A stretch of DNA of 55,246 bases, taken from IMG/VR virus record IMGVR_UViG_3300045988_088672; one strand, 5' to 3'. The notes beneath the pieces were generated by a model, which saw nothing but the letters and a program-made list of their open reading frames with translations, had not been told where the DNA came from and made no database searches. Made by a program: the position numbers and the translations under genes. The DNA comes from a virus. This document shows, piece by piece, positions 1-55,246 of the stretch (positions within the stretch are counted from its first letter, which is position 1; the number at the start of each line of letters is the position of its first letter).

Positions 1-99
1 AGATTTATTATCTGCGGCAGTTAAAGAGATACATGAACATTTATCCGAACAGGACAGAAAGATTGATTTAATTCTAAAAAAGTTAGGAGTTGATTATAA
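1..99. repeat. Terminal direct repeat, copy 1 (identical to 55148..55246)
   Basis: Read directly: bases 1-99 (AGATTTATTATCTGCGGCAG...GGAGTTGATTATAA) recur exactly as the last 99 bases of the window. Confidence 0.95.
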
Positions 100-133
100 T
101 GACCAAAATAAAGAAGTTAGCCGAACACATTGA
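2..133 (+). CDS. 3' end of the junction-spanning ORF that starts at 55047 (hypothetical 77-aa protein)
   Basis: The frame of the ORF at 55047 continues through the repeat and stops at TGA 131-133 (...LGVDYNDQNKEVSRTH*). It is only complete if the molecule is circularised. Confidence 0.5.
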   Translation, partial: DLLSAAVKEIHEHLSEQDRKIDLILKKLGVDYNDQNKEVSRTH

Positions 134-398
134 AGAAGAAATTTGTGGAGCTAAAGAATACGCTGAAAAATACGTTGAATGTAAAGCAAAAGGTGATACA
201 GCTTGGGCGAATCGTTATAAGGAAATGGCAAATGATGAGTTGAAGCACGCTGGGTATCTGCATGATAAAGCTGTTCAGGATATTGAAGAAATTTCCAAGG
301 TTTATAAACCAACAGAAGAAATGGAAGAAAAATGGGAAAAATGCCATAAGAAATTCGTGGAAAAAACCGCTTGGATAAAGCAGATGCTTTCGATGTAG
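99..398 (+). CDS. Hypothetical helical protein (possible ExxH ferritin-like half-motif)
   Basis: ORF track 90..398. ATG at 99 is preferred because GGAG lies at 86-89. The motif DELKHAGYLH is noted, but no firm family is assigned. Confidence 0.6.
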   Translation: MTKIKKLAEHIEEEICGAKEYAEKYVECKAKGDTAWANRYKEMANDELKHAGYLHDKAVQDIEEISKVYKPTEEMEEKWEKCHKKFVEKTAWIKQMLSM

Positions 399-408
399 AG
401 GTGATTAT

Positions 409-750
409 ATGACATTTAAGGAAAGCGTCCCTATTGCTAAGAAGTTAGCGGAGAATGAATTAAAAAAGCACTTTGATGCAGAGGCTTTTATAATACTTGC
501 ATTGTTGGATAAAATGGATGTATTCGTTGACCTTGTTCCGGAAAGCACAATAGATGAATCAATAGAAAATATTCAAGATTTATTTGTGGAATATATGCAT
601 CATAGGAATCTTGATAACCTAGAAATTCTTTTATCAACAATAAGGAAGATGCTTTCTGAATTGTATATGTCATGCGATACAGAAGAAAAAGAAGTATTCA
701 AAAAACACCTAACAACTTTACAAAATATACCAAAAATAAATATCATATAA
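409..750 (+). CDS. Hypothetical protein
   Basis: ORF track, 113 aa. SD GAGGTG lies upstream and the gene is tightly packed after the previous one. Confidence 0.6.
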   Translation: MTFKESVPIAKKLAENELKKHFDAEAFIILALLDKMDVFVDLVPESTIDESIENIQDLFVEYMHHRNLDNLEILLSTIRKMLSELYMSCDTEEKEVFKKHLTTLQNIPKINII

Positions 751-751
751 G

Positions 752-785
752 ATAAGAGGGGGATAAAAACCTCTCTTATTTTTTC
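752..785 (+). terminator. Rho-independent terminator
   Basis: A 10-bp stem pairs ATAAGAGGGG with CCTCTCTTAT (one G-U pair), followed by a T5 run directly after the stop at 750. Confidence 0.7.
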
Positions 786-803
786 TCAAAATACATAAAA
801 CTA

Positions 804-832
804 TTGACATTTCTATTTTTATGTGTTACAAT
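804..832 (+). promoter_or_regulatory. Early-class promoter cassette copy 1 (TTGACA-17-TGT-TACAAT)
   Basis: TTGACA 804-809, 17-bp spacer TTTCTATTTTTATGTGT, TACAAT 827-832 with extended -10 TG. The core is identical at 3537, 20222, 25693 and 30978. Confidence 0.75.
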
Positions 833-863
833 AAAAACATAATAAAACAAGGAGGACAAAGAT

Positions 864-1085
864 ATGGAAGGAAAGGTAATTATACATAAACAGAAAGAGC
901 CAAATAAACAAGGATTTTTATTTTACATGACCGGGACAAGAACGGTAATCACAAACTGGGATGAAGATGGAAATTATTACCCGGAAGGAAAAGAAGAAAC
1001 CGAAGAAGTAAGAAACAGATTTGAAACACTGGAAGAAGCTGTTTCCTACGCAAAAGAAAATAATTATTCATATATGACAATGTAA
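864..1085 (+). CDS. Hypothetical protein
   Basis: ORF track, 73 aa. AAGGAGG SD lies 8 nt upstream. Confidence 0.6.
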   Translation: MEGKVIIHKQKEPNKQGFLFYMTGTRTVITNWDEDGNYYPEGKEETEEVRNRFETLEEAVSYAKENNYSYMTM

Positions 1086-1103
1086 AGAGAGGAGATACAC
1101 AAT

Positions 1104-1277
1104 ATGAAGAATAAAAACGGTTATATAAAAATGGCACGAGAAGCAACAAACAGAATAAACGCTATGGAAGACAAAGTAGCAAAAGAATTATACGGATGTA
1201 CATGGGATGAATTAGATTATGACGATAAAGAAGTATGTACATATGAAGCGTATGATAGATTGAATGGAGGAAATTAG
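1104..1277 (+). CDS. Hypothetical small protein (57 aa, not in ORF track)
   Basis: Hand translation gives MKNKNGYIKMAREATNRINAMEDKVAKELYGCTWDELDYDDKEVCTYEAYDRLNGGN*. SD GAGAGGAGA lies at 1087-1095. The ORF fills an otherwise empty gap. Confidence 0.5.
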   Translation: MKNKNGYIKMAREATNRINAMEDKVAKELYGCTWDELDYDDKEVCTYEAYDRLNGGN

Positions 1278-1280
1278 CAT

Positions 1281-1427
1281 ATGACTATTAAAACTTGGAA
1301 AATATGGGGAAGTGATTTATCCCCAATCTATATAATAGGAAAAAATGTAGACGAAGTTCTGCATCAAGCAAGACTAATTAACGAAGGATATAATACAGTT
1401 CAATTATATAGCAAGGAGGAACTATAA
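1281..1427 (+). CDS. Hypothetical small protein (48 aa, not in ORF track)
   Basis: Hand translation gives MTIKTWKIWGSDLSPIYIIGKNVDEVLHQARLINEGYNTVQLYSKEEL*. SD GGAGGAAA is upstream. The stop abuts the ATG of the next gene. Confidence 0.5.
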   Translation: MTIKTWKIWGSDLSPIYIIGKNVDEVLHQARLINEGYNTVQLYSKEEL

Positions 1428-1428
1428 A

Positions 1429-1740
1429 ATGATACATTCAGTTACTTTACAACAGGAAATCAAAAAATGGTGGAGAAAATTAGATAAAGTTATGACAGTT
1501 GCAGAAAGTTTAGATGATATAAAAATAGGAGATTGTACATTTAGACCTTGGGGAGCTAAACATCCTTACAATATGAAAACTAAATGTACATCAACTTATT
1601 TAAGAACTTTTCAAAGTACGAAACCAGTTGAAAATACAAAAGGAGAAATCGTATATCCAATATTAGATGTATATATTGATATTTGTGAAGGAAGAAAATA
1701 CACATCTTATAAAAAAGTTAGATGTCATTGTTCTTGTTAA
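1429..1740 (+). CDS. Hypothetical protein
   Basis: ORF track, 103 aa. AAGGAGGA SD is upstream. Confidence 0.6.
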   Translation: MIHSVTLQQEIKKWWRKLDKVMTVAESLDDIKIGDCTFRPWGAKHPYNMKTKCTSTYLRTFQSTKPVENTKGEIVYPILDVYIDICEGRKYTSYKKVRCHCSC

Positions 1741-1757
1741 AAAGGAGGAATTAGTAA

Positions 1758-3473
1758 ATGATTAGAATAAGCATCGGAGAGCCTGATAAACTCTCCAATA
1801 ATATTTTAGTAAAAAAATCTGCATTTGTAAACTTCGACTATAACCCGGATATTATAAATTTTATAAAAAAGATGGGAACGAGGATATATAACCCGAATAA
1901 CCATACGTGGGAGATGCCTATAAATAATATCATATCCCTATGCAATAAATTTGAAAATGAAGAAATTCAAATATCCGGAATATATGAAGATTTGCACAAG
2001 CAGAAATTTGAGATTGATATTCCAAAAGACTTTGAATTTAAAACAAAGCCATTCAATCATCAGATTGATGGTGTACGGTTTGGTCTTAATAAGAAGAAGT
2101 TCCTGTTATGTGATGATCAAGGACTTGGAAAAACAAAACAGATTATAGACTTCGTTGGGTGCCTTGAAAAAACAGATACAATCAACAAAGTTCTTATCGT
2201 ATGTGGTGTAAACTCCTTAAAATATAACTGGCAGTCAGAAATTGAAACACATTCTAACGAAAAAGGGTGGGTGTTAGGAACAAGATTTAGAAAAACAACA
2301 GGTAAAGCATATGAGGGAAGTACAAAAGATAAAATTGATGACTTAAATAACTTACCAGATTGCAGATATATAATCACTAATATTGAAACACTCCGGGCAG
2401 GTTCAGAAAAGATTAGCAAAACAAAATATCATTTTCCTATTGCAGAGAAATTACAGGAATTATGCAAAGATGGAACAATATCAGTGATTGCATTTGATGA
2501 ATGTCACAAATCAAAAGAACCTACTTCTTTACAGAGTCGTGCCATGATAAATGTAACTGCAAAATATATGGTTGCTATGAGTGGGACACCACTTATGAAC
2601 AATCCACTTGATTTATATTTCCCTATGAAATGGTTGGGATATGAAAATCATAGTTTTTATCAATTCAAACAGCATTATTGTAACTTTGGCGGATGGGGAG
2701 GCTCACAGATAGTTGGATATAAGAATCTTGATGAAATCAGAGCAATGATGGACAACATTATGCTGAGAAGATTAAAAATGGAAGTTCTTGATCTTCCAGA
2801 AAAAATCAGAAAAATTGAATATGTGGATATGACACCGAAGCAGTCACAGATTTATAAAGAAGTTTATAATGGTGTCATGAATGAAGTTCATAAAATCAAG
2901 TTTTCCAATAATCCTCTTTCCATGATGATTAGATTAAGACAGACAACCGGATGGACAGGAATTATTTCAGAAAAAATACAGGAATCCGCTAAAATGGATA
3001 GAATGATTGAACTTGTTGAAGAAATCACACAGAGCGGGCAGAAGGCAATCATTTTTAGCAACTGGGAAAGTATGACGGAAGTTGCAAAAGAAAAACTTAA
3101 AGAATATAAACCAGCTTATATCACAGGTGCAACAAAGGCAGAAGAAAGAATGGTTGAAGTTGAAAGATTTCAAAATGATCCATCTTGCAAAGTTATCATT
3201 GGAACCATTGGTGCAATGGGAACTGGACTCACACTGACAGCTGCACAGAATGTTATATTTTTAGACGAACCTTGGAACAGAGCATTAAGAGATCAGGCAG
3301 AAGATAGAGCACATAGAATTGGAACAAAAGGAACAGTTAATATCACATTTCTTTGTTGTAAAAATACGATTGATGAACGTATTCATAACCTTGTTGAAAA
3401 GAAAGGACAGATCAGTGATGCATTAGTTGATGGAAAGATTAGTGTTGATGATATTAACTATCTTCTTTCTTAA
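1758..3473 (+). CDS. SNF2/Rad54-family helicase
   Basis: Motifs DDQGLGKT (Walker A), FDECHK (DExH) and GTGLTLT...DEPWN...QAEDRAHRIG (helicase C motifs V/VI) are typical of SNF2 ATPases. Confidence 0.85.
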   Translation: MIRISIGEPDKLSNNILVKKSAFVNFDYNPDIINFIKKMGTRIYNPNNHTWEMPINNIISLCNKFENEEIQISGIYEDLHKQKFEIDIPKDFEFKTKPFNHQIDGVRFGLNKKKFLLCDDQGLGKTKQIIDFVGCLEKTDTINKVLIVCGVNSLKYNWQSEIETHSNEKGWVLGTRFRKTTGKAYEGSTKDKIDDLNNLPDCRYIITNIETLRAGSEKISKTKYHFPIAEKLQELCKDGTISVIAFDECHKSKEPTSLQSRAMINVTAKYMVAMSGTPLMNNPLDLYFPMKWLGYENHSFYQFKQHYCNFGGWGGSQIVGYKNLDEIRAMMDNIMLRRLKMEVLDLPEKIRKIEYVDMTPKQSQIYKEVYNGVMNEVHKIKFSNNPLSMMIRLRQTTGWTGIISEKIQESAKMDRMIELVEEITQSGQKAIIFSNWESMTEVAKEKLKEYKPAYITGATKAEERMVEVERFQNDPSCKVIIGTIGAMGTGLTLTAAQNVIFLDEPWNRALRDQAEDRAHRIGTKGTVNITFLCCKNTIDERIHNLVEKKGQISDALVDGKISVDDINYLLS

Positions 3474-3479
3474 TACACA

Positions 3480-3515
3480 TTCCCACATCTTAATAGGGGT
3501 GGGAAATTTTTTTTT
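3480..3515 (+). terminator. Rho-independent terminator
   Basis: Stem TTCCCAC/GTGGGAA followed by a T10 run. Confidence 0.75.
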
Positions 3516-3536
3516 GAAAAAGTTTACATAAAAGTG

Positions 3537-3565
3537 TTGACATTTCTATTTTTATGTGTTACAAT
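3537..3565 (+). promoter_or_regulatory. Early-class promoter cassette copy 2
   Basis: TTGACATTTCTATTTTTATGTGTTACAAT is identical to the copy at 804. Confidence 0.75.
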
Positions 3566-3599
3566 AAAAACATAATAAAGAAAGGTAAAGGTGATTATT

Positions 3600-3908
3600 A
3601 TGTTAGAAAGAAATAAAAGCTATGAAATGAAAGAATGGTTTGCAAACAAATTTGCAAAAGAAAACGGATTTGATATGTGTAGTGGCTGGTTAGTAGCCAT
3701 TATGAAAGAAAGTGAAAAAGCAGTATACGCAATGGTTCAGATCTGCGGAGCAAGCAGAAAATGCACATGGATTCCAAAATCTTGTTTAGAATCTTATGAA
3801 GTCGGGAATGATGGTTTTATGAATCATTTTGAAACGACGTTTGAAGAAGATTATAACAAATGTGTTGAGATCTTTAAAGACCACTGCTTCATGTATGATT
3901 TGGTATAA
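3600..3908 (+). CDS. Hypothetical protein
   Basis: ORF track 3591..3908. ATG at 3600 is preferred because the SD-like AAAGGTGA leader lies upstream. Confidence 0.6.
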   Translation: MLERNKSYEMKEWFANKFAKENGFDMCSGWLVAIMKESEKAVYAMVQICGASRKCTWIPKSCLESYEVGNDGFMNHFETTFEEDYNKCVEIFKDHCFMYDLV

Positions 3909-3940
3909 TTTGGTACATATTTGAAAGGAGGTGATAAAAC

Positions 3941-4258
3941 TTGATAGAGAAATTTTCAACCGCCCGAGCGGCACAGATATTGGATGTTTCTACCAACACT
4001 CTGAAGCGTTGGTATAAGTGGTATCATTCCGATGATTACCAAAAACCTACAGGCTTAAAATTGCCGGAGCCTGAAATATCTGGAAATGGAACGATGTTCT
4101 TCACAACGGAACAAGTACAGGAACTTCATAAGTTTCAGACGGACCTCCGGACTATTTATAGAGGGGCTATGGCAGAATTTAATGCCGCATATCAGTGGGG
4201 AAAACGTGGAACAAAGATTATGAACATTGGAAAACAATTTAAGAAAGGAGAAAAATAA
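3941..4258 (+). CDS. MerR/excisionase-type HTH DNA-binding protein
   Basis: The N-terminus FSTARAAQILDVSTNTLKRWYKW is a classic MerR/HTH_17-like helix-turn-helix. TTG start lies 10 nt after AGGAGG. Confidence 0.55.
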   Translation: MIEKFSTARAAQILDVSTNTLKRWYKWYHSDDYQKPTGLKLPEPEISGNGTMFFTTEQVQELHKFQTDLRTIYRGAMAEFNAAYQWGKRGTKIMNIGKQFKKGEK

Positions 4259-4260
4259 AG

Positions 4261-4668
4261 ATGAGTAGAAGAGATGGAAAGCCTGAATTTGATTTGTCTA
4301 AAGTTATAGACGAATACAAAGAATCAAAGGACCGAGAAAATACTTTGAAAAAGGCAAATGAACGCATGGGGAAAGATATCAAGCAGTATATGCTTGATAA
4401 AGACATGACGAAAGCAAATGGTGAGAAATACAGCGTAACAATGTCTAAAACCGTTAAGCAAAAACTGAATGAAGATTTAGCCATTGAGATTATTAAAGAA
4501 AATCTTGGCGGGGCATTGTTGGCATCTGTTATTAAGCAGAAAGAGTATATTGATGAAGATGCGCTTGAAAAGCTTGTCTACAATGGTGATTTTGATATTG
4601 CTAAACTTGCCAAGGCTGAAATCAACACAACGACATATACGCTCCGAACAAGCGTTATAAAAGGATGA
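4261..4668 (+). CDS. Hypothetical coiled-coil protein (possibly Sipho_Gp157-like)
   Basis: ORF track, 135 aa, charged helical N-terminal half. The family call is tentative. Confidence 0.5.
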   Translation: MSRRDGKPEFDLSKVIDEYKESKDRENTLKKANERMGKDIKQYMLDKDMTKANGEKYSVTMSKTVKQKLNEDLAIEIIKENLGGALLASVIKQKEYIDEDALEKLVYNGDFDIAKLAKAEINTTTYTLRTSVIKG

Positions 4669-4679
4669 GGTGATTTATA

Positions 4680-4886
4680 ATGAAATGTCCAAAATGTGGA
4701 AGTGAAGATGTAACCACTTCCGTGAATATGTATACGAAATCAAAGAAAAGAAGTTTTCTGTGGAATCTTTTAATGATTCTACTAACTGGAGGACTTTGGA
4801 TTATTTGGATGTGTGTACGTGCAAAAAAAGAAAAAGTAGTTAAAAAGAAATATCACATTTGCCAAAACTGCGGTAAATGTTGGTAA
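4680..4886 (+). CDS. Zinc-ribbon membrane protein
   Basis: CPKCG...CQNCGKC pairs flank a hydrophobic segment, LWNLLMILLTGGLWIIWMCV. Confidence 0.55.
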   Translation: MKCPKCGSEDVTTSVNMYTKSKKRSFLWNLLMILLTGGLWIIWMCVRAKKEKVVKKKYHICQNCGKCW

Positions 4887-4910
4887 ATAAAAAAATGGAG
4901 GTAAATAATT

Positions 4911-5468
4911 ATGATGAAATGTAAATGGGCTGGAGACCCAAATGACGAATACTGTAAGAACTGTGACGGTGTGACAATGGATGTAGATGGCAATTCTATT
5001 TCTTGTTCAGAATGTGCCGGATATGAAGCCGGTACAGAAGAGGTAGATTCTACGCCGGATATGAATGAACCAATTCCGGATAAAGTAAAAGAATCATTGC
5101 CGATTGAAGAAGCAAAGAATGCTAAATCTGAGAACAATGAAAAACCGTCCAAAAACAACAAGTCTAACAACAATACACCTAAAGAAGAAAAACCGCTTAA
5201 ATCGAAAAATAACAAAGCCACAAAGGTAAAAGAAGAAAAGAAAGCCGTTGAGAAAACAGCTAAAGATGAAAATGGACAAGTAAAAGTTGTTTCCATGAGA
5301 TATACATCAGGCGCCACCATTAAGCGAAATGATAACTATTTCAAGTTTATTGCAGAAGAAGAATGGGATGTATCACAGGTGGATAATGTTGAGGACGTGA
5401 GAGGACAGCTCTGGGCGAAGTTGAATGGGGAGGTAGATAAACAGATTGAAGAATTACAAAATTTATAA
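4911..5468 (+). CDS. Hypothetical protein with Cys-rich N-terminus and Lys-rich low-complexity linker
   Basis: ORF track, 185 aa. Contains CKWAGDPNDEYCKNCDG...CSEC, then a K/N/E-rich tract. Confidence 0.55.
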   Translation: MMKCKWAGDPNDEYCKNCDGVTMDVDGNSISCSECAGYEAGTEEVDSTPDMNEPIPDKVKESLPIEEAKNAKSENNEKPSKNNKSNNNTPKEEKPLKSKNNKATKVKEEKKAVEKTAKDENGQVKVVSMRYTSGATIKRNDNYFKFIAEEEWDVSQVDNVEDVRGQLWAKLNGEVDKQIEELQNL

Positions 5469-5476
5469 ATTAAATC

Positions 5477-5505
5477 TTGTAATCTAAAAAATCTTGTGTT
5501 ATAAT
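5477..5505 (+). promoter_or_regulatory. Putative promoter (TTGTAA-17-TGT-TATAAT)
   Basis: TTGTAA 5477-5482, 17-bp spacer, TATAAT 5500-5505 preceded by TGT (extended -10). Confidence 0.55.
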
Positions 5506-5508
5506 ATA

Positions 5509-5655
5509 GTTGCGAGTTGAATAATACCTAATTTAATATATAACAAAAATATCCTTGTTATAAATAGGTGTACCTTTTCGTACACAACCAACTTTTTTAT
5601 TCAACTCGCAACTGATTAAAAAAGAAAGGTACATCTATTTATACCAAGGATTTTT
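5509..5655 (+). promoter_or_regulatory. Highly structured 5' leader of the initiator gene with nested and alternative helices
   Basis: A 16-bp perfect inverted repeat pairs GTTGCGAGTTGAATAA (5509-5524) with TTATTCAACTCGCAAC (5597-5612). An inner hairpin is GTGTAC-CTTTTC-GTACAC. A second imperfect ~28-nt complementarity joins 5545-5573 to 5628-5655 and reaches the SD region. Confidence 0.6.
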
Positions 5656-5673
5656 AATTGAAAGGAGAATTAA

Positions 5674-6507
5674 ATGATAAACAATGAAAATTATATAACA
5701 ATTCAGGGCTGGATGGTTAATGATTTAAAATTGAAAGGAAATGCTTTGATCATATATGCAACGATTTATGGATTTTCTCAAACCGCAGACTGTAAGTTTA
5801 CAGGAAGTGCTAATTATTTGGCGGAATGGTGTGGATGCTCCAGACAAACAATAATGACCACGCTTAATAAATTAGTTGTGGATAATTTAATCATAAAAAC
5901 CGAAGAATTTAAGAACAATGTTAAGTTCTGCTCCTACCATGTCAATTTGACAGGATGTAAAGATTCTTTACAGGGAGGTGTCAAAAAATTTGACAGGGGG
6001 GTGTCAAAAAATTTGACAGGGGGGTGTCAAAATTCTTTACACAATAATATAGATAAAAACAATAGAAATAAAACTATAGAAGATAATATAGATAAGAAAA
6101 ATTCTAAAAAGAAATCTAAGATTGATACTAAAATCGAATCAATAGAAAAGAAATGTTTAGAATATGATTTAGAAGATGATACTATAGAGCTTTTAAGTAG
6201 ATTTTTTAGAAATCTTTTAGAAAATCATAAAATGGTTACAGAGGATAAGGTAAATGCAATTTTAACGAAACTAGCAAAAGTAAACACAAAAACTCAGATA
6301 AATGCTATTCAGCTATCTCTTGATAATGGGTATATGAATATAGACCCGGAGTGGTTACAGAACAAAAACAATTCCTATAGTGGAACCGGTAAATGTTCAA
6401 AAGAACTATCCTGGAGAACACATGAAGAAATGGAAGAATCAGAAAAGAAAAGACAAGAATTTTTTGAAAAAGTAAGAAACAATGATTCATCAATACATCA
6501 TTTTTAA
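5674..6507 (+). CDS. Putative replication initiator / replisome organiser (N-terminal winged-helix)
   Basis: The N-terminal domain GNALIIYATIYGFSQ...GSANYLAEWCGCSRQTIMTTLNKLV is typical of phage and plasmid HTH replication proteins. The gene sits upstream of the DnaC-like and DnaB genes and contains iterons. Confidence 0.55.
   Translation: MINNENYITIQGWMVNDLKLKGNALIIYATIYGFSQTADCKFTGSANYLAEWCGCSRQTIMTTLNKLVVDNLIIKTEEFKNNVKFCSYHVNLTGCKDSLQGGVKKFDRGVSKNLTGGCQNSLHNNIDKNNRNKTIEDNIDKKNSKKKSKIDTKIESIEKKCLEYDLEDDTIELLSRFFRNLLENHKMVTEDKVNAILTKLAKVNTKTQINAIQLSLDNGYMNIDPEWLQNKNNSYSGTGKCSKELSWRTHEEMEESEKKRQEFFEKVRNNDSSIHHF
5977..6041 (+). repeat. Iteron array: 23-bp tandem repeat x2.8 (GGTGTCAAAAAATTTGACAGGGG) inside the initiator gene
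   Basis: Exact copies lie at 5977-5999 and 6000-6022, a partial copy at 6023-6041, and a short variant TGTCAATTTGACAGG at 5940-5954. Each unit holds the palindrome TGTCAAA/TTTGACA. The 23-bp period is not a multiple of 3. Confidence 0.85.
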
Positions 6508-6521
6508 AGGAGGAATATAAA

Positions 6522-6881
6522 ATGGCATATAAAGGAGCATATAAGGCTAAAGATGAGAAGTATCTGAAAGAATTGGTTTTGGGGTGTATAACTGATGAAC
6601 CTACAAGACTCAGTTCAGCTAAAATAGCAAATTACCTTGGCTTAAGTTCAAGGGACGTTCGCCTGCTAGTGCAAAAGTTAAGGGATGACGGATACCCAAT
6701 ATGTGCTACACCAGAACAAGGGTACTGGATGGCAAGAACAAGCTGGGATATGAATGATACAATGAGTAAGCTAAAATCACATATCGAAAACAGTACAGAT
6801 ACTTATAACTCGCTTGTTTATTGTCAAAATGTTTTAAAGCGAAAGGAAGGAAACAATGAATATACAGAATTGCTGGTATAA
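6522..6881 (+). CDS. Winged-helix DNA-binding protein
   Basis: SSAKIANYLGLSSRDVRLLVQKLRDDGYPI resembles an HTH_11-like wHTH. Confidence 0.45.
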   Translation: MAYKGAYKAKDEKYLKELVLGCITDEPTRLSSAKIANYLGLSSRDVRLLVQKLRDDGYPICATPEQGYWMARTSWDMNDTMSKLKSHIENSTDTYNSLVYCQNVLKRKEGNNEYTELLV

Positions 6882-7518
6882 AAGAATATGTACAGAAAAA
6901 TGTACGGAAAACTGCATAAGGTATAAGCTGATGTATTCATTATTCAAGCAATCTAATCTTCCCGAAGCATTGTGGAATTATAAAGAGCTGATGTGCCATG
7001 AAAAAGATTTGCAAGTTTATAAGAAATTACAAGCAAAATCAGATGCAATTTTGAATTTTATTGAAGAAGGCAATAACTTATACATCTACTCCGAAAACTG
7101 TGGAAATGGTAAGACAACATGGGCTATTAGATTGATGTATTCATACTTCGATAAGATATGGCATAAGAGTTGCTTTGACTGCAAAGCTTTGTTTGTCAGT
7201 GTTCCTAAATTTCTGTATAATTGCAAGCGTTCAATTTCGCAGGATGTAAAAGGCTTTGAAGAATTATGTAATCTTATTAGCGAGGTAGATTTTGTTATAT
7301 GGGATGATGTAGGGGAAATGAAAGCAAGTGACTACGAGCATCAGATATTATTCCAATATATTGATAATAGAATCAACTCCAAAAAGAGCAACATTTACAC
7401 AAGCAATAAGAATAAGGAACAGCTTGAAGATGTGTTGGGTGTAAGACTTGCAAGTCGGATATATAATTGTTCTGAGTGTATAGAATTTGTAGAAGAAGAT
7501 AAGAGAGGTAAATACTAA
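6856..7518 (+). CDS. DnaC/IstB-like AAA+ helicase loader
   Basis: Walker A GNGKTT and Walker B VIWDDVG are present. The gene sits immediately upstream of DnaB. Confidence 0.7.
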   Translation: MNIQNCWYKRICTEKCTENCIRYKLMYSLFKQSNLPEALWNYKELMCHEKDLQVYKKLQAKSDAILNFIEEGNNLYIYSENCGNGKTTWAIRLMYSYFDKIWHKSCFDCKALFVSVPKFLYNCKRSISQDVKGFEELCNLISEVDFVIWDDVGEMKASDYEHQILFQYIDNRINSKKSNIYTSNKNKEQLEDVLGVRLASRIYNCSECIEFVEEDKRGKY

Positions 7519-8789
7519 TGGTAGAATTACAGATAATAAACCGGGTATTAAAAGACAAAAATACTTCTCTATTAGATTTGAACGACATCACAAGAGACTA
7601 TTTTAATCAGTATCAAGAAGAATATGACTATATCATGGAACACAAACAGGAATATGGAAATGTGCCGGATTTGGAAACATTCATAGCAAAGTTCCAGGAT
7701 TTTGACGTGATCAATGTATCTGAAAGCACTGAATATCTTGTGAATACATTTAGAGAAGAATATCTATATTTTCAGTCGGTTCCGGTGCTTACGAAGATGG
7801 CGGAACTATTACAGACAGATGCATATTCCGCCGTTGATTACTTAAAATCAAAATTACCGGAATTAAAGATTGATGGGGCAGTAAAAGGGACAGATATCAT
7901 TTCACAAGCAAGGGAAAGACTTGAAGAGTGGAAAGAAACAAAAGATAATCAAGATACACACTTTATAGCAAGTGGATTTGAAGAGATTGATAACGACTTG
8001 GGGGGTTGGCATAAAGGAGAGGAATTAGTTGTTTTATTTGCACGAACTGGACAAGGAAAATCATGGGTGCTTATTAAAATGTTAGAACATGCATGGAAAG
8101 TATATCATGCAAGAGTAGGACTTTTAGAGCCTGAAATGTCAGCCAGTAAAACAGGATATAGATTTGATACTGTACATCAACATATATCATCTAAAGCACT
8201 GTATAAAGGCGAAGATGTGCAAGGTTATGAAAAATATATAAACAGGTTAGCTGATAATGGTACTCCGTTCTATGTTGCACATCCTAGAGATTTTCAAAAG
8301 AAAGTAACGGTATCAAAGTTAAAAAGTTGGTGCGAAAGTAACAAGTTGGATATGCTGGCAATAGATGGTATCTCTTATCTGCAGGATGAACGAGGAAAAA
8401 GGGGAGATAATAAAACAACACAGCTGACGAACATATCCGAAGATTTAATGCAATTAAGCATTGACTTAAAAATCCCAGTGCTGGTTGTTGTACAATCAAA
8501 CAGGGAAGGAACAATAAATGAAGATTTACAGCTTGAAAATATAAGAGACTCAGATGGAATTGCTTATAATGCGTCAATCGTTCTTTCAATTCAGCAAAAG
8601 GAAGAAGGCTTGCAGATACAAGATGTAAAAGCCCGAAATTCAAAAGTAGGAATAAAATGGGTTTATGCTTGGGATACAGATAAAGGAACATTTGATTATA
8701 TCCCTAACCCAGAAAAAGGAAAAGAAGATGATGAAAAAAGCGAAGATTTAAGGCGAAGATATCATGATAGAGAAAGTGAGGAATATTAA
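7518..8789 (+). CDS. dnaB: DnaB-family replicative helicase
   Basis: GFEEIDNDLGGWHKGEELVVLFARTGQGKSWVL (Walker A), DGISYL and VVVQSNREG follow the DnaB C-terminal RecA-fold pattern. Confidence 0.85.
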   Translation: MVELQIINRVLKDKNTSLLDLNDITRDYFNQYQEEYDYIMEHKQEYGNVPDLETFIAKFQDFDVINVSESTEYLVNTFREEYLYFQSVPVLTKMAELLQTDAYSAVDYLKSKLPELKIDGAVKGTDIISQARERLEEWKETKDNQDTHFIASGFEEIDNDLGGWHKGEELVVLFARTGQGKSWVLIKMLEHAWKVYHARVGLLEPEMSASKTGYRFDTVHQHISSKALYKGEDVQGYEKYINRLADNGTPFYVAHPRDFQKKVTVSKLKSWCESNKLDMLAIDGISYLQDERGKRGDNKTTQLTNISEDLMQLSIDLKIPVLVVVQSNREGTINEDLQLENIRDSDGIAYNASIVLSIQQKEEGLQIQDVKARNSKVGIKWVYAWDTDKGTFDYIPNPEKGKEDDEKSEDLRRRYHDRESEEY

Positions 8790-8790
8790 A

Positions 8791-9081
8791 ATGATTTTTG
8801 TAATTGATAAGCTGAAATATGATACGGATAAAATGAGATTGATATCAGAAAAGTGCAAGTATAATTATTCGTGGACTGTTGGTTTTACTAATATGAAGAT
8901 GCAAAGTTCTGGAAAAGATGTCAAATTATGGTTGAGTTCAAAAGGGAACTGGTTGCTGACTTATCGAACGGATTATTTTACTCGAGCAATAAAATTTAGT
9001 GTTGAGCAAGCAGAAGAAATATTGATTAAATATGATTTGGAAAAATATGAATTACTTTTTGGAGAGCTTGAGGAGGCATAA
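8791..9081 (+). CDS. Hypothetical protein
   Basis: ORF track 8764..9081. ATG 8791 is preferred because SD GTGAGGAA precedes it and it follows the DnaB stop. Confidence 0.55.
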   Translation: MIFVIDKLKYDTDKMRLISEKCKYNYSWTVGFTNMKMQSSGKDVKLWLSSKGNWLLTYRTDYFTRAIKFSVEQAEEILIKYDLEKYELLFGELEEA

Positions 9082-9084
9082 ATC

Positions 9085-10128
9085 TTGATAAAACTACAAG
9101 ATACAATTATACAAACCGATACACAGTCTGTCTTGGATATGCTTAAATTTGATTTGGCACAGCATGGGGTTAATAGGTTTCATATTTTTAGAAACAATGG
9201 CGAAAATGTGCAAACGAATTGTCCTTTCCACAAGAACGGACAAGAACGAAAGCCGTCTTTCGGTGTAAATGGAGAAATTGATAAATGCCATTGCTTTGCT
9301 TGTGGCTGGGCTGGTACAATAGAGGAAATGATATCCGAATTATACGGATATAAAGATGAAGGAAAGTTTGGAAAACGGTGGCTTATAAAAAGATTTAATA
9401 CAGTAGAAATTGAAACAAGACCAAATATAATGGAGGGGTTTAATGGACGAGAAATCAATAAGCAAATATATACAAGAGAACCCGGAAAAATGGAGACGGT
9501 ATTTGTCAAAGATGGAGGAACACAACGAACAAAAAGCAAAGAGATTAAAGGAGGAACTGGAACAGTTACAGGAGAAAACGGAATCACAGAAGAAGAATTA
9601 GATAAATATAGATATATTCATCCTTATATGTATGAAAGAGGATTAACCGATGAAATTATAGAAAGGTTTGATATAGGATATGACAAAGAGCGAAAAGAGA
9701 TTACTTTCCCGGTCAAAGACATTGAAGGAAGATTTTTATTCATTGCAGGAAGAAGTGTCGAACGCAAATTTTTCAGACTCCCGAAAGATACGGATAAACC
9801 GTTGTATCAAGGATATAGATTTACGGATGGAAGTTATAAATACTGTTATATCACAGAATCTTTTTTGAATTGCTTGACTTGCTGGAAATATAATAAGCCG
9901 TCTATGGCTATGATAGGCACCGGAAATCAAAAACAATATGAAATATTGAATAAGTTGCCTGTGCGTGAATATATTCTTGCATTTGACCCGGACGAAGCTG
10001 GAAGAAAAGCAATAGAAAGATTTAGAAAGAATGTACATGGAAAGATTATAAAAGAACTTGTATATGCAGATAATCGTGATATAAATGACTTGCAAGAAGA
10101 ATTTTTGAAGTGCAAAATAATTTTTTAA
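9085..10128 (+). CDS. dnaG: DnaG-type DNA primase (CHC2 zinc finger + TOPRIM)
   Basis: CPFHKNGQERKPSFGVN...CHCFACGWAG is a CHC2 finger. AFDPDEAGRKA is the TOPRIM acidic motif. TTG start. Confidence 0.85.
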   Translation: MIKLQDTIIQTDTQSVLDMLKFDLAQHGVNRFHIFRNNGENVQTNCPFHKNGQERKPSFGVNGEIDKCHCFACGWAGTIEEMISELYGYKDEGKFGKRWLIKRFNTVEIETRPNIMEGFNGREINKQIYTREPGKMETVFVKDGGTQRTKSKEIKGGTGTVTGENGITEEELDKYRYIHPYMYERGLTDEIIERFDIGYDKERKEITFPVKDIEGRFLFIAGRSVERKFFRLPKDTDKPLYQGYRFTDGSYKYCYITESFLNCLTCWKYNKPSMAMIGTGNQKQYEILNKLPVREYILAFDPDEAGRKAIERFRKNVHGKIIKELVYADNRDINDLQEEFLKCKIIF

Positions 10129-10145
10129 AAATTTCAAAAAACCTA

Positions 10146-10174
10146 TTGACAACCCTATTTTTATGTGTTACAAT
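10146..10174 (+). promoter_or_regulatory. Early-class promoter cassette copy 3
   Basis: TTGACA 10146-10151, 17-bp spacer, TACAAT 10169-10174 with TGT. The upstream TTTCAAAAAACCTA is shared with the other copies. Confidence 0.75.
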
Positions 10175-10218
10175 ATAATTGTAAATAAGAAATACATAAA
10201 ACAAGGAGGATACATATT

Positions 10219-10491
10219 ATGACAGCACACGAAAAGGTAACAATGTTAGTAAAACAGGCAGAGGAAATCATTTCCGATGGATATGAAATGAAAGTAAATG
10301 GCGGAAAGGTGCTTTTTGATTTAGAGGGCACTAAAAATATGCAGACAAGAATGCACAAAGAATTGAATAAGTGGTACGAAAGATGTGAAATACTTAAATT
10401 GCATAATAAGTTATCTGTCGAAGAATTTCTATTACGACAGAAAATATACTATTCAATATTCTATTCAATCAATGCAATGACAATAGAATAA
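10219..10491 (+). CDS. Hypothetical protein
   Basis: ORF track, 90 aa. The AAGGAGGATACATATTATG leader is identical to the one at 31033-31053. Confidence 0.6.
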   Translation: MTAHEKVTMLVKQAEEIISDGYEMKVNGGKVLFDLEGTKNMQTRMHKELNKWYERCEILKLHNKLSVEEFLLRQKIYYSIFYSINAMTIE

Positions 10492-10601
10492 AAACAATGT
10501 GAAGCGATAACACGTAAAACACTTTATAAAATAACAAAAGGAGGATATATATGACGCGGATTAGCGTGTACGGCATAATAAATAACATATAAACGATATA
10601 T

Positions 10602-10702
10602 GAGATAGTAGTCAAGTGGTTAAGACACTCGGGGATGCAGAATAATCGTAAACATTAAAAGCGATACTCCAGGAGACATAGGTTCAAATCCTATCTATCT
10701 CA
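10602..10702 (+). tRNA. tRNA-like gene with canonical acceptor, D and T arms but a ~45-nt anticodon arm (isotype undetermined)
   Basis: Acceptor GAGATAG/CTATCTC plus discriminator A. D arm GTC-AAGTGGTTAA-GAC. T arm ATAGG-TTCAAAT-CCTAT. About 45 nt lie between position 26 and the variable loop instead of 17. Confidence 0.5.
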
Positions 10703-10879
10703 AGCGAGGTATGACGGACTACCCCAGACCCAAGTAATTAGTAAAAACAGTAAATGAACCTAGGATAGTTTGCTTAGTATGAAAATTATAGCTCCGATTA
10801 TAATCTATATTAGTGAGGTTGAGAGGTGGAATGAGGGGCTAATGACGATTAGCTAAGTAGCTAATATGGATTATATTAT

Positions 10880-10951
10880 AGCCCTATCGCCAAAAGGTAA
10901 GGCACAGGACTTTGATTCCTGCATTTGTTGGTTCGAATCCAACTAGGGCTG
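10880..10951 (+). tRNA. tRNA-Gln (anticodon TTG)
   Basis: Hand-folded cloverleaf: acceptor AGCCCTA/TAGGGCT, anticodon stem CAGGA/TCCTG, loop CTTTGAT, T arm GTTGG-TTCGAAT-CCAAC. Length 72 nt. Confidence 0.85.
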
Positions 10952-11099
10952 TGATACCCTGGCAGACAAAAAAGTAAAGGACCGGATATTCGAAATGCGT
11001 TCATTGGGGTATCATTAAGATAAACAGGAATAAAGCTGGGAATACTGTTTTCTGAAAAACTTACCATGAGGGAAGACATAGGTTCTTCCCTCGAATTAA

Positions 11100-11173
11100 G
11101 GAAGATTAGTTCAGTTGGTGAGAGCATCCGGCTCATAACCGGAAAGTCGTAGGTTCGAATCCTACATCTTCCA
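11100..11173 (+). tRNA. tRNA-Met (anticodon CAT; elongator type, or Ile2 if lysidine-modified)
   Basis: Acceptor GGAAGAT/ATCTTCC, D arm GTTC-AGTTGGTGA-GAGC, anticodon stem TCCGG/CCGGA, loop CTCATAA, T arm GTAGG-TTCGAAT-CCTAC. Confidence 0.85.
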
Positions 11174-11371
11174 CTAGGTCAAATTCTTTATTCTTTTCTT
11201 GCTGACCTATAAATCCAAGAAAAAGAACGTTATGAATGCAAAGCCGGTTTTTCGATAAAATCCTTAGAAGTTGGAAGGTAGATAGTATGTGTTAATGGGT
11301 CTATCATGGTCATTCTGTGGTTGTTTGATCAAAAACTAAAACAACTAAAACATTTAAGAAAGGAAGAAATT

Positions 11372-12058
11372 ATGGGTAGAATCAATTATGAAGATGTAGA
11401 TAAGTATGGAAACAATTCAGACACAGAGTTCTTGAAGTTGGCAAACGATGGGGACATGATTACAGCACAACTTATGGTAAAGGATATGGAAGATGTAGAT
11501 ATCTTCGCTTGTCATCAAGCAGTGGTAGGAAAATGGGATGACGGAAATGATAAGACAAGATTTGTAAATTGTCTGAGAAATTATGATGATCCATTAGATG
11601 TATGCCCGATGTGTGCCGCCGGATTAAAGACACAGGTTGTAATGATGCTAGCAATGGTTGACCAGCAGGATGGAAAGATTAAGATTTGGAATCGTGGAAA
11701 GACGTTCATTCCAAAGATTAAGAACTTTGTAAACCGCTGGGGAGATATGACAATGAAACCAGTCGACATTATTAGAAATGGCAAAAAAGGAGATAAGAAA
11801 ACAACTTATGATATTCAGATTTCACCATCAGCGCCTATTGATGTATCACAGCATGAAAAGCCAGAGTTTTTAGGCGGATATATTATGGATAAGTCAGCGG
11901 ATGAAATGCAGGAGTATCTCGATACAGGAAGTTTTCCTGATACAGATAATACAGACACTAATCAGGAAGATAATACACAGGTAAGACGCAGAAACACTGA
12001 ACCACTTCCATCAAGAAGAGGAGCAAGTAGAGCAACAAGCAGAAGGGCGGGTATGTAA
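11372..12058 (+). CDS. Putative ssDNA-binding protein (zinc-binding, Arg-rich C-terminal tail)
   Basis: ORF track 11306..12058. ATG 11372 is preferred because it follows AAGGAAG. The protein has CHQ...CPMC cysteines and sits between the primase/tRNAs and the polymerase. The family call is tentative. Confidence 0.35.
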   Translation: MGRINYEDVDKYGNNSDTEFLKLANDGDMITAQLMVKDMEDVDIFACHQAVVGKWDDGNDKTRFVNCLRNYDDPLDVCPMCAAGLKTQVVMMLAMVDQQDGKIKIWNRGKTFIPKIKNFVNRWGDMTMKPVDIIRNGKKGDKKTTYDIQISPSAPIDVSQHEKPEFLGGYIMDKSADEMQEYLDTGSFPDTDNTDTNQEDNTQVRRRNTEPLPSRRGASRATSRRAGM

Positions 12059-12059
12059 T

Positions 12060-12359
12060 ATGAGACTATTTATAAGCCAACCAATGAAAGACAAGACAAA
12101 TGAGGAAATTAAGTCAGAAAGAAATGAAATTATACAGAGAGTAAAAGAAAGATACCCAAACGAAGAAATAGAAGTGATTGACTCTTTCTTTGAAAATGCA
12201 CCACATGATGCAAAGCCATTGTGGTTTTTAGGTAAGTCTTTGGAATTACTTTCAACTGCTGACATTGCATACTTTGCAGAGGGTTGGAAAAATTATAGAG
12301 GATGCAGAATTGAACATGAAGCGGCTGTTCAGTATGGAGTTCATATTATGTGGGATTAA
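12060..12359 (+). CDS. DUF4406-like (nucleoside 2-deoxyribosyltransferase-fold) protein
   Basis: MRLFISQPM...ADIAYFAEGWKNYRGCRIEHEAAVQYG matches the DUF4406 pattern (ISGPM...GWxxSxGxxxE). Confidence 0.55.
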   Translation: MRLFISQPMKDKTNEEIKSERNEIIQRVKERYPNEEIEVIDSFFENAPHDAKPLWFLGKSLELLSTADIAYFAEGWKNYRGCRIEHEAAVQYGVHIMWD

Positions 12360-12371
12360 AAGGAGGATTAT

Positions 12372-12527
12372 ATGGCAACAAAGAATAAGCATAGAGAAAG
12401 AAGCCACAGAAGTTATCAAAAGAATGCTGATTTTTCGGACTTTGAAAGAAAAGCAAAAGTGAAGTCCGTCAAGAAAGAACAGAAATCTTTTTTTGATAAG
12501 CTGTTTAATCGAACAACAAACAAATAA
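12372..12527 (+). CDS. Hypothetical basic small protein (51 aa, not in ORF track)
   Basis: Hand translation gives MATKNKHRERSHRSYQKNADFSDFERKAKVKSVKKEQKSFFDKLFNRTTNK*. SD AAAGGAGGA lies at 12359-12367. Confidence 0.5.
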   Translation: MATKNKHRERSHRSYQKNADFSDFERKAKVKSVKKEQKSFFDKLFNRTTNK

Positions 12528-12539
12528 GAGGAGGATCAT

Positions 12540-14801
12540 ATGGCATTATCATTTGCAAGACCAAAAAGCAATGATAAGAATATAATCAAGAAATCAAAAA
12601 CAGTAACAAATAGAACAAGTATTAAGGGCGGCGGAAATAATCTAGCCGCTCAGATACAATCTATCGTTGCTATTGCTAATCAAAAGTTAGCAATACACAA
12701 GGATGATTATATTCTTATCCGAGAGCCAGATCAGTTATACGAATATATGAAGGAAATGAAGCAAGTTGGGGAAGGTGCACTTGATACAGAGACCACAGGT
12801 TTAAATCCGTTACTTGTAGATATAGTTGGTGGATGTATTTATGCACCCGGACAAAAAGCTGCTTATATTCCAATAAATCATAAATCGTATATTACAGGTG
12901 TAAGAACTAAAGACCAGTTAGACGAACAGACAGTTTCAAAGATTATGAAAGAGTTTCATAAAGATATAAGATGGATTTTTCATAATGCAAAATATGATAT
13001 ACGTGTCTGTCGAAAGACACTTGGAATTGATTTCAAGCCTTATTGGGATACCATGTTGGCGGCATATTGCATTGATGAGGAAGAAAGCCACCGGTTGAAA
13101 GATTTACATTTGAAGTATTGTGATAGCAAGGATACAGAATCTTTGACATTTGATTCCTTGTTTAATGGTATAACATTTGATAATATTCCAATTTCAACTA
13201 GTTATTTATACGCCGCAGGTGACGCAATTAAGACATATGAACTTTATATGTATCAAAAAACATTACTAAATCGAAAGGTTCTATCCGGACCTTATAATGT
13301 ATTCTGGAATATTGAGATGCCACTTATTCCAGTTGTGGCGGATATGGAAGATAGAGGTGTATGCTTGGATTTTGATGTTTGTAAAAATCTACATGAAAAA
13401 TATCATAAGATTAAGGAAGAACGACAGAAACAAGCAGATGATGCTCTTAGTATGTATGCGACGGAAATTGAGAATTATAAGATGGAACATCCGAATAATA
13501 AGTTATCTGACCCGATATCTTTGCGTAGCCCGATGCAGTTAGCAGTTCTTTTTTATGATATTTTAGGATTGACAAGTCCGAATAAAAAATCACCACGAGG
13601 TACCGGTGAGGATATTCTCAAATATTTTGCACAAGGAAAGGAAAAAAACTTATGCGAAGCGATATTGGGTATAAGAAATGTTGAGAAGCTGTTGGGAACG
13701 TACATTGATAAAATGCCGAAAATTGCTTTAGCTGATGGTCGTATTCATGCAAGTTATAATCAGTATGGAGCTAAAACGGGAAGATTTTCAAGTAGTGACC
13801 CGAACTTGCAGAATATCCCGTCTCATAACAAAGAAATCCGTCATATGTTTAAGGCACAGGATGGATATGTTTTAATCGGCGGAGATTACAGTCAGCAGGA
13901 GCCACGATTGACTGCTCATTGCTCCAATGACGAAAAGATGAAAGAATCATATCATCAAGGAAAAGATATATATGCCACGATTGCTTCATTGGCATTTGAT
14001 AAGCCTTATGAAGAATGTAAAGAGTTCAGAGAAGATGGAACAGTAAATCCAGAGGGCAAGGAAAGAAGAAGTCAAGCAAAGGCTATAGTTTTAGGCGTCA
14101 CTTACGGAAAAGGTATTCCAGCAATCGGTGAAGATTTAGGAATATCAACACAAAAGGCACAAGCCGTATACGACAAAGTAATGGAAAGTTTTCCAATGCT
14201 TGAAAAGTTCATGCATGATACACAGAAAAAAGCTAGAGAACACGGCTATGTAGAAACTCCTTGGGGCAGACGTAGACATTTGAAAGATATGCAACTTGAA
14301 TCTTATATTTTTAAGTATGATGGAAAAGTGACTAACTTTGACCCATTAGCTTTTGGAAGTGATGTATCAACAGAAGTTCCGGAAAGAATAAAAAAGGAAT
14401 ATACAAAGAAACTTGATAAATGCAGATTTTACAAAGAAAGAATAAAAGTAGGAAATGATTTACAGGACCAAGGAATATCAGTAACTTATAACACAAATAA
14501 AATAGCACAAGCGGAAAGGCAATGTGTAAATAGTGTTATTCAAGGTGGGGCGGCGGATATGGCTAAGCTTGCAATGATACACATTAACAATGATGAAATT
14601 ATGAAAGAGTTAGATTTTCATTTGCTTATATGTGTGCATGATGAATTTATAGGGGAATGCCCGATTGAGAACGCAAAGAAAGCAAGTGAAAGATTAGCGC
14701 AACTAATGATAGATGCCCCAAAAGGAAAGATTGATATTCCTATGAAAGTGGATTGTGAAATAACTAGAAACTGGTATGGAGAAAGCGTGGAAATAAATTA
14801 A
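12540..14801 (+). CDS. polA: Family-A DNA polymerase (PolI-like) with 3'-5' exonuclease domain
   Basis: ALDTETTGL (Exo I), YAAGDA (Exo III), RFSSSDPNLQNIP (motif A region), RRSQAKAIVLGVTYG (motif B) and CVHDEF (motif C). Confidence 0.9.
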   Translation: MALSFARPKSNDKNIIKKSKTVTNRTSIKGGGNNLAAQIQSIVAIANQKLAIHKDDYILIREPDQLYEYMKEMKQVGEGALDTETTGLNPLLVDIVGGCIYAPGQKAAYIPINHKSYITGVRTKDQLDEQTVSKIMKEFHKDIRWIFHNAKYDIRVCRKTLGIDFKPYWDTMLAAYCIDEEESHRLKDLHLKYCDSKDTESLTFDSLFNGITFDNIPISTSYLYAAGDAIKTYELYMYQKTLLNRKVLSGPYNVFWNIEMPLIPVVADMEDRGVCLDFDVCKNLHEKYHKIKEERQKQADDALSMYATEIENYKMEHPNNKLSDPISLRSPMQLAVLFYDILGLTSPNKKSPRGTGEDILKYFAQGKEKNLCEAILGIRNVEKLLGTYIDKMPKIALADGRIHASYNQYGAKTGRFSSSDPNLQNIPSHNKEIRHMFKAQDGYVLIGGDYSQQEPRLTAHCSNDEKMKESYHQGKDIYATIASLAFDKPYEECKEFREDGTVNPEGKERRSQAKAIVLGVTYGKGIPAIGEDLGISTQKAQAVYDKVMESFPMLEKFMHDTQKKAREHGYVETPWGRRRHLKDMQLESYIFKYDGKVTNFDPLAFGSDVSTEVPERIKKEYTKKLDKCRFYKERIKVGNDLQDQGISVTYNTNKIAQAERQCVNSVIQGGAADMAKLAMIHINNDEIMKELDFHLLICVHDEFIGECPIENAKKASERLAQLMIDAPKGKIDIPMKVDCEITRNWYGESVEIN

Positions 14802-14819
14802 GCAAATTTGAAAAACCTA

Positions 14820-14848
14820 TTGACATCTATACTTTTATGTGTTACAAT
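14820..14848 (+). promoter_or_regulatory. Early-class promoter cassette copy 4
   Basis: TTGACA 14820-14825, 17-bp spacer, TACAAT 14843-14848 with TGT. The downstream leader ATAATCAAAGTTAAGAAA is shared with copies 6-8. Confidence 0.75.
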
Positions 14849-14891
14849 ATAATCAAAGTTAAGAAACAAAGCAAATAAGGAGGTACATAAC

Positions 14892-15401
14892 ATGAAAAGA
14901 TATAAAAATAGAAAGAGTGGCATAATAGTAAATGTTATAGGTCAGAATGATGCAGAAAATAAAATTACTGTTGAATTTGCGGGTGGGAAGAATGCTGGCA
15001 AGCAGGTAAATTATAAATTAGCTTCATTTACGAAAAGCTGGAAATTTTTAGACGAAGTCCAGCCCACAAAAGAAGTAAATGAGCCTACAAAAGATGAAGT
15101 TAAAAAATCTAACACTGAGAAAGTTGATGTCATTGAGAAGATTGAGATTATGTCTAGTGCAATTAAATCAAAGGGCTACAATATAAAAATATATTCAGGA
15201 AGAATTCAAAACTTGAATATTAAAATGGAAAATAAGCATATTGCAGAGGTATGTTTGAAGCACAAAAAGATAGTTGTTTATACAAAAGAACAACTTACAG
15301 ATGAAAGTAAGAAAATAAACAATGGAAAATTTAAGACGCTGTTTTGTTACTCTGACAATTTTGCAAATGAAATAATGGAAATTATAGAAAGGAGCATGTA
15401 A
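14892..15401 (+). CDS. Hypothetical protein
   Basis: ORF track, 169 aa. AAGGAGG SD is upstream. Confidence 0.6.
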   Translation: MKRYKNRKSGIIVNVIGQNDAENKITVEFAGGKNAGKQVNYKLASFTKSWKFLDEVQPTKEVNEPTKDEVKKSNTEKVDVIEKIEIMSSAIKSKGYNIKIYSGRIQNLNIKMENKHIAEVCLKHKKIVVYTKEQLTDESKKINNGKFKTLFCYSDNFANEIMEIIERSM

Positions 15402-15402
15402 A

Positions 15403-15816
15403 GTGGCACTTATAAAAGTGAATAAAAAAGATTATATGGAGGGAGACACTAAATATTCGAGAGCTATATCAATACCTCAATATGAAGTAAAGGGAGACAG
15501 ACCGTTCATAGAAGAACTATATTCAAATGAAAAAGTAATTAAATTATTAGACCATATCAAAAAGTCCGGTGTATCAGAGAATGAAAAGAAGTTTTTGACA
15601 ATAGCAGCGTATAGACATTATGTATTTAACTATAGTAGAATAGCAGAGTATTATGCTAGTGCTAGCAAAGAAATGCAGGAACTTATGGAGGAATCAGCAC
15701 TTGTGATTATTGATATTGATGATGCTATAAAAAATGGATATGTTAAATATAATAAGCGTATTCAGCAGATTATTGAAGATTCTAAAAAAGTAAAGGAGGA
15801 ATCTAATGAGAAGTGA
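15403..15816 (+). CDS. Hypothetical protein
   Basis: ORF track, 137 aa. GTG start lies 8 nt after AAAGGAG. Confidence 0.55.
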   Translation: MALIKVNKKDYMEGDTKYSRAISIPQYEVKGDRPFIEELYSNEKVIKLLDHIKKSGVSENEKKFLTIAAYRHYVFNYSRIAEYYASASKEMQELMEESALVIIDIDDAIKNGYVKYNKRIQQIIEDSKKVKEESNEK

Positions 15817-16657
15817 TTTTGCATGTTTTATCCTTTGTCATGGTAGACCAAATAATACACCCACATTTAGCACTTTAAGGAAGTACGGCTACACTGGTGC
15901 TATATATATAATCTGTGATGACGAGGATAAAACATTGCAGGAATATAGGAATATATATGGCGAGGACATTGTAAAGGTCTTTAATAAATTAGATGTTCTA
16001 CAAAAATTTGATACTATGGACTCTAGTGAAAATCGTGGATGCGCAGTGTACGCTAGAAATGCGTGTTTTGATATTGCTGAGGAGTTAGGAATAAGATATT
16101 TTTGTGAGTTAGATGATGATTATTTAGACATAACCATACGAAAGCCGGTTGAAGACAAATTACCGGTATTTAATCACAAAAATCTTGACCTTATTTTTGA
16201 AACATACATTGATTTTATGAATACAAACCCAAATATATATTCAGTAGCATTTGCACAAGCTGGAGATTATATTGGTGGTTATGCTTGTCAACTAATGAGT
16301 AATGGGTATAAACGTAAGTGTATGAATAGTTGGATTTGTGATGTTTCAAAAAGATTCATATTTAATGGTAGAATGAATGATGACGTTAATACCTATACAT
16401 TGGAGGGTTCACGCGGAAAAGTCTATATAACATTGCCATATGTATGTGTTAATCAGCCGGAGACTCAACAGGTTAGTGGCGGTATGACAGATATGTATAA
16501 AGGGGAAGGGACATACATTAAATCTTTTTATACTGTGATGTGCTGTCCAAGTTTTGCTTGTATTCATATTATGGGTTGGCACAATTATAGAATACACCAT
16601 AAAATAAATTGGGAACATGCTTGCCCTAAAATTATTTCTGATAAATGGAAAAAATAA
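15806..16657 (+). CDS. Putative GT-A-like glycosyltransferase (DxD motif)
   Basis: An N-terminal beta-alpha start (FILCHGRPNN) and a CELDDDY (DxD) motif resemble nucleotide-sugar transferases. Motif-level inference only. Confidence 0.35.
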   Translation: MRSDFACFILCHGRPNNTPTFSTLRKYGYTGAIYIICDDEDKTLQEYRNIYGEDIVKVFNKLDVLQKFDTMDSSENRGCAVYARNACFDIAEELGIRYFCELDDDYLDITIRKPVEDKLPVFNHKNLDLIFETYIDFMNTNPNIYSVAFAQAGDYIGGYACQLMSNGYKRKCMNSWICDVSKRFIFNGRMNDDVNTYTLEGSRGKVYITLPYVCVNQPETQQVSGGMTDMYKGEGTYIKSFYTVMCCPSFACIHIMGWHNYRIHHKINWEHACPKIISDKWKK

Positions 16658-16679
16658 TTTTATTTTTATGTGTTACAAT
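16651..16679 (+). promoter_or_regulatory. Truncated promoter cassette (extended -10 half only)
   Basis: TATTTTTATGTGTTACAAT is retained, with TACAAT at 16674-16679. The -35 position reads AAAATA. The element overlaps the stop of the preceding gene. Confidence 0.45.
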
Positions 16680-16710
16680 AAAAGAGAAATAAACAGAAAG
16701 GAGAAAGACA

Positions 16711-18102
16711 TTGAATTATGATGAATTTCTAAAAACAAAAATAGAGCAATTCAATCCTTGTGGATTTGATTATGAACCTTCAAACAAAAATTTATTTGAT
16801 TTTCAAAGAGCTATTGTGAAGATAGCACTTAAAAGAGGAAAATCTGCATTGTTTCTTGATACAGGACTTGGAAAAACTATATGTCAGTTGTCATGGGCAG
16901 ATGAAGTGTATAAGCATACTGGAAAAAATGTACTTATACTTGCCCCGCTTGCGGTATCCGTTCAGACAAAAAGAGAGGGAGAAAAGTTCGGCGTTGAGGT
17001 AAATATTTGTAGAACGCAGGAGGATGTAAAAGACGGAATAAACATTACAAATTATGAAATGTTAGAACATTTTAATGCTGAAGAATTTATAGGAATTGTA
17101 CTTGATGAAAGTTCAATACTTAAATCATATAGTGGAAAAATGAAAACTGGCATAATAGAAAAGTTTGAGAATGTTCCTTATAAGCTATCCTGCACTGCCA
17201 CCCCATCTCCTAATGATACAATGGAGTTATTAAATCAAGCCGAATTTTTGAATGTTCTAAAATCGCATGAGGCATTGGCTGTATGGTTTGTAACTGACCA
17301 AAACTCAATGGGAGCATATAGATTAAAGCATCATGCAGAGGATGACTTTTGGACTTGGGTATCAAGCTGGGCAGTTCTTTTAAAAAAGCCGTCAGATTTA
17401 GGGTTTAATGATGATGGTTACGATTTGCCGCCTTTGTATGAGAAAGATGTTATAATTCCTGTATCATTAAAAAGTGAAGAAAAGGGAAGATTGTTGCGAA
17501 AAATTGAAATGTCAGCAACAAACTTCTATAAAGAAAAGAAACTAATTACAGATGAAAGAATAAAAAAGATTGCTGAAATAGCAAATAGCACAGATGAGCA
17601 GTATCTAATTTGGTGTTATACAAACGAAGAAAGTTCATTGTTACACAAAGCTATTGAAGGAAGTGTTGAGGTTAAGGGTTCAGATAAGCCAGAACACAAA
17701 GAGAAATCAAGTCTTGATTTTAAATCGGGGAAAATAAGAGTGCTTATATCAAAGGTATCTATTTTTGGTTTTGGTTTGAATTTTCAGAATTGCACAAAAT
17801 GTATTTTTTGCGGGTTAGATTATTCATATGAAAAATACTACCAAGCAGTAAGAAGATTGTACAGATTTGGACAGACAAAGGAAGTTACAGTATATAGAGT
17901 TTTGGGTTCAACAGAAAGTCATATACTTAATATATTGACTGACAAATACAGAAAGCAGGAGAATATGCAGGAGCATATGAACAAATGCACAAATAAACTA
18001 ATACTTGATGAAATGAATGGCAATAGAAAATTTAAGCTGAGCGAACAAAATACGGAAAATATAAGTTTTCCGAGTTGGTTAAAGGAGGAAACATATGAAT
18101 AG
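16711..18102 (+). CDS. DEAD/DEAH-box (SF2, SNF2-related) helicase
   Basis: LDTGLGKT (motif I), VLDESS (motif II), CTATPSPN (motif III) and a C-terminal helicase domain with YYQAVRRLYRFGQ (motif VI). TTG start follows AAAGGAGAAAG. Confidence 0.8.
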   Translation: MNYDEFLKTKIEQFNPCGFDYEPSNKNLFDFQRAIVKIALKRGKSALFLDTGLGKTICQLSWADEVYKHTGKNVLILAPLAVSVQTKREGEKFGVEVNICRTQEDVKDGINITNYEMLEHFNAEEFIGIVLDESSILKSYSGKMKTGIIEKFENVPYKLSCTATPSPNDTMELLNQAEFLNVLKSHEALAVWFVTDQNSMGAYRLKHHAEDDFWTWVSSWAVLLKKPSDLGFNDDGYDLPPLYEKDVIIPVSLKSEEKGRLLRKIEMSATNFYKEKKLITDERIKKIAEIANSTDEQYLIWCYTNEESSLLHKAIEGSVEVKGSDKPEHKEKSSLDFKSGKIRVLISKVSIFGFGLNFQNCTKCIFCGLDYSYEKYYQAVRRLYRFGQTKEVTVYRVLGSTESHILNILTDKYRKQENMQEHMNKCTNKLILDEMNGNRKFKLSEQNTENISFPSWLKEETYE

Positions 18103-19009
18103 TGTAGTTAAAAATGATTATGCAATTTATAATGGAGATTGTGTAGAGTTGATGAAAACAATGCCTGATGAAAGTATCGACTTTTCTATATTTTCGCCGC
18201 CATTCGTAAATTTATATATTTATAGTGATGATTTACGAGATATGGGTAATTGTAAAGACAGTGAAGAGTTCTTTCAGCAAATGCAGTTTATGACGGAACA
18301 TTTGCACAGAATATTAAGGACAGGCAGGCTTGTAGCAGTTCATTGCAAAAATACAGTGAAATATAAAAATCGTGACGGAGTTGCCGGTTGGTATGATTTT
18401 AGAGGAGATTTAATAAGGCATTTTGAAAAGAATGGCTTTCAGTATCATTCAGAGGTTTGCATATGGACCGACCCTGTAAGAGAAATGCAGAAAACAAAGA
18501 CACAAAGATTATTATATTGTCAGTTACAGAGAGATGCAAGTCATACTGGAATTGGTATGCCTGAGTATCTTGTAATCTTCAGAAAGTGGGGTGATGAAAG
18601 TAAAGAAATCCCTATTAAGCATTATAAGAATGAAAAGCAGATGGAAGAAGATAATGGAGAGCCATTACAGTTAGTTGACCTTGAAACATGGCAGAGATAT
18701 GCAAGTCCTGTTTGGTTCGATATTAAACGTACAGATGTATTAAGCGGAAAGATGGCAAGAGACGAAAAAGATGAAAAGCATATCTGTCCACTACAGTTGG
18801 AGGTTATTCAAAGAGCGGTTGAGCTATGGACTAATCCTGGAGAGGTAGTATTTACCCCATTCATGGGGATAGGTTCAGAAGTATATCAAAGTTTGAAACT
18901 TCATAGAAAAGCGATAGGTGTTGAATTAAAGGAAAGCTATTTTAATCAAGCGGCTGAAAATTGCAAAATGGCAATATCAGATAGAGTAGAAAGAAAGAGA
19001 TTATTTTAA
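18095..19009 (+). CDS. N4/N6 DNA methyltransferase (beta-class, N6_N4_Mtase type)
   Basis: The catalytic SPPF motif (FSPPFVNLY) is near the N-terminus and the AdoMet motif FTPFMGIGSE near the C-terminus. The start overlaps the helicase stop. Confidence 0.85.
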   Translation: MNSVVKNDYAIYNGDCVELMKTMPDESIDFSIFSPPFVNLYIYSDDLRDMGNCKDSEEFFQQMQFMTEHLHRILRTGRLVAVHCKNTVKYKNRDGVAGWYDFRGDLIRHFEKNGFQYHSEVCIWTDPVREMQKTKTQRLLYCQLQRDASHTGIGMPEYLVIFRKWGDESKEIPIKHYKNEKQMEEDNGEPLQLVDLETWQRYASPVWFDIKRTDVLSGKMARDEKDEKHICPLQLEVIQRAVELWTNPGEVVFTPFMGIGSEVYQSLKLHRKAIGVELKESYFNQAAENCKMAISDRVERKRLF

Positions 19010-19022
19010 GGAGGATTAAAAA

Positions 19023-20117
19023 ATGAAAGTAGTAACAAGTAGAATGAAAGAAGCAGTAAACAAAGCAATCAAGGGAGCAGGATTTAATAATCTTATTCCT
19101 ATTACATCAATGATTGGTATTAAATTATCAGATGGAAAATTAAGATTGCTTACAACAGACATGACTAATACATTATGTATTATCATTGATAAGGTAGCTG
19201 GGGATGATATGGACATCACAGTAGATGCTGATAAATTTGGAAAGTTGATTGCAAAGACAACTTCCGAAGACATTGAATTGTTGATTATTGATGATGTTTT
19301 ATCAATCAAAGCTAACGGAACTTATAAGATACCTTTGATTTCAGGTGAGGAAGGACTTATCTCGTTCCCGGATATTAAGTCATTAGATGATAAGAATGTG
19401 CAGTGTTCCACCAAACTATCGAGTGTTATTCAGGCTTATAATATCAATAAATCAGCACTTGCAAAAACATTAGAAAATCCTGCCTTGACTGGTTACTATT
19501 GCGGGGACACGGTTATTAGTACGGATGCAAATGTTATCACATTCAATGGATTTAAGATGTTTGATAACGAAGAACCTATTCTTATTTCCGCTCAGCAGAT
19601 GCAGTTGTTGACACTGAACACAAAGGAAGATATTGAAGTTTATATTGGAAAAACAGGTATTCAATTCGTGACGGAAGATGTGATTATTGATGGTGCATTG
19701 ATGGAAGGAATTGAAGATTTCCCAGCAAACGAAGTAAACGCTTATCTTGACGAAGCTTTTACATCTTCCTGCAAAGTACCAAAGGATTTACTTCTTTCCG
19801 CTCTTGATAGACTTGCATTATTCATCGAACCATATGACAAGAATGGGGCATATTTCACTTTCGGAAGAAAGGGCATCAATATTTACAGTAAAAAGGAGGC
19901 ATCTACAGAAACCATCAACTATGTGGAAAGTAAGGACTTTGCCCTGTTTGTGTGCTGTGTAGATATTCCAATGTTGAAGGAACAGTTGCAGGCTAATCCG
20001 GACGATACGGTAAAGATTTGTTACGGAAATGAAAATGCGTTGAAGATCGAGAGCGGAAAAGTAACGCAAGTTATAGCGTTGCTTGAAGATGAAGAACTTG
20101 ACAGCATGGCAGAATAG
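19023..20117 (+). CDS. dnaN: DNA polymerase III beta-type sliding clamp
   Basis: At 364 aa the length matches a dimeric beta clamp. The N-terminal pattern KAIKGAGFNNLIPITSMIGIKLSDGKLRLLTTDMT parallels bacterial DnaN. Clamp-loader genes follow. Confidence 0.6.
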   Translation: MKVVTSRMKEAVNKAIKGAGFNNLIPITSMIGIKLSDGKLRLLTTDMTNTLCIIIDKVAGDDMDITVDADKFGKLIAKTTSEDIELLIIDDVLSIKANGTYKIPLISGEEGLISFPDIKSLDDKNVQCSTKLSSVIQAYNINKSALAKTLENPALTGYYCGDTVISTDANVITFNGFKMFDNEEPILISAQQMQLLTLNTKEDIEVYIGKTGIQFVTEDVIIDGALMEGIEDFPANEVNAYLDEAFTSSCKVPKDLLLSALDRLALFIEPYDKNGAYFTFGRKGINIYSKKEASTETINYVESKDFALFVCCVDIPMLKEQLQANPDDTVKICYGNENALKIESGKVTQVIALLEDEELDSMAE

Positions 20118-20171
20118 TCATATAATGTTTAAGTGTTGATTCCATAGCAGTGGACGATTACTTTTAATAGG

Positions 20172-20200
20172 TGGTTAGTTAAAAACTAACCATCTTTTTT
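20172..20200 (+). terminator. Rho-independent terminator
   Basis: Stem TGGTTAGTT/AACTAACCA followed by TCTTTTTT. Confidence 0.75.
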
Positions 20201-20221
20201 AGTTTATTTTCAAAAAACCTA

Positions 20222-20250
20222 TTGACATTTCTATTTTTATGTGTTACAAT
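20222..20250 (+). promoter_or_regulatory. Early-class promoter cassette copy 6
   Basis: TTGACATTTCTATTTTTATGTGTTACAAT is an exact consensus copy. Confidence 0.75.
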
Positions 20251-20296
20251 ATAATCAAAGTTAAGAAATACATAGAAAGGTTAAAAGGTGATTATT

Positions 20297-20488
20297 ATGA
20301 CAAAAACAGAATTAAGCAAATTAAGTAAAGATGAGTTAGTTGAATTAGCAATCAAACAGCATGAGCAAATGGATGCATTGAAAGGATATAATTCAGGCTT
20401 GACAAGAAAAATGCTTGAAACATTTAATTCAAAAATACTTATAGACTGTTATTTGAAAAATCAAAAAACTTTAAAAAAATTCAAATAA
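20297..20488 (+). CDS. Hypothetical protein
   Basis: ORF track 20288..20488. ATG 20297 is preferred because it follows the AAAGGTGATTATT leader. Confidence 0.55.
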   Translation: MTKTELSKLSKDELVELAIKQHEQMDALKGYNSGLTRKMLETFNSKILIDCYLKNQKTLKKFK

Positions 20489-20508
20489 TAAAACGGAGGT
20501 AAATAAAT

Positions 20509-20628
20509 ATGTTTAAAGGAATGAGCTTACAGGATTTAAAATTTTACTATCAGGATAACGTAAATCCAGATGAATATCCTACTTTTATCCATTGGATGAT
20601 AGCAATGAGAGAGCAAGGAGAATATTAA
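20509..20628 (+). CDS. Hypothetical small protein (39 aa, not in ORF track)
   Basis: Hand translation gives MFKGMSLQDLKFYYQDNVNPDEYPTFIHWMIAMREQGEY*. SD ACGGAGGT is upstream. Confidence 0.45.
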   Translation: MFKGMSLQDLKFYYQDNVNPDEYPTFIHWMIAMREQGEY

Positions 20629-20695
20629 AATATCAATTTCGTCATGTAGGTAGCTATGGCAGAAAACGCATATAAAGTTGTATAATAAATATATC

Positions 20696-20780
20696 AAATG
20701 AACGAGAGAATGTAATCTTAGAGTACTTACTAGCCTATGAGGTTTCAAAGTAAGCAACCTGTATGAAAATCCGTTCATTT
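20696..20780 (+). promoter_or_regulatory. Structured 85-nt element in the 5' region of the ArdC-N-like gene
   Basis: A closing helix pairs AAATGAACG (20696-20704) with CGTTCATTT (20772-20780). Inner complementarities are CTTAC/GTAAG and AGGTT/AACCT. TATAAT lies at 20681-20686, just upstream. Confidence 0.45.
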
Positions 20781-20807
20781 ATAAACAAAACAAGGAGGAT
20801 ACATACT

Positions 20808-21077
20808 ATGATAAACACAGCTATTATATTAGACTATATGCAATTAAATAATTTAGATCCTAATAAGGTTATTTTGCATACATATGCCACCTGGAAGAAA
20901 TTAGGATATCAAGTTAAGCAAGGCGAGAAATCAGCACATAAGATTCCAGTCTGGAGAAGATCCACAAAGAAGATTGAAAATGAGGAAGGAGAAAAGGAAG
21001 AAGTGGACAATGGAAGATATTTCTTGAAAGAATCTGCCTTTTTCACACAAGCACAAGTAGAGGTGATTGATGAATGA
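20808..21077 (+). CDS. ArdC N-terminal-like (DUF1738-type) ssDNA-binding protein
   Basis: TYATWKKLGYQVKQGEKSAHKIPVW matches the ArdC-N pattern (W..LG..VKKGEK..I..W). ATG 20808 follows AAGGAGGA. Confidence 0.4.
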   Translation: MINTAIILDYMQLNNLDPNKVILHTYATWKKLGYQVKQGEKSAHKIPVWRRSTKKIENEEGEKEEVDNGRYFLKESAFFTQAQVEVIDE

Positions 21078-21442
21078 AAGATATATTTAAACAGATTAAA
21101 AGATTTTCTGAAATAGATTTTCAAGAGGGTAGACCGTTTGAGTTTACTCTTGCTGGAAAAAGAAAAGAAGATAACACTGATTGGTTATGTCCACCAGTTA
21201 AGAAAATGGAAGTTGGAAAGTCATATAAAATCACTGTTAAAAAATATATGACAGAACCAGCAACATCTACTTTTGATTTTCAGGATAAATGGAATAATGG
21301 AAAGCCCATGCCTTTATGTACTATGCAAGGAAAAGTGACAAGAGAAACAAGAGGAATGTATTATATGGAATTGAAAGCCGATGATATAAGTTGGACGGGT
21401 TGGGTTATAAAATCTGCAATAAAAGAATGGAAGGAGATATAA
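21074..21442 (+). CDS. Hypothetical protein
   Basis: ORF track, 122 aa. The start overlaps the preceding stop (ATGA). Confidence 0.55.
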   Translation: MKDIFKQIKRFSEIDFQEGRPFEFTLAGKRKEDNTDWLCPPVKKMEVGKSYKITVKKYMTEPATSTFDFQDKWNNGKPMPLCTMQGKVTRETRGMYYMELKADDISWTGWVIKSAIKEWKEI

Positions 21443-21444
21443 TT

Positions 21445-21702
21445 ATGAAATTAGTAAAAGGAAAAAAATATGAAGTGGTAAAGGACTTGTTTCACTGTTT
21501 GAATCCAGGAGAAATAGTGGTAGCATTGGAGGAAAATAGTGTATCCTATTTCGTTGAGCTATCACACTATAAAGAAGGAGTATTTGACCCGAATGAATAC
21601 TTTGCTCAAAACATCCATCCATTATCAGATGATGAAGTTAAAGAGGTGGATGGTGAAGATTATACTGAATCTTGCCCTTACGAAAAAGGAAGTAGGGAAT
21701 AG
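21445..21702 (+). CDS. Hypothetical protein
   Basis: ORF track 21391..21702. ATG 21445 is preferred because it follows AAGGAGAT. Confidence 0.55.
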   Translation: MKLVKGKKYEVVKDLFHCLNPGEIVVALEENSVSYFVELSHYKEGVFDPNEYFAQNIHPLSDDEVKEVDGEDYTESCPYEKGSRE

Positions 21703-21711
21703 TGCGAATAC

Positions 21712-21894
21712 ATGGTTCTTTCTAAATTGAAAGAAATAAAAGCTATTGCCAAGGAGTATGATCCTAATACTAAATATTTAGCTGCGTTTGTGTATAATGA
21801 CCAGATATTTTTTAATAATAACTATTGGGAAGACGATGTACCAAAGTTGGATATTAAGTTTTTTGATGACGAAGAAAAGGAGCAAAAAAGATGA
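21712..21894 (+). CDS. Hypothetical protein
   Basis: ORF track, 60 aa. Confidence 0.45.
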   Translation: MVLSKLKEIKAIAKEYDPNTKYLAAFVYNDQIFFNNNYWEDDVPKLDIKFFDDEEKEQKR

Positions 21895-22223
21895 GTACAA
21901 GATATTTTTCAGACAAACAAGAAAAACATATAGCAAAGGTCACTGGAGGTAAAGTGCAGAGCAACTCCGGTGGAACAAAGTTTGGCGGTGGGGATGTTCA
22001 TACAGATAAATTCTTTATTGAAGCAAAGACACCAACAGAAGAGAAGCAGTCATTCTCGATAAAAAGAGATTGGCTGACAAAGGTAAAAGAGCAGGCTTTT
22101 GAACAAGGAAAAGAACGCTGGGCTCTGGCGTTTACCTTTGACCCAGATAAGCAAGAAAACTTCTATGTTATTTCAGAAAACGAATTTTTAGAATATTTAG
22201 TATACAAGGAGATGAAAGTATAA
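21891..22223 (+). CDS. Putative PD-(D/E)xK nuclease / Holliday-junction resolvase-like protein
   Basis: SNSGGTKFGGGDVHTDKFFIEAKT carries a D...E-x-K core typical of small phage resolvase-type nucleases. Confidence 0.4.
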   Translation: MSTRYFSDKQEKHIAKVTGGKVQSNSGGTKFGGGDVHTDKFFIEAKTPTEEKQSFSIKRDWLTKVKEQAFEQGKERWALAFTFDPDKQENFYVISENEFLEYLVYKEMKV

Positions 22224-22447
22224 TGGAATGTCCATATTGTTCAAGCAATCTATCAAAAGTTATAGATTCAAGAAAAGTAGAGATGAACGTATTCCGCACT
22301 AGAGTATGCACGAAATGCGATTCAAAATTTTATATGGAAGAAGTGGTTATTACAGAAGAAGAAGCAAGATTTTATATGGCAGCGATAAAAAGAAAATATA
22401 GAAAAGAAAGGAAAGATTATAATGGCAAAAACAGCATTAGCAATTAA
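22223..22447 (+). CDS. nrdR: NrdR-like zinc-ribbon protein lacking the ATP-cone
   Basis: MECPYCSSNLSKVIDSRKV...RTRVCTKCDSKFYMEE matches the NrdR N-terminus (M-CP-C...KVIDSR...R-R-C--C---F---E). At 74 aa it has no ATP-cone. Confidence 0.6.
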   Translation: MECPYCSSNLSKVIDSRKVEMNVFRTRVCTKCDSKFYMEEVVITEEEARFYMAAIKRKYRKERKDYNGKNSISN

Positions 22448-23450
22448 GTATCGACCGACTGATTTTTCTTCATTAACTGAACAGTCAGCAATTAAGGATA
22501 TTTTGGAAAATCAGATTAAAACAAAAACATTTCAGCACGGGTATTTGTTCACAGGACCGGCAGGAACAGGAAAGACAACCTCTGCAAGAATCTTCGCCAG
22601 CATGATAAATGATGGGAAGGGAAATCCTATTGAAGTGGATGCCGCAAGTAATAGCGGTGTGGATAACATCAGACAGATTATAGAAGATGCTAAAAGAAAA
22701 CCACTCGATGCAGAATATAAGATATTCATAGTGGATGAATGTCATTCATTATCAAATGGAGCGTGGCAAGCATTATTAAAGACATTGGAAGAACCACCAA
22801 AATTTACGATTTTCATTTTTTGCACAACGGATCCGCAGAAAATTCCTAATACGATTTTATCAAGAGTGCAAAGATACAATTTTCAGAAAATAAGTAATGA
22901 AGGTATCGTGGATAGGTTAATCTCCATTATTAAAAAGGAGAATGATGCTTCCAATATTCATTACGATCTTGATGCCGTTGAGTATATAGCTAAGGTATCA
23001 AATGGTGGAATGAGAGATGCTATCACATTGATGGATAAGTGCTTATCCTTGTCGGATGTTTTAACATTGGAAAATGTATTAAAAACTATTGGAAGCGAAG
23101 ATTATAATACATTCTTTGATTTTTTAGATCGGTTGTGTAACAAAGGAAAAATGAGTATAACAACAATCGAAAATGTCTATAACTGCGGTAAAGATGTAAA
23201 ACAGTTTATGAAAGACTTTGCCAAATTCATTTTAGAAGTTGAAAAATATCTAATTTATGAATCAACTGATTATATCAATATACCAAATACAAAAGAAAAT
23301 ATTGATAAGCTATCAGAGTTTAGACCTTTGTCCTCCGAAGTTTATAATGTAATGGACTTTGTAGTTTCTTTAAATAATCAGATTAAATGGGAAAATGATG
23401 CTAAGACATTGATTGAATTATCTATCTTGATTTATTGTGGAAAGGAATGA
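22422..23450 (+). CDS. dnaX: Clamp-loader ATPase, DNA polymerase III gamma/tau (DnaX)-like
   Basis: KYRPTDFSSL, GPAGTGKTT (Walker A), FIVDECHSLS (Walker B / DExx), LKTLEEPP and SRVQRYNF (SRC-like sensor). Confidence 0.85.
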   Translation: MAKTALAIKYRPTDFSSLTEQSAIKDILENQIKTKTFQHGYLFTGPAGTGKTTSARIFASMINDGKGNPIEVDAASNSGVDNIRQIIEDAKRKPLDAEYKIFIVDECHSLSNGAWQALLKTLEEPPKFTIFIFCTTDPQKIPNTILSRVQRYNFQKISNEGIVDRLISIIKKENDASNIHYDLDAVEYIAKVSNGGMRDAITLMDKCLSLSDVLTLENVLKTIGSEDYNTFFDFLDRLCNKGKMSITTIENVYNCGKDVKQFMKDFAKFILEVEKYLIYESTDYINIPNTKENIDKLSEFRPLSSEVYNVMDFVVSLNNQIKWENDAKTLIELSILIYCGKE

Positions 23451-23454
23451 AAAT

Positions 23455-24246
23455 ATGATTGGGCAGAAAAATAATATAAATACGCTTATGAAATGGCGTT
23501 GTAATAAGTCAGTACCAAGATTTATCATTCTTTCTGGTAGTGAAGGCTCTGGTAGATTGACACTTGCGAAAGTAATTATAAGAATGATAAACGCAAAAGG
23601 AATTATAATGGGGAATAGCATTTCAGAAGTTAGGGAAACAATAGAAAATGCTTACACAATTACCGAGCCAACTTGTTATATTTTCAGAAATGCCGATGAT
23701 ATGTCAGCCCCAGCAAAAAATGCACTTCTTAAAGTAGTTGAGGAACCGCCGAATAACGCCTATTTTATTATGACTGTGCAGAATATAGATAATATGCTGG
23801 GTACTATTAGAAGCCGGGGCACAGTTATTAAAATGGAGCCCTATACTATTCGAGAACTACAAAAAGTGACAATGGACGAAACTCTTTTAAAGTATTGTAC
23901 AAATATCGGTTTGCTGAATACGCCGAAGGAAAAGATTTTGCAAGCAGAGAAATGTGTGGATGAGGTACTTGAAGCATTCATGTCTAAAAGTGGTACTAAA
24001 TTGTTGAAAGCCACTACACAGTTAAAGGCTAAAAAGACTGACGAAGATAAGGTAGATTGCTTGATTTTTATGCGGATATTTGAACAGAAATTATATGATT
24101 CTTATGGGTTCTGTTCTATTTCCTTATGTATCATAAAAGATATCTGTTCATGTGGACAGGAATTGCAAAGGAGTAGTATCAATAAAAAAGCCAGCATTGA
24201 ATCAATGCTAATTAAGATTATGGAGGAATTAAAAAATGACATTTGA
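23455..24246 (+). CDS. holB: Clamp-loader delta-prime-like subunit
   Basis: Degenerate P-loop GSEGSGRLT, LLKVVEEPP and RSRG sensor motif. ATG 23455 is preferred over GTG 23437. Confidence 0.65.
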   Translation: MIGQKNNINTLMKWRCNKSVPRFIILSGSEGSGRLTLAKVIIRMINAKGIIMGNSISEVRETIENAYTITEPTCYIFRNADDMSAPAKNALLKVVEEPPNNAYFIMTVQNIDNMLGTIRSRGTVIKMEPYTIRELQKVTMDETLLKYCTNIGLLNTPKEKILQAEKCVDEVLEAFMSKSGTKLLKATTQLKAKKTDEDKVDCLIFMRIFEQKLYDSYGFCSISLCIIKDICSCGQELQRSSINKKASIESMLIKIMEELKNDI

Positions 24247-24397
24247 TGAAATTATGGTAATGCTATTACAATCTTGTAATAAGAGATTCAAGGAGACTAC
24301 AAGTTTAAGTAAAAAGCTATTGGATTGTGCTACACAAATCTATATTGCGGAAATGGGGGAGAAGAATAATGCAGAAATTTCCGAGAAGATGGAATAA
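24236..24397 (+). CDS. Hypothetical small protein (53 aa, not in ORF track)
   Basis: Hand translation gives MTFDEIMVMLLQSCNKRFKETTSLSKKLLDCATQIYIAEMGEKNNAEISEKME*. GGAGG lies 9 nt upstream. Confidence 0.4.
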   Translation: MTFDEIMVMLLQSCNKRFKETTSLSKKLLDCATQIYIAEMGEKNNAEISEKME

Positions 24398-24722
24398 ATT
24401 GGATTGTGTTAATTTTCTTCAAAGGAAGATTATCATAAATTCAATAGCTTACTACGAATTGGATAATCCAGTTCTTTCCGATAAACAATATGATGAACTG
24501 TGCCGACAGTTAGTATCAATGCAGGAAGATATTGACTTGAATTTGACGCAGTATGGGTACTGTATGAATGGATTTGATGGTAGTACCGGATTTGACCTTT
24601 ACACAAAATTAAATGACCCTGATAAAGATTATTTGATGAAATTGGCAGTGCTTGGACTCGGGAAAGTTAAAGTGAAAGAAGAAAAAGTAGTGAAGAAAAA
24701 TCGAAAAGGAGGACTATTTTAA
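24369..24722 (+). CDS. Hypothetical protein with an N-terminal motif resembling NAD-ligase domain Ia
   Basis: ORF track 24327..24722. ATG 24369 is preferred because it follows GGGGGAG. IAYYELDNPVLSDKQYDELCRQL resembles the LigA Ia pattern (YY..D.P..SD..YD.L). Weak inference. Confidence 0.45.
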   Translation: MQKFPRRWNKLDCVNFLQRKIIINSIAYYELDNPVLSDKQYDELCRQLVSMQEDIDLNLTQYGYCMNGFDGSTGFDLYTKLNDPDKDYLMKLAVLGLGKVKVKEEKVVKKNRKGGLF

Positions 24723-25678
24723 TGGAACTTGTAGAATTAATGAAAAGTATATCATACAATGCTATTCCGCATTTTCTTATTCTTTATGGCGAGGAACAAA
24801 CCATTCTGGATATGTACATACAAAAGATTGTACAAGCGACAGGAGCAAAGAAATTTAATTTTGAGTCTGTTTCGTTAGCAGTTAAGCACTCCGGAAAGAA
24901 AAGTCTTGATAAGTCAACAAAACTGTATACGATTATTGACGATAATGCGTTTATAAAAGCAGAGGATAATTGGGGGCAAGTAAAGGATTCAATGAATAAG
25001 AACTACCTTATTATTCGATATAATTCTTTGGATAAACGTTCCGCATTTTTCAAAAGAAATAAAGAAAATATTGTGGAATTTTCTCATCTTACCCATGATG
25101 TTTTATCACAGTATATAAGCCGAGATTTGCCGGACTTGTGTGAAGATAATGCGAATAAATTGGTGGAATATTGCAATTATGATTATGGTAGAATACTGAT
25201 GGAAATTGATAAAATCAAACAATGGCAGGAACATTATACTGATAATGAAGGTACACCTAAAACTGATTCTGTCTTTAAGTTATTAGATAAACAAGGATTA
25301 TTCTATAAAGAAATAGGGGATATCACCTTTGAATTGACAGATGCAGTCTTGGGTGGATACCCGGAAACAGCCATGCAGAAGTTAGATGAAGCAAAGTGGA
25401 AAGGTGAGCCTGCCATGATGATTGCTTCTATACTATACAATGGATTCCGGAATCTTTTGGCTTATCAAGGTTTAGGAAGTAATAAGAAAGGTGCAGTAGA
25501 AAGAACAGGACTTTCTAAAGGCGATATATGGAGATGTAGTAAGAATGTTGGTGGCTATAGTATTGAAGAAGTAAAAAGAAATATGCTTATTTGTCAGAAT
25601 ATAGAATCCGGGATAAAGACTGGAATTGTAGACGAAGACATTGCATTGGAATATTTGGTACTATCTTGTTTAAAATAA
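24722..25678 (+). CDS. holA: Clamp-loader delta (HolA)-like subunit
   Basis: The 318-aa size, an N-terminus IPHFLILYGEEQTILDMY like HolA (Y.lyGeE.yL), and the position after the DnaX-like and delta-prime-like genes. Confidence 0.5.
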   Translation: MELVELMKSISYNAIPHFLILYGEEQTILDMYIQKIVQATGAKKFNFESVSLAVKHSGKKSLDKSTKLYTIIDDNAFIKAEDNWGQVKDSMNKNYLIIRYNSLDKRSAFFKRNKENIVEFSHLTHDVLSQYISRDLPDLCEDNANKLVEYCNYDYGRILMEIDKIKQWQEHYTDNEGTPKTDSVFKLLDKQGLFYKEIGDITFELTDAVLGGYPETAMQKLDEAKWKGEPAMMIASILYNGFRNLLAYQGLGSNKKGAVERTGLSKGDIWRCSKNVGGYSIEEVKRNMLICQNIESGIKTGIVDEDIALEYLVLSCLK

Positions 25679-25692
25679 TTTCAAAAAACCTA

Positions 25693-25721
25693 TTGACATT
25701 TCTATTTTTATGTGTTACAAT
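25693..25721 (+). promoter_or_regulatory. Early-class promoter cassette copy 7
   Basis: Exact TTGACATTTCTATTTTTATGTGTTACAAT preceded by TTTCAAAAAACCTA. Confidence 0.75.
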
Positions 25722-25766
25722 ATAATCAAAGTTAAGAAATAAAAATATATTAGGAGGTAATTACAT

Positions 25767-26018
25767 ATGAAAGGATTTGATATTTTTTATAAATTAAAAG
25801 AGGCATACGAGGTAAGCACAAAAAACAATAATTTTTTTGCTGCCTTGTTGAACTCCATTACATGGGATGAAAAATATGAAGCTGATAATGAATTATATTT
25901 TGTGAAGGGTGACTTCACATTCATGACACCATCTTTAGATCCATTTAGAATGCCTTGGTCACCATCAGCAGTATTAGAGGACAGAAATGTACTTGAATTT
26001 TTTGGAGGTGCGATATGA
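25767..26018 (+). CDS. Hypothetical protein
   Basis: ORF track, 83 aa. AGGAGG SD is upstream. Confidence 0.6.
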   Translation: MKGFDIFYKLKEAYEVSTKNNNFFAALLNSITWDEKYEADNELYFVKGDFTFMTPSLDPFRMPWSPSAVLEDRNVLEFFGGAI

Positions 26019-26812
26019 GCAGAAGATTATTAAACTTAATCAATAACAATCAGCCAGAACTTCCGGCTAATAAGAAGTTTTTAGCGGATGTTATGAGTTG
26101 TATTGAGAGAATGGAGCAAGAAGGAAGAAGAAAAGGAAGTAATTATTATAAACCTTCTTCTTTGCATTGTATGAGAAATATGTATTTCACTCGTACAAAA
26201 GCACCACAAGACCCGGAAGTATCGGAGTACAATTCAACAGGAATGGCAGATACTGGAACTGCACGGCATGAGGCATTACAGAATGCTTTATTGAATATGA
26301 AAGGCATGGGGTACGATTGGAAGTATTTAGATGTTGCTGAATATGTAAAGGAAAAACAGAAATTCGGTAAATGTAAATCCTTGATTGTGAAAGGAACACA
26401 GGGGGCAGAAACACATCTTATAGATACCGCATTGAATCTATCTTTTAGATGCGACGGAATTATAAGAAGAATTTCAACAAACGAAGATTATTTATGGGAG
26501 TTCAAGAATGTTGTTTCTTTCAAATATAACCAACTTGATAATCACTGTTTAGAACAACATCATAATCAAGTAATCTGCTATTGTACTGTCTTGGATTTAG
26601 ATAAGGCATTTGTGATGTACGAAAATAGAGATATATGCACACTTGAAGTGCCTGAGATTTTCCATGTGACAAAGGATATGAAAGATTGGCTTGTTGGATA
26701 TATAAGCGAGTGTGAGGGTTATGTGGAAAGAATGATTGCACCGCCAAAAACGGAAGATACAAAGAACTGTAGGTGGTGTAGATACAAAAATATATGCAGA
26801 AAGGTTGGATAA
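26015..26812 (+). CDS. Cas4/RecB-like PD-(D/E)xK exonuclease with 4-Cys cluster
   Basis: One N-terminal Cys (SLHCMR) plus C-terminal CRWCRYKNIC, with a DGIIRR...EFK core. This is the Cas4 / DUF83 architecture. Confidence 0.7.
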   Translation: MSRRLLNLINNNQPELPANKKFLADVMSCIERMEQEGRRKGSNYYKPSSLHCMRNMYFTRTKAPQDPEVSEYNSTGMADTGTARHEALQNALLNMKGMGYDWKYLDVAEYVKEKQKFGKCKSLIVKGTQGAETHLIDTALNLSFRCDGIIRRISTNEDYLWEFKNVVSFKYNQLDNHCLEQHHNQVICYCTVLDLDKAFVMYENRDICTLEVPEIFHVTKDMKDWLVGYISECEGYVERMIAPPKTEDTKNCRWCRYKNICRKVG

Positions 26813-26847
26813 AAATGAGTAATTATGTTCTATTTGATGTGTAAGAC

Positions 26848-27066
26848 ATGGACGTAGATTCAGAATTAAATAATCTTGTAGAAATAAGAGGCTCTTACTG
26901 TCATGAACCATACTTAATAATGTCAAAGATGACGTTTAAGCTCATTAAAATGCTGTCCAAAGGATATAATGCTAAAGATAATTCATGGGTATATAGCGGA
27001 GACTCGAGCTGGGTACCTTATGAATTTCAAATTGCAATTGATAAAAGAATACCTTTTGGGAGGTGA
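26848..27066 (+). CDS. Hypothetical protein
   Basis: ORF track, 72 aa. SD is weak. Confidence 0.4.
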   Translation: MDVDSELNNLVEIRGSYCHEPYLIMSKMTFKLIKMLSKGYNAKDNSWVYSGDSSWVPYEFQIAIDKRIPFGR

Positions 27067-27073
27067 AAGTGAA

Positions 27074-27451
27074 ATGACATTAGACGATTGTAAGAGGATT
27101 CATCATGATATGTGGAATTATATTGCAGATACTGAAGATCGTACTCATCATTCATTGAGTAGGTCATATTTAAAGGATGATTTTTGTGCAAGAAATCATT
27201 TATATTTCAGCAATAATTGTGCTTTATGTGAGTACGCTTTAGACCAATATAATGCACACCATGATGAATGTGTGGCTTTCAGTGTGTCGCATGATGTCTG
27301 TACATTTTGTCCGGCTTTATGGGGGACAGAGGGAGATCAGTACGGTTATTATTGTGAACATGATGTTGATGGATCTGCTGAAAGAATTGATTGGAGGTAT
27401 ACCAAAGCCGATGATATAAGAGACATTAAATGGAAAGACGAGGTGGAGTAA
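27074..27451 (+). CDS. Hypothetical Cys/His-rich protein
   Basis: ORF track 26969..27451. ATG 27074 is preferred because it follows GGGAGGTG. Contains CALCEY...HHDEC...CTFCP. Confidence 0.55.
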   Translation: MTLDDCKRIHHDMWNYIADTEDRTHHSLSRSYLKDDFCARNHLYFSNNCALCEYALDQYNAHHDECVAFSVSHDVCTFCPALWGTEGDQYGYYCEHDVDGSAERIDWRYTKADDIRDIKWKDEVE

Positions 27452-27909
27452 TGATATATATAGGAATTGACCCAGGAAAGAATGGCGGAATAGGTATATT
27501 AAAGTTAAGAAATAATCAACTTGTCAGTGCGTCTGCATATGTTTTTGATGAAACTATGCTAATAAATATGTTGTTTGAATTAAGGTGTGGTTCTGATGTG
27601 ATGTGTACTTTAGAACACGTTCACGCAATGCCAAAGCAGGGTGTGTCAAGTACATTCAATTTTGGAATGAATTTTGGTTTCATTCAAGGTGTATTAAAAG
27701 CATATGGAATTCCCTATGAACTTGTTACACCACAGAAATGGAAGAAAGAATTTTCTTGCACATCTGACAAAAATACATCCATTGAAGTATGCAAGAGATT
27801 ATTTCCTTTTGTAAATTTGAAGGCTACAGAACGATGCAGAAAAGACCATGACGGAATGGCAGAGGCATTATTGATTGCAGAGTATGGAAGGAGGCATTAT
27901 AATGGTTAA
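27451..27909 (+). CDS. ruvC: RuvC-like Holliday-junction resolvase
   Basis: MIYIGIDPGKNGGIG matches the RuvC/RNase H-fold N-terminal IGIDPG motif. ATG 27451 overlaps the preceding stop (TAATG). Confidence 0.7.
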   Translation: MIYIGIDPGKNGGIGILKLRNNQLVSASAYVFDETMLINMLFELRCGSDVMCTLEHVHAMPKQGVSSTFNFGMNFGFIQGVLKAYGIPYELVTPQKWKKEFSCTSDKNTSIEVCKRLFPFVNLKATERCRKDHDGMAEALLIAEYGRRHYNG

Positions 27910-28081
27910 AATTGAGAGCAGATGTAGGAATTGTGAAAGCATGAATAAATTGGTTAAAGTCATGAATGATTCAGTATCTAAATTAGGTGTCGCCGAGCCT
28001 TTTCATGATGCTCCATTCTCAATACATAGAATAGATTGTGATTATTTTTCAGCTGAAAAATCTATAATTAAAGGATGGTGA
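27902..28081 (+). CDS. Hypothetical small protein
   Basis: ORF track 27875..28081. ATG 27902 is preferred because it follows AGGAGG. Confidence 0.5.
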   Translation: MVKIESRCRNCESMNKLVKVMNDSVSKLGVAEPFHDAPFSIHRIDCDYFSAEKSIIKGW

Positions 28082-28088
28082 TTATAAA

Positions 28089-28781
28089 ATGAGTAGACGT
28101 TTCAAGATAAAAAATTGTTGTGAGAATTGCGTGTATGCCACGAACTACACTGGGTACGATGATTTTGATTGTAGCCAGTTAGACCACATGATGCGTGCGG
28201 AGAAGTTTGACTGTGATTATTTTAAACCTAAAAAAATGTCAAAAACGAACTGCGAAAATGATATGAACCAGCCTAATACTAAGCATATAATGGCTAAAGT
28301 AGATACTATGAGTGATACAATCAAAGAAATATCAGATAAACTTATAGAAAAATATTGTGATTCACTTGATGTAGAAATGGCGGTTATCAGATTAGAGCTG
28401 AAAGAAAATAACTCTTTAACCGATTATACACTAGAGAAGCACATATTGGATTTAGCAAATATTCTTTATTTCACAGGTTCGGCACAAGAAGATCTTGGTA
28501 TTAAAGAAGATACTTGCAAAGCTATCAGACAGGAAGTATATTCAAAAGCAAGAGAACAAGCAACGGGAAAAACAGTTGCAGATAAAACGGCACAAGCAGA
28601 TCTTATAGCACAAGCAGAAACAATGACTCTTGTTATATATTCAAGAGCATACAAGAAAGTGAAATTGCGAATGGATGCCGGATATGAGATGCTTAATAGC
28701 TTGAAAAAAGTAATGAATAAGCGTATTACAGAAATGGAACTATCAAATAGTAGGTATATCAATAAAGGTGAGGTGAATTAG
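28089..28781 (+). CDS. Hypothetical protein (Cys-rich N-terminus, helical C-terminal half)
   Basis: ORF track, 230 aa. Confidence 0.6.
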   Translation: MSRRFKIKNCCENCVYATNYTGYDDFDCSQLDHMMRAEKFDCDYFKPKKMSKTNCENDMNQPNTKHIMAKVDTMSDTIKEISDKLIEKYCDSLDVEMAVIRLELKENNSLTDYTLEKHILDLANILYFTGSAQEDLGIKEDTCKAIRQEVYSKAREQATGKTVADKTAQADLIAQAETMTLVIYSRAYKKVKLRMDAGYEMLNSLKKVMNKRITEMELSNSRYINKGEVN

Positions 28782-28782
28782 A

Positions 28783-28947
28783 ATGACACAGGAAGATTAT
28801 CAAAGGGCTAAAGTAATCATGCAGGATTTAGAAGCTTTAACTTACTGTAATATTCCTTCTTTTGCTTCAGAAGAATTAAAGAAAGAATTTAGTGATTGGA
28901 TAAAGAAAAAGAAAGCAAACTTACAAAATGAATTTGATAATTTATAG
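28783..28947 (+). CDS. Hypothetical small protein (54 aa, not in ORF track)
   Basis: Hand translation gives MTQEDYQRAKVIMQDLEALTYCNIPSFASEELKKEFSDWIKKKKANLQNEFDNL*. SD GGTGAGGTG is upstream. Confidence 0.5.
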   Translation: MTQEDYQRAKVIMQDLEALTYCNIPSFASEELKKEFSDWIKKKKANLQNEFDNL

Positions 28948-28956
28948 GAGGTAGTA

Positions 28957-29172
28957 ATGATTGACTGTAATATTTGCAAGCATAAAGAAGATTATTGTAT
29001 AGGATGCAAGCATGGAGAGTTGTTCGAGAGAAAAAATGTGTCAGAACCTAAAAAAATATCAGTTAGTAATGGAAATGAATATTGCGGACATTGTGGTTAT
29101 TTGTGTGACTACGCAAGAGGATATAAAAAGTTTTATTGCATTAGGTGTGGGGGACTTAATTTAAGAAGTTGA
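28957..29172 (+). CDS. Zinc-finger-like Cys-rich small protein
   Basis: CNICKH...CIGCKH...CGHCGYLC...CIRCG, i.e. four CxxC pairs in 71 aa. Confidence 0.55.
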   Translation: MIDCNICKHKEDYCIGCKHGELFERKNVSEPKKISVSNGNEYCGHCGYLCDYARGYKKFYCIRCGGLNLRS

Positions 29173-29193
29173 AAGAATTGAGAGGTGGAAAAG

Positions 29194-29610
29194 ATGAACG
29201 ATAGCAACTCAAGAAATAACGAGCCTTGTTGCAGATGTGATAGCAAAGTTTCAGAAAATGATGATACAAAAAACAAAGTTACATCTCTGGAAATTATCGT
29301 AAGGATGATAGACAACAATCCATATTACGAAATCAAGTACAAAAAAGTCGGCGAAGATTATTACCATGTAGGTTACAGTTCATTCAATATTGATAATGTA
29401 TTGAAATGGCGTGATGAGTGTTTTGAACTTGTGGATATGAAAGTGACAAATGTCTACAGGATAAGGAATATGTCGGATGAACAGTTGGCAGAGTTTTTGG
29501 CATATAACGCATCCTGTGAAGAATGCTATGTTAAAAAGGATGATTCTTGTTGCTATCCAGACGGACCGTGCAAACAAAAACATCTTGAATGGCTTCAATC
29601 AGAAGAATAA
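29194..29610 (+). CDS. Hypothetical Cys-rich protein
   Basis: ORF track 29185..29610. ATG 29194 is preferred because it follows GAGAGGTGG. Confidence 0.55.
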   Translation: MNDSNSRNNEPCCRCDSKVSENDDTKNKVTSLEIIVRMIDNNPYYEIKYKKVGEDYYHVGYSSFNIDNVLKWRDECFELVDMKVTNVYRIRNMSDEQLAEFLAYNASCEECYVKKDDSCCYPDGPCKQKHLEWLQSEE

Positions 29611-29623
29611 GGAGGAAAACAGA

Positions 29624-29902
29624 ATGAGACTTATTGACTCAGACAGACTACTTGCTTATTTGAAAGAAGAAAATGTCGTACCAATTTGTATTCAAAATTT
29701 AACAAAGAAAAACAAACAAATTATAAAGTTTGAAAATATGATATATGAGCAACCTACTGCCTATGATATTGATGGTGTTGTAGAGCAGTTGAATACGGAC
29801 TCTTCTATAGAACTGTATGGAAGTGGCAATAGCAATAATTATCTTATTCCCGTTGAAAGGGCAATCAACATAGTAAAGGAAGGAGGTATTATAAATGAGT
29901 AA
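29624..29902 (+). CDS. Hypothetical protein
   Basis: ORF track 29477..29902. ATG 29624 is preferred because it follows AAGGAGGA. Confidence 0.55.
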   Translation: MRLIDSDRLLAYLKEENVVPICIQNLTKKNKQIIKFENMIYEQPTAYDIDGVVEQLNTDSSIELYGSGNSNNYLIPVERAINIVKEGGIINE

Positions 29903-30914
29903 TCTTGATTTAATTATAAAAGATTTGAATAAGAAAATGAAGGTAGGAAATATTCAGTTAGGCGTAGATTTCCAAGAAGTACAAAAGATTCCTTTTTCAT
30001 CGTGCAGATTAAATTATATGACATATGGTGGAATCCCAGTTGGAAGAATTGCAGAATTTTATGGGGCAGATGGAAGTGGAAAGACAACTACTGCTATTGA
30101 TGTAGCATGGAATGCACAAAGAATGTTTCCAGATAAAAAAGTGCTATTTGTAGATATTGAACATACTTTTGATTATTGCTGGTCTACTAAACTAGGATTG
30201 AATTGTGATGATATAATCTATCTTGACCCTGATAGCATGGGAGCAGAGGAAGTTTTTAATATGATGATTGAGCTTATAGATAGTGGAGAAATAAGCCTAT
30301 GTATATTAGATTCAATCGGTGCTATGGTATCTATGCAAGCAAACGAAAAACAGATAGGCGAAAGAACATATGGCGGAGTAAGTATGGCATTAACTGAATT
30401 TAGCAAGAAAATAACTCCAGTTCTTGCAAGAACACAAACTGCTTTTATAGGAATAAATCAAGTCCGAGATGATATGAATAGCATGTATGGCGGAACAACT
30501 ACGACAGGCGGAAGAGCATGGCGGCATAGTTGCAGTACAAGGCTTGAGTTTAGAAAAGGAAATTATATTGATGATAAGGATAATAAACTTTCGAGAGCTT
30601 GTGAGAATCCTGCCGGAAATATAGTCAATGTGGCACTAGTGAAATCTAAAGTATGTAGACCGGACAGAAAAGTAGGCTTCTACACATTAAAATATCTTGA
30701 AGGAATTGACTATGTATCGGATGCAGTTGATGTAGCTATCAAAATGGGATTAGTTATGCAGGGAGGAGCATGGTTTTCTTTAGTTGATATTGAAACAGGA
30801 GAGATTCTTAATAAATTCCAAGGAAAATCAAAGTTAGTTGACTATCTAAAGGAAAATGATAACTATACAGATTTTTACTCAAAATTGGATAAATTATTAA
30901 ACGAGCAATCTTAA
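29895..30914 (+). CDS. recA: RecA-family recombinase
   Basis: GGIPVGRIAEFYGADGSGKTTTAI (Walker A context as in RecA), ILDSIGAM (Walker B) and FIGINQVR. Confidence 0.8.
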   Translation: MSNLDLIIKDLNKKMKVGNIQLGVDFQEVQKIPFSSCRLNYMTYGGIPVGRIAEFYGADGSGKTTTAIDVAWNAQRMFPDKKVLFVDIEHTFDYCWSTKLGLNCDDIIYLDPDSMGAEEVFNMMIELIDSGEISLCILDSIGAMVSMQANEKQIGERTYGGVSMALTEFSKKITPVLARTQTAFIGINQVRDDMNSMYGGTTTTGGRAWRHSCSTRLEFRKGNYIDDKDNKLSRACENPAGNIVNVALVKSKVCRPDRKVGFYTLKYLEGIDYVSDAVDVAIKMGLVMQGGAWFSLVDIETGEILNKFQGKSKLVDYLKENDNYTDFYSKLDKLLNEQS

Positions 30915-30924
30915 TTATCAACAA

Positions 30925-30956
30925 GTTATCCACATTAAATTGTGGATAACTTTTTT
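30925..30956 (+). terminator. Rho-independent terminator whose stem is a pair of inverted perfect DnaA boxes
   Basis: GTTATCCACA-TTAAAT-TGTGGATAAC followed by T6. TTATCCACA is the DnaA-box consensus. TTATCAACA lies at 30915-30923. Confidence 0.8.
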
Positions 30957-30977
30957 GAAAAATTTTTAAAAAACCTA

Positions 30978-31006
30978 TTGACATTTCTATTTTTATGTGT
31001 TACAAT
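30978..31006 (+). promoter_or_regulatory. Early-class promoter cassette copy 8
   Basis: Exact TTGACATTTCTATTTTTATGTGTTACAAT. The leader through the ATGACA start matches 10184-10224. Confidence 0.75.
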
Positions 31007-31050
31007 ATAATCAAAGTTAAGAAATACATAAAACAAGGAGGATACATATT

Positions 31051-31569
31051 ATGACAAAGAAAGAAGCAATGCAAAAACAGTATAAAGAGTGGGAGGAAAG
31101 TATCAATAATATGTCAGCAGAGGAAATGAAAGCTGATTTATTGAATAATTGTGAGCTGTCTTTTACTGATAGTCGTTTATTAAAAAGAAAGATGAAGGAT
31201 GGGTTTCTTCGTAAAATGTACAAAGCCTATCACCCATTTGTAAACCCAGCTGAGGAGGGTTATAACTTTATCATGCGTAAGTATGAGGGGTTATTAGATA
31301 CCCTGTATAGAGTATTTGATGTGGAAGGCGCTGTACAGCATGAGGTTACAGAAGCTTTCCAATACTCCAAGGAGGACTTGGCGGATCTGAATAAGGAACG
31401 TAATCAATATAGATCCGATAGATCTAAGGAAATTCTGGAAGAATATAAAGCTAAATATTCGCATGATGATGTGCTGGAATATTTAGAAGATGACCCGTCC
31501 ATTAGTTATGGGCACAAATTTGATATCGAAAAAGTATTTTCGGATCTTAACAAGTGGGCAGAAGAGTAA
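31051..31569 (+). CDS. Hypothetical acidic protein
   Basis: ORF track, 172 aa. Confidence 0.6.
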   Translation: MTKKEAMQKQYKEWEESINNMSAEEMKADLLNNCELSFTDSRLLKRKMKDGFLRKMYKAYHPFVNPAEEGYNFIMRKYEGLLDTLYRVFDVEGAVQHEVTEAFQYSKEDLADLNKERNQYRSDRSKEILEEYKAKYSHDDVLEYLEDDPSISYGHKFDIEKVFSDLNKWAEE

Positions 31570-31584
31570 AGGAGGAAAATACAT

Positions 31585-32106
31585 ATGTTAGATGAACAGC
31601 AGAAAAAAATTGTAGCAGAAAATCATAACTTAATATACTATGCTTTGAGCAAGTATAAGTTGAATCCGGAAGAGTATTATGACATACTCGCTATTGGCTT
31701 ATGCAAAGCCGCAATTGCCTTTGACCCGGAAAGGTCAAAGTTCGCAACATACGCAATGAAGGTCATGTATAATGAATTTTTAATGCAGGTCAAGCATGAA
31801 AATGCTAATAAAAGAGAAGCAAATAAGAATGTGCTTTCTTTAAATTACAGACTAAATGATCATAAAAATGAAGGTCATATATGTGAATTTGGAGAGTTAT
31901 TGACAGATGGGAGAGAACCATTCATGGATGTGGTTCATATGTATCTTCCGGATATACTAACAAAGAAAGAGCTTTTAGTATGCCAGCTTTCATATGATGG
32001 TTATGACCAGACACAAATCGGAGAAAAGATGGGTGTGACACAGTCTTATGTTAGCAGATTATTAAAGAAAGCAAGAATTAAATTAGAAAAGGAGATGGTA
32101 TTTTGA
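31585..32106 (+). CDS. Sigma-70-family RNA polymerase sigma factor (regions 2 and 4)
   Basis: Region 2-like NHNLIYYALSKY...ILAIGLCKAAIAFDPERSKFATYA. Region 4 HTH is QTQIGEKMGVTQSYVSRLLKKA. Confidence 0.8.
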   Translation: MLDEQQKKIVAENHNLIYYALSKYKLNPEEYYDILAIGLCKAAIAFDPERSKFATYAMKVMYNEFLMQVKHENANKREANKNVLSLNYRLNDHKNEGHICEFGELLTDGREPFMDVVHMYLPDILTKKELLVCQLSYDGYDQTQIGEKMGVTQSYVSRLLKKARIKLEKEMVF

Positions 32107-32468
32107 ATACAGCTAAAAATTTTAGAAAAATATTGAGAGGGGACGTATATTGGGTTGATTTAAGTCCTCTAAGTGATGTAGTAAAACATATGGAAGGCGG
32201 TGTTAGACCAGTGGTCGTTGTAAGCAACTCGTATAATAACAAATACTGCGACCTTTTAAACGTCATCCCTATGACATCAAAAAAAGATAAATTGCCACAG
32301 CATCAGTCAGTTACGGTAATGCACAAGAAAGACCCAAGAAAGAGTTATTTGCTCCCGGAAAATACGTGCGTTATAAATAAGAATCAATTGCGGAATTTTA
32401 TCTGTCATTTGGACCCACGTTCAATAAGCAACATGAACCGGGCAATAATGACACAGTTCGAGTTATAA
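32103..32468 (+). CDS. mazF: MazF/PemK (EndoA-like) endoribonuclease toxin
   Basis: RGDVYWVDLSP...GGVRPVVVVSN...VIPMTS...KLPQH closely parallels B. subtilis EndoA ([28 protein letters not shown]...). TTG start overlaps the sigma stop by 4 nt. Confidence 0.8.
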   Translation: MNTAKNFRKILRGDVYWVDLSPLSDVVKHMEGGVRPVVVVSNSYNNKYCDLLNVIPMTSKKDKLPQHQSVTVMHKKDPRKSYLLPENTCVINKNQLRNFICHLDPRSISNMNRAIMTQFEL

Positions 32469-32473
32469 ATGGG

Positions 32474-32656
32474 GTGAAACTAAAGGATATGATGAACAAA
32501 TTAAATCAAACAACGTGCAAAAGATGTGGAAGAAAGTTGAAGAATGAAAAAGCGATAGAAATAGGAATGGGAGCAATATGCTGGAAAAAGTATCAGGCAG
32601 AAAATAATCATAAAAAATTATGGAAGGAGAAACAAAATGGAAGATTTTATGAATAA
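32474..32656 (+). CDS. Small basic zinc-ribbon protein (CxRCGRxL...GxGxxC motif)
   Basis: ORF track, 60 aa. Contains CKRCGRKLKNEKAIEIGMGAIC. GTG start, which is uncertain. Confidence 0.5.
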   Translation: MKLKDMMNKLNQTTCKRCGRKLKNEKAIEIGMGAICWKKYQAENNHKKLWKEKQNGRFYE

Positions 32657-32849
32657 GTGTTTTGAGGAATATGAAAAAATATATGGCAAAGGTGCTAAAA
32701 TGGAAGATGGAGAGGCACAGGTTTTTGAACTACAGGACTGTACGATCATAGTCAGATTAAGATATGGAGATCTGTCAGTAGAAGTTCTTGGAGATAAGCC
32801 TATCAAATGTGATTTTGCATCTGGTCTGTTTGTGGAAAGCGAGGAATGA
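32637..32849 (+). CDS. Hypothetical acidic small protein
   Basis: ORF track, 70 aa. AAGGAGAA SD is upstream. Confidence 0.55.
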   Translation: MEDFMNKCFEEYEKIYGKGAKMEDGEAQVFELQDCTIIVRLRYGDLSVEVLGDKPIKCDFASGLFVESEE

Positions 32850-32852
32850 AAA

Positions 32853-33215
32853 ATGACATTGAATGATTTAAAAACTGGAATGATAGTTACCACAAGAAAT
32901 AGTGTTTCTTATATTGTCATGAGGGATTTTGTTGATTCCGGAGATATTTTGGCGGGTATTTCTGATAATGAAAATATAACAAGTTCATATACTGAGTTAA
33001 GTAATTATGAACAAGACCTGAAACACAATAAATTACCAGGACTTGATATAATGTCAGTATACACTTCTTATTCATATGGTATAGACATATCGAAAAAACT
33101 TCTTTGGAAACGTGAAGAATACAGGGAGGTAACAATGAAAGAGCTAGAAGAGCTATTCGAATGTAAGGTAAAAATTGTAGATGAGGATAAATTGTCGAGG
33201 AGGATGAGTAAATGA
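32853..33215 (+). CDS. Hypothetical protein
   Basis: ORF track, 120 aa. Confidence 0.55.
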   Translation: MTLNDLKTGMIVTTRNSVSYIVMRDFVDSGDILAGISDNENITSSYTELSNYEQDLKHNKLPGLDIMSVYTSYSYGIDISKKLLWKREEYREVTMKELEELFECKVKIVDEDKLSRRMSK

Positions 33216-33367
33216 AGAAAAAATTATCAAACCTACTATTTGCAATATCAATAGTAATGATTATATGGTTCGGAGTATCTGTATTAGAAATTGCAAATAA
33301 GAATATGTATTCAAAAGATTATAGTGAGTACAATCTTATAATTATGATTTCAAATCTTATGGAATAA
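33212..33367 (+). CDS. Small membrane protein (51 aa, not in ORF track)
   Basis: Hand translation gives MKKKLSNLLFAISIVMIIWFGVSVLEIANKNMYSKDYSEYNLIIMISNLME*. SD GAGGAGGA is upstream. Confidence 0.5.
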   Translation: MKKKLSNLLFAISIVMIIWFGVSVLEIANKNMYSKDYSEYNLIIMISNLME

Positions 33368-33376
33368 GGAGACTAT

Positions 33377-33580
33377 ATGGATAGAAATATACAAACCTGT
33401 TGCAAAGATTGCAAAGAACGAACATATAAATGTCATTCTTCTTGTCCGAAGTATAAGGAGTTCCAAAAACAAAATGAAGAAAAGAGGCAGGTGCTATATA
33501 AAAGACAAGGAGAACTAAATGACTATTTAGGTGTTAAGTTCAAAGGATTGAATAGAATATACAGAAAGAAAAGAAAATAA
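33377..33580 (+). CDS. Cys-rich small protein
   Basis: Contains CCKDCKERTYKCHSSCPKY. 67 aa. Confidence 0.55.
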   Translation: MDRNIQTCCKDCKERTYKCHSSCPKYKEFQKQNEEKRQVLYKRQGELNDYLGVKFKGLNRIYRKKRK

Positions 33581-33587
33581 AGACATG

Positions 33588-33622
33588 AAAAAGTATAGGA
33601 TATAATGTCCTATACTTTTTTT
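33588..33622 (+). terminator. Rho-independent terminator
   Basis: A 13-bp perfect stem pairs AAAAAGTATAGGA with TCCTATACTTTTT and runs into a T tract. Confidence 0.85.
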
Positions 33623-33623
33623 C

Positions 33624-33651
33624 TTTACAAATTTAAAAATTGTGTTATAAT
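33624..33651 (+). promoter_or_regulatory. Late-class promoter (CTTTACAAAT...TTGTGTTATAATAAAA) ahead of the packaging operon
   Basis: TTTACA 33624-33629, 16-bp spacer, TATAAT 33646-33651 with TGT. Its flanks are shared with the promoter at 39278. Confidence 0.6.
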
Positions 33652-33695
33652 AAAATTAAAAAACATTTTATCGAAAAGGAGGCGGGCAACATAAG

Positions 33696-33929
33696 ATGAC
33701 AGATATGTCTAAACTAATATATAAGTTACAAACAGCTTTAAAACAAAAAGGAGTAATAGTCTATATAAATACATCCCAATTTTATTCTGTGGAACAAGAT
33801 AGATTTATAAAGATGTATAGAATATTATACAAGAAACAGCAACTAATAAATACTGCTTCTCAAATAAAAGTAGTAAAAGCATTAAATGAATTGTGGCAGG
33901 AGGTAAAAAATGAAGAAGGAAACAAGTAA
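33696..33929 (+). CDS. Hypothetical protein
   Basis: ORF track, 77 aa. AAAGGAGG SD is upstream. Confidence 0.55.
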   Translation: MTDMSKLIYKLQTALKQKGVIVYINTSQFYSVEQDRFIKMYRILYKKQQLINTASQIKVVKALNELWQEVKNEEGNK

Positions 33930-34365
33930 AGAAAAAGAAGCAAAGAAATATCTTAATCCTAGACAGATCTTATTCGTACAAGAATATATGAAAACGAATA
34001 ACGTTACACAAGCATCTATCAGTGCAGGATATATGCCTAAAGGAGCATACGCACAAGGTTCACGCTTGTTAAAAGATGTAAGAATCCAAAATTACATTGA
34101 AGCAATAAGGGAAAGATTGGATGATGCAAAGATTGCTGATATACAAGAAGTAATGGAATATCTCACATCAGTCATGCGAGGGGAGAAGAAAGACCAATTC
34201 GATTTAGACCCGGCATTAAGTGAAAGAACAAAAGCCGCAAGTGAGTTGGCTAAGCGTTTGGATGTACGAGCAAAGAACTTGAATATAGAATGTGCAGTCA
34301 ACATTATAGATGACATTCCGGATGATGCTGAGATTGAGGATGATTTAGATGAAGAAAGCAATTAA
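33910..34365 (+). CDS. terS: Terminase small subunit (Terminase_2-like)
   Basis: NPRQILFVQEYMKTNNVTQASISAGY...AYAQGSRLLKDVRIQNYIE is the characteristic TerS HTH region. The gene lies directly upstream of TerL. Confidence 0.8.
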   Translation: MKKETSKEKEAKKYLNPRQILFVQEYMKTNNVTQASISAGYMPKGAYAQGSRLLKDVRIQNYIEAIRERLDDAKIADIQEVMEYLTSVMRGEKKDQFDLDPALSERTKAASELAKRLDVRAKNLNIECAVNIIDDIPDDAEIEDDLDEESN

Positions 34366-35614
34366 AGGTAGACCACTTTCCAAATGCATAGGAAAAGCAT
34401 TCTATAGTGTTCATAAAGATATACAAGCTGGAAAGCATACTTATTATGATTTGACTGGCGGACGTGGTTCATTGAAATCTTCTTGTGTGTCTGTAGAGAT
34501 AATCTATAATATGATGAAAAAGGAAAATAAAAATAAACACGCTGTCATCTATAGAAAAGTAGGAGATCCACTTGAAACATCAGTATTTGCTCAGATTGAA
34601 TGGGCTATTGATATTTTAGGCGTTTCTCGTTTATGGAAATTGACTAAATCGCCAATGAGAGCCGAATATCTTCCAACTGGGCAAAAGATTATATTCAAAG
34701 GATTGGATAAAGCAGCAAAATCAAAGTCAATCAAAGTACCATTTGGATATATAGGTTATCTTTGGTTTGAGGAGTTTGATGAATTTTCTGGAGAAGAAGA
34801 GATACGTAAAGTGCAACAATCTGTCATTCGTGGTGGAAATGACTTCGTGGTATTCAAATCAATGAACCCACCTAAATCAAGACAGAACTGGGCAAACTAC
34901 TATATAGATAAAGAGAAATTGAGAAAAGATACACTTGTATCTCAAACAACTTATCTAACATCACCGAAAGAATGGTTGGGTCAACAGTTTATAGATGATG
35001 CTGAATGGCTTAAAATGGTAAACCCAAAAGCATATAAACATGAGTATCTAGGCATTCCTATAGGAAACGGCACGGAAGTATTTGATAATCTTGAAATAAG
35101 ACAAATAACAGATGAAGAAATAGCAAGATTTGATAGATTATATAGAGGAGTTGACTGGGGCTGGTTTCCAGATCCATTCCATTATGGTTGTATGCATTAT
35201 GATAGTGCTAGGATGATTTTATATATCTTTGAAGAGTTCCGGACAAACAAAATGCGGAATAGTGAAACAGGAAAAATCCTCAAAGATAAATTCAATCTTG
35301 GAAGATATGACGTAGTGATTTGTGATAGCGCTGAGAATAAGTCCATAGCAGATTATAGAAGTTATGGTATAAACGCAAGAGGCGCAGAAAAAGGTCCTGA
35401 TAGTGTTCGTTATGGAATGAAATGGTTGCAATCTCTTATCAAGATTGTTATAGACCCTGTAAGATGCCCGAATACAGCAGAAGAATTTAAGAAGTACGAG
35501 TATGAATTGGATAAAGATGGTAATCCTACTTCGGTATATCCTGATGCTAATAATCATTCAATAGACATGACAAGATACGCGATGGAGCGTGTTTGGAAAA
35601 GGAAAGGAAAGTAG
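34349..35614 (+). CDS. terL: Terminase large subunit (PBSX/XtmB type, headful)
   Basis: LTGGRGSLKSS (P-loop variant), LWFEEFDEF (Walker B) and a C-terminal nuclease region with DSAENKSI...NHSIDMTRYA. Confidence 0.85.
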   Translation: MKKAIKGRPLSKCIGKAFYSVHKDIQAGKHTYYDLTGGRGSLKSSCVSVEIIYNMMKKENKNKHAVIYRKVGDPLETSVFAQIEWAIDILGVSRLWKLTKSPMRAEYLPTGQKIIFKGLDKAAKSKSIKVPFGYIGYLWFEEFDEFSGEEEIRKVQQSVIRGGNDFVVFKSMNPPKSRQNWANYYIDKEKLRKDTLVSQTTYLTSPKEWLGQQFIDDAEWLKMVNPKAYKHEYLGIPIGNGTEVFDNLEIRQITDEEIARFDRLYRGVDWGWFPDPFHYGCMHYDSARMILYIFEEFRTNKMRNSETGKILKDKFNLGRYDVVICDSAENKSIADYRSYGINARGAEKGPDSVRYGMKWLQSLIKIVIDPVRCPNTAEEFKKYEYELDKDGNPTSVYPDANNHSIDMTRYAMERVWKRKGK

Positions 35615-35617
35615 AAT

Positions 35618-35836
35618 ATGCAAGAACAAGTTAATCATCCAACACATTATGGGGGCAAAGATAATCCTTACGAAGCAATCAAAGTTATAGATGCATGGCA
35701 TTTAGATTTTTGTCTTGGAAATGTGGTGAAATATGTAAGTCGTGCAGGAAAGAAAGACAATAATTCTGTGGAACAAGATTTAAAGAAAGCACTTTGGTAT
35801 TTAGAACATGAACTTGAGTTAATGAAAGGAGAATAA
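35618..35836 (+). CDS. DUF3310-family protein
   Basis: VNHPTHYGG...YEAIKVIDAW...FCLGNVVKYVSRAGKK...DLKKALWYL is the DUF3310 signature. Confidence 0.7.
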   Translation: MQEQVNHPTHYGGKDNPYEAIKVIDAWHLDFCLGNVVKYVSRAGKKDNNSVEQDLKKALWYLEHELELMKGE

Positions 35837-36423
35837 TGATGGGAAGAGTAGTAATACCAGGATTTAGAAAGATTGAAACAAGCGGCGGAGGAGAAGGAGG
35901 AACAGGTAACTATGAGGACTTAACAAACAAGCCCTCTATAAACAATGTTTACTTAGTGGGAAATCTCAATACAGTAGATTTGAAACTGACAGATGCAACA
36001 TTGACAGAAAAGGGAGTACCTGCAGAAGCGAAAACGGTTGGGATTAAAATGAATGAAAAGCCGAACTATGAGGAGGGTACATTTTCTACTTCACTCGCTA
36101 ACACTTCTTTCAATCCGCAAGTTAAAGCGGAATATAAAAAAGTAGGTAATATTGTATCCATAGCAATTAAATTTTCTTTCGCTGATAAAATTGATACGGC
36201 ACAAATGGGAGAAATTTTAGGCCTACCTTTTGTTGTATCTACAGAAAATGCAACAGGTGGATTCTATCCAATGTTTGCTAAGACCAATAATGGTAATTAT
36301 TCAGGTATGGTACCATTCGAAAACTATATGGGTGAGGTACCTGCCGTTGGTATTACCGATTTGCTTGGGCAACAAACAACGAAGGTAATTATACTGTATG
36401 GACAGTATGAATCAACTAATTAA
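35836..36423 (+). CDS. Hypothetical protein with fibre-like N-terminal motif (YEDLTNKPSINN)
   Basis: ORF track, 195 aa. The motif is of the type seen in Firmicute phage fibre and structural proteins. Its position between TerL and the portal is unusual. Confidence 0.5.
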   Translation: MMGRVVIPGFRKIETSGGGEGGTGNYEDLTNKPSINNVYLVGNLNTVDLKLTDATLTEKGVPAEAKTVGIKMNEKPNYEEGTFSTSLANTSFNPQVKAEYKKVGNIVSIAIKFSFADKIDTAQMGEILGLPFVVSTENATGGFYPMFAKTNNGNYSGMVPFENYMGEVPAVGITDLLGQQTTKVIILYGQYESTN

Positions 36424-36449
36424 GTTAATTGAAGAAAGGAGACATCCGC

Positions 36450-38036
36450 ATGATTAAAAAATTATTGAATTTAATCTACGAAGCAATTGGTAAAATGATT
36501 GGGTATAAATCAATAACTGATGCTTTTGAAATTGATGATACTGGAATATCTGACGAAATGTCAAATGCGCTGGATGTGTGGAAATCCATGTATAAAGACG
36601 AAAGCCCTTGGCTTGACGATATAAAAGGTGTATACTCTTTAGGATTGCCTAAGCAGATATGTCAATCTTTGAAACAACAGACACTTTCTGAAATGGAAAC
36701 ATCTATTACAGAACCCGGAGTTGAAGATGGTATAGAACAGGATAAAGATGATGCCATTGATACAAGGGCTAAATTTCTGAATGATATTTACCAAAAAAGG
36801 CTTATTAAAAATCTGCCACAATCTTTTGAAAAAGCCTTGGCTCTTGGTGGAATGGTTATAAAGCCGTACATGAGCAATGGGCAGTTATATCTTGATTTTA
36901 ACCAGCAAGGAGAGTTCTATCCTATAGCTTTTGATGATGATGGAAATATCATTGATGTTGCATTTTTTGACCAATTTACCGCTGGAAAATATGTCTATAC
37001 AAAAGTTGAAAGACAGACATTCTCTTTTGATAAGAAAATGGTTGTTGTGGAAAATAAGGCATTCAAAGCACAGTTACGCACACCGGACGATGAAGTAGAA
37101 CAGGAACTCGGACAAGAGATACCATTATCATCCATTGACCGATGGAATGGAATTAGTGAAGAACCGGTAACTATTGAGAACACAGAAAAGCCGTTGTATG
37201 GATATTTCAAAGTCCCACTTGCCAATAATGTTGACATGAAATCTCCCCTTGGAATTTCAATTTTTAGCCCTGCAACAAAACTAATTAGAAAAGCCGATGA
37301 ACAGTTCAGCCGCCTTGACTGGGAATATAAGGGAGGACAATTAGCCATTGATGTTGACCCGACAGCCGTAACCTATAGTGAGGGTTATTATGGAACAAAA
37401 ACTAACTTGGATGACTTACAAGACAGATTATATCGTAGATTAGATACAGGTTCTGACGAGACATATCACGAATGGGCTCCGTCTTTGCGGGATGCAAATT
37501 ATATAAATGGGCTCAACGTGTATACAAATAAAATAGAAGATATGATAGGATTAGCAAGAGGGACATTGTCTCAAGTAGAATTAGACGCAAGAACAGCTAC
37601 TGAGATTAAGCTCGTTAAGCAAAGAACTTATATCACGGTTTCCGATTTACAGAAAGCTTTAGACCAATGTCTAATGGATGTGGTATATGCTATGAATGTG
37701 TTTACTGAATTATATAATCTTGCCCCTGCCGGAGATTATGACACAAACATAGATTGGAAAGACAGCATTTTGACGGATACAGATACAGAACTTGAGCATA
37801 AGATGACCCTTCAAACTGCCGGTATTTTAAGCAAGGCTGAGGTTCGTGCTTGGTACACAGGGGAATCTGTAGAAGCCGCACAATTAGAGATTGATAAAAT
37901 GCAGGAGCAAGCACAGCAGAACATGATGAATGATTTGTTTAATTCTACTGATACCAGTGACAATTCTTTAGAGTCTAATCCTACAGATAAACAAGATATG
38001 TCAAATCAGAACAATCAATCTAATAATGAGGAGTGA
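36450..38036 (+). CDS. Portal protein (SPP1 gp6-like)
   Basis: Size (~528 aa), position after the terminase, and an acidic Q/N/D/E-rich C-terminal tail. ATG 36450 follows GAAAGGAG. Confidence 0.7.
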   Translation: MIKKLLNLIYEAIGKMIGYKSITDAFEIDDTGISDEMSNALDVWKSMYKDESPWLDDIKGVYSLGLPKQICQSLKQQTLSEMETSITEPGVEDGIEQDKDDAIDTRAKFLNDIYQKRLIKNLPQSFEKALALGGMVIKPYMSNGQLYLDFNQQGEFYPIAFDDDGNIIDVAFFDQFTAGKYVYTKVERQTFSFDKKMVVVENKAFKAQLRTPDDEVEQELGQEIPLSSIDRWNGISEEPVTIENTEKPLYGYFKVPLANNVDMKSPLGISIFSPATKLIRKADEQFSRLDWEYKGGQLAIDVDPTAVTYSEGYYGTKTNLDDLQDRLYRRLDTGSDETYHEWAPSLRDANYINGLNVYTNKIEDMIGLARGTLSQVELDARTATEIKLVKQRTYITVSDLQKALDQCLMDVVYAMNVFTELYNLAPAGDYDTNIDWKDSILTDTDTELEHKMTLQTAGILSKAEVRAWYTGESVEAAQLEIDKMQEQAQQNMMNDLFNSTDTSDNSLESNPTDKQDMSNQNNQSNNEE

Positions 38037-38042
38037 TTTTAG

Positions 38043-39146
38043 ATGGCTTTATCAAAGGATGAATTAACGAACATTGCTTTTAGAATTGCTGACAGATTCG
38101 AAAAAGTCAATATCTTTTATCTTTCCAAAATGGCGGAACAGATAAAAGATATTGGTAAATTGGATAAGGACAATATGCACCGGTTAGAACAAATGGCTAA
38201 AATGGGTAATAACATTGAAGAAATAAATCTATACCTCTCAAAGCAATCCGGACTAGCGTTACAAGATATTTATAAACTTTATGATAAAAGTGCTGGTGAG
38301 ATATACAAGGATGTTGCTTATATGTATAAATATAATGGGATCAATCAGCCTGAATTTTCTAAAAATATAGCAGTACAAAATTATATCCGTTCTGTACGAA
38401 ATTTGACACTAGGAACATTCGCCAATATGGCGAATACAACGAACATTGCTAAGGATTATAAGGATGCCATTGATTTAGCCATAGATACAGTAGCAACCGG
38501 AATGGATGGATATCAAGATGTTTTAGAAAGGCTTGTTCTTGATAAGGCTACACAAGGGGCAAGAGTTCAATATTCAAGTGGACGAACACGAAGATTGGAT
38601 AGTGCGGCTAGGATGAACATATTAGAAGGAGTTCGTCAAGTCAACTATGGCGTACGATTAGAAGCAGGCAGACAATATGGGGCAGATGGGGTTGAAATAG
38701 ACGCACATGGATTGTGCGCAGAAGACCATCTTCCATATCAAGGAAGACAATACAGTCTTTCAAAGTATCATTCAATCAATGAAAGTTTAGAAAGACATTT
38801 TGGAACGTGCAACTGCCAACATGGTATATCCTATATAGTTCTCGGCATATCACCCCCTTCATACGATGATAAAGAATTGAAAAGAATAAAAGATTACTCA
38901 ACAGAAAAAATAAAAGTGGGGGATAAGGAAATAACAAGATACGAAGCCAGTCAAGTAATTAGAAATCTTGAAACCAAGATGAGATACAAGCAGGAACAGA
39001 TTATAGCTTTACAAAAGGCTGGGAAAGACGCCGAAGAACAGAAAAAACAGTTAAAGAGATTGAAGCAATCTTATGGTTACACATCGAAACAAGCAAATCT
39101 TCGTAGACAATGGAACAGAGCAAAGGTTCCGGGTTACGATTTATAG
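38043..39146 (+). CDS. Minor head / head-morphogenesis protein (SPP1 gp7 / Mu F-like)
   Basis: Position after the portal. VEIDAHGLCAEDHLPYQGRQYS resembles the Phage_Mu_F core. Confidence 0.65.
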   Translation: MALSKDELTNIAFRIADRFEKVNIFYLSKMAEQIKDIGKLDKDNMHRLEQMAKMGNNIEEINLYLSKQSGLALQDIYKLYDKSAGEIYKDVAYMYKYNGINQPEFSKNIAVQNYIRSVRNLTLGTFANMANTTNIAKDYKDAIDLAIDTVATGMDGYQDVLERLVLDKATQGARVQYSSGRTRRLDSAARMNILEGVRQVNYGVRLEAGRQYGADGVEIDAHGLCAEDHLPYQGRQYSLSKYHSINESLERHFGTCNCQHGISYIVLGISPPSYDDKELKRIKDYSTEKIKVGDKEITRYEASQVIRNLETKMRYKQEQIIALQKAGKDAEEQKKQLKRLKQSYGYTSKQANLRRQWNRAKVPGYDL

Positions 39147-39156
39147 TTATCAACAA

Positions 39157-39191
39157 GTTATTCACAGAAAATTGTGAATAACTTTTGTTTT
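39157..39191 (+). terminator. Rho-independent terminator built from inverted DnaA-box-like repeats
   Basis: GTTATTCACA-GAAAAT-TGTGAATAAC followed by TTTTGTTTT. It is a paralogue of the terminator at 30925. Confidence 0.75.
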
Positions 39192-39277
39192 GTACATGAG
39201 TTATTCACAATTTTAACATTTTGATTGTGTATAACTTTACTTATCAACAAGTTATCAACAATTTTTTCAAAAAACAC

Positions 39278-39306
39278 TTTACAAATGTTGATAAGTTGTG
39301 TATAAT
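39278..39306 (+). promoter_or_regulatory. Late-class promoter ahead of the scaffold/capsid operon
   Basis: TTTACA 39278-39283, 17-bp spacer, TATAAT 39301-39306. The spacer contains two DnaA-box-like 9-mers. Confidence 0.6.
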
Positions 39307-39381
39307 AAAAAATGTAAATAATCCAAAACCCGGAAAGCGGGTTAAAAACATCATTTTAGATTATAAAGGAGTGCAGAAAAC

Positions 39382-40023
39382 ATGAAGAATATCTATGAGA
39401 TTCTTAAATCTTTCGAAATTACAGTTCCGGAAGACAAGAAGGAAGATTTTGATAAGGTTTTAAATGAAAATTATAAGACTATATCAGAAGTAACTAAAAT
39501 CCAAGGCAAGCTGGAAAAGGCTGAAGGGGAAAGAGATACTTATAAGACTAAGTATGACATGGATATCAAGCAGAGGGATGCTGATATCAAAGACCTTCAA
39601 GGAAAGCTGAAAGACGCGGGAACAGACACCACAAAGTTATCTGACTTGCAGAAAGAACTTTCAGCATTGCAGGATACTTACAATACAGAAAAGTCCAATT
39701 ACGAAAAGCAATTGAGTCAGCAAGCTTATGAGTTTGCCATTAAAGAAAAAGTGGCAGATTTGAAGTTTTCCTCAAACTCAGCAAAGAAAGCTTTTATAGC
39801 AGATGCGCTGAAAGAGGAACTGAAAATGAAGGATGGGCAGTTGCAAGGATTTGACGACTTCCTGGAATCTTATAAGAAAACGGATGCAGATGCATTCCTA
39901 AAAGAGGATACAGAACATTCTGGTGAGGATGAACCGCCTAAACCGCAGTTTAGTGGAAAATCATCCGGTACAGAAACACAGCTGAAAGGCGACACGGAAA
40001 AGCCTTCAGTTACATTTTGGTAA
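39382..40023 (+). CDS. Scaffolding protein (GP20-like coiled coil)
   Basis: A 213-aa charged coiled coil, located immediately upstream of the major capsid gene. Confidence 0.7.
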   Translation: MKNIYEILKSFEITVPEDKKEDFDKVLNENYKTISEVTKIQGKLEKAEGERDTYKTKYDMDIKQRDADIKDLQGKLKDAGTDTTKLSDLQKELSALQDTYNTEKSNYEKQLSQQAYEFAIKEKVADLKFSSNSAKKAFIADALKEELKMKDGQLQGFDDFLESYKKTDADAFLKEDTEHSGEDEPPKPQFSGKSSGTETQLKGDTEKPSVTFW

Positions 40024-40040
40024 AAAGGAGAGATTAAAAA

Positions 40041-40916
40041 ATGGCAAGACCAGAAACAACAAGACTTGATTCTTTGAACGTATTGCTTGATGGTAGTGAA
40101 TCCGGAAAGATGCTCTTGAAAGAAGCATATGATGGCGTTATTGAGAACGTCCAGAAAGGCACAGTATCATCTAAAATCAAGAACACAGATTTGAGTGGTG
40201 ATCCAACAGCCGGCACAGTAGAAGCTAAACGATTTGTTAATGCAAGTTCACAGCCCTATGGAACTGCTCGTACAGCGACTAAAGGAACGGCAGTCAAAGG
40301 AAAGACTGTTACTGTTCCTATTAACGTTGACAGAGAGTTTGTAGAAGAGATTGCAGAAAAAGATATCCGCTTGCTTGGCGTAGACGGATTGGTTGCTAAA
40401 CGTTCCGCGAACCATGCACAAAGAATGGTAGCAGAACTTGATACCGCATTTTTTGCAGAAGGTAAAAACTCCGGAACACAGTTCAAACCGGCAAAAGCTG
40501 TGACAGATATTAAGGATATTGTTGAGTCCGCAATTCTTCAGCTTGAGAAATTGAAAAATAACTATATTGACGGACTGGATCGCTCAATGCTTTCCATCAC
40601 ATTTGACCCGGATACTTATTCGGCAATGAGAATGTACCTCGATACTGTAGTTAATACAAATGTTGACACGACATCCGAAGAGTTCGTGATGTATCATGGA
40701 GTTAAGTGTTATAATTCGAACAGATTGCCATCTGGCGTAAAATTCGAAATCATGATGGATGAATCAATTGCGCAGCCAATTACATCTAAGCCATACTCTG
40801 CTGAACGTATTCCGTTGAGTGAGGATGTAGCCGTAGAAATGTTCTTCTACTATGGCACAAAAGCAGTAACGCCTGATACCATTTTCTGGTATGACGGAAC
40901 GCACGCTGAAGTCTAA
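40041..40916 (+). CDS. Major capsid protein
   Basis: Position after the scaffold, 291 aa, and a strong SD. Assigned by synteny. Confidence 0.65.
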   Translation: MARPETTRLDSLNVLLDGSESGKMLLKEAYDGVIENVQKGTVSSKIKNTDLSGDPTAGTVEAKRFVNASSQPYGTARTATKGTAVKGKTVTVPINVDREFVEEIAEKDIRLLGVDGLVAKRSANHAQRMVAELDTAFFAEGKNSGTQFKPAKAVTDIKDIVESAILQLEKLKNNYIDGLDRSMLSITFDPDTYSAMRMYLDTVVNTNVDTTSEEFVMYHGVKCYNSNRLPSGVKFEIMMDESIAQPITSKPYSAERIPLSEDVAVEMFFYYGTKAVTPDTIFWYDGTHAEV

Positions 40917-40936
40917 TTGGATAAGGAGGATATATA

Positions 40937-41089
40937 ATGGACATTAAAATGCCTGATGGCGCAGTTTTAGTCACAGAAAATCCCGAAGTCATTGATTCCT
41001 ATATCAACATGATGGGCGGAGAAGAAGTGACAAAAAAGCAAACAAAAAAGTCAGCAACTAAGGTTGCCTCCGCCTCAGAAGCTGAGTAG
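40937..41089 (+). CDS. Hypothetical small protein (50 aa, not in ORF track)
   Basis: Hand translation gives MDIKMPDGAVLVTENPEVIDSYINMMGGEEVTKKQTKKSATKVASASEAE*. SD AAGGAGGA is upstream. Confidence 0.5.
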   Translation: MDIKMPDGAVLVTENPEVIDSYINMMGGEEVTKKQTKKSATKVASASEAE

Positions 41090-41106
41090 AAGAAAGGGGA
41101 TACATC

Positions 41107-41517
41107 ATGAAGTATTTGACGTTTGAAGAATATCAGAATTTAGGCGGGAAATGCTCGAAAGATGTATTCCCTTCTTTACAATTTGACACAGAATCGAAGA
41201 TGGATTATATCACATCTGGAAGACTTTCCAAAATGATTGATGAAATTGAATCCGTCCCAGAAGCTGTGCAAATGTTGGAGGTAAAACTAATTGATATAGA
41301 AAATGCAAGCAGTAATTCAGCAAAGCAAGGTCCGGGATTGACATCTTATAGCAATGGGATAGAATCTTTTGGGTATGATACTAGCAAAGATTCAGAAGAA
41401 ATATTGGCAGAAAAATTCTCAACACTGATGAAGCAGTATTTATATCCAGAATATCCCGAACTTTTTTACCGAGGGAGGTGGGTAAGCCGTGCAAGGTACA
41501 GTAACCCTTCTCAATAA
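41107..41517 (+). CDS. Head-tail connector protein (putative)
   Basis: Synteny: first gene after the capsid genes. 136 aa. Confidence 0.5.
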   Translation: MKYLTFEEYQNLGGKCSKDVFPSLQFDTESKMDYITSGRLSKMIDEIESVPEAVQMLEVKLIDIENASSNSAKQGPGLTSYSNGIESFGYDTSKDSEEILAEKFSTLMKQYLYPEYPELFYRGRWVSRARYSNPSQ

Positions 41518-41896
41518 ACTCAAAAGAAAAGATTCGACTACAAATGTTGATATTTGGTATAAAACCATTTTAACTGATTGCGTTTATAAAAAAACTTCAA
41601 TAGCAAGTGTGACTGGAAAAACAGTAGGAATGGGTCAGCAATTTACCATTCTTATTCCATTTACCGGTAAATATCTTCCTTATAAGGATTGGAAGAATCT
41701 TGTTGATAAAACAGGATTCTACACATTATCCCCAAGTGATGTTATCATTCTTGGTACTGTTGAGGAAGATGTTACTGATAAAAATATAATCACGATAAAA
41801 AATGACTACGAACCAAATTCATGTGAGATAATGAGCATTGAGCAAGTAGATCAAAAATTATCCGTACAATTTGAGTTCCGAGTAGGTGGTGTATAA
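41489..41896 (+). CDS. Head-closure / head-tail adaptor protein (putative)
   Basis: Synteny. GTG start follows GGGAGGTGG. Confidence 0.45.
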   Translation: MQGTVTLLNKLKRKDSTTNVDIWYKTILTDCVYKKTSIASVTGKTVGMGQQFTILIPFTGKYLPYKDWKNLVDKTGFYTLSPSDVIILGTVEEDVTDKNIITIKNDYEPNSCEIMSIEQVDQKLSVQFEFRVGGV

Positions 41897-41897
41897 A

Positions 41898-42251
41898 ATG
41901 AGTGTTAAGATTGATGTTAAAATGAAACCAACAGATAAGATTCTAAGTAGAATATTTGATGATTCTGCCGGAAGATTTTTAGCTGAGACATGGGGAAGAA
42001 TTTTAACAAAATATGCACCGTTTGATACAGGAACACTTGCACAAACTTATCAGACTGAGCCTTGGAAGTTGACGTATGTTCAAAAATACTCAAGATATCA
42101 ATGGCAAGGAATCAGCAAATCCGGTAGACCGTTGAACCATAGTAAAGAAAAAAATTACTTGGCACAGAGTCATTGGGAAGAAGCCGCAGAACGTGATAAA
42201 GCAGGAGAAGTTGCAAATGCTTTAACTGCTTATATCAAGAGGAGAGGTTAA
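41898..42251 (+). CDS. Neck / tail-completion protein (HK97 gp10-like, putative)
   Basis: Synteny. ATG 41898 is preferred over GTG 41886. Confidence 0.45.
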   Translation: MSVKIDVKMKPTDKILSRIFDDSAGRFLAETWGRILTKYAPFDTGTLAQTYQTEPWKLTYVQKYSRYQWQGISKSGRPLNHSKEKNYLAQSHWEEAAERDKAGEVANALTAYIKRRG

Positions 42252-42253
42252 TC

Positions 42254-42700
42254 ATGACTAACGTATATAAATGCTTATCAGACTGGCTTCAGGAATGTCC
42301 TGATATTGGGGATTATGTATATTTTAATGTAATACCAATGGATATTGATTCTTCCTCAGTTAATTCAAATTCCGGAAGTCAGATACTTAATAACTACAAT
42401 GATGGAACGAAGGAAGTTAGATTGATGTTCTATATCAATCTTATCAAACCATATGATGATGGTGGTACAAGTGATTTAAACCTTGATGCTATCAATGTAT
42501 TTGACAAGATAATTTCCTTTGTTGAAAGAAAAAACAATGCTAATAAATTTCCAGATTTCGGAGAGGATTTTATTGTGAATAAAATCGGAGCTACTTATAA
42601 GGCTCCGGAAGTATATGTTACTACTGATAATCCATCAATCGCAAGATATGAGGGTCAATTTTATGTCGAATATTTAGAAAAGAAAAGGAGTGAAATATAA
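42254..42700 (+). CDS. Tail-completion protein (putative)
   Basis: Synteny. 148 aa. Confidence 0.45.
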   Translation: MTNVYKCLSDWLQECPDIGDYVYFNVIPMDIDSSSVNSNSGSQILNNYNDGTKEVRLMFYINLIKPYDDGGTSDLNLDAINVFDKIISFVERKNNANKFPDFGEDFIVNKIGATYKAPEVYVTTDNPSIARYEGQFYVEYLEKKRSEI

Positions 42701-43185
42701 TGGCAGACGCAATGAAAAAATTGACGAGAAATCAGTTTATCCCATTTTTAGATGTGCAAAAAGATTCCACATTTGCCGCTTCAGTCTGGAAAAGGGTGGA
42801 CTATTCTACGATTTTCGAACTCACCATGAATGAGCAGGAAGAAGATATGGATTATATCTGTTTTGAGAATGCAGTTACGGAAATCAACAGCAATAAACCC
42901 GAACTTCCACAGGAAATTGCTTGTTATGAAGGAAATCCTATCTATGACTTCATGGCTAAAGAATTTTTCGAAATGCCGACAGGTGCAGATACCAAGGTTC
43001 CATTCTTGATGTGCTTCGGCGGAGAAACAAAACGAGCTTGGCGCTGTATCGCAACACTGACATCCAAGGTATTGAATACTGTAGATGGAAAAATCACATT
43101 TTCAATCAAAATGGGCGGAGACATTGAAAAAGGAACGTATACGATTGAGGCGGGAGCCCCTACGTTCGTCCCAGCAACAGAATAA
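42700..43185 (+). CDS. Major tail protein (putative)
   Basis: Synteny: the gene lies immediately upstream of the chaperone and tape-measure genes. 161 aa. Confidence 0.55.
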   Translation: MADAMKKLTRNQFIPFLDVQKDSTFAASVWKRVDYSTIFELTMNEQEEDMDYICFENAVTEINSNKPELPQEIACYEGNPIYDFMAKEFFEMPTGADTKVPFLMCFGGETKRAWRCIATLTSKVLNTVDGKITFSIKMGGDIEKGTYTIEAGAPTFVPATE

Positions 43186-43205
43186 TCAATTATAAAGGAG
43201 GCAAT

Positions 43206-43586
43206 ATGATGGATTATATTTTGAATTTTAAAGGAGAGGAAGTTGAACTTCCTAAATACAGTTTTACGATTGCGAATAGGTTGGAAAAGCAGGAAGATAT
43301 GAATGTCGGAAATGCGTCATATCAGGATAAGTGCAAAGGTATGTACAATGTAATTGCAGACATCATTGGAAAGGACAAAATAAAAGATCTTATAGGCACA
43401 TTCCTACAATGTGACCCAAATGAAATCAACATTTTATATCTAAAAGTATTGGAGACATACAATACCCCGCTTACCGATTTCAATATGCAAAGAACAAATG
43501 ATATGATTGATAATGCCAATATCGAATCGCTGAAAGAACTTTTAGTCACTGCCGAAAAAGCGGCAAAGTTAAAGTTGAATGATTGA
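43206..43586 (+). CDS. Tail assembly chaperone (putative)
   Basis: Synteny. 126 aa, acidic. Confidence 0.5.
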   Translation: MMDYILNFKGEEVELPKYSFTIANRLEKQEDMNVGNASYQDKCKGMYNVIADIIGKDKIKDLIGTFLQCDPNEINILYLKVLETYNTPLTDFNMQRTNDMIDNANIESLKELLVTAEKAAKLKLND

Positions 43587-44130
43587 TTTAAGACAGAAAG
43601 GCTTGCCAAGTCACATCAATGTGGCAGGTGAGCCTTATTTATTAGATACGGACTTCCGAAAATGGATTGATATTGGCGAAAAATTAGATAATCCTGAGAT
43701 AAAAATAGAAGATATTGCTTATGTAATAAAAGGAATCACGGTTCTTGATTTATTTAAACATAGAGAAGAGATTTTAAAAGAAATTGTTGATTTTTATACG
43801 AATCCAAATAGCACACCAATGGGTTCATCAGGAAATGAAGTTATTTTGGATTACGTAGAAGATGGAGAATACATTGTTGGTTCTTTCATGCAGGCATATA
43901 ATATTGACCTTACGAGTGTAGACCTTCATTGGCATATGTTTAAAGCGTTATTCTTAAGTTTACCAGAAGATACAAAAATAAAGCAGATTATGCAGATGCG
44001 AGGATATAAGAAAGATAATAAATCTTATGAGAAACAGTCAGAAGAATTGAAAAGAGCTTGGAGTTTGAATAAACAAAACACGCAGGATATAGATATGACT
44101 GATATAAATGAACTGTTTTATAACACGTAG
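43579..44130 (+). CDS. Phage Gp15-like protein (second pre-tape-measure protein)
   Basis: LPSHINVAGEPYLLDTDFRKWI is of the Phage_Gp15 type. The gene has its own ATG, with an in-frame TGA immediately upstream. Confidence 0.5.
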   Translation: MIDLRQKGLPSHINVAGEPYLLDTDFRKWIDIGEKLDNPEIKIEDIAYVIKGITVLDLFKHREEILKEIVDFYTNPNSTPMGSSGNEVILDYVEDGEYIVGSFMQAYNIDLTSVDLHWHMFKALFLSLPEDTKIKQIMQMRGYKKDNKSYEKQSEELKRAWSLNKQNTQDIDMTDINELFYNT

Positions 44131-44151
44131 AAAAAGAGGTGAGACTGGATA

Positions 44152-46533
44152 ATGGCAGATGGAAAAGTAACCATTGAGACCGCCCTTGATGGAAGTGGGG
44201 CAGAAAAGGGTGTCAATAAACTTGGTAGTTCATTAAAAAGTGGATTAGGCAAAGCGGCAGGAGTCGCAATAAAAGGAACTGCGGTTGCGATTGGTTCTGT
44301 AACAACAGCAATAACCGGAGTAACAGTAGCCGCTACAAAGGCTTATGCATCGTATGAACAGTTAGTTGGGGGTGTTGATACACTTTTCAAAAAATCAAGT
44401 AAACAACTTCAACAGTATGCTGACAATGCTTATAAGACCGCACAAATGTCAGCTAATGACTATATGGAACTTGCCACCTCATTTAGTGCCTCTCTGATAC
44501 AAGGTTTAGGGGGTGATACTACAAAAGCGGCAAAGTTAGCAGATAAAGCGATTATTGATATGTCTGATAATGCCAATAAGATGGGTACTGATATTGAACT
44601 TATTAAGAATGCTTATCAAGGATTTGCAAAGGGCAACTTCACGATGCTTGACAATTTAAAGTTGGGTTATGGTGGAACGAAAACTGAAATGGCTCGTCTT
44701 ATAAATGACATGGGTATTCTTAATGAAAAGGTAACTGTCGGACAAAAAGGAAATTTTGATACTGTCGCTTCTTTCAATGTCATGATTGAAGCCATACATA
44801 AAGCCCAAGTTCAGTTAGGTATAACTGGGACATCTGCTAAAGAAGCAGGAAGTACAATCGAGGGTTCTATCAACATGGCAAAGGCATCTTGGGAGAACTT
44901 CTTGACCGCTTTAGGAACAGGCGATGATTCAAGAATAAAAGATACATTCGACCAGTTAATATCATCCGTAGAGACAGCTGGTTCTAACTTGATTCCACGT
45001 ATTCAGATAATTGTTGAAAGATTAGGATCTGCAATAACAGACTATTTGCCACCAATTGTACAAAAAGTAATATCATACCTTGTAGAGAGCCTACCGAATA
45101 TAATAAGTACCATCACACAACTTACCGGATCAATAATAGAAGGATTAAGCACTGCAATAAGTGCTAATTTACCCCAAATATTAGAGGCGGCAGGGAAGTT
45201 GATTGAATTTCTTGTTAATGGACTCCTTCAAATGTCCCAATCTTCATCTGAAGGCTTGACATCATTTATCATGACAATGATACAATTTATTGCTAACACA
45301 CTAATAGAAAATGTTCCGACTCTCATAACTGCGGCGGTTAATCTATTCACGCTACTAATTCAAGCACTCCCTCAGGTGCTTCCGGTACTTGTAGAAGGAT
45401 TACTGAGTTTGATACCATCATTGATAGACGCTTTATTGCAATCATTACCTATACTTATAGAAGGACTTGTCCAGATGGTTAATGGAATTGTTGAGGCTCT
45501 ACCTCAAATCATCGAAGCAATACTTACCGCGTTACCGGAAATAATAACTAGCATCACGAATGGCTTGCTTAATGCACTTCCATTGATTGTGCAGGCAGGG
45601 GTTTCATTATTCATGGGATTGGTTGACGCTATACCTAGAATAATTGAGGTGCTTATTCAAAATCTGCCAATGATTGTGCAGTCAATTGTTACAACACTTA
45701 TAACTGCGATACCTGAAATTGTTAAAGCAAGCATAACATTATTCATGGCAATGTTAGAAGCATTTCCGGAGATTATTACAGCACTTATAGATGCACTACC
45801 TGAGATTATAGAAACAATCGTTGATACGTTGACTGCTAATCTTGATGATATATTGGATGCTGGGATTCAGATATTCAGTATGATAGTTAAGGCAATACCT
45901 AAAGCACTTCCAAAGATATTGATTGCTGTTCCTAAAATCATCCTATCTATAGTTAAGGGTTTGATAAAACTGCTACCAAAAATGGTAAAGGCTGGATTTG
46001 ACTTAATTGTTGCATTATTTAAGAATCTGCCTGGAATGCTTGTAGAGCTTGGAAAAGGTGTAGCTAGCGTTGTCGCAGGAGTAATTGGGTTCTTTAGAAA
46101 TCATGTCGGTGATTTTGTGGATATCGGAAAAGACTTAATAAAAGGAATCGGTGATGGCTTCTCAAAAGCTTTATCCTATATCGGGGATAAAGCAAAGAGT
46201 GCTAAAGACTGGGTCGTTGGCAAGTTCAAAGGATTATTTGACATACACTCCCCATCAAAAGTAATGAGAGACCAAGTCGGAAAGTATGTAGCTGAAGGAG
46301 TTGTTGTTGGGTATGAAGATGTAGACCCATTTGGACAGATACAACGTGATTTAGACAGTGGTATATCTAAATTGACGCTCTCAGCACAAAATGAGGTACT
46401 TGCTAATACAAATATAGCAAAGAGTGGGCTTACAAATTCAATGGTAGAAGCAATCAAGAAATCAAATCTTGGCATATATGTTGGTGATAAACAATTTGGA
46501 AGATTAGTAGAGAGGGGGTTGGCGAGCTTATGA
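44152..46533 (+). CDS. Tail tape-measure protein
   Basis: 793 aa. A long central tract carries ~11-residue hydrophobic repeats (xLPxIIExIxx). Canonical position. Confidence 0.85.
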   Translation: MADGKVTIETALDGSGAEKGVNKLGSSLKSGLGKAAGVAIKGTAVAIGSVTTAITGVTVAATKAYASYEQLVGGVDTLFKKSSKQLQQYADNAYKTAQMSANDYMELATSFSASLIQGLGGDTTKAAKLADKAIIDMSDNANKMGTDIELIKNAYQGFAKGNFTMLDNLKLGYGGTKTEMARLINDMGILNEKVTVGQKGNFDTVASFNVMIEAIHKAQVQLGITGTSAKEAGSTIEGSINMAKASWENFLTALGTGDDSRIKDTFDQLISSVETAGSNLIPRIQIIVERLGSAITDYLPPIVQKVISYLVESLPNIISTITQLTGSIIEGLSTAISANLPQILEAAGKLIEFLVNGLLQMSQSSSEGLTSFIMTMIQFIANTLIENVPTLITAAVNLFTLLIQALPQVLPVLVEGLLSLIPSLIDALLQSLPILIEGLVQMVNGIVEALPQIIEAILTALPEIITSITNGLLNALPLIVQAGVSLFMGLVDAIPRIIEVLIQNLPMIVQSIVTTLITAIPEIVKASITLFMAMLEAFPEIITALIDALPEIIETIVDTLTANLDDILDAGIQIFSMIVKAIPKALPKILIAVPKIILSIVKGLIKLLPKMVKAGFDLIVALFKNLPGMLVELGKGVASVVAGVIGFFRNHVGDFVDIGKDLIKGIGDGFSKALSYIGDKAKSAKDWVVGKFKGLFDIHSPSKVMRDQVGKYVAEGVVVGYEDVDPFGQIQRDLDSGISKLTLSAQNEVLANTNIAKSGLTNSMVEAIKKSNLGIYVGDKQFGRLVERGLASL

Positions 46534-47372
46534 TAGTGAACCGGTTATCCTATGTTAATAGCGAAAATAAGGAAATAAACCTGCTTGACGGAAATATTCG
46601 TGCATTAAAAACTAGTGACATTTTTAGTCATGAATGGGATAAAAAAGACACTTCAAGTACAGTCATTACAAGTTTTGAGATGCAGGATATTCCGAAAACT
46701 TTGGACTTGGCTATTCTTGCTGAGTCCAAAGATGAAGTCAATGAGATACTGGAAGAATTGTACAAAACCTATGAAAAAGATGTTCTTGATAGCAAGGAAG
46801 GTAGATTATACTTTAACGATTATTATCTTCTTTGTAATATCAATAAAGAGATTTTTTCAAACTGGGACGCTTATAGAAAATTGCAGAAAGTTCAGTTGGG
46901 AATATTAAGTAGGAAAGGACGTTGGTATAAGGAAGTAGTTAAGAATTTCGGTGTAAACAATACTACAAAAGAAGGAAAAGATTTCCCTTATGACTTCCCT
47001 TATGATTATGCAGAAGAATCTTCCCAAACAATATTTAGAACGGATTCCATAAGCGACTTTGATTTTAAACTCGAAATCTATGGGATAGCTTCGGATCCTT
47101 CTATAATAATTGGAGGTCATATCTACCGGGTATTAGCTTCCGTAAACGTAGGAGAAGTGTTGATTATTGACTCGAGAGAGAAAACCATCAAAAAACTGAA
47201 AAAAGATGGTTCTTTTGAAAATTTATTCTACCTACGTGATAAAGATAATTATATTTTTCAAAAAATAAAATGCAAAAACGGAAGAACTACTATACTATTT
47301 GAGGATAACACATATCCTTTGGTATTTAGGCTGACTGCGTATGTAGAAAGGAGTAGACCATTATGGACTTGA
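46530..47372 (+). CDS. Distal tail protein (Dit-like)
   Basis: Synteny directly after the tape-measure gene. 280 aa. Confidence 0.6.
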   Translation: MIVNRLSYVNSENKEINLLDGNIRALKTSDIFSHEWDKKDTSSTVITSFEMQDIPKTLDLAILAESKDEVNEILEELYKTYEKDVLDSKEGRLYFNDYYLLCNINKEIFSNWDAYRKLQKVQLGILSRKGRWYKEVVKNFGVNNTTKEGKDFPYDFPYDYAEESSQTIFRTDSISDFDFKLEIYGIASDPSIIIGGHIYRVLASVNVGEVLIIDSREKTIKKLKKDGSFENLFYLRDKDNYIFQKIKCKNGRTTILFEDNTYPLVFRLTAYVERSRPLWT

Positions 47373-49246
47373 TATATACTGATGCACAAAAGAAAGATAT
47401 TGGGGTTGTGAAAGATTATACAATGGATCTCGCCTATGGTTCGGACGAGAATAACTTCGAACTTGTAGTTCCGCTTTCCAAAGACAACATAATCGAATAT
47501 GATTCAATAGTCTATATGGAAGGTACTGAATATGGAGGATTCATTGATGAACGTGTGGTTTCTACAACATCCTCAAACATAAAGTATAAAGGAAGAACGC
47601 CACATGGATTCCTCAACAGCTATGTTATTTATCCAAATGGACCTGATGGATATAGAACGGTTACCGGGAATGCGTTGAATATACTAATGGATATATTAGA
47701 CTATTTCCATCTTTTAGACTATTTTGAATTTGATACAGAGGCGGAATCAATATATATTGATTCATTCAAGTTCAGATATGAATATATCTATGATGGAATA
47801 ATTAAGATGCTGGCTAAGGTTAATGCTAAGTTGATTCTTATTTGGCACAATGGTAAGATAAAGGTTACTATAAAAACGATAAGCAATTACGCTGATGAAC
47901 AAGAACTTGATTCCTCACAGTTACTTTTTACAATTGGAAATAAAGAAAACTGCGTGAATCATTTATTATGCCTAGGTCAAGGCGAATTGAATGAAAGAAA
48001 AGTTATTTCCTTATATACAAATGAAAAGGGCTTCATACAACCTTATCTTGTTAATGACCCGCCATATGAGGATAGTGATTATGTTCTTGATAACACGTAT
48101 CAGATTCTATCGGGAAAAGATGAAATATGCCAGATATATGACTATCCAAATGCATCTCCAGTTGAGAAATATAAGGAACTAACAGATATTCCAGATAATT
48201 GGTTTGATACTTATGAGCAGTATTATAGGTTGGAAAATGGCAGCTATGCACAAAATGAAACAGTATATGAGGACTACTATCAACAACTTACATCACAACC
48301 CGCAGATTGGGCGTCAAATTATTCTGACTATTATACCTTGGAAGAAACTTCATCTGGTGTATGGGAGTATGTCAATATATCATCAGATTTGATTGACGAA
48401 TATGCTTTGCTTACTATTGAACCACCTAACTGGGCTACAACGTATGCTAGCTACTTTGAACTTGATGGGAATAACTATATTCAAGCAGTTGGCGTAACAA
48501 CTTCAAACAATCCGGAGAAAGTCATTTATAAGCCTAATGACTGGAAAGATAATTATTCAAGTTACTATTATCCGTTTAATGACGGTACTCAGATTTTATA
48601 TAAACCGGCTGAGGGTATATCTAAAGATAGATATGAGTGGCAGACGCATAAACCGAGTGACTGGAATACTAACTGGGATTCATACTATGCACTGACTATG
48701 TATGGTCAATATAAGCAGTTAGGAAAGCTTGAATACTATACCAGAAAATATAATAAAGATAAAGGTCAGCATCCAAAGTGGGAGAAGAATCAATTTTATA
48801 CGAAATTCACTGATACTTTTGCCCCAGATTTTTATAAAAAAACATATTATAAAATGGTCGATAAAACAGCCGCCCCAAAATTTGAGCAAAATAAATATTA
48901 TTACGCTACAAAAGCAAACTATCCGGACTTTCAAATCATACACGATGATAAAGGCGTATATAAACTTGAGGAAAGAAGAAGTTTTCCACAATATGAAAGA
49001 GGTCAATACTTTAGAAAGACAATTGATAACTTTGATACTCTTGTTCAAAGTGGAATAGAGCACTTGACAGAATTAAATAAATCATTTACAATTGAGTTAA
49101 AGACGAATGCTACAATATCTTACGATATTGGGGATATAATTGGAGCACGTGAGAATATAACTGGTACTCAAGCTTGGCAACCAGTTAGGAAAAAAATTGT
49201 TACGATTGAAAACGAAAACGATATCAAAGTAGAATATGAGGTGTGA
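47363..49246 (+). CDS. Tail-associated / baseplate hub protein (Tal-like) with C-terminal PxDW-NY-YY repeats
   Basis: The N-terminus MDLIYTDAQKKDIGVVKDYTMDLAYG is typical of the siphovirus minor-structural-protein N-terminal region. At least five repeats follow in the C-terminal half. Confidence 0.65.
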   Translation: MDLIYTDAQKKDIGVVKDYTMDLAYGSDENNFELVVPLSKDNIIEYDSIVYMEGTEYGGFIDERVVSTTSSNIKYKGRTPHGFLNSYVIYPNGPDGYRTVTGNALNILMDILDYFHLLDYFEFDTEAESIYIDSFKFRYEYIYDGIIKMLAKVNAKLILIWHNGKIKVTIKTISNYADEQELDSSQLLFTIGNKENCVNHLLCLGQGELNERKVISLYTNEKGFIQPYLVNDPPYEDSDYVLDNTYQILSGKDEICQIYDYPNASPVEKYKELTDIPDNWFDTYEQYYRLENGSYAQNETVYEDYYQQLTSQPADWASNYSDYYTLEETSSGVWEYVNISSDLIDEYALLTIEPPNWATTYASYFELDGNNYIQAVGVTTSNNPEKVIYKPNDWKDNYSSYYYPFNDGTQILYKPAEGISKDRYEWQTHKPSDWNTNWDSYYALTMYGQYKQLGKLEYYTRKYNKDKGQHPKWEKNQFYTKFTDTFAPDFYKKTYYKMVDKTAAPKFEQNKYYYATKANYPDFQIIHDDKGVYKLEERRSFPQYERGQYFRKTIDNFDTLVQSGIEHLTELNKSFTIELKTNATISYDIGDIIGARENITGTQAWQPVRKKIVTIENENDIKVEYEV

Positions 49247-49248
49247 TA

Positions 49249-50667
49249 ATGGCAGAAAGAATAATAACAGGAAAGACTGGTGGACCTCACGTAACCTCAC
49301 TTGATGAGAGAGTGCTAAATGGTTCATTTTTCGGAAGAAAAGCATTATATAAACTCCCCTGGGGGGATAATTTGGACATTTCTTTAACTGGGGATCTTAC
49401 AGCTAGGGTCGGCACAGGAATTGGAATATTCCAAGGTATTGAGTTCATGGTGGAAGATCCAATAGATCTAACATTTGAATCACTTGGCCCGTCACTTAAT
49501 AGAACAGATCTTATTATTGTCGAGTACAAAAAAGATTCTGTAAGCGGGTTGGAAAGTGTAGAAGTTAAAGTTGAGAAAGGAACAGAAACCCAGAGTGGAA
49601 ATCCACCAGCCCCTGCTTTGCTACAAGATAACATATGGGATGGTGATGGAAAAATTTATCAGCAGACAATAGCGGCAATAACTATGAAAGATTCAAAGAT
49701 ATTTGGATATATGCCATACGGTGTGGTTGTTACTGATGGATTTTCTTCCCATATAATCAATAAAGATAATCCGCACGAAGTGACTAAAGAACAGATTGGA
49801 CTTGACCAAGTGGATAACACAGCGGATAAAGATAAGGAAGTTAAGTCAGCAGGGGTATCTACAAAACTAAAGAAATCATTCAAATTATCATTTGATGGAG
49901 ATTTGCAGGGAACGACAAGCATTGACGGTTCAGAAGATGTTACTTTAAAGACTACACTAAAAGGTGGATCCTCGATGCCATTTTTTTATAAATTATGGCA
50001 GGCATCATCAGATGATAATTGGCAGAATTTCATACACGGATTATTTCCTATTTGGGTGGATAAAAATGGTACAAACCGTGAAATTTTAAGCATAATAAGT
50101 GCTGCACAAACTAATATTTCGATGTATACTGCTGGTAATTATTGTAAGATCGGAATCAGATTAAAGTTTAAAAACTCATTTGATAATATTGATGCACTGA
50201 GCTTGTCCGCATTACGCATTGATCCGAGTATTCTAGCGCCGATTATTATGAAATATGATACAAATTTTAGTTATAGTAACTTACCATTGTATAATGCTAA
50301 GGCTAGGCTTGAATATATATATGATTGCACGTTAAATTATCCAAAAAAAGGTGCGAGAATGTGTTCGATAAAACCATTGCCTTGTGCTTTGCAGGGATTG
50401 ACATATGATAGCGCAGGAAATCCTGAAACTTTCCAGCTAACATTTGATGGAACGTCATTCTTATCAGCGAAGTCAGTTACTGATGAATGGGAACCGGCTA
50501 TTATTGCCAAGAAAAACGGCGTAACAGAACCTACTTATCTATATATAGAACTTGAATTTCCATGTGATGCAATTGGAGGTTCATCAGGACCGACGAATTA
50601 TATCGAAATTGGTGCAACAGAAATCAGCACACAAAATAACACTATGTATTCAGGAGGTGTAGAATAA
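49249..50667 (+). CDS. Tail fibre / receptor-binding protein (putative)
   Basis: NKDNPHEVTKEQIGLDQVDNTADKDK is a widespread phage-fibre motif. ATG 49249 follows GAGGTG. Confidence 0.6.
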   Translation: MAERIITGKTGGPHVTSLDERVLNGSFFGRKALYKLPWGDNLDISLTGDLTARVGTGIGIFQGIEFMVEDPIDLTFESLGPSLNRTDLIIVEYKKDSVSGLESVEVKVEKGTETQSGNPPAPALLQDNIWDGDGKIYQQTIAAITMKDSKIFGYMPYGVVVTDGFSSHIINKDNPHEVTKEQIGLDQVDNTADKDKEVKSAGVSTKLKKSFKLSFDGDLQGTTSIDGSEDVTLKTTLKGGSSMPFFYKLWQASSDDNWQNFIHGLFPIWVDKNGTNREILSIISAAQTNISMYTAGNYCKIGIRLKFKNSFDNIDALSLSALRIDPSILAPIIMKYDTNFSYSNLPLYNAKARLEYIYDCTLNYPKKGARMCSIKPLPCALQGLTYDSAGNPETFQLTFDGTSFLSAKSVTDEWEPAIIAKKNGVTEPTYLYIELEFPCDAIGGSSGPTNYIEIGATEISTQNNTMYSGGVE

Positions 50668-51590
50668 TGAGTTTAGAAACTAACAAAAATTATACTCATA
50701 GTGATGCGATTTATAGCTTAATTGAAGTTAACCCAAACATGACATATGAAGACTATGTTACGTCAACAGTCGAATGGTATAAGAGTGTATTTGGAAATGC
50801 GAAGTATGCAGCTGATTCAAATAATTATCCTTGCGTTATACTCCCTTGGCTTAACGGCTCTTATGATGAAAATTTCGATTTGTGTATCAGGTTCGATCAA
50901 ACTGCCGATGCGCTCTTATCGGAGAACAAAACATCAAGTGGCACGTATATTTCTTTTGGATTATACGAACAAGCAACGAAAAAGTTTATGGGAAAAAGTC
51001 CTGCTCAATATTTTAGCGGTGGACGCGTTTGGCCTACGCTTATTGCATCGACTTACGACGCGCATTACAAAGTCAACACCTATGGACTTGACAAAAAAGT
51101 AATAAGCCTTGGTGAATTTTCCAATAATAAAGTAAACCCAGCCTCAATCCCTATGAACTGCATGGTTGTAGAATTTAAGAAATTGAAAGATGATACACCA
51201 GTCAATGTTGTGTTATTTCTACCGGATTTAGCTACGTACCAAACAAATAAATACGATAGTTATCCAATTGACTTGTATTATGAATTGGATGGTGTAGTGA
51301 AAAACACGAAAATATATACGTGGGGATTGACACAATCACCAACGTGTGCGACAATGTATCAATTGAATGACGGTTTTATTTATTCAGACGCATTGTTTTG
51401 TTGCTTTCCACATGACCAACCAATACTGCAACCGCTCACGATATTTTCTTATGAGGATACCGTTAATACTGATACATGGAATAAAAAGTGTATTACAGTT
51501 GGTGGAAAACAATTTTCGATAAAATGCGCGATGGACAATAAGCGGAACAATGGGAATCAAAATATAACACTTGCGTTATTAGAAGATTAA
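50667..51590 (+). CDS. Hypothetical tail-module protein
   Basis: ORF track, 307 aa. Last gene before the lysis cassette. Confidence 0.55.
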   Translation: MSLETNKNYTHSDAIYSLIEVNPNMTYEDYVTSTVEWYKSVFGNAKYAADSNNYPCVILPWLNGSYDENFDLCIRFDQTADALLSENKTSSGTYISFGLYEQATKKFMGKSPAQYFSGGRVWPTLIASTYDAHYKVNTYGLDKKVISLGEFSNNKVNPASIPMNCMVVEFKKLKDDTPVNVVLFLPDLATYQTNKYDSYPIDLYYELDGVVKNTKIYTWGLTQSPTCATMYQLNDGFIYSDALFCCFPHDQPILQPLTIFSYEDTVNTDTWNKKCITVGGKQFSIKCAMDNKRNNGNQNITLALLED

Positions 51591-51653
51591 AAGACGATGG
51601 TTTGTGTGCATCATGTCAATAATATTTTATTTAAAGAAAGGAGAATAATTAGC

Positions 51654-52154
51654 ATGAATAACTTATTTGCATGGGCCTCTGTTGGAGAAAATGGAAAAGC
51701 AACAGGAGGAAAAAAAGGAGACCAAACGAAGAAAGAAGTTAAAGTTGCACCTTACTACAACTTCGGACAGACGTGGGTTATAAGATTTCGAAGTACCTCA
51801 AGAGGAAAGAAAGCAGGAAAAGCCGCTAAACTTTTAGCCAACAATGACAATATCGGCTATAATCAAGGTGACAGAGTTTCCTTGTATACTGAATGCGAAA
51901 AAATAAACTGGGATATAGAAAGAATCAACGAGATTAGAAAGTGCAATTGCGATTGCTCCCTTTTAGTTGTATGTGCAGTCAACTTTGCTTATGGAAAAAG
52001 AAAATTGAGTTCCGGGTATACCACTCATATTCTTCCGTCCATCTGCAAGTCTTTTAGTAAGAATTTTAAACGGGCAGATAACTCTTTAAAAACAAAGAAA
52101 TTCAAGAAAGGGGATATGGTCGGAAAATCCGGTCATGTTATAATCAATGTTTGA
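51654..52154 (+). CDS. NlpC/P60-like (papain-fold) cell-wall hydrolase, putative endolysin
   Basis: CDCSLLV resembles the DCSG-type nucleophile motif and GDMVGKSGHVIINV resembles the His motif. ATG 51654 follows AAAGGAGAA. Confidence 0.5.
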   Translation: MNNLFAWASVGENGKATGGKKGDQTKKEVKVAPYYNFGQTWVIRFRSTSRGKKAGKAAKLLANNDNIGYNQGDRVSLYTECEKINWDIERINEIRKCNCDCSLLVVCAVNFAYGKRKLSSGYTTHILPSICKSFSKNFKRADNSLKTKKFKKGDMVGKSGHVIINV

Positions 52155-52350
52155 ATCGATAATCGCATCACTAATGACAGGAGGGTTGACTCTTCTTGGA
52201 GTCATATATACAGTAAGAAAGCAACATGATGTGACAGTTGAAGAGCTTAGATTTGAGATACGAACGATAAAAAAGATATTAAAGAACTTGAAACTAAACA
52301 AGATAAACATAATCAAGTGGTTGAAAGAGTATACGAGCTGGAAAAAGTAG
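52147..52350 (+). CDS. N-terminal-TM lysis-cassette protein (zero-frame 67-aa product; candidate -1 frameshift extension to 52421)
   Basis: The TM segment is IIASLMTGGLTLLGVIY. A_AAA_AAG lies in frame at 52269-52275. The -1 frame stays open for 48 further codons of coiled-coil-like sequence. Confidence 0.6.
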   Translation: MFESIIASLMTGGLTLLGVIYTVRKQHDVTVEELRFEIRTIKKILKNLKLNKINIIKWLKEYTSWKK

Positions 52351-52413
52351 CAGAAGTTTTGGAAGAAAGACAGAAAACAGCAAATCATAGAATTGATGAT
52401 TTAGAAAGAAAGG

Positions 52414-52650
52414 ATGATTAAGATGAATTTTAAATTGAATGACAAGGTTTACAATTTCTTAAAATGGCTAGCAATGATTGTTATGCCGGCAATCGGATCT
52501 CTATACTTTGGACTTTCAGGAATATGGGGATTTCCATACGCAGAACAAATTGTCGGAACGATAACTCTTGTAGATACGTTCCTTGGTGCCTTGCTTGGTA
52601 TCAGCACAGCAAGTTATAACAAAAGGAGTGAATCAAATGGACGGAGATAG
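52414..52650 (+). CDS. Holin (Dp-1-family-like, two TM)
   Basis: YNFLKWLAMIVMPAIGSLYFGLSGIWGFPYAEQIVGTITLVDTFLGALLGIS matches the Dp-1-type holin pattern. The start could instead be ATG 52423. Confidence 0.6.
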   Translation: MIKMNFKLNDKVYNFLKWLAMIVMPAIGSLYFGLSGIWGFPYAEQIVGTITLVDTFLGALLGISTASYNKRSESNGRR

Positions 52651-52873
52651 ATTGGCATTAGAGTTGTTAAGAGAGCTAAAATCCACGTGCAAAAGATGGT
52701 TTATTCTGTTCATCATAACATTGATTCTTCTATTTGCTACCAACTTGGTATGGTTGTATGCTTGGAATCTTCCGGCGGAGACTTCAACAGAATCATATGA
52801 TATTGATTCAGAAGACAATGGAAATGCGGTTTATAATAATTCGGGAGAGATGAATGTTAATGGCGAGAATTAG
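52637..52873 (+). CDS. Single-TM membrane protein (holin- or lysis-accessory-like)
   Basis: ORF track 52583..52873. ATG 52637 is preferred because it follows AAAGGAG. The TM segment is WFILFIITLILLFATNLVWLYAW. Confidence 0.55.
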   Translation: MDGDRLALELLRELKSTCKRWFILFIITLILLFATNLVWLYAWNLPAETSTESYDIDSEDNGNAVYNNSGEMNVNGEN

Positions 52874-52948
52874 AATCGTGAAAACCACAACAAAAAGAGG
52901 AAGGAGAAGCCGACCGACGAACCCAAGACCAAAGAGAGGTAGAAGAAG

Positions 52949-53149
52949 ATGATTATATCGGATTTTACTTCCGATGAACTGGAATTTTTTAGAAAAAGAT
53001 GTAATTTTGTTAATTTCGAAAAGCAAATCTTCGAACGAAGAGCGAAAGGTGTTTCCTTACAACAAATTGCAGAAGATCTGGATATCTCGTACGATTATGC
53101 AAGATACCTAAGCCGGAAAGTTAATAAGAAGATAATAAAAGTTCTATAA
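52949..53149 (+). CDS. Sigma-70 region-4-like / LuxR-type HTH small regulator
   Basis: EKQIFERRAKGVSLQQIAEDLDISYDYARYLSRKV resembles sigma region 4.2 or ArpU/Xpf-type late regulators. Confidence 0.5.
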   Translation: MIISDFTSDELEFFRKRCNFVNFEKQIFERRAKGVSLQQIAEDLDISYDYARYLSRKVNKKIIKVL

Positions 53150-53154
53150 CACAA

Positions 53155-53197
53155 AAATAACACAATCTTTACATTGAGATTGTGTTATTTTTATTTT
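53155..53197 (+). terminator. Strong rho-independent terminator
   Basis: A 13-bp perfect stem pairs AAATAACACAATC with GATTGTGTTATTT and is followed by a T-rich run. Confidence 0.85.
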
Positions 53198-53202
53198 ATA
53201 AT
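53174..53202 (+). promoter_or_regulatory. Putative promoter overlapping the terminator (TTGAGA-17-TATAAT)
   Basis: TTGAGA 53174-53179, 17-bp spacer, TATAAT 53197-53202. Confidence 0.45.
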
Positions 53203-53242
53203 TTATTTATAAAATATTTAGTAGATAAAGGAGGGAAAATAT

Positions 53243-53533
53243 ATGAGATTGAAGAACATATTAAATGATTCAGAAATCCAAGATATTCCTATCCTATATG
53301 TGTTGAGAGTGATAACCGCCGTTCAGAAGGAGATTATAAATGAAGAATCCAGTGCTATTTGTACGAGGTTATCTGAAAGTTATCACGAATTAAGGAGTGA
53401 TTTATATGTTTCAGAACCCGTACGCAAGTTTGATGCCACAAAATCAATTTTATCCACAAAATATGAACATGAACAATCAACAAATAATGCCGCAAGAACA
53501 GCCACAGAATCTTATAAGGGTAAATGGTATTGA
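53243..53533 (+). CDS. Hypothetical protein (3' part overlaps the next ORF in another frame)
   Basis: ORF track, 96 aa. Strong SD AAAGGAGGG. The last ~43 codons overlap the ORF starting at 53406. Confidence 0.45.
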   Translation: MRLKNILNDSEIQDIPILYVLRVITAVQKEIINEESSAICTRLSESYHELRSDLYVSEPVRKFDATKSILSTKYEHEQSTNNAARTATESYKGKWY

Positions 53534-53741
53534 TGGGGCAAAAGCATATCAAATGAATGCTAATTCTACTGTTGCTTTGTTTAAATTCGATGAAGTGACT
53601 GAAACTACAAAGAGCGAAGAAAAGCAAGATTATATAAGCAGGAAAGAATTTGAAGAATTTAAGAAGGAGCTGATGAACAATGGCAAGCAGTCTATTCAAC
53701 GGTCAAAATCAAACCTCACAGATAAATCCTCAAGTAATTAG
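53406..53741 (+). CDS. Hypothetical Q/N-rich protein
   Basis: ORF track 53397..53741. ATG 53406 is preferred because it follows AAGGAGTG. The N-terminus is MFQNPYASLMPQNQFYPQNMNMNNQQIMPQEQPQN. Confidence 0.55.
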   Translation: MFQNPYASLMPQNQFYPQNMNMNNQQIMPQEQPQNLIRVNGIDGAKAYQMNANSTVALFKFDEVTETTKSEEKQDYISRKEFEEFKKELMNNGKQSIQRSKSNLTDKSSSN

Positions 53742-53892
53742 TCAAGCAAAATCCATGATGAAGAATATGAATCAAATAAAAGGAATTATGGGAATGTTAA
53801 GTGGTAAAGGAATGAATCCTGAACAAGCAGTTCGTTCCATATGTAAGGAAAGAGGCATAGATGTAGACGCTTTTATGTCTCAACTTAAATAG
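53680..53892 (+). CDS. Hypothetical small protein
   Basis: ORF track, 70 aa. It overlaps the preceding ORF by 62 nt. Confidence 0.45.
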   Translation: MASSLFNGQNQTSQINPQVISQAKSMMKNMNQIKGIMGMLSGKGMNPEQAVRSICKERGIDVDAFMSQLK

Positions 53893-53939
53893 GAATTTGC
53901 AAATTCAAATAAATTAAAAAATGAAAGGAGAATACTATA

Positions 53940-54551
53940 ATGACAGATGGAGTATCTTTAGCAGACATTGCCGCAGTCACCGATAATAAAGATGGTATGT
54001 TCGGTGGTGCAGGTGGTGGCGGAATGTGGATTTTCGCACTTTTAATCCTCTTGCTTATTGGCGGAGGTGGTTTCTTTGGGGGAGCCAGAAATGTAAATGG
54101 AGAACCAGTTACAGAGGCAGGTCTTTGTAATGCCATGAATTTCAATAACCTTGAGAATGCAGTTGGTAGACTGAATGACAATCTTCAGCACGACTATCAT
54201 GGATTACAGAATGGTATCTGTAACCTTGGATATGAAACACTAAGAAACTTCAACACAGTTCAGCAACAGGTTGCAGATTGTTGCTGTACAACACAGAGAG
54301 CTATCGATGATGTAAACTATAACGGTGCTATCAACACAGCGGCTATCAACGCAAACACAACAGCACAGACACAGAAGATTCTTGATGCTATGGCACAGAA
54401 TAAGATTGAGAGCTTGCAGGCACAGGTCAACCAGCTTCAGCTTCAGTCAGCTATGTGTGGTGTAATTAGATATCCTAATGCAACCACATACACAGCAGGT
54501 ATGAGCCCTTGCTGGAGTAACCCATGTTGCAATAACGGAGTTAATATTTAG
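53940..54551 (+). CDS. Gly-rich single-TM, Cys-rich coiled-coil protein
   Basis: GGAGGGGMWIFALLILLLIGGGGFFGG forms the TM segment. Cys clusters are CCCTT and CWSNPCC. A Q/N-rich heptad tract is present. Confidence 0.6.
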   Translation: MTDGVSLADIAAVTDNKDGMFGGAGGGGMWIFALLILLLIGGGGFFGGARNVNGEPVTEAGLCNAMNFNNLENAVGRLNDNLQHDYHGLQNGICNLGYETLRNFNTVQQQVADCCCTTQRAIDDVNYNGAINTAAINANTTAQTQKILDAMAQNKIESLQAQVNQLQLQSAMCGVIRYPNATTYTAGMSPCWSNPCCNNGVNI

Positions 54552-54558
54552 TCATTTA

Positions 54559-54607
54559 GACAAGGTTTGAAATATTAGAGGAATGCCTTGTCGGTGTTCC
54601 TCTTTTT
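54559..54607 (+). terminator. Terminator with an overlapping alternative (anti-terminator-like) hairpin
   Basis: The terminator is AGAGGAA(54577-83)/TTCCTCT(54597-603) plus TTTT. The alternative helix is GACAAGG(54559-65)/CCTTGTC(54586-92). The two share bases and exclude each other. Confidence 0.55.
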
Positions 54608-54627
54608 AATTGAAAGGAGATAATAAT

Positions 54628-55047
54628 ATGAGTTGTAAATCAGGAATATATGTTGTAAATACTACAACAGGAACATCTATTGGTATCGGCGGTACTTATG
54701 TACCTTCTACAATAATTAGACGTTATGGGAAGTATTGTCAGTTAGGCGGAAATGGTATATCAATCGGAAATTGTGCCGGAGGCGCTGGTTACTATGATGT
54801 AGATGCTTCTGTATCTGTTGCCGCTACTGCCGTAGGAAATATGACAGCCACATTATACAAAGATGGAGCACCAGTTCAAGGAGCAACAGCCAGTGCAACA
54901 GCAACAGCAATAGGTGATATTGTAGCACTTCCTATATCCGCACTTGTAAGATTAAACTGTGATTGTGATACAGCTAATCTTACAATAGTTATTGGAGGTC
55001 AGGCAGTAACTGCTCAAAATCTTGCATTTGTAGTTGAGAAAATCTAA
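54628..55047 (+). CDS. BclA C-terminal-domain-like (C1q/TNF-like jelly-roll) protein
   Basis: GYYDVDASVSVAATAVGNMTATLYKDGAPVQGAT...LTIVIGGQAVTAQNLAFVVEKI parallels the BclA C-terminal domain (GFYKITVIANTATASVLGGLTIQVNGVPVPGTG...SASIIIEKVA). No collagen repeats. ATG 54628 follows AAAGGAG. Confidence 0.5.
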   Translation: MSCKSGIYVVNTTTGTSIGIGGTYVPSTIIRRYGKYCQLGGNGISIGNCAGGAGYYDVDASVSVAATAVGNMTATLYKDGAPVQGATASATATAIGDIVALPISALVRLNCDCDTANLTIVIGGQAVTAQNLAFVVEKI

Positions 55048-55246
55048 TGGATGATAGACAATTTGATATATTAGACATATTAAATATATTGTCTTTTATC
55101 ATAGGGGTTAAAAATATAAATGAGAACTTATCTCAAAATACTGCCGGAGATTTATTATCTGCGGCAGTTAAAGAGATACATGAACATTTATCCGAACAGG
55201 ACAGAAAGATTGATTTAATTCTAAAAAAGTTAGGAGTTGATTATAA
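55047..55246 (+). CDS. Hypothetical protein, 5' part (continues across the genome junction to position 133)
   Basis: ATG overlaps the preceding stop (TAATG). Translation starts MDDRQFDILDILNILSFIIGVKNINENLSQNTAGDLLSAAVKEIHEHLSEQDRKIDLILKKLGVDY... The window ends mid-codon. Confidence 0.5.
   Translation, partial: MDDRQFDILDILNILSFIIGVKNINENLSQNTAGDLLSAAVKEIHEHLSEQDRKIDLILKKLGVDY
55148..55246. repeat. Terminal direct repeat, copy 2 (identical to 1..99)
   Basis: Read directly from the sequence. Confidence 0.95.

Follow-up and report, generated by a model that had tools for sequence, protein, structure and literature searches.

A MazF-fold protein with no recognisable antitoxin, translationally coupled to a sigma factor in a virulent-looking gut siphophage

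MazF is mostly studied as one half of a toxin-antitoxin pair. What, then, does a MazF-like gene do in a phage that seems to carry it alone? The window, which is the whole stretch of 55,246 nucleotides analysed here (IMG/VR record IMGVR_UViG_3300045988_088672), contains such a gene at 32103..32468 on the plus strand. A preliminary description of the sequence had read it as an orphan EndoA/MazF-like toxin, coupled to a phage sigma factor and used for deliberate shut-off of host or early mRNA. The reading we favour, with a probability of about one half, is that the gene encodes a functional solitary MazF endoribonuclease, carried in a sigma-coupled accessory cassette and cutting RNA during infection, and that no toxin-antitoxin module is present.

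The 121-aa product, which starts at a TTG codon, is predicted to be a MazF/PemK-fold endoribonuclease homolog. It matched PF02452 (PemK_toxin) at E 9e-18 (64.9 bits against a cut-off of 23.1), from residue 12 to 118 of 121 and over profile positions 2-108 of 109, and phrog_1936, "MazF-like growth inhibitor", at E 3.6e-22. The best solved relative was B. subtilis EndoA (phmmer E 2e-13; BLASTP 36% identity over 112 aa, E 1e-21). AlphaFold2, given an alignment of 66 sequences, returned a model with a pLDDT of 91.3 and a pTM of 0.85; a shallow alignment (10 sequences, at least 81% identity) gave a pLDDT of only 41.5. As judged from the model, the protein has the SH3-like barrel fold of MazF/Kid/CcdB. 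Its best Foldseek match was B. subtilis MazF with RNA (4mdx_A, E 1.7e-10, TM 0.79/0.83); 129 PDB chains matched at E<=0.001, the best 50 of these 129 all belonged to the MazF/PemK family, and all UACAU-type Firmicute MazFs came ahead of the enzymes from M. tuberculosis and E. coli. EndoA (MazF-Bs) and the UACAU-specific Firmicute enzymes, namely S. aureus MazF, B. anthracis MoxT and C. difficile MazF, share the predicted fold (TM about 0.8, rmsd 1.7-2.4 A); all are similar to the phage protein in length, with 33-36% identity. By sequence and by modelled structure the ORF is a member of the MazF family, and the identity first proposed for it holds: the homolog is real and intact in Pfam, PHROG, fold and catalytic residues.

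The motifs RGDVYWVDLSP, GGVRPVVVVSN and IPMTS all occur in the protein and line up with the columns of EndoA Arg25 and Thr48, so that Arg35 and Thr58 are the equivalents of these catalytic residues in the alignment. An Arg and a Thr of this type are essential in MazF-Bs (PMC8634880, PMC10893535). Both columns are invariant in seven alleles of the cassette sharing only 32-41% identity and at least 90% conserved among 66 homologs; the LPxH motif is likewise invariant across very divergent alleles. A dN/dS of 0.08-0.12 indicates purifying selection on mazF. In addition to the catalytic Arg and Thr, G-x-R-P and LPxH are shared with MazF-Bs and the Firmicute MazFs. In contrast to all of these, the beta1-beta2 loop has a 3-residue insertion, lacks the conserved Glu and contains a clade-specific, invariant His29. 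This Glu (E20 in MazF-Bs and MazF-Da, E24 in E. coli) is required for substrate binding, and its mutation in the MazF-Bs and E. coli enzymes abolishes or strongly reduces cleavage (PMC8634880). The loop reads HMEGGVRP in the window and H-x-Q-x-G-x-R-P in relatives. When anchored on GGVRP, the window has Met in the loop-Glu column with a Glu shifted by one position, while in relatives this column holds Tyr or some other residue and Gln comes next, in an alignment that is ambiguous because of the 3-residue insertion. Since the loop Glu is not conserved, activity or specificity may differ from those of the characterized enzymes, and since identity to EndoA is only 36%, the cleavage motif is not transferable by homology. 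The genomic setting is also unlike that of MazF-Bs, as the gene is phage-encoded, has no mazE upstream and does not lie beside alr or the sigB operon.

Immediately upstream, 31585..32106 (plus strand) encodes a sigma-70-family factor of 173 aa with regions 2 and 4 (Sigma70_r2, E 1.9e-6, 28 bits; Sigma70_r4, E 2.1e-6, 27.6 bits; both above the Pfam cut-offs), which also matched phrog_351 (E 6e-22) and TIGR02937 (65 bits, cut-off 42.9). Its best NCBIfam matches were the sporulation models SigK and SigE; orthology to either was rejected, every equivalog score being far under its cut-off. The dN/dS of the sigma gene is 0.10-0.15. Its TGA stop (32104-32106) and the TTG start of mazF (32103-32105) form a 4-nt overlap, TTGA, and an AGGAG Shine-Dalgarno (SD) sequence lies 8 nt upstream of that start, which bears out the translational coupling proposed for the two genes. 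The stop-start overlap was found in at least six lineages, and the coupling is kept across alleles of 32-41% identity. In an unrelated phage (L096) the order is reversed, MazF preceding sigma with an ATGA overlap.

Anti-sigma factor genes typically lie just downstream of their sigma genes and are translationally coupled to them. mazF, with its 4-nt overlap, occupies this classic position, and the loop, in which the Glu relevant to cleavage is not conserved and His29 is invariant instead (PMC8634880), would fit a MazF fold re-used without RNase toxicity. Such a protein could serve as a regulator that binds RNA or protein, for example as an anti-sigma-like modulator of the co-encoded sigma, and, being harmless, would need no antitoxin. 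We consider this distinctly unlikely. Invariant Arg, Thr and LPxH in very divergent alleles are hard to explain without catalysis, several phages have MazF without any sigma, and no recognised anti-sigma domain was detected in the gene downstream of sigma, whose product has the MazF fold.

Both genes belong to a larger transcription unit. A 12-bp perfect hairpin on the plus strand, read directly from the sequence (AAGTTATCCACA / TGTGGATAACTT, 6-nt loop, then a T-run; 30923..30956), is likely the terminator of the preceding RecA unit; the consensus terminator scan did not list it because the T-run lies partly inside the stem. It is followed at 30978..31006 (plus strand) by a near-consensus extended -10 promoter of the sigmaA type, TTGACA-17-TGtTACAAT, identified by promoter scan and alignment. 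This promoter is the last of seven near-identical promoter-plus-leader modules of ~75 nt, the others lying at 804, 3537, 10146, 14820, 20222 and 25693, and the replication genes use the same module. The leader (31025..31047, plus strand) holds two UACAU(A) motifs, one upstream of the SD sequence and one between it and the ATG of the first gene. That gene (31051..31569, plus strand) encodes an acidic protein of 172 aa (p172), which has no family and no PDB relative and occurs in the window and in one relative, L001, only. Next comes sigma, with a UACAU in its spacer between ribosome-binding site and start, and then mazF as the third of eight genes. Downstream on the same strand lie a basic 60-aa zinc-ribbon protein of the DUF6011 family (32474..32656; PF19474, E 1.7e-8), a core gene of the phage group whose true start may be an ATG near 32489; a family-less acidic protein of 70 aa (p70, 32637..32849), sporadic in relatives and also present in prophages lacking PemK; and three small ORFs (32853..33580) of 120 aa (p120), 51 aa (hydrophobic) and 67 aa (Cys-rich), which vary among relatives. 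A 13-bp palindromic hairpin (33588..33620), found in the consensus scan for terminators and promoters, closes the unit, and the next strong promoter, TTTACA-16-TATAAT (33624-33651), drives p77-TerS-TerL. mazF therefore shares its promoter module with six other units and is not part of an autoregulated, self-contained bicistronic operon. The two-gene cassette, sigma first, would share a transcript from a host-sigmaA early/middle promoter with six further small genes, so that MazF would be made during infection, in step with sigma.

Type II toxin-antitoxin loci (mazEF, pemIK) have an adjacent cognate antitoxin and an autoregulated bicistronic operon, both of which are missing here. No MazE, AbrB, RHH or Phd domain was detected at E<=0.01 next to mazF or elsewhere in the plus-strand proteome, and the neighbours, the rest of the genome and the antisense ORFs yielded no domain of the AbrB, RHH, Phd/YefM or HTH-Xre type. 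The neighbour clusters of 80 IMG/VR loci of the MazF clade and the sampled contigs were equally devoid of antitoxin domains. A type III RNA antitoxin was rejected, as no tandem repeat array lies near mazF, Rfam gave no matches and the DNA upstream is sigma coding sequence. The preliminary description, which had found no recognisable antitoxin, is confirmed on this point by the genome-wide domain search; it had also allowed for cryptic antitoxin folds among the neighbours, and none of p172, DUF6011, p70 and p120 has a PDB relative. As candidate antitoxins, p172 (window and L001 only) and p120 (window, L001 and L054 only) were rejected, both being without family or PDB matches. The 70-aa acidic protein, put forward earlier as a possible antitoxin, was rejected as well: it is not a MazF-specific partner by co-occurrence, being missing from most MazF-carrying relatives, among them L054, whose TerL is 94% identical to that of the window, and occurring in phages and prophages where no PemK gene lies within 10 kb, and its profile has no PDB relative. 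DUF6011, the other suggested partner, is a core gene with or without MazF, found in at least 20 phages that lack MazF, and nothing therefore links it to the toxin, although it may still act as an inhibitor.

A non-canonical toxin-antitoxin or toxin-regulator pair, in which sigma, DUF6011 or the small membrane ORFs of sigma-less loci neutralise MazF, nevertheless has several points in its favour. Sigma occupies the upstream position of an antitoxin and has an HTH in region 4; it stays coupled to MazF across divergent alleles, recurs in reverse order in the unrelated phage and co-occurs strongly with MazF in the set of relatives anchored on TerL. DUF6011 comes after MazF wherever the window's TerL-anchored phage group has a MazF gene, and is fused in frame to sigma in another phage, L032. 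Elsewhere among viral contigs, MazF is paired with a DUF6870 whose gene overlaps it downstream, and such pairs mean that unconventional partners exist in the MazF clade. A module of this kind might work against competing phages, through superinfection exclusion or abortive infection. MazE-type inhibitors mimic RNA via acidic tails, whereas DUF6011 is basic. MazF and sigma are each found alone, DUF6011 abounds in MazF-lacking phages, and neither an antitoxin-type DNA-binding domain nor an autoregulated bicistronic operon was detected. Overall, we regard neutralisation by one of these partners as doubtful.

The preliminary description had further suggested that the toxin could counter host toxin-antitoxin defence, for which we found no supporting evidence. 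The phage MazF would then disturb MazEF-based abortive infection by sequestering MazE or by forming inactive MazF heterodimers. AimX of phi3T and YosL bind and inactivate MazF (PMC10769878), and MazEF pairs of the UACAU type cross-neutralise (PMC10893535). Sequestration of MazE, however, would free the host MazF and harm the phage, and a decoy needs no intact catalytic site. With no comparative signal, and with zero PADLOC defence-system matches among the genes of the unit, we hold this reading to be very improbable.

The distribution of the two genes was examined in relatives obtained from IMG/VR via a TerL anchor and, separately, via an alignment of the MazF clade; an IMG/VR scan with the single MazF protein as query found nothing. 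Among the 41 informative TerL-anchored phages, both genes occur in 10, MazF alone in 3, sigma alone in 2 and neither in 26. MazF without sigma was seen in L013, L031, L033 and L158; L032 and L042, conversely, have sigma but no MazF. The sigma-MazF pair, which lies between the replication and packaging modules, is thus an accessory cassette. Sigma, missing from 26 of the 41 relatives, therefore does not act as an essential late switch; a sigmaA-type promoter of their own serves the packaging genes, and the view of sigma as an indispensable transcription-reprogramming factor has to be given up. Bacillota phages are known to carry sporulation-like, non-essential sigma factors (Schwartz et al. 2022, PMC9429907). 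The factor described here resembles these in being a short, dispensable member of the sigma-70 family with SigK and SigE as best matches, and differs in its link to a MazF gene, which was not described there.

The absence of an antitoxin, initially taken as unusual, is rather the norm for the clade, so that an orphan MazF is less unusual than assumed: canonical antitoxins were found in 0 of 80 viral loci. The clade comprises at least 70 protein clusters and 322 IMG/VR loci, with members common in human-gut viromes, and PemK-like genes have been reported as widespread in gut viromes (PMC12291355). The phage MazF is a direct member (E 3.6e-22) of PHROG 1936. "PemK-like protein" annotations of uncultured gut phages are likewise close: contigs with such a protein named for Siphoviridae sp. 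ct6GI21 (P0043) have the same sigma-MazF-DUF6011-TerS-TerL order. These records are annotation only, and the literature searched describes neither the missing antitoxin nor the sigma coupling nor a function. Among phages, lone MazFs prove to be frequent though unstudied, and the locus is not a new kind of system.

The genome is complete (55,147 bp) and of a virulent-type, ~55-kb gut siphophage. A whole-genome domain search identified a phage-encoded PolA, DnaB, primase, clamp and clamp loader; neither an integrase nor a repressor gene was detected, and relatives occur only on phage-sized contigs or misbinned MAG contigs. The phage looks virulent, as first described, although the absence of an integrase is no proof of a strictly lytic life. 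A scan of genome contigs returned only three misbinned MAG contigs of inconsistent taxonomy, which therefore give neither a host nor an integration site; a human-gut member of the Clostridia is the likely host. INPHARED yielded zero DNA matches to the 2.4-kb region. The 10 tblastn matches of the toxin in the phage collection were mostly alr-mazF loci of bacterial chromosomes that had been deposited, unverified, as "phage" contigs, and were therefore uninformative on phage context.

UACAU, the EndoA motif, is strand-specifically scarce in the phage's messages and clusters in early leaders. Sense-strand UACAU is depleted in coding sequence (44 observed vs 71.7 expected, z -4.2, empirical p ~0.02 among 5-mers), its reverse complement having a z of +1.0, and UACAUA occurs 7 times vs 22.1 expected. 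Depletion of UACAUA is stronger in late genes (1 vs 7.2 expected) than in early genes (6 vs 13.9). L001, synonymously diverged from the window, is depleted of UACAU as well, and in an unbiased scan of MazF-plus vs MazF-minus phages UACAUA ranked 9th of 2,936 hexamers. UACAU density is 4.2 per kb in non-coding vs 0.86 per kb in coding sequence, a ratio that is the highest of 30 words of the same composition and the 8th of all 5-mers (ACAUA is 3rd). The motif lies between SD and ATG at genes 10219, 14892, 25767, 31051, 31585 (sigma) and 41107, and the toxin unit has zero copies inside genes and three in leaders. The -10 consensus of SigE/SigK is CATACA-T or CATA---TA. A -10 element of this kind is an unlikely source of intergenic UACAU, since the context is aUACAUa(a/u), never after C, and several copies lie between SD and ATG.

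These patterns are suggestive of host or early-mRNA shut-off, but they are confounded. The leader sites are not independent because most belong to the one duplicated ~75-nt module; the GGAGGATACATATTATG context also occurs at low frequency in MazF-minus relatives, and other MazF-plus lineages show no leader enrichment (1.9% of genes vs 9% in the window). The depletion is common to the whole subclade with TerL identity of at least 93%, whose informative members all carry MazF, and is therefore confounded with phylogeny, host, pressure from a host MazF and sigma carriage. GATC avoidance differs sharply between MazF-plus and MazF-minus groups, which points to a host confound.

T4 RegB has a RelE/YoeB-like fold. 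It is an early-made phage RNase that cuts GGAG in the SD sequences of early mRNAs and inactivates these at their ribosome-binding regions (PMC1702504, PMC3014915), and it offers a precedent for the shut-off reading as an antitoxin-less, sequence-specific RNase of toxin-like fold. The likeness is a functional analogy, drawn for the phage MazF from motif statistics only: RegB shares neither sequence nor fold with the phage MazF, has GGAG as its target, needs ribosomal protein S1 and comes from a Gram-negative myovirus, and Pfam, PHROG and Foldseek, none of which gave a RegB-type match, all place the phage protein in MazF/PemK. In a temporal switch of the RegB kind, MazF would mainly cut the phage's own sigmaA-driven early/middle transcripts at leader UACAU(A), thereby stopping early translation, and spare UACAU-poor late mRNAs, with sigma supplying the matching shift in transcription. 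The non-coding enrichment of the motif and its place in SD-to-ATG spacers, the stronger late depletion, the leader-only sites of the toxin unit and the RegB precedent (PMC1702504, PMC3014915) argue for such a switch; the single duplicated module behind most leader sites, the MazF-minus occurrences, the lack of a general leader enrichment and the fact that UACAU cleavage is an assumption argue against it, and we think it improbable. An equally tentative proposal, for which we would give only slim odds, is that sigma and MazF act as a dedicated takeover switch of two components that moves between phages as a unit. Sigma would redirect transcription; the targets of the coupled MazF would be host mRNAs and the UACAU(A) sites in SD-to-AUG spacers of early/middle leaders driven by host sigmaA, and motif-poor late messages would be spared; in a variant, the sigma-like protein would be an inhibitor of MazF.

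In the solitary-endoribonuclease reading that we prefer, the ORF would encode a sequence-specific MazF-fold RNase of an antitoxin-free, phage-borne clade; as the clade is carried without any cognate antitoxin, no toxin-antitoxin module would be involved. Host RNA would most likely be its substrate, with early RNA of the phage possibly cut as well, at a short motif that is plausibly UACAU-like, as for the nearest structural relatives. An antitoxin would be needless, since survival of the infected cell is not intended.

In summary, our results describe a clade of phage MazFs without recognisable antitoxin, whatever the genomic context, and show that in one group of gut siphophages mazF, paired with a non-essential sigma, moves as a swap-in cassette. 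Should the protein prove inactive, or should sigma or DUF6011 neutralise it, the locus would reveal a new class of partner for the MazF fold, and a sigma acting as inhibitor would be a new antitoxin class. If the protein is active, its cleavage motif and its targets, whether in host mRNA, in rRNA or in early leaders of the phage itself, would be directly measurable, and naturally antitoxin-free MazF variants would become available for biotechnology. Phages would then deploy a classic bacterial "suicide" RNase offensively, as a Gram-positive counterpart of T4 RegB; should the takeover switch be true, this would be a MazF-based analogue of RegB in Gram-positive hosts.

The preliminary description placed a MazF-like toxin gene directly behind a sigma factor gene, and its coordinates were exact: MazF, sigma and the overlap of stop and start were all confirmed. 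The 121-aa product of ORF 32103..32468 scored 64.9 bits with PemK_toxin in Pfam, where the cut-off is 23.1, and also matched phrog_1936 ('MazF-like growth inhibitor') at E 3.6e-22. Its closest solved structures by sequence were B. subtilis EndoA/YdcE, B. anthracis MoxT and S. aureus MazF (E ~1e-13), with 36% identity to EndoA over 112 aligned residues. AlphaFold reached a pLDDT of 91.3 and a pTM of 0.85 from a 66-sequence alignment, compared with a pLDDT of 41.5 from a shallow one. In Foldseek, the model matched B. subtilis MazF with RNA (4mdx_A; E 1.7e-10, TM 0.79/0.83, rmsd 2.4 A), and all UACAU-type Firmicute MazFs ranked above the M. tuberculosis and E. coli enzymes. Arg35 and Thr58 occupy the alignment columns of two essential residues of B. 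subtilis MazF (MazF-Bs), R25 and T48 (PMC8634880, PMC10893535). Together with G-x-R-P and L-P-x-H, they did not vary in seven alleles of the sigma-MazF cassette at only 32-41% identity, and dN/dS in the window's own lineage was 0.08-0.12 for MazF, 0.10-0.15 for sigma and 0.04-0.05 for TerL. Conservation fails at the Glu of the beta1-beta2 loop (MazF-Bs E20, E. coli E24), mutation of which severely impairs cleavage (PMC8634880): the window has HMEGGVRP, and relatives have H-x-Q-x-G-x-R-P with a clade-specific invariant His. In the allele alignment of 32103-32468, the conserved Glu of canonical MazFs falls one residue downstream of this His (H29), which may be an adaptation of catalysis or specificity. 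A rival reading, a non-catalytic regulator with the MazF fold, would fit the unconserved Glu, but the unvaried Arg35 and Thr58 speak against it. The ORF encodes a genuine MazF-fold protein of the MazF/PemK family, under selective maintenance and with one atypical loop.

A type II toxin-antitoxin module was rejected for this locus, because the defining adjacent antitoxin was looked for and not found; Pfam searches of the whole proteome revealed no MazE, AbrB, RHH or Phd domain, adjacent or elsewhere in the genome. DUF6011, a 60-aa zinc-ribbon protein (32474..32656), and p70 (small ORFs of the toxin's unit are named by length in aa) had been suggested as antitoxins, a suggestion that found no support. 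Almost every relative carries DUF6011, at least 20 of them without MazF; since it occurs regardless of MazF, it is a core gene and not a partner of the toxin, and this basic protein differs from MazE-type inhibitors. The co-occurrence of p70 with MazF is poor: only two MazF-plus lineages have it, L054 (94% TerL identity to the window) lacks it, MazF-minus phages carry it, and the prophages that have its homologs P0027 and P0029, upstream of TerS, show no PemK gene within 10 kb. Distribution is narrow for p172 (window and L001) and p120 (window, L001 and L054), and none of the four proteins has an antitoxin-suggesting relative in Pfam, NCBIfam, PADLOC or PDB sequences. Antisense ORFs around the toxin gave no domain matches. 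A type III RNA antitoxin was ruled out, as neither tandem repeats nor Rfam families were found near the toxin gene.

Using the adjacent TerL as an anchor, we compared 54 related loci (51 viral contigs and 3 MAG contigs, TerL identity 52-97%). Among the 41 informative ones, counting L001, 10 carried sigma and MazF, 3 MazF only, 2 sigma only, and 26 neither. The cassette site was constant, with the clamp-loader delta or RecA region on one side and DUF6011-p77-TerS on the other. MazF alleles just 32-41% identical to the window's were found in phages with TerL 93-97% identical, and hence divergent alleles of the cassette are being exchanged, as is usual for accessory host-interaction genes. In this phage group, MazF and a dispensable sigma together form a mobile accessory cassette.

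The sigma ORF (31585..32106, 173 aa) exceeded the Pfam cut-offs for Sigma70_r2 and Sigma70_r4 and matched phrog_351 (E 6e-22) and TIGR02937 (65 bits); SigK and SigE were its closest NCBIfam models, with scores far under the equivalog cut-offs. Its absence from the 26 loci with neither gene speaks against the central role assigned to it earlier, and its patchy distribution fits the report that sporulation-like phage sigmas are dispensable for lytic growth (PMC9429907). The sigma TGA stop (32104-32106) overlaps the MazF TTG start (32103-32105), with AGGAG 8 nt upstream of the TTG. This overlap is TTGA in the window, ATGA in L004 and L010, and GTGA in L055; elsewhere it measures 8 nt (L007), 1 nt (L023, L154) or 11 nt (L151-L153). 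Exceptions were L028, where a 59-aa hydrophobic ORF separates the two genes; L031, L013 and L033, where only a small membrane ORF precedes MazF; L158, where MazF immediately follows the delta subunit; L042, with sigma and no MazF; and L032, with an in-frame sigma-DUF6011 fusion and MazF cleanly missing. The 218-aa fusion ORF (L032 7773-8429) occupies the exact MazF site of other phages; it reflects either the clean loss of MazF or a naturally occurring fusion, the latter hinting at a connection between sigma and DUF6011. The rival in which sigma or DUF6011 serves MazF as a non-canonical partner has the recurrent overlap in its favour, and the MazF-only loci and MazF-independent DUF6011 against it. 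At loci without sigma directly upstream of MazF, that position held a short ORF of 59-136 aa that is hydrophobic or multi-TM (L013/L033 7568-7807, L031 7965-8183, L028 8006-8185, L002 2482-2892), with no obvious homology between loci; L002 is the virulent herellevirus Lactobacillus phage LpeD. The unrelated phage L096 (2983-3917) links MazF and sigma independently and in the opposite order: its MazF gene comes first and overlaps (ATGA) a gene for a sigma-70 protein of 195 aa, which has regions 2 and 4 and shares 22% identity with the sigma of the window.

A 12-bp perfect hairpin with a T-run lies after recA, and a near-consensus extended -10 sigmaA-type promoter (TTGACA-17-TGtTACAAT, 30978-31006) precedes p172, sigma, MazF, DUF6011, p70, p120, p51 and p67, in that order. 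The unit ends in a 13-bp hairpin (33588-33620), and a second strong promoter (33624-33651) drives p77-TerS-TerL. The 30978 promoter and its leader make up a ~75-nt module (AAAAACCTATTGACATTTCTATTTTTATGTGTTACAATATAATCAAAGTTAAGAAATACATAAAACAAGGAGGATACATATTATG) present in seven near-identical copies (804, 3537, 10146, 14820, 20222, 25693, 30978; window 760-870, 3493-3597, 10102-10225, 14776-14898, 20178-20294, 25649-25773, 30934-31057). The copies spread through the replication arm at the head of early/middle units, with none in the late arm. This distribution assigns the cassette to the host-sigmaA early/middle class.

Nucleotides 1-99 of the window are identical to 55148-55246, so the assembly is complete and circular at 55,147 bp; all genes lie on a single strand, and G+C is ~34%. 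Pfam searches of the whole proteome identified genes for replication and DNA handling (SNF2 helicase, DnaB, primase, family-A polymerase, a second helicase, RecA, sliding clamp, three clamp-loader subunits) and for packaging, structure and lysis (TerS, TerL, SPP1-type portal, head and tail genes, an endolysin-like domain), and neither integrase nor repressor. Relatives were contigs of ~45-58 kb from human-gut metagenomes, and among 'genomes' only short misbinned MAG contigs of inconsistent taxonomy. A virulent lifestyle, as first proposed, is thus reasonable if unproven. Modification and anti-restriction genes comprise a TET-associated glycosyltransferase (PF20691, E 6e-30; 15806-16657, flanking ORF 15403-15816), an N6/N4 methylase (18095-19009) and an ArdC-N-like domain (20763-21077); the first, which adjoins the DNA polymerase and helicase genes, suggests hypermodified (glycosylated) DNA. 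The early region also holds tRNA-Gln(UUG) (10879-10952) and tRNA-Met(CAU) (11100-11174).

A profile of the cassette alleles retrieved 322 relatives from IMG/VR and 1,160 proteins at E<=1e-8 from a large protein collection, where a score break sets ~70 clusters apart; one of these is deposited as 'PemK-like protein, Siphoviridae sp. ct6GI21', and the encoding contigs keep the sigma-MazF-DUF6011 order. BFVD holds many phage 'PemK-like' structures. MazF-like growth inhibitors are among the commonest gut-virome auxiliary genes (PMC12291355) and are accessory genes of staphylococcal prophages (PMC6507118), with no function assigned in either report. In 80 fetched viral loci, MazF neighbours formed many unrelated clusters, including helicase/primase, integrase and glycosyltransferase, none with MazE, AbrB, RHH or Phd domains; antitoxin domains were likewise missing in other sampled contigs, including a prophage-like region of a 927-kb contig. 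In ~27 contigs of this set, namely L103 and ~26 similar IMG/VR loci (L108, L110, L117 etc.), a DUF6870 protein of 82-90 aa overlaps the MazF 3' end by 20 nt, which could represent a non-canonical TA pair with the toxin in front, on small contigs resembling mobile elements. Four phage-labelled INPHARED loci, L057, L058, L059 and L062 (MT835527.1, MT835478.1, OR846762.1, OR846620.1), are actually bacterial chromosomal, with acpS or NAD(P)HX epimerase, then alr, then an EndoA-type mazF 11-57 nt later and no ORF of at least 40 aa between for MazE. The phage MazF clade is phage-specific and without any recognised antitoxin.

UACAU is the EndoA motif. Against synonymous codons shuffled within genes, sense-strand UACAU occurred 44 times in window genes versus 71.7 expected (z -4.2, rank 22 of 961, empirical p just ~0.02 among 5-mers) and UACAUA 7 times versus 22.1, and their reverse complements were undepleted (z +1.0 and +0.5). 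The more strongly depleted words were mostly palindromes, pointing to restriction avoidance; observed over codon-usage expectation was 54/144 for GATC, 4/35 for GGCC, 1/34 for ATTAAT and 2/21.5 for GAATTC. For UACAUA, the ratio was lowest in the window (0.32), followed by relatives with MazF (0.57), close relatives without it (0.88) and two remoter groups (0.99 and 1.12), and an unbiased MazF-plus versus MazF-minus scan ranked the word 9 of 2,936 hexamers. L001, which has the window's allele but a dS of 0.3-0.7 from the window, had 5 versus 13.1 expected. In the window, UACAUA depletion was greater in late genes (1 versus 7.2) than in early ones (6 versus 13.9). The depletion is common to the whole TerL>=93% subclade, whose informative members all carry MazF, so that phylogeny, host, host MazF pressure and sigma carriage are all confounders. 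GATC is nearly missing in the close MazF-minus relatives (L012-L044; 5 versus 499 expected), so that restriction pressure there is unlike that on the window's subclade and hosts probably differ. Non-coding DNA has a 4.9-fold higher density of UACAU than genes, with clusters in the repeated leaders and the SD-to-ATG spacers of six genes, sigma included. On these sites a switch resembling T4 RegB, acting on the phage's own leaders, could be built as a rival; the leader sites are largely copies of one module, and other MazF-plus lineages show no leader enrichment.

Of the original interpretation, a MazF without antitoxin and coupled to sigma stands, and the antitoxin candidates and the central sigma role are not supported. 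Expressed from a host-type early/middle promoter together with its dispensable sigma, MazF would act as a solitary endoribonuclease at the time of infection, the best-supported mechanism, to which we give a probability of about one half.

Follow-up and report, generated by a model that had tools for sequence, protein, structure and literature searches.

Why should a phage carry, between two of its head genes, a dense array of sites resembling those of the bacterial initiator DnaA? DnaA occurs in almost all bacteria and reports their replication and growth status. The array lies in a viral DNA of 55,246 nucleotides, the whole of which is called the window here, from a phage known from metagenome contigs only. 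A search with 38000-41000 for near-identical DNA among cultured phages gave no match, and the host is probably a low-GC gut Firmicute, one of the Clostridia. A preliminary description of the sequence had reported nine DnaA-box-like 9-mers overlapping a terminator and a late promoter, and had proposed a second origin, a DnaA sink or DnaA-gated late transcription. The array most likely ties capsid expression to the availability of DnaA rather than serving as a second origin.

Anatomy of the array

The nine 9-mers were all recovered as described, at 39147, 39158, 39201, 39241 and 39252 on the plus strand and at 39173, 39226, 39286 and 39297 on the minus strand. Five fit TTATNCACA (TTATTCACA three times, TTATACACA twice) and the remaining four are TTATCAACA, one mismatch away from TTATCCACA; the perfect consensus TTATCCACA is itself absent among the nine main-cluster boxes of this phage. 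Both orientations are represented, and the spacings vary (2, 3, 6 and 16 bp). The boxes reach 10.3-11.7 of 13.5 bits with the experimental Bacillus subtilis DnaA matrix (PMC4447404, Table S3). At position 6, 100 of the 150 bound boxes behind this matrix carry C and 45 carry A; at position 5 the counts are 78 for C, 43 for T, 16 for A and 13 for G (PMC4447404). The features of the region are as follows.

39147-39166, plus strand: tandem pair TTATCAACA-AG-TTATTCACA, 11-bp period (11.4 and 11.7 bits)
39155-39194, plus strand: intrinsic terminator, a 12-13 bp hairpin from two inverted boxes with a T-rich tail (consensus scan, fold)
39173-39181, minus strand: inverted box TTATTCACA, pairing with the 39158 box (motif scan and matrix score)
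39201-39234, both strands: inverted pair of TTATTCACA (plus, 39201-39209) and TTATACACA (minus, 39226-39234), 16 bp between
39241-39260, plus strand: tandem pair TTATCAACA-AG-TTATCAACA, -72 to -53 from the inferred start, immediately upstream of the -35 element
39278-39306, plus strand: sigma-A-type promoter of the scaffold/major capsid operon, inferred start near 39313
39286-39305, minus strand: tandem pair of TTATCAACA (39286-39294) and TTATACACA (39297-39305), -27 to -8, in the promoter spacer and -10 element
39313-39321, minus strand: degenerate tenth box TTATTTACA, about +1 to +9 from the inferred start (TTATCTACA in relatives L001-L007)

The tenth box had escaped the preliminary description.

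Whether such a density exceeds the expectation for an AT-rich genome had been raised as a proviso, and against shuffled and simulated controls, the DnaA matrix included, the clustering lies far above chance. The window holds up to nine boxes (at most one mismatch) per 160 bp, compared with at most three in 600 genomes simulated with Markov models of orders 1 and 3, and local shuffles of the 160 bp of the main cluster contained 0.05 boxes on average and two at most. With the matrix, up to nine sites per 175 bp were observed versus at most four in simulated genomes, and 10 of the 24 sites in the window that score at least 11 bits (B. subtilis matrix) fall in this cluster and a second one. An Rfam scan of 38900-39600 returned no match close to any gathering score.

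The array occupies the junction between the genes for the minor head protein (PHROG 581) and the head scaffolding protein (PHROG 194), and the first tandem pair begins one base past the stop codon of the former. The proposed terminator was borne out: the hairpin 39155-39184, followed by TTGTTTTG, folds as RNA with -15.2 kcal/mol (z = -3.3), a stability matched by none of 200 shuffles of the 39155-39194 terminator, and closes the terS-terL-portal-minor head operon. The inverted pair at 39201-39234 forms an imperfect hairpin of -11.8 kcal/mol (RNA fold). The promoter likewise stands as proposed, TTTACA-17-TATAAT with 11 of 12 consensus matches, and is invariant in all ten aligned phages; it has CTTTACAAAT...TTGTGTwATAAT in common with the box-free late promoter at 33624. 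Two boxes had been placed in its spacer, of which one indeed fills it while the other straddles the spacer and the -10 hexamer. Altogether, the ten boxes form the terminator stem, bracket the -35 element and occupy the spacer, the -10 region and the start site. Those at -27 to -19, -16 to -8 and about +1 overlap the promoter core, as at a DnaA-repressed promoter; -27 to -8 and +1 is the classical position for repression. Boxes are absent from seven of the eight early promoter copies and from the late promoter at 33624, which argues that they are a layer of regulation on top of the promoter and no part of the promoter itself.

Conservation, a second cluster and bacterial counterparts

In seven close phages, 1 of 63 columns is variable at the seven informative core positions of the boxes, compared with 15 of 78 in the spacers and 11 of 18 at the degenerate positions 5 and 6 (Fisher p = 9e-4 for core versus spacer and 3e-8 for core versus positions 5/6), a pattern that agrees with the DnaA information profile. 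The tandem pair 39147-39166 is kept in L001-L009 and L016-L018. The change in the stem formed with the inverted box is compensatory (TTATCCACA/TGTGGATAA in relatives, TTATTCACA/TGTGAATAA here), the 39201 and 39226 boxes change in relatives but stay inside the DnaA-tolerated set, and L001-L007 have a third box, TTATCCACA, added at the 39241-39260 site. In L016-L018, whose flanking protein is 54-57% identical, the box set is rearranged; the terminator triplet and the spacer box are kept, the latter at the same promoter position and with the perfect consensus TGTGGATAA. Judged from this comparison, it is box identity that seems to be conserved, and not hairpin potential. A sister clade (L010-L014 and L020) has the same gene order, no terminator at the junction and a promoter devoid of boxes, which shows that a phage of this type can do without them. 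A three-box group at 8420-8476 of L018 consists of weak one-mismatch sites within a gene and was taken as chance.

A second cluster, which together with the conservation in relatives had gone unnoticed in the preliminary description, has the layout of 39147-39181, a tandem pair plus an inverted box that makes a terminator stem.

30915-30949: TTATCAACA-AG-TTATCCACA, six-base loop TTAAAT, TGTGGATAA (11.4, 13.5 and 13.5 bits)
30923-30956, plus strand: intrinsic terminator, stem AAGTTATCCACA/TGTGGATAACTT with T6 (-18.4 kcal/mol, z = -7.0; no shuffle as stable)
30978-31006, plus strand: early/middle promoter TTGACA-17-TACAAT with TG, the eighth copy (consensus scan)

It begins directly past the stop codon of a RecA/UvsX-like gene and is kept in about 25 relatives, where stem changes are compensatory or wobble. 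The sigma-factor operon comes next: the promoter, whose -35 hexamer lies 29-63 bp downstream of the boxes, serves ORF 31051, the sigma-factor gene (31585-32106) and a MazF-like gene.

Comparison with bacterial chromosomes strongly supports the identification of the 9-mers as DnaA boxes. When its second box has C at position 5, the pair at 39147-39166 equals the 20-mer TTATCAACAAGTTATCCACA exactly. More than 120 bacterial genomes, of many phyla and with GC contents of 24 to 65%, contain this 20-mer; chance alone would yield about 1-3 occurrences. A DnaA protein signature lies within 8 kb of the 20-mer at 38 of 120 bacterial loci, and in a Lachnobacterium genome (L143) the 20-mer sits in the spacer between dnaA and dnaN, both confirmed by Pfam. 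In Lachnospiraceae origins TTATCCACA is mixed with TTATCAACA, and the 5' AAG flank is shared with the phage boxes. The tandem-plus-inverted triplet, too, occurs in several bacterial genomes, for example upstream of dnaA in L170. The exact 20-mer thus looks like a chromosomal DnaA module. The same arrays were found in about 37 unrelated viral contigs, where at least 9 of 36 loci have the 20-mer no more than two ORFs away from the gene for the large terminase (terminases identified by PHROG scans; a transitive phmmer search recovered only 4) and where the module also adjoins portal genes. Going by these sequences, DnaA would be the sole obvious DNA-binding protein common to all systems that bear the arrays. 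The main cluster has the matrix scores, density, conservation and origin-like architecture of a DnaA-box cluster.

From sites to function

A second, host-DnaA-dependent origin within the structural module would be in keeping with a box density equal to that of chromosomal origins, with a GC content of 21% (found likewise in other intergenic regions of this 34.6% GC genome) and with the tandem box pairs, on which the basal unwinding system is built (PMC8287927). The evidence disfavours this suggestion of the preliminary description, and we consider it highly improbable. The phage has a complete replication module of its own, comprising an HTH_36 initiator, a DnaC-like loader, a DnaB helicase, a primase and a family A polymerase, with a clamp loader too. 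Its iteron origin (TGTCAAAAAATTTGACAGG, 23-bp period, 5944-6041) is located inside the initiator gene, with an AT-rich stretch following the iterons; module and origin lie at 5.7-14.8 kb, whereas the neighbours of the main cluster are head genes. On neither strand of 39100-39400 did the DnaA-trio rule of the basal unwinding system (PMC8287927) find [CT]T[AT] triplets in runs of at least four, and a lenient rule (NTN x3) gave T tracts or neighbouring boxes only, with no GAT-type trio beside the boxes. No repeated AT-rich 13-mers or 27-mers were seen in the main-cluster region, and the GC skew runs monotonically through 39 kb without an inflection. A second origin is unlikely because the phage has its own iteron origin and because canonical trios and a skew inflection are missing; moreover, the boxes coincide exactly with the terminator stem and core promoter, and the sister clade is wholly without them. 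An accessory origin box was considered for the perfect TTATCCACA at 5877, which lies inside the initiator gene some 60 bp from the iterons, but this site was taken as chance, since it is in coding sequence and is not conserved in relatives.

Two further explanations dispense with DnaA. The sites could form an operator array for another protein, a phage regulator or other host factor with a specificity resembling TTATNNACA, that times middle and late transcription. Several small phage proteins are unassigned, helix-turn-helix proteins are encoded at 6522-6881 (HTH_11) and, with a score under the Pfam cutoff, at 3941-4258 (HTH_23), a single subclade carries the boxes, and A stands at position 6 in 49% of the phage boxes versus 26% in host-type origins. 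The motif, its tolerated variants, the AAG flank, the 11-bp tandem and the exact 20-mer nevertheless match chromosomal origins across phyla, and both orientations combined with variable spacing suit a protein that recognises one 9-mer at a time better than a dimer with fixed spacing. Positions 5 and 6, which vary here, would have to be conserved in a Spo0A box; comparison with Spo0A, CRP/Rex-type and Fur-type boxes gave mismatches in half-site orientation or in required conserved positions. The phage initiator is ruled out as the binder because the conserved iterons are unrelated to the boxes and co-vary with initiator type, while phages with a different initiator type still carry the DnaA-box sites. 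DnaA domain IV was not found in the roughly 65 phage ORFs scanned, although one of the about 20 small ORFs without family assignment could encode a protein of DnaA-like specificity. On this evidence another protein is an improbable reader of the sites. Still further from probable is that the 9-mers are mere arms of RNA or DNA hairpins (terminators, cruciforms) duplicated in the region. All nine boxes stand in inverted pairs in this phage, so that selection on hairpins accounts for some of the conservation; the first pair is a good terminator and the stem changes are compensatory. However, independent hairpins need no common family of 9-mers, L016-L018 hold four partnerless boxes in one orientation, conservation tracks the DnaA information profile and not base pairing, and the other terminators of the phage are unrelated GC-containing stems.

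If DnaA is the ligand, the arrays might serve host takeover by soaking up DnaA and blocking new host initiation, with the overlap of terminator and promoter an incidental economy of space. By analogy, the sites would then resemble datA in Escherichia coli or the extra-origin clusters of B. subtilis, and a published study reports that B. subtilis deprived of its six such clusters initiates replication early (PMC3245932). Each phage genome offers 13 strong boxes in two dense clusters, the second of which lies too far upstream to occlude its own promoter. A sink, on the other hand, needs neither the fixed position of the spacer box across diverged phages nor the restriction of boxes to two transcription junctions. 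Since polymerase, helicase, primase and clamp loader are all supplied by the phage, there is also limited scope for it to compete with the host for replication machinery. As a sufficient explanation a sink has a low probability, while a sink effect could arise from the same sites as a by-product, compatible with DnaA-gated transcription and partly contained in it. It is very unlikely that membrane-associated DnaA anchors the phage DNA while it is injected or packaged, an idea put forward for the injection stop signal of T5. This idea draws on T5-like phages, in which eight conserved paired DnaA or DnaA-like boxes, including TTATCAACA and TTATTAACA, lie off-origin in inverted repeats (bioRxiv 10.1101/866236), and on the tandem 20-mers close to terminase genes. 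The proposal for T5 is itself sequence-based, though, neither cluster here is at the small terminase gene, one being 3 kb upstream of it and the other 5 kb downstream, and anchoring would not account for the way they coincide exactly with a terminator and a core promoter.

DnaA-gated transcription, the remaining suggestion of the preliminary description, gives the best fit to the conserved anatomy, above all to a spacer box at the same position in phages with 54-57% identity; DnaA binding as such is a prediction. The reading preferred here, tentatively and with a probability a little short of even, is that the two clusters are arrays of host DnaA sites at two terminator-promoter junctions, where bound DnaA represses the scaffold/capsid promoter and titration releases it. 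We infer that DnaA binds, that it represses, as read from the geometry, and that titration lifts this repression. Cooperatively bound DnaA would occlude the scaffold/capsid promoter, and DnaA on the hairpin-encoding DNA could be a roadblock that reinforces termination, such that plentiful free DnaA would hold down the main morphogenetic operon. During replication from the iteron origin, each genome copy would add about 13 strong boxes, and once DnaA is titrated by phage DNA the capsid operon would be released, which amounts to a replication-coupled late switch. By the same means, the cluster of three boxes at 30915-30949 may act as an insulator that closes the replication/recombination module before the sigma-factor operon. 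No integrase or lysogeny genes were found among the ORFs scanned, and the phage appears virulent. Degradation of host DNA by the phage, should it occur, would count against the titration step, as it would raise free DnaA and strengthen repression.

Should this gating be true, the main structural operon would be wired to DnaA and virion output coupled to DNA supply or host physiology without a dedicated regulator, a new route to replication-coupled late transcription, as in T4 and more recently Mu. A wider proposition holds both that the host initiator gauges phage copy number in this way, origin-like arrays shutting the capsid operon and titration opening it, and that such arrays recur independently at packaging/head junctions in phages of many phyla, like the CtrA signature; this is conceivable but rather doubtful. 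The presence of the tandem module near terminase and portal genes elsewhere would mean that an overlooked control by a host factor, or a role in packaging or injection, could be general in phages.

Relation to known systems

No direct precedent for DnaA-gated late promoters in phages was found in the literature, and the closest systems each share a part of the arrangement. With chromosomal origins and dnaA promoters, the array has in common the identical 20-mer, the 11-bp period, the mix of TTATCCACA and TTATCAACA and the tandem-plus-inverted triplets. Unlike an origin, it has no DnaA-trios or GC cluster after the tandem and no dnaA or dnaN nearby, and the phage has its own iteron origin. Meijer and co-workers (EMBO J) reportedly found in 2005 that in phi29, a virulent Bacillus phage and hence a Firmicute phage, sites for the host Spo0A restrain the phage's own promoters. 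Both cases would place the sites of a host master regulator in a Firmicute phage, but the Spo0A box TGTCGAA fixes two positions that vary here.

At the extra-origin clusters and promoters of B. subtilis (dnaA, sda, ywlC, yydA and others), DnaA-ATP binds cooperatively and affects both promoters and DnaA availability (PMC4447404, PMC3245932). These clusters, too, consist of many intergenic 9-mers near TTATNCACA, with variants and scores in the same range, whereas the phage array is fused to an intrinsic terminator, lies over a capsid promoter and rises in copy number with replication. The T5-like phages are virulent and have conserved paired boxes, including TTATCAACA, in inverted repeats and away from the origin (bioRxiv 10.1101/866236). 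In T5, however, the spacing is 3 bp, the boxes are located in a large untranslated terminal repeat and a role in injection has been proposed, while here the spacing is 2 bp and the boxes lie on a terminator and core promoter. Phages of Alphaproteobacteria carry dense clusters of CtrA sites, for which 'lytic deferment' has been described and CtrA binding and regulation are experimental (PMC9437464). These are lytic phages with localised promoter-region sites for a master regulator of the host cell cycle, an arrangement that has arisen in several lineages. In the phage described here, DnaA would replace CtrA in another host phylum, and the sites, predicted from sequence, lie in the structural module and double as a terminator stem.

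DnaA boxes on transcription signals

The preliminary description had placed nine DnaA-like 9-mers in a 160-bp region (39147-39306) between the minor head and scaffolding genes, overlapping a terminator and a late promoter. All nine were recovered at the same positions and on the same strands (plus, 39147, 39158, 39201, 39241 and 39252; minus, 39173, 39226, 39286 and 39297); five match TTATNCACA and four are TTATCAACA. The two transcription signals were also confirmed, as a hairpin (39155-39184, -15.2 kcal/mol) with a T-rich tail and a TTTACA-17-TATAAT promoter (39278-39306). A tenth, weaker box (39313-39321) lies near the inferred transcription start, and two facing tandem box pairs flank the -35 hexamer of this scaffold/capsid promoter.

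Box positions relative to the inferred transcription start (39313)
-166 to -132, boxes forming the terminator
-112 to -79, boxes
-72 to -53, boxes
-27 to -19 and -16 to -8, boxes
about +1 to +9, box

The decisive statistic is local density and not the genome total: across the window, 37 sites come within one mismatch of TTATCCACA versus 21-27 expected, whereas the 9 sites per 160 bp compare with at most 3 in 600 simulated genomes and at most 2 boxes when the main-cluster segment itself was shuffled. Sites were scored with a matrix of nucleotide counts from 150 boxes bound in vitro by Bacillus subtilis DnaA (PMC4447404, Table S3). TTATCAACA, TTATTCACA and TTATACACA reach 10.3-11.7 of 13.5 bits on this B. 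subtilis matrix, and they are ordinary Firmicute DnaA boxes because the matrix accepts A as second base at position 6 (45/150) and is loose at position 5 (PMC4447404). Ten of the 24 sites of at least 11 bits fall in two short clusters.

The second cluster emerged from a whole-window scan. It comprises three boxes (30915-30949) in the order TTATCAACA-AG-TTATCCACA, TTAAAT, TGTGGATAA, then CTTTTTT. The RecA-like gene's stop codon marks its start, and the terminator that it forms is a strong one (-18.4 kcal/mol, z = -7). Its layout is that of 39147-39181, a tandem pair with 11-bp period and an inverted box completing the stem. On its 3' side lies the last of eight near-identical early/middle promoter cassettes of ~75 bp (aaaaacctaTTGACAtttctatttttatgTGtTACAATataatcaaagttaagaaa...aggagg, promoter TTGACA-17-TGTTACAAT, with TTTATGTGTTACAAT at 818, 3551, 10160, 14834, 16665, 20236, 25707 and 30992), which here directs transcription of a variable gene and of the sigma-factor and MazF-like genes. 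Boxes are absent from all seven other cassettes and from the late-type promoter at 33624, 5' of the small terminase gene.

Several observations concern the surroundings of these signals. Repeated promoter/stem-loop cassettes serve as recombination points in T4-like phages, and by analogy the eight cassettes may double as such points. The first gene after the second cluster's promoter (31051-31569) varies between phages, also at the same place in the relatives L054-L088, and the terminator and promoter before it are conserved across those phages; it looks like a hypervariable cargo slot. The PemK/MazF-like toxin gene (32103-32468, 9e-18) lies directly 3' of the sigma-factor gene and overlaps its end. 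The scaffold mRNA carries in its 5' leader a hairpin, AACCCG-GAAAG-CGGGTT (39327-39343), that is invariant among phages with 54-91% flanking protein identity; in L006 a G-C pair has become A-T by compensatory change. A role in stabilisation or processing is possible.

Conservation in related phages

The main cluster is found 3' of the minor head gene in nine related contigs (L001-L009, protein identity 81-91%) and is kept in three more, L016-L018, whose minor head protein identity is only 54-57%. It is missing from a sister clade (L010-L014 and L020, ~61% identity), where the promoter differs, and from every more distant locus compared. L016-L018 have a rearranged box set: the terminator is built from two direct boxes and an inverted one, a further two or three follow in a single orientation, and the promoter spacer carries one perfect TGTGGATAA at the exact position of the window's TGTTGATAA. 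Box identity and position have therefore been kept, and not hairpin-forming ability. Among the seven closest phages, only 1 of 63 alignment columns varies at the seven informative box positions, versus 15 of 78 in the spacers between boxes (Fisher p = 9e-4) and 11 of 18 at the two degenerate box positions (p = 3e-8). The second cluster is kept in ~25 relatives, in some of which an inserted gene precedes the displaced cluster. Changes in its stem are either compensatory (TTATCAACA...TGTTGATAA) or wobble-compatible, and the terminator hairpin is therefore under selection too.

The origin and the binding protein

The window (55,246 bases, 34.6% GC, nearly all genes on the plus strand) reads as a tailed phage genome, complete or almost so.

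Genes of the window, in order
1758-3473, SNF2 helicase
5674-6507, HTH_36 initiator-like protein
6522-6881, HTH_11 protein
6856-7518, DnaC/IstB-like loader
7518-8789, DnaB helicase
9085-10128, primase
12540-14801, family A polymerase
then clamp-loader subunits
29895-30914, RecA/UvsX-like protein
31585-32106, sigma factor
then small and large terminase subunits, portal
38043-39146, minor head protein
39382-40023, scaffolding protein
then presumed capsid gene, tail genes, endolysin-like protein

No integrase was found among the window ORFs scanned, and no near DNA match among cultured phages. The portal is distant kin of portals in Clostridioides, Ruminococcus gnavus and Faecalibacterium phages, and IMG/VR contains dozens of kindred contigs of 50-57 kb. 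The presumed major capsid protein (40041-40916, 291 aa), encoded directly 3' of the scaffolding gene, had no PHROG or Pfam match at the thresholds used. An ORF-free 814-bp stretch (10492-11305) houses tRNA-Gln (10879-10952) and tRNA-Met (11100-11174). Hypermodification of cytosines in the phage DNA is suggested by genes for a TET-associated glycosyltransferase (15806-16657, Pfam TAGT, 5.7e-31) and, at 18095-19009, a DNA methylase; GC and CG dinucleotides are absent from the DnaA boxes.

A second, host-DnaA-dependent origin had been among the roles considered for the main cluster, which we think it is not. Three to four iterons with a 23-bp period (GGTGTCAAAAAATTTGACAGG, also given as TGTCAAAAAATTTGACAGG) lie at 5944-6041 inside the initiator gene, with an AT-rich stretch 3' of them in the window and in the relatives L273-L285; together they are the likely replication origin, of classical type and adjoining the loader and helicase genes. 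The main cluster has no DnaA-trio run and no GAT-type trio next to any box, by the definition of PMC8287927; its boxes overlie transcription signals, and GC skew climbs monotonically along the genome. The single perfect box near the iterons (5877) is not conserved in relatives and was discarded as an origin element. The 205-bp region 5' of the initiator gene contains two long nested inverted repeats (17 nt, perfect, 5508-5524/5597-5613; 31 nt at 90%, 5547-5577/5625-5655), which may be a regulatory RNA or operator.

An unrecognised small phage protein is conceivable as the binder of the boxes, but phage-encoded candidates fare badly overall. The initiator's own sites are the iterons and not the boxes. 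Relatives with a diverged initiator carry GGTATACAACAGAGTTGTACAGG in place of the window's iterons, so initiator protein and sites co-vary. The DnaA-box sites are retained in phages of another initiator type. A DnaA DNA-binding domain was found in none of the ~65 window ORFs scanned.

Host DnaA is favoured by the distribution of the tandem 20-mer TTATCAACAAGTTATCCACA, sought as an exact match in 185,579 species genomes. It occurs at at least 120 bacterial loci versus ~1-3 expected. Among the matches listed, these span many phyla (GC 24-65%), from Treponema to Planctomycetota, candidate phyla radiation lineages and Bacillota; most lie in box arrays with 11-bp period, and 38 of 120 have a DnaA protein signature inside the 8-kb locus. 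In a Lachnobacterium genome (L143) the 20-mer sits in the spacer between dnaA and dnaN, both Pfam-confirmed. Often located beside dnaA, the 20-mer appears to represent a two-box unit that chromosomal origins conserve very widely. Lachnospiraceae origins mix TTATCCACA with TTATCAACA and share with the phage an AAG flank 5' of the boxes, and the tandem-plus-inverted triplet recurs in several bacterial genomes, for example 5' of dnaA in L170.

The same 20-mer is present in 54 viral contigs (L219-L272), ~37 of them unrelated to the window phage (GC 31-58%), where it is embedded in arrays of 3-7 boxes (for example L231:6370-6480, L233:10725-10760, L260:1885-1985 and L261:1200-1500). Among 36 non-redundant unrelated contigs, a large terminase gene lies within two ORFs of the 20-mer in at least nine, from several lineages, versus ~7% expected (binomial p ~9e-4, contigs treated as independent despite possible relatedness); at other loci its neighbours are portal or head genes. 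In L231 a promoter-like TTTACA-16-TATTAT, with a triple array on either side, lies between the portal gene and the gene that follows it. These neighbourhoods suggest that DnaA-box arrays may be recurrent at packaging/head junctions of phages. DnaA is the sole DNA-binding protein obviously common to the bacterial and viral systems, and the boxes of both clusters are, with high probability, true DnaA-binding sites.

A possible late switch and its parallels

A protein on the spacer and -10 boxes would hold the standard repressor position at the scaffold/capsid promoter. DnaA-box complexes, in work attributed to Schaefer and Messer in 1988, reportedly block transcription in E. coli. DnaA on the hairpin-encoding DNA could in addition delay the passage of RNA polymerase through the terminator; a DnaA-dependent attenuator has been proposed (PMC10989985). 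Promoter occlusion and the terminator effect would keep expression of the scaffold/capsid operon low for as long as DnaA is available, and the terminase-portal operon, with a similar but box-free promoter, would escape control. Relief could come from titration, as each new genome copy adds ~13 strong boxes, which would couple the late switch to replication. We advance this composite model, DnaA repression relieved by titration, tentatively, giving it somewhat less than an even chance. Such binding of DnaA would also act as a sink and affect host initiation, an outcome compatible with the model.

Literature searches turned up no DnaA-box array described on a phage structural-operon promoter. 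Among the nearest in kind, B. subtilis has DnaA-box clusters and DnaA-regulated promoters (PMC4447404, PMC3245932). T5-like phages offer another near case, the DnaA boxes conserved in their injection-stop region, a proposal based on sequence (bioRxiv 10.1101/866236). Phages of Alphaproteobacteria possess similar dense regions of CtrA sites, for which CtrA binding and regulation have been demonstrated (PMC9437464).

Follow-up and report, generated by a model that had tools for sequence, protein, structure and literature searches.

Known superinfection exclusion systems usually consist of one small protein; those considered here are lactococcal Sie2009, S. thermophilus Ltp, T4 Imm and Sp, and HK97 gp15. 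Together with morons and conversion cassettes, these offer one of the closest comparisons for the phage locus described below, which resembles them as an independent unit, bounded by a promoter and a terminator, between the lysis genes and an integrase or early genes. Like morons and exclusion proteins, it has a small membrane-anchored core and a part that varies among close relatives. It differs from the exclusion proteins in comprising at least five conserved genes rather than one, in having no sequence relationship to them, and in occurring also in apparently virulent phages.

A second set of comparisons comes from the spore surface. The C-terminal domain of BclA (PF18573; PDB 1wck, 3twi), from the Bacillus anthracis exosporium, is a jelly roll, while ExsFA/BxpB (7r1m, 8d02, 9h3d) are single-domain heads. 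The latter form stand-alone TNF-like trimers in the exosporium basal layer and bind N-terminal peptides of collagen-like proteins, and the subunits of endospore appendages (Ena) carry cysteine-bearing N-terminal connectors (10.1101/2025.02.11.637640).

The sequence analyzed here, referred to as the window, is a viral DNA of 55,246 nucleotides (IMG/VR record IMGVR_UViG_3300045988_088672). A sequence-only reading had taken the genes that follow its lysis genes for an island of loose accessory genes. We find instead a conserved colinear operon, with an order that is constant in 88 loci: the region, at 52949–55246 plus 1–777, is one copy of a widespread, so far unstudied cassette in phages of gut Gram-positive bacteria.

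Results and Discussion

Organization of the locus and its transcription signals

Bases 1–99 of the window are identical to 55148–55246, as in an assembly that is circular or permuted. The 77-amino acid ORF F (55047–55246, continuing to base 133; + strand), previously described as junction-spanning, does exist, but there is no real junction: with the 99-bp end repeat of a circular or permuted assembly, F is an ordinary continuous gene. All ORFs of the earlier reading (A to H) are present as described, and conserved homologues are all found on the + strand. As that reading had also proposed, the genes lie outside the recognizable virion and lysis sets, after the tape-measure, Dit, Tal, lysin and holin genes and before the replication genes.

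The last gene before the cassette is S (52949–53149, + strand), which encodes a 66-amino acid stand-alone helix-turn-helix (HTH) protein of the GerE/LuxR or sigma-70 region 4 type, as assigned by profile searches. It is followed by an intrinsic terminator (53153–53192, + strand; 17-bp stem, then a T run) that ends the late/lysis operon and is the most stable hairpin-plus-T element (−18.3 kcal/mol) in a whole-genome screen of the + strand. Second in the same screen (−15.3 kcal/mol) is a T-tailed hairpin that separates D from E (54577–54603, + strand), a putative partial terminator or transcript-stabilizing element. A sigma-A-type promoter (TTGAGA-17-TATAAT; 53174–53202, + strand), matching at 11 of 12 positions, overlaps the 3′ arm of the first terminator; it is distinct from the promoter cassette that recurs in seven copies elsewhere in the genome, and is the probable start of the cassette transcript. 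The two strongest terminators of the genome flank A-B-C-D, and E to H then run to a weaker terminator-like hairpin (756–777, + strand), which closes the unit and precedes the first copy of the repeated promoter cassette (TTGACA-17-TACAAT with TG; 804–832, + strand). The strong terminator with its embedded promoter and the early promoter at 804, both recognized in the earlier reading, are thus confirmed. By consensus scans, the unit has its own promoter and terminator between conserved modules, as expected of a moron. Positions 52500–55246 gave no match to an Rfam family.

These signals recur among relatives. Under a strict perfect-stem test, 26 of 41 non-redundant loci have a hairpin with a T run directly after S, and 13 of these 26 show a −10-like box in the 32 nt that follow the S terminator (versus 13% of random windows). 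Within the 110 nt that follow the D stop codon, 45 of 77 non-redundant loci have a hairpin with a T-rich tail, versus 7.3% of random windows.

Conservation of gene order

The cassette order was first seen in loci L001 to L005 and in the cultured Clostridium perfringens phages CPD1 and XP41-N3; another C. perfringens phage with the cassette is 17DYC. Across the 88 loci that contain D, which constitute our synteny set, the order is fixed: S, terminator, B-C-D, hairpin, slot protein, and then optional F, G and others. S is upstream of B in 63 of these loci, B is present in 81, and C in 61. In public data clustered at 90% identity, D accounts for at least 6,000 clusters and B for at least 7,500.

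One might regard the genes as unrelated morons that happen to be adjacent and have no joint function. The set of genes downstream of the slot (F, G, H and others) does differ among loci, and for G and H this explanation is possible. For the B-C-D-slot core it is contradicted by an order that is maintained in loci of 27% to 68% GC and at protein identities below 40%, and by the conservation of the internal hairpins, making a chance assemblage barely credible as an account of the locus.

The position after D is an exchangeable slot, occupied by an E-type protein in 53 of the 88 loci and by an alternative family in 30, with no locus containing both. The alternative protein is a cysteine-rich beta protein (N-terminal MACKxxCxLC) unrelated to E: no homology was detected between the two families, the alternative family has only weak, unrelated matches in Pfam, and the libraries searched assigned it no function. 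The two types interchange between loci in which D is 65–72% identical. Divergence at the slot is also evident in a comparison of the window with its close relative L008, where D is 94% identical and E only 27%; DNA homology between the two breaks off at position 54499, leaving out ∼17 codons at the 3′ end of D, and picks up again at base 84, at the start of G. Family-wide, the type of D C-terminal tail does not follow the choice between E-type and alternative slot proteins, so the location of this breakpoint within D may be coincidental.

The small genes

Gene A (53243–53533, + strand) has a strong ribosome binding site (RBS) and is a lineage-specific small gene, conserved only over its first ∼45 codons. 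Its homologues, found only in close relatives (50 amino acids in L008, 43 in L090) and absent from other loci, are genes of 43–50 amino acids that end before B, while the window copy extends over B. B (53406–53741, + strand) combines a low-complexity N-terminus rich in Q, N, P, Y and M – the prion-like N-terminus of the sequence-only reading – with a small conserved domain (IxVxGxxGAKAY...D...FYxKxxDxxG) and a C-terminal helix. It belongs to phrog_21718, annotated as of unknown function; not one of its clusters (at least 7501) is named, and no relative was found in the PDB. Compared with homologues P0468 and P0482, the window copy has a 22-amino acid in-frame deletion in the conserved core, so that the cassette of this particular phage may be impaired. 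C (53680–53892, + strand) encodes 70 amino acids rich in Met, Gln and Asn, has its own RBS, and starts inside the 3′ end of B; L001 and L003 share both a B/C overlap of 47–62 nt and the N-terminus MA(S/N)SLF. No significant Pfam or PHROG match was obtained for C. The three small ORFs had been described as mutually overlapping, which is accurate for A/B (128 nt) and B/C (62 nt); A and C share no bases, and the arrangement is therefore an overlap chain.

Downstream of the slot, F has a hydrophobic N-terminal stretch (SFxIGxxNxxENxxQ) and a helical C-terminus. This optional member was detected in 20 of the 88 loci, with homologues 3′ of E or of the alternative protein in L001 (45% identity) and L007, and is missing from the close relatives L008 and L090. 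G (99–398, + strand; 99 amino acids, helical), a frequent downstream neighbor found in 20 of the 88 loci, has no significant family match. H (409–750, + strand; 113 amino acids) is the last gene before the downstream terminator and is restricted to this lineage: HMM labeling detects it only in the window and L008, and L090 has a 106-amino acid gene at the same position.

The slot protein E

E (54628–55047, + strand; 139 amino acids) is predicted to be a stand-alone jelly roll of the BclA-C/C1q/TNF type. Its AF2 model (pLDDT 94.1, pTM 0.87) has the appearance of a ten-stranded C1q/TNF-type jelly roll, and the best Foldseek matches in the PDB are to BclA (3twi and 1wck; TM 0.73–0.76, E ∼5e-9), followed by F-BclA, BxpB, ExsFA and C1q. 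All of the top 50 matches have a probability of 1.00, most with a TM of 0.65–0.77, and they consist mainly of BclA, F-BclA, BxpB, ExsFA, C1q, C1QL and TNF-family heads. PRD1 P5, the Sf6 needle knob, the phi812 spike knob and cyanophage fiber domains are also matched, while the matches in BFVD are stand-alone gut-phage proteins of 130–153 amino acids. The family comprises 1122 representative clusters, and nearly all of the top 150 representatives are 130–145 amino acids long.

By itself, E has no Pfam BclA_C match at E ≤ 1 and no sequence match in the PDB. The E family profile, by contrast, matches BclA chains in the PDB (E = 1.6e-4), and 16 of 30 E homologues match PF18573 (best E, 2.7e-7). 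The earlier statement that the sequence of E tracks BclA therefore applies to the profile and the fold, not to the single sequence; that E is a free jelly roll like the BclA C-terminal domain, with no collagen stalk, is well supported by structure prediction and Foldseek. The jelly roll of BclA aligns across all 139 residues of E, at a structure-aligned identity of 18–19%. Unlike BclA, E has no collagen-like (GXX)n stalk, its first beta strand beginning at residue 5 of 139, and no exosporium-targeting N-terminal motif, for which the sequence leaves no room; moreover, E is encoded in a phage operon beside a membrane-protein gene, also in phages of non-sporulating hosts. ExsFA/BxpB, like E, are free heads with a single domain and are comparable to it in size and fold (TM 0.72–0.77), although the structure-aligned identity is only 13–16%. 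By their precedent, E might be a peptide-docking module, for instance on the conserved D tail SLADIAAVT, which is pure speculation.

Both slot families share with Ena subunits a small beta-sandwich, cysteine motifs at the N-terminus (MSCK... in E) and the lack of a signal peptide. No Ena-domain (DUF3992) match was found in Pfam for the E family, which matches BclA_C only, or for the alternative family. Cys3 is not conserved: E relatives often begin MAKS... or MSKS..., making a conserved N-terminal disulfide dock unlikely.

Hosts and lifestyles

Many carrier loci are labeled Clostridia. Loci at 62–68% GC, which include prophages, come from records labeled Collinsella, Slackia and Atopobium, one of them (63.5% GC) on a 289-kb contig labeled Collinsella. 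Further loci are labeled Faecalibacterium and Mogibacterium, neither of which is known to sporulate. The cassette adjoins an opposite-strand integrase in at least 13 loci, indicative of temperate phages, while one cassette genome encodes its own polymerase, primase and helicase and has no integrase among its annotated ORFs. The C. perfringens carriers come from sewage and wastewater, and their cassette lies among genes annotated as antirepressor, Gam-like and Erf-like.

This distribution weakens the proposal of the sequence-only reading that the products modify the spore or exosporium surface or allow hitch-hiking on spores. S, E and the cysteine-rich proteins would in that case be deposited on the host spore. 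The structures nearest to E are indeed exosporium proteins (BclA, BxpB, ExsFA), the best natural PDB match of S is GerE, a regulator of spore-coat genes, and the abundance of Clostridia among carriers would fit. Nevertheless, given that carriers include the high-GC loci labeled Collinsella, Slackia and Atopobium as well as Faecalibacterium and Mogibacterium, that E has neither stalk nor targeting region, that GerE-type HTH domains and C1q folds are both generic, and that no sporulation promoter or gene lies nearby, we regard a spore-specific role as highly unlikely.

The same reading had also suggested a second receptor-binding complex. In such a virion accessory, E would be a detachable C1q-like head for a glycan on the host surface, and D a shaft, or else a part of the tail or ejection apparatus that acts on membranes. 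C1q/TNF-like heads are common on phage fiber tips, and the fold matches of E include PRD1 P5 and the Sf6 knob; cassette-like exchange of the head together with the neighboring end of D is reminiscent of tail-fiber mosaicism, and a hairpin after a highly expressed gene is typical also of major structural genes. However, the genes lie outside the structural module, beyond the lysis genes and a strong terminator, and have a separate promoter; Dit, Tal and fiber-like genes are already present in the window; the link to an HTH regulator and the adjacency to integrase genes in temperate phages are unusual for virion genes; and D resembles tail proteins only through a weak match to phrog_4287 (E = 0.0068). 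A structural role is accordingly quite unlikely.

The predicted membrane protein D

D (53940–54551, + strand; 203 amino acids) is a predicted bitopic membrane protein, based on its sequence and the alignment of homologues. An acidic N-terminal tail (SLADIAAVT) is followed by a Gly-flanked hydrophobic helix, a helical Q/N-rich region containing CCC(T/E)T(Q/N)RxID, and a C-terminal tail rich in Cys, Gly and Tyr. The poly-Gly-flanked transmembrane helix and clustered cysteines noted earlier are thus both recovered: the CCC motif is invariant in a 10-sequence alignment, a cysteine cluster lies at the C-terminus, and the portion following the helix contains 5.1% Cys, compared with 1.2% in 17 large proteins of the same phage. 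The description of D as disulfide-capable is doubtful in strict anaerobes. D (6169 homologues) is a member of phrog_16490, of unknown function (E = 1.4e-17), and has no relative in the PDB or Pfam; a single-sequence AF2 model (pLDDT 39.8) was uninformative.

All 82 non-redundant homologues examined have one hydrophobic helix each, and evidence on its orientation points both ways. The N-terminal tail has a net charge of −2.2 and is more negative than the C-terminal flank in 74 of the 82 loci. Firmicutes tend to keep cysteine out of exported proteins, and the acidic tail and the ∼5% Cys content argue for a cytoplasmic C-terminal part. Conversely, the D variant of L039, which has a classical K/R-rich N-in signal anchor, argues for a C-terminal part outside the cell.

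With the N-terminal tail outside and the C-terminal part inside, D could serve as a membrane-anchored organizer or host-takeover complex on the cytoplasmic face, forming with B, C and E a scaffold to which phage replication or assembly is tethered or by which a host factor is sequestered. Analogues would be phi29 p16.7, which consists of a transmembrane segment, a coiled coil and a C-terminal domain, and SPO1 gp56-type division inhibitors. The charge and cysteine content of D are consistent with this arrangement, as is the apparent lack of a signal peptide in the sequences of B, C, E and F. Furthermore, low-complexity sequence rich in Y, N, Q and G in B and in the D tail resembles that of self-associating proteins, and the cassette heads the replication-side genes in the window and lies near the antirepressor, Gam-like and Erf-like genes of the C. 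perfringens phages. Against it, a housekeeping-type target gives no reason to expect that non-homologous folds should repeatedly take the place of the slot protein; the cassette of temperate phages is located beside the integrase and set apart by terminators, as a conversion gene would be; the opposite topology is suggested by the L039 variant; and there is no sequence or profile similarity to p16.7- or gp56-type proteins. We consider an organizer unlikely.

The putative regulator S

A profile of 32 S homologues matches GerE (1fse, 74 amino acids) with E = 9.9e-10, followed by NarL, RhlR and sigma region 4 domains. S aligns with GerE over ∼50 residues and shares its size range and single-domain architecture, but its family is specific to phages and fits models of sigma-70 region 4 no less often than those of LuxR/GerE: in Pfam, 15 of the 32 homologues match Sigma70_r4 (best E, 3.9e-9), 14 match r4_2 and 8 match GerE, while the window protein alone falls below the Pfam cut-offs.

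The proximity of a sigma-region-4-type regulator and of the lysis cassette would suit non-classical, holin-like release, in which D or phage lysis frees E or the alternative protein to act on neighboring cells as a lectin, decoy or bacteriocin-like factor, with S a dedicated regulator in the manner of TcdR and UviA at clostridial toxin and bacteriocin loci. The layout of D (N-terminal tail, one transmembrane helix, C-terminal domain of ∼155 amino acids) can be likened to that of the T4 holin T; the slot proteins have no signal peptide, yet adopt folds typical of extracellular binding proteins; and this ‘cargo’ differs strongly among related phages. Such release is nonetheless very unlikely, as it gives B and C no role, the proteins have no similarity to holins, toxins or bacteriocins, S (only ∼70 amino acids) is a DNA-binding domain rather than a sigma factor, and in the C. 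perfringens phages S is 2.5 kb away from B.

A tentative model: exclusion at the envelope

Our preferred reading, to which we assign a probability of about 0.3, is that the cassette encodes an accessory complex, anchored in the membrane, whose specificity subunit can be exchanged, for superinfection exclusion or some other conflict at the envelope. S closes the lysis operon and is followed by the strong terminator and the overlapping promoter. D, encoded upstream of the internal hairpin, would consequently be made in excess and inserted in the cytoplasmic membrane by its single Gly-flanked helix; B and C, low-complexity, Q/N/M-rich and presumably cytoplasmic, might help to make or organize D. 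The slot protein would be a minor subunit that confers specificity. The complex would then act at the envelope of the infected or lysogenic cell, against other phages or variation in the host surface, with superinfection exclusion or blocking of the receptor or of entry as its most likely role; it would not be a spore-specific device.

We infer exclusion, with low confidence, from the architecture, the genome position and the pattern of swapping. It appears to fit best with a function of use to both lifestyles and a core formed by a membrane protein. That exclusion systems usually consist of a single small protein counts against a system of at least five genes, and E, which has no signal peptide, would be unable to reach the Cys-rich part of D before lysis should that part face the exterior. 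Known systems provided no counterpart: in PADLOC-DB 2.0, neither S, nor any of B to H, nor the alternative slot protein had a match at E ≤ 0.1, no NCBIfam family matched the cassette, and Pfam and PHROGs gave no function for B, C or D.

Whatever its precise role, B-C-D and the slot protein may, at what we judge to be somewhat less than even odds, represent a previously unrecognized multi-protein system of phages of monoderm gut bacteria: a machine anchored in the membrane, in which proteins of unrelated folds replace one another as the specificity subunit, equipped with a dedicated small HTH regulator and a conserved expression layout with two terminators, and with a mode of action that none of the known exclusion, defense, lysis and virion modules would cover.

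Genome setting

The window carries a 99-bp exact direct terminal repeat (1-99 = 55148-55246) and is a circular or permuted assembly of a complete phage genome, with a true length of 55,147 bp and a GC content of 34.6%. Because the assembly is circular or permuted, the ORF that reaches the window end is a single uninterrupted reading frame; the ‘junction’ is a mere cut point, and the region considered here therefore extends from the end of the lysis genes to the replication genes. The + strand carries all large ORFs. By PHROG matches, genes for a helicase, a replication initiator, DnaB, a primase and a DNA polymerase occupy 1.7-15 kb; the large terminase maps to 34.3 kb and the portal to 36.4 kb, and tape measure, Dit and Tal fall within 44-49 kb. 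Behind these come a lysin-like gene (51597) and a holin (52414). The annotated ORFs of this genome include no integrase, and a 71-nt piece was its only DNA-level match in the phage collection.

The genes of interest are designated S, A, B, C, D, E, F, G and H, in their order on the + strand (52949-55246 plus 1-777). A 32-codon ORF (52854-52952) encoding an extremely Arg/Lys-rich peptide (MLMARIRIVKTTTKRGRRSRPTNPRPKRGRRR) is located between S and the final membrane-protein gene of the lysis region. On the far side, the SNF2 helicase gene at 1758-3473 is intact; its counterpart in a 57-kb relative (L090:5609-8420) is split by a DUF559/zf-FCS gene, probably an inserted endonuclease.

A conserved, separately bounded operon

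Contigs encoding relatives of E (a BclA-like head protein) share recurring neighbors: S (a helix-turn-helix (HTH) protein of ∼70 amino acids), B, C and D (a Cys-rich membrane protein of 203 amino acids), followed by E. The S homologs on these contigs are 40-45% identical to the product of 52949-53149, and the D homologs 40-63% identical; in one lineage (L001/L002), F is present as well. In one temperate phage, a holin and an amidase gene precede S, B, C, D and E, which are followed by one more gene and by an integrase on the opposite strand. A tblastn search of the phage collection with D recovered five cultured Clostridium perfringens phages, of which XP41-N3 and CPD1 carry, in order, B (146 aa), C (77 aa), D (207-211 aa), a Cys-rich protein of 125 aa where E would otherwise lie, F (66 aa) and two additional genes.

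A scan with a D alignment, restricted to one genome per species, yielded 130 confirmed matches, from which 80 loci were retained; ORFs were labeled by iterative HMM searches in 88 loci, including a few near-duplicates. As these loci were chosen by the presence of D, the following co-occurrence figures are conditional on D: B was found in 81 of the 88, S in 63 and C in 61, while the position after D (the ‘slot’) was filled by an E-type protein in 53 and by an alternative protein of the 125-aa type in 30, with no locus harboring both. F and G each occur in 20 loci, and other downstream families in 15-24 each. The order S, B, (C), D, slot, optional genes was invariable, showing that what a sequence-only reading had described as an accessory ‘island’ is instead a conserved, separately bounded operon. 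Against this constancy, the proposal that these genes are unrelated morons that happen to be adjacent is scarcely credible. One 125-kb contig labeled Faecalibacterium contains two copies (L075, L076) ∼38 kb apart, presumably in two prophages.

The small upstream proteins

S is a stand-alone HTH protein of the GerE/LuxR or sigma-70 region 4 class; a profile of its family matched GerE (1fse) at E = 9.9e-10, and 15 of 32 family members are matched by Sigma70_r4. Conservation of A is confined to approximately the first 45 codons. Its relatives in L008 and L090 (43-50 aa) stop before B, while the window copy runs to 96 aa and overlaps B by 128 nt; A and C share no overlap, contrary to an initial description of three mutually overlapping ORFs.

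B combines a Y/N/Q/P/M-rich low-complexity N-terminus with a short conserved domain and a C-terminal helix, and belongs to a family of at least 7501 clusters, none of them named. The window copy lacks 22 residues (DSNEDIMYIKTTDGAGFPSIRM) at 53580-53585, in-frame between residues 59 and 60, which are retained in two relatives (P0468 and P0482) that are otherwise ∼91% identical. Since the family is most conserved in exactly this stretch, this copy of B may be defective; alternatively, it could be an assembly variant. C is rich in Met, Gln and Asn, and its start codon falls within the 3' end of B, an overlap that also occurs in L001 and L003, as does the C N-terminus MA(S/N)SLF. A B-C frameshift fusion was considered and rejected, as C lies in the +1 frame with its own AGGAG ribosome binding site and a conserved N-terminus.

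Searches of Pfam, PHROGs, NCBIfam and PADLOC with the window proteins and more typical homologs returned only PHROGs of ‘unknown function’ (phrog_16490, 21718 and 17879, the class to which PHROGs assigns B and D) and sub-threshold noise (e.g. DivIVA, HAUS4); no member matched PADLOC or a named NCBIfam family. Profile searches with B, D and the alternative slot family found no PDB match. The phrog_17879 protein (175-190 aa), often encoded downstream of the operon (L001:3050-3619, L007:6502-7029), shows ferritin/Dps-like motifs by eye (HEQLANYYDFLGLxGY...HEYH), confirmed by no library.

D, a cysteine-rich membrane protein

D has 6169 homologs and consists of an acidic N-terminal tail containing SLADIAAVT, a single helix between glycine runs, a helical Q/N-rich region in which CCC(T/E)T(Q/N)RxID is invariant across a 10-sequence alignment, and a Cys/Gly/Tyr-rich tail. 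Modeled as a single sequence it gave a pLDDT of 39.8, and the model is unusable. The orientation of D is important because E, B, C and F lack signal peptides. Three features favor a cytoplasmic C-terminal part: the N-terminal tail is more acidic than the C-terminal flank in 74 of 82 homologs, the two sides of the helix have equal K+R counts, and the C-terminal part contains 5.1% Cys, versus 1.2% in the large proteins of this phage (exported proteins of Firmicutes tend to be poor in Cys). A variant in L039, whose N-terminus is swapped for a classical K/R-rich signal anchor, favors an external C-terminal part. The operon might encode a cytoplasmic, membrane-tethered organizer or host-takeover complex, an unlikely reading that the acidity and Cys content would suit and the L039 anchor would not. 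A slot protein lacking a signal peptide might also be released by lysis or through the holin to serve as an external effector, which we regard as distinctly improbable.

E, a BclA-like head without a stalk

Searched alone, the window E (139 aa, one residue shorter than initially stated) found no match in Pfam or among PDB sequences; homologs at 50-60% identity carry PF18573, and an E-family profile reaches BclA chains at E = 1.6e-4. An AlphaFold model based on a 30-sequence alignment is confident and all-beta (pLDDT 94.1, pTM 0.87), and in a Foldseek search of the PDB its top match is the BclA C-terminal domain (TM 0.73-0.76), followed first by the F-BclA tip domain, next by BxpB and ExsFA, which are stand-alone proteins of the exosporium, and finally by heads of the C1q and TNF families. 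Model and search bear out the BclA-C-like fold that had been proposed earlier, and identify E as a BclA-C/C1q-type head that adds a new member to an established fold family. When predicted viral structures were searched, uncultured human-gut phages supplied the best matches (TM up to 0.88), all stand-alone proteins of 130-153 aa and in a few cases labeled ‘BclA protein’. An exhaustive profile search collected 1122 representative clusters, of which the best 150 are almost all 130-145 aa; absence of a stalk, as had been noted for E itself, is thus the rule for the family. Such a head might belong to a virion accessory or receptor-binding complex, a role suggested in the earlier reading that we consider rather unlikely.

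Exchange of the slot

Window and L008 encode D proteins that are 94% identical, but their E proteins are only 27% identical, and L008 lacks F. Their DNA is similar over 52947-54499 and again from base 84 onward, so the replaced segment takes in the final ∼17 codons of D together with the hairpin behind it, E and F. Other pairs of loci with D 65-72% identical carry different slot types, showing that the slot is exchangeable by recombination. The alternative slot family, represented by XP41-N3 (L007:5544-5921) and 29 other loci, comprises Cys-rich, beta-rich proteins of 110-170 aa with the N-terminus MACKxxCxLCDxL and the core KYCIVVAQxIP...IRTRTRY; it has no significant Pfam match, and hhalign detected no profile similarity between it and the E family.

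The swap breakpoint lies within D, yet across the family the slot type cannot be predicted from the class of D tail, and Cys3 of E is often absent in relatives; physical contact between the D tail and E is therefore only suggested. Two candidate rules were discarded. Tail class failed to track slot type, and an ‘M-[AS]-C-K’ N-terminus common to the slot proteins is not a general disulfide dock onto D, since many E relatives begin MAKS or MSKS.

Terminators and promoters

A hairpin with a 17-bp stem and T run (53153-53192) is the most stable terminator-like site in a whole-genome screen (-18.3 kcal/mol) and overlaps a TTGAGA-17-TATAAT promoter, bearing out the initial description of both elements. 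The second most stable site (-15.3) lies between D and E (54577-54603), and a weak hairpin (756-777) precedes a promoter at 804. The latter is one of seven near-identical + strand cassettes of ∼75 nt (804, 3537, 10146, 14820, 20222, 25693 and 30978; aaaaaaccta TTGACA tttctatttttatgtgt TACAAT ataatcaaagttaagaaa...), which are distributed across the early and middle half of the genome and look like a phage-specific promoter class; the operon promoter at 53174 differs from this set. We infer a transcription unit composed of terminator/promoter, A, B, C, D, hairpin, E, F, G, H and terminator.

By a strict test, 26 of 41 non-redundant loci have a hairpin and T run behind S; in half of these a -10-like box lies within 32 nt past the hairpin (13% of random windows). 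Behind D, 45 of 77 loci have a hairpin with a T-rich tail (7.3% of random windows), whichever slot protein comes next. The terminator palindrome extends over the -35 region of the promoter behind it and might also serve as an operator for S. Stems of the post-S terminators are alike in two distant loci (53153-53192, AACACAATC...GATTGTGTT; L003:6727-6761, ACACACTAATC...GATTGGTGTGT).

Distribution and hosts

The host range of the operon is broad. Carrier loci span 27% to 68% GC and include a 289-kb contig labeled Collinsella (63.5% GC), others labeled Collinsella, Slackia, Atopobium, Faecalibacterium or Mogibacterium, and many Clostridia, although MAG host labels are unreliable. In at least 13 loci the operon lies upstream of a tyrosine integrase gene on the opposite strand, at a distance of no more than 6 kb, and it is also present in the polymerase-encoding window genome and in C. 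perfringens phages from sewage and wastewater. Many carrier contigs of 4-65 kb in MAGs labeled Melainabacteria, Bacteroides, Rikenella or Treponema (L008, L014, L019, L034, L037, L039, L043, L085 and others) are probably mis-binned phage contigs; some of those labeled Bacteroides, Melainabacteria or Treponema measure 35-40 kb. D found no match in the plasmid collection, and Pfam was uninformative for the flanks of a high-GC locus (L027). An autonomous mini-element was rejected, as the short ‘Bacteriophage sp.’ records containing D and E are unverified linear scaffolds rather than complete genomes.

Modification of the spore surface had been proposed on the strength of the BclA-like head together with the Cys-bearing membrane protein, but this distribution of carriers argues against such a role, which we now consider very improbable; where gut-phage proteins of the E fold are labeled ‘BclA protein’, the name should likewise not be taken as a link to spores.

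Possible function and significance

D would form an abundant membrane-anchored core (abundant because it is encoded upstream of the internal hairpin), assisted by B and C, with the slot protein as a minor subunit conferring specificity. Such a design, in which a membrane protein is paired with a rapidly swapped binding module and insulated by terminators, would be useful to temperate and virulent phages alike, and is best fitted by a role in cell-envelope conflict, most simply superinfection exclusion or entry blocking, to which we assign a probability of about 0.3. We file the operon as a phage accessory or exclusion-type operon. The libraries and literature searched, the latter covering DUF7841/7842, BclA_C, C. 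perfringens phages and gut prophages, yielded no described counterpart of it; that it constitutes a genuinely new system seems possible, at somewhat short of even odds.

In animal-gut phages of Clostridia and Coriobacteriia, the operon ranks with the commoner conserved gene sets, and its core proteins are unknown in every library tested. Its presence in cultured C. perfringens phages makes its function directly testable. If the slot protein is the specificity determinant, the operon would offer a new approach to host range and to competition between phages in the gut, as well as a natural example of a C1q/TNF head outside fibers and exosporia.
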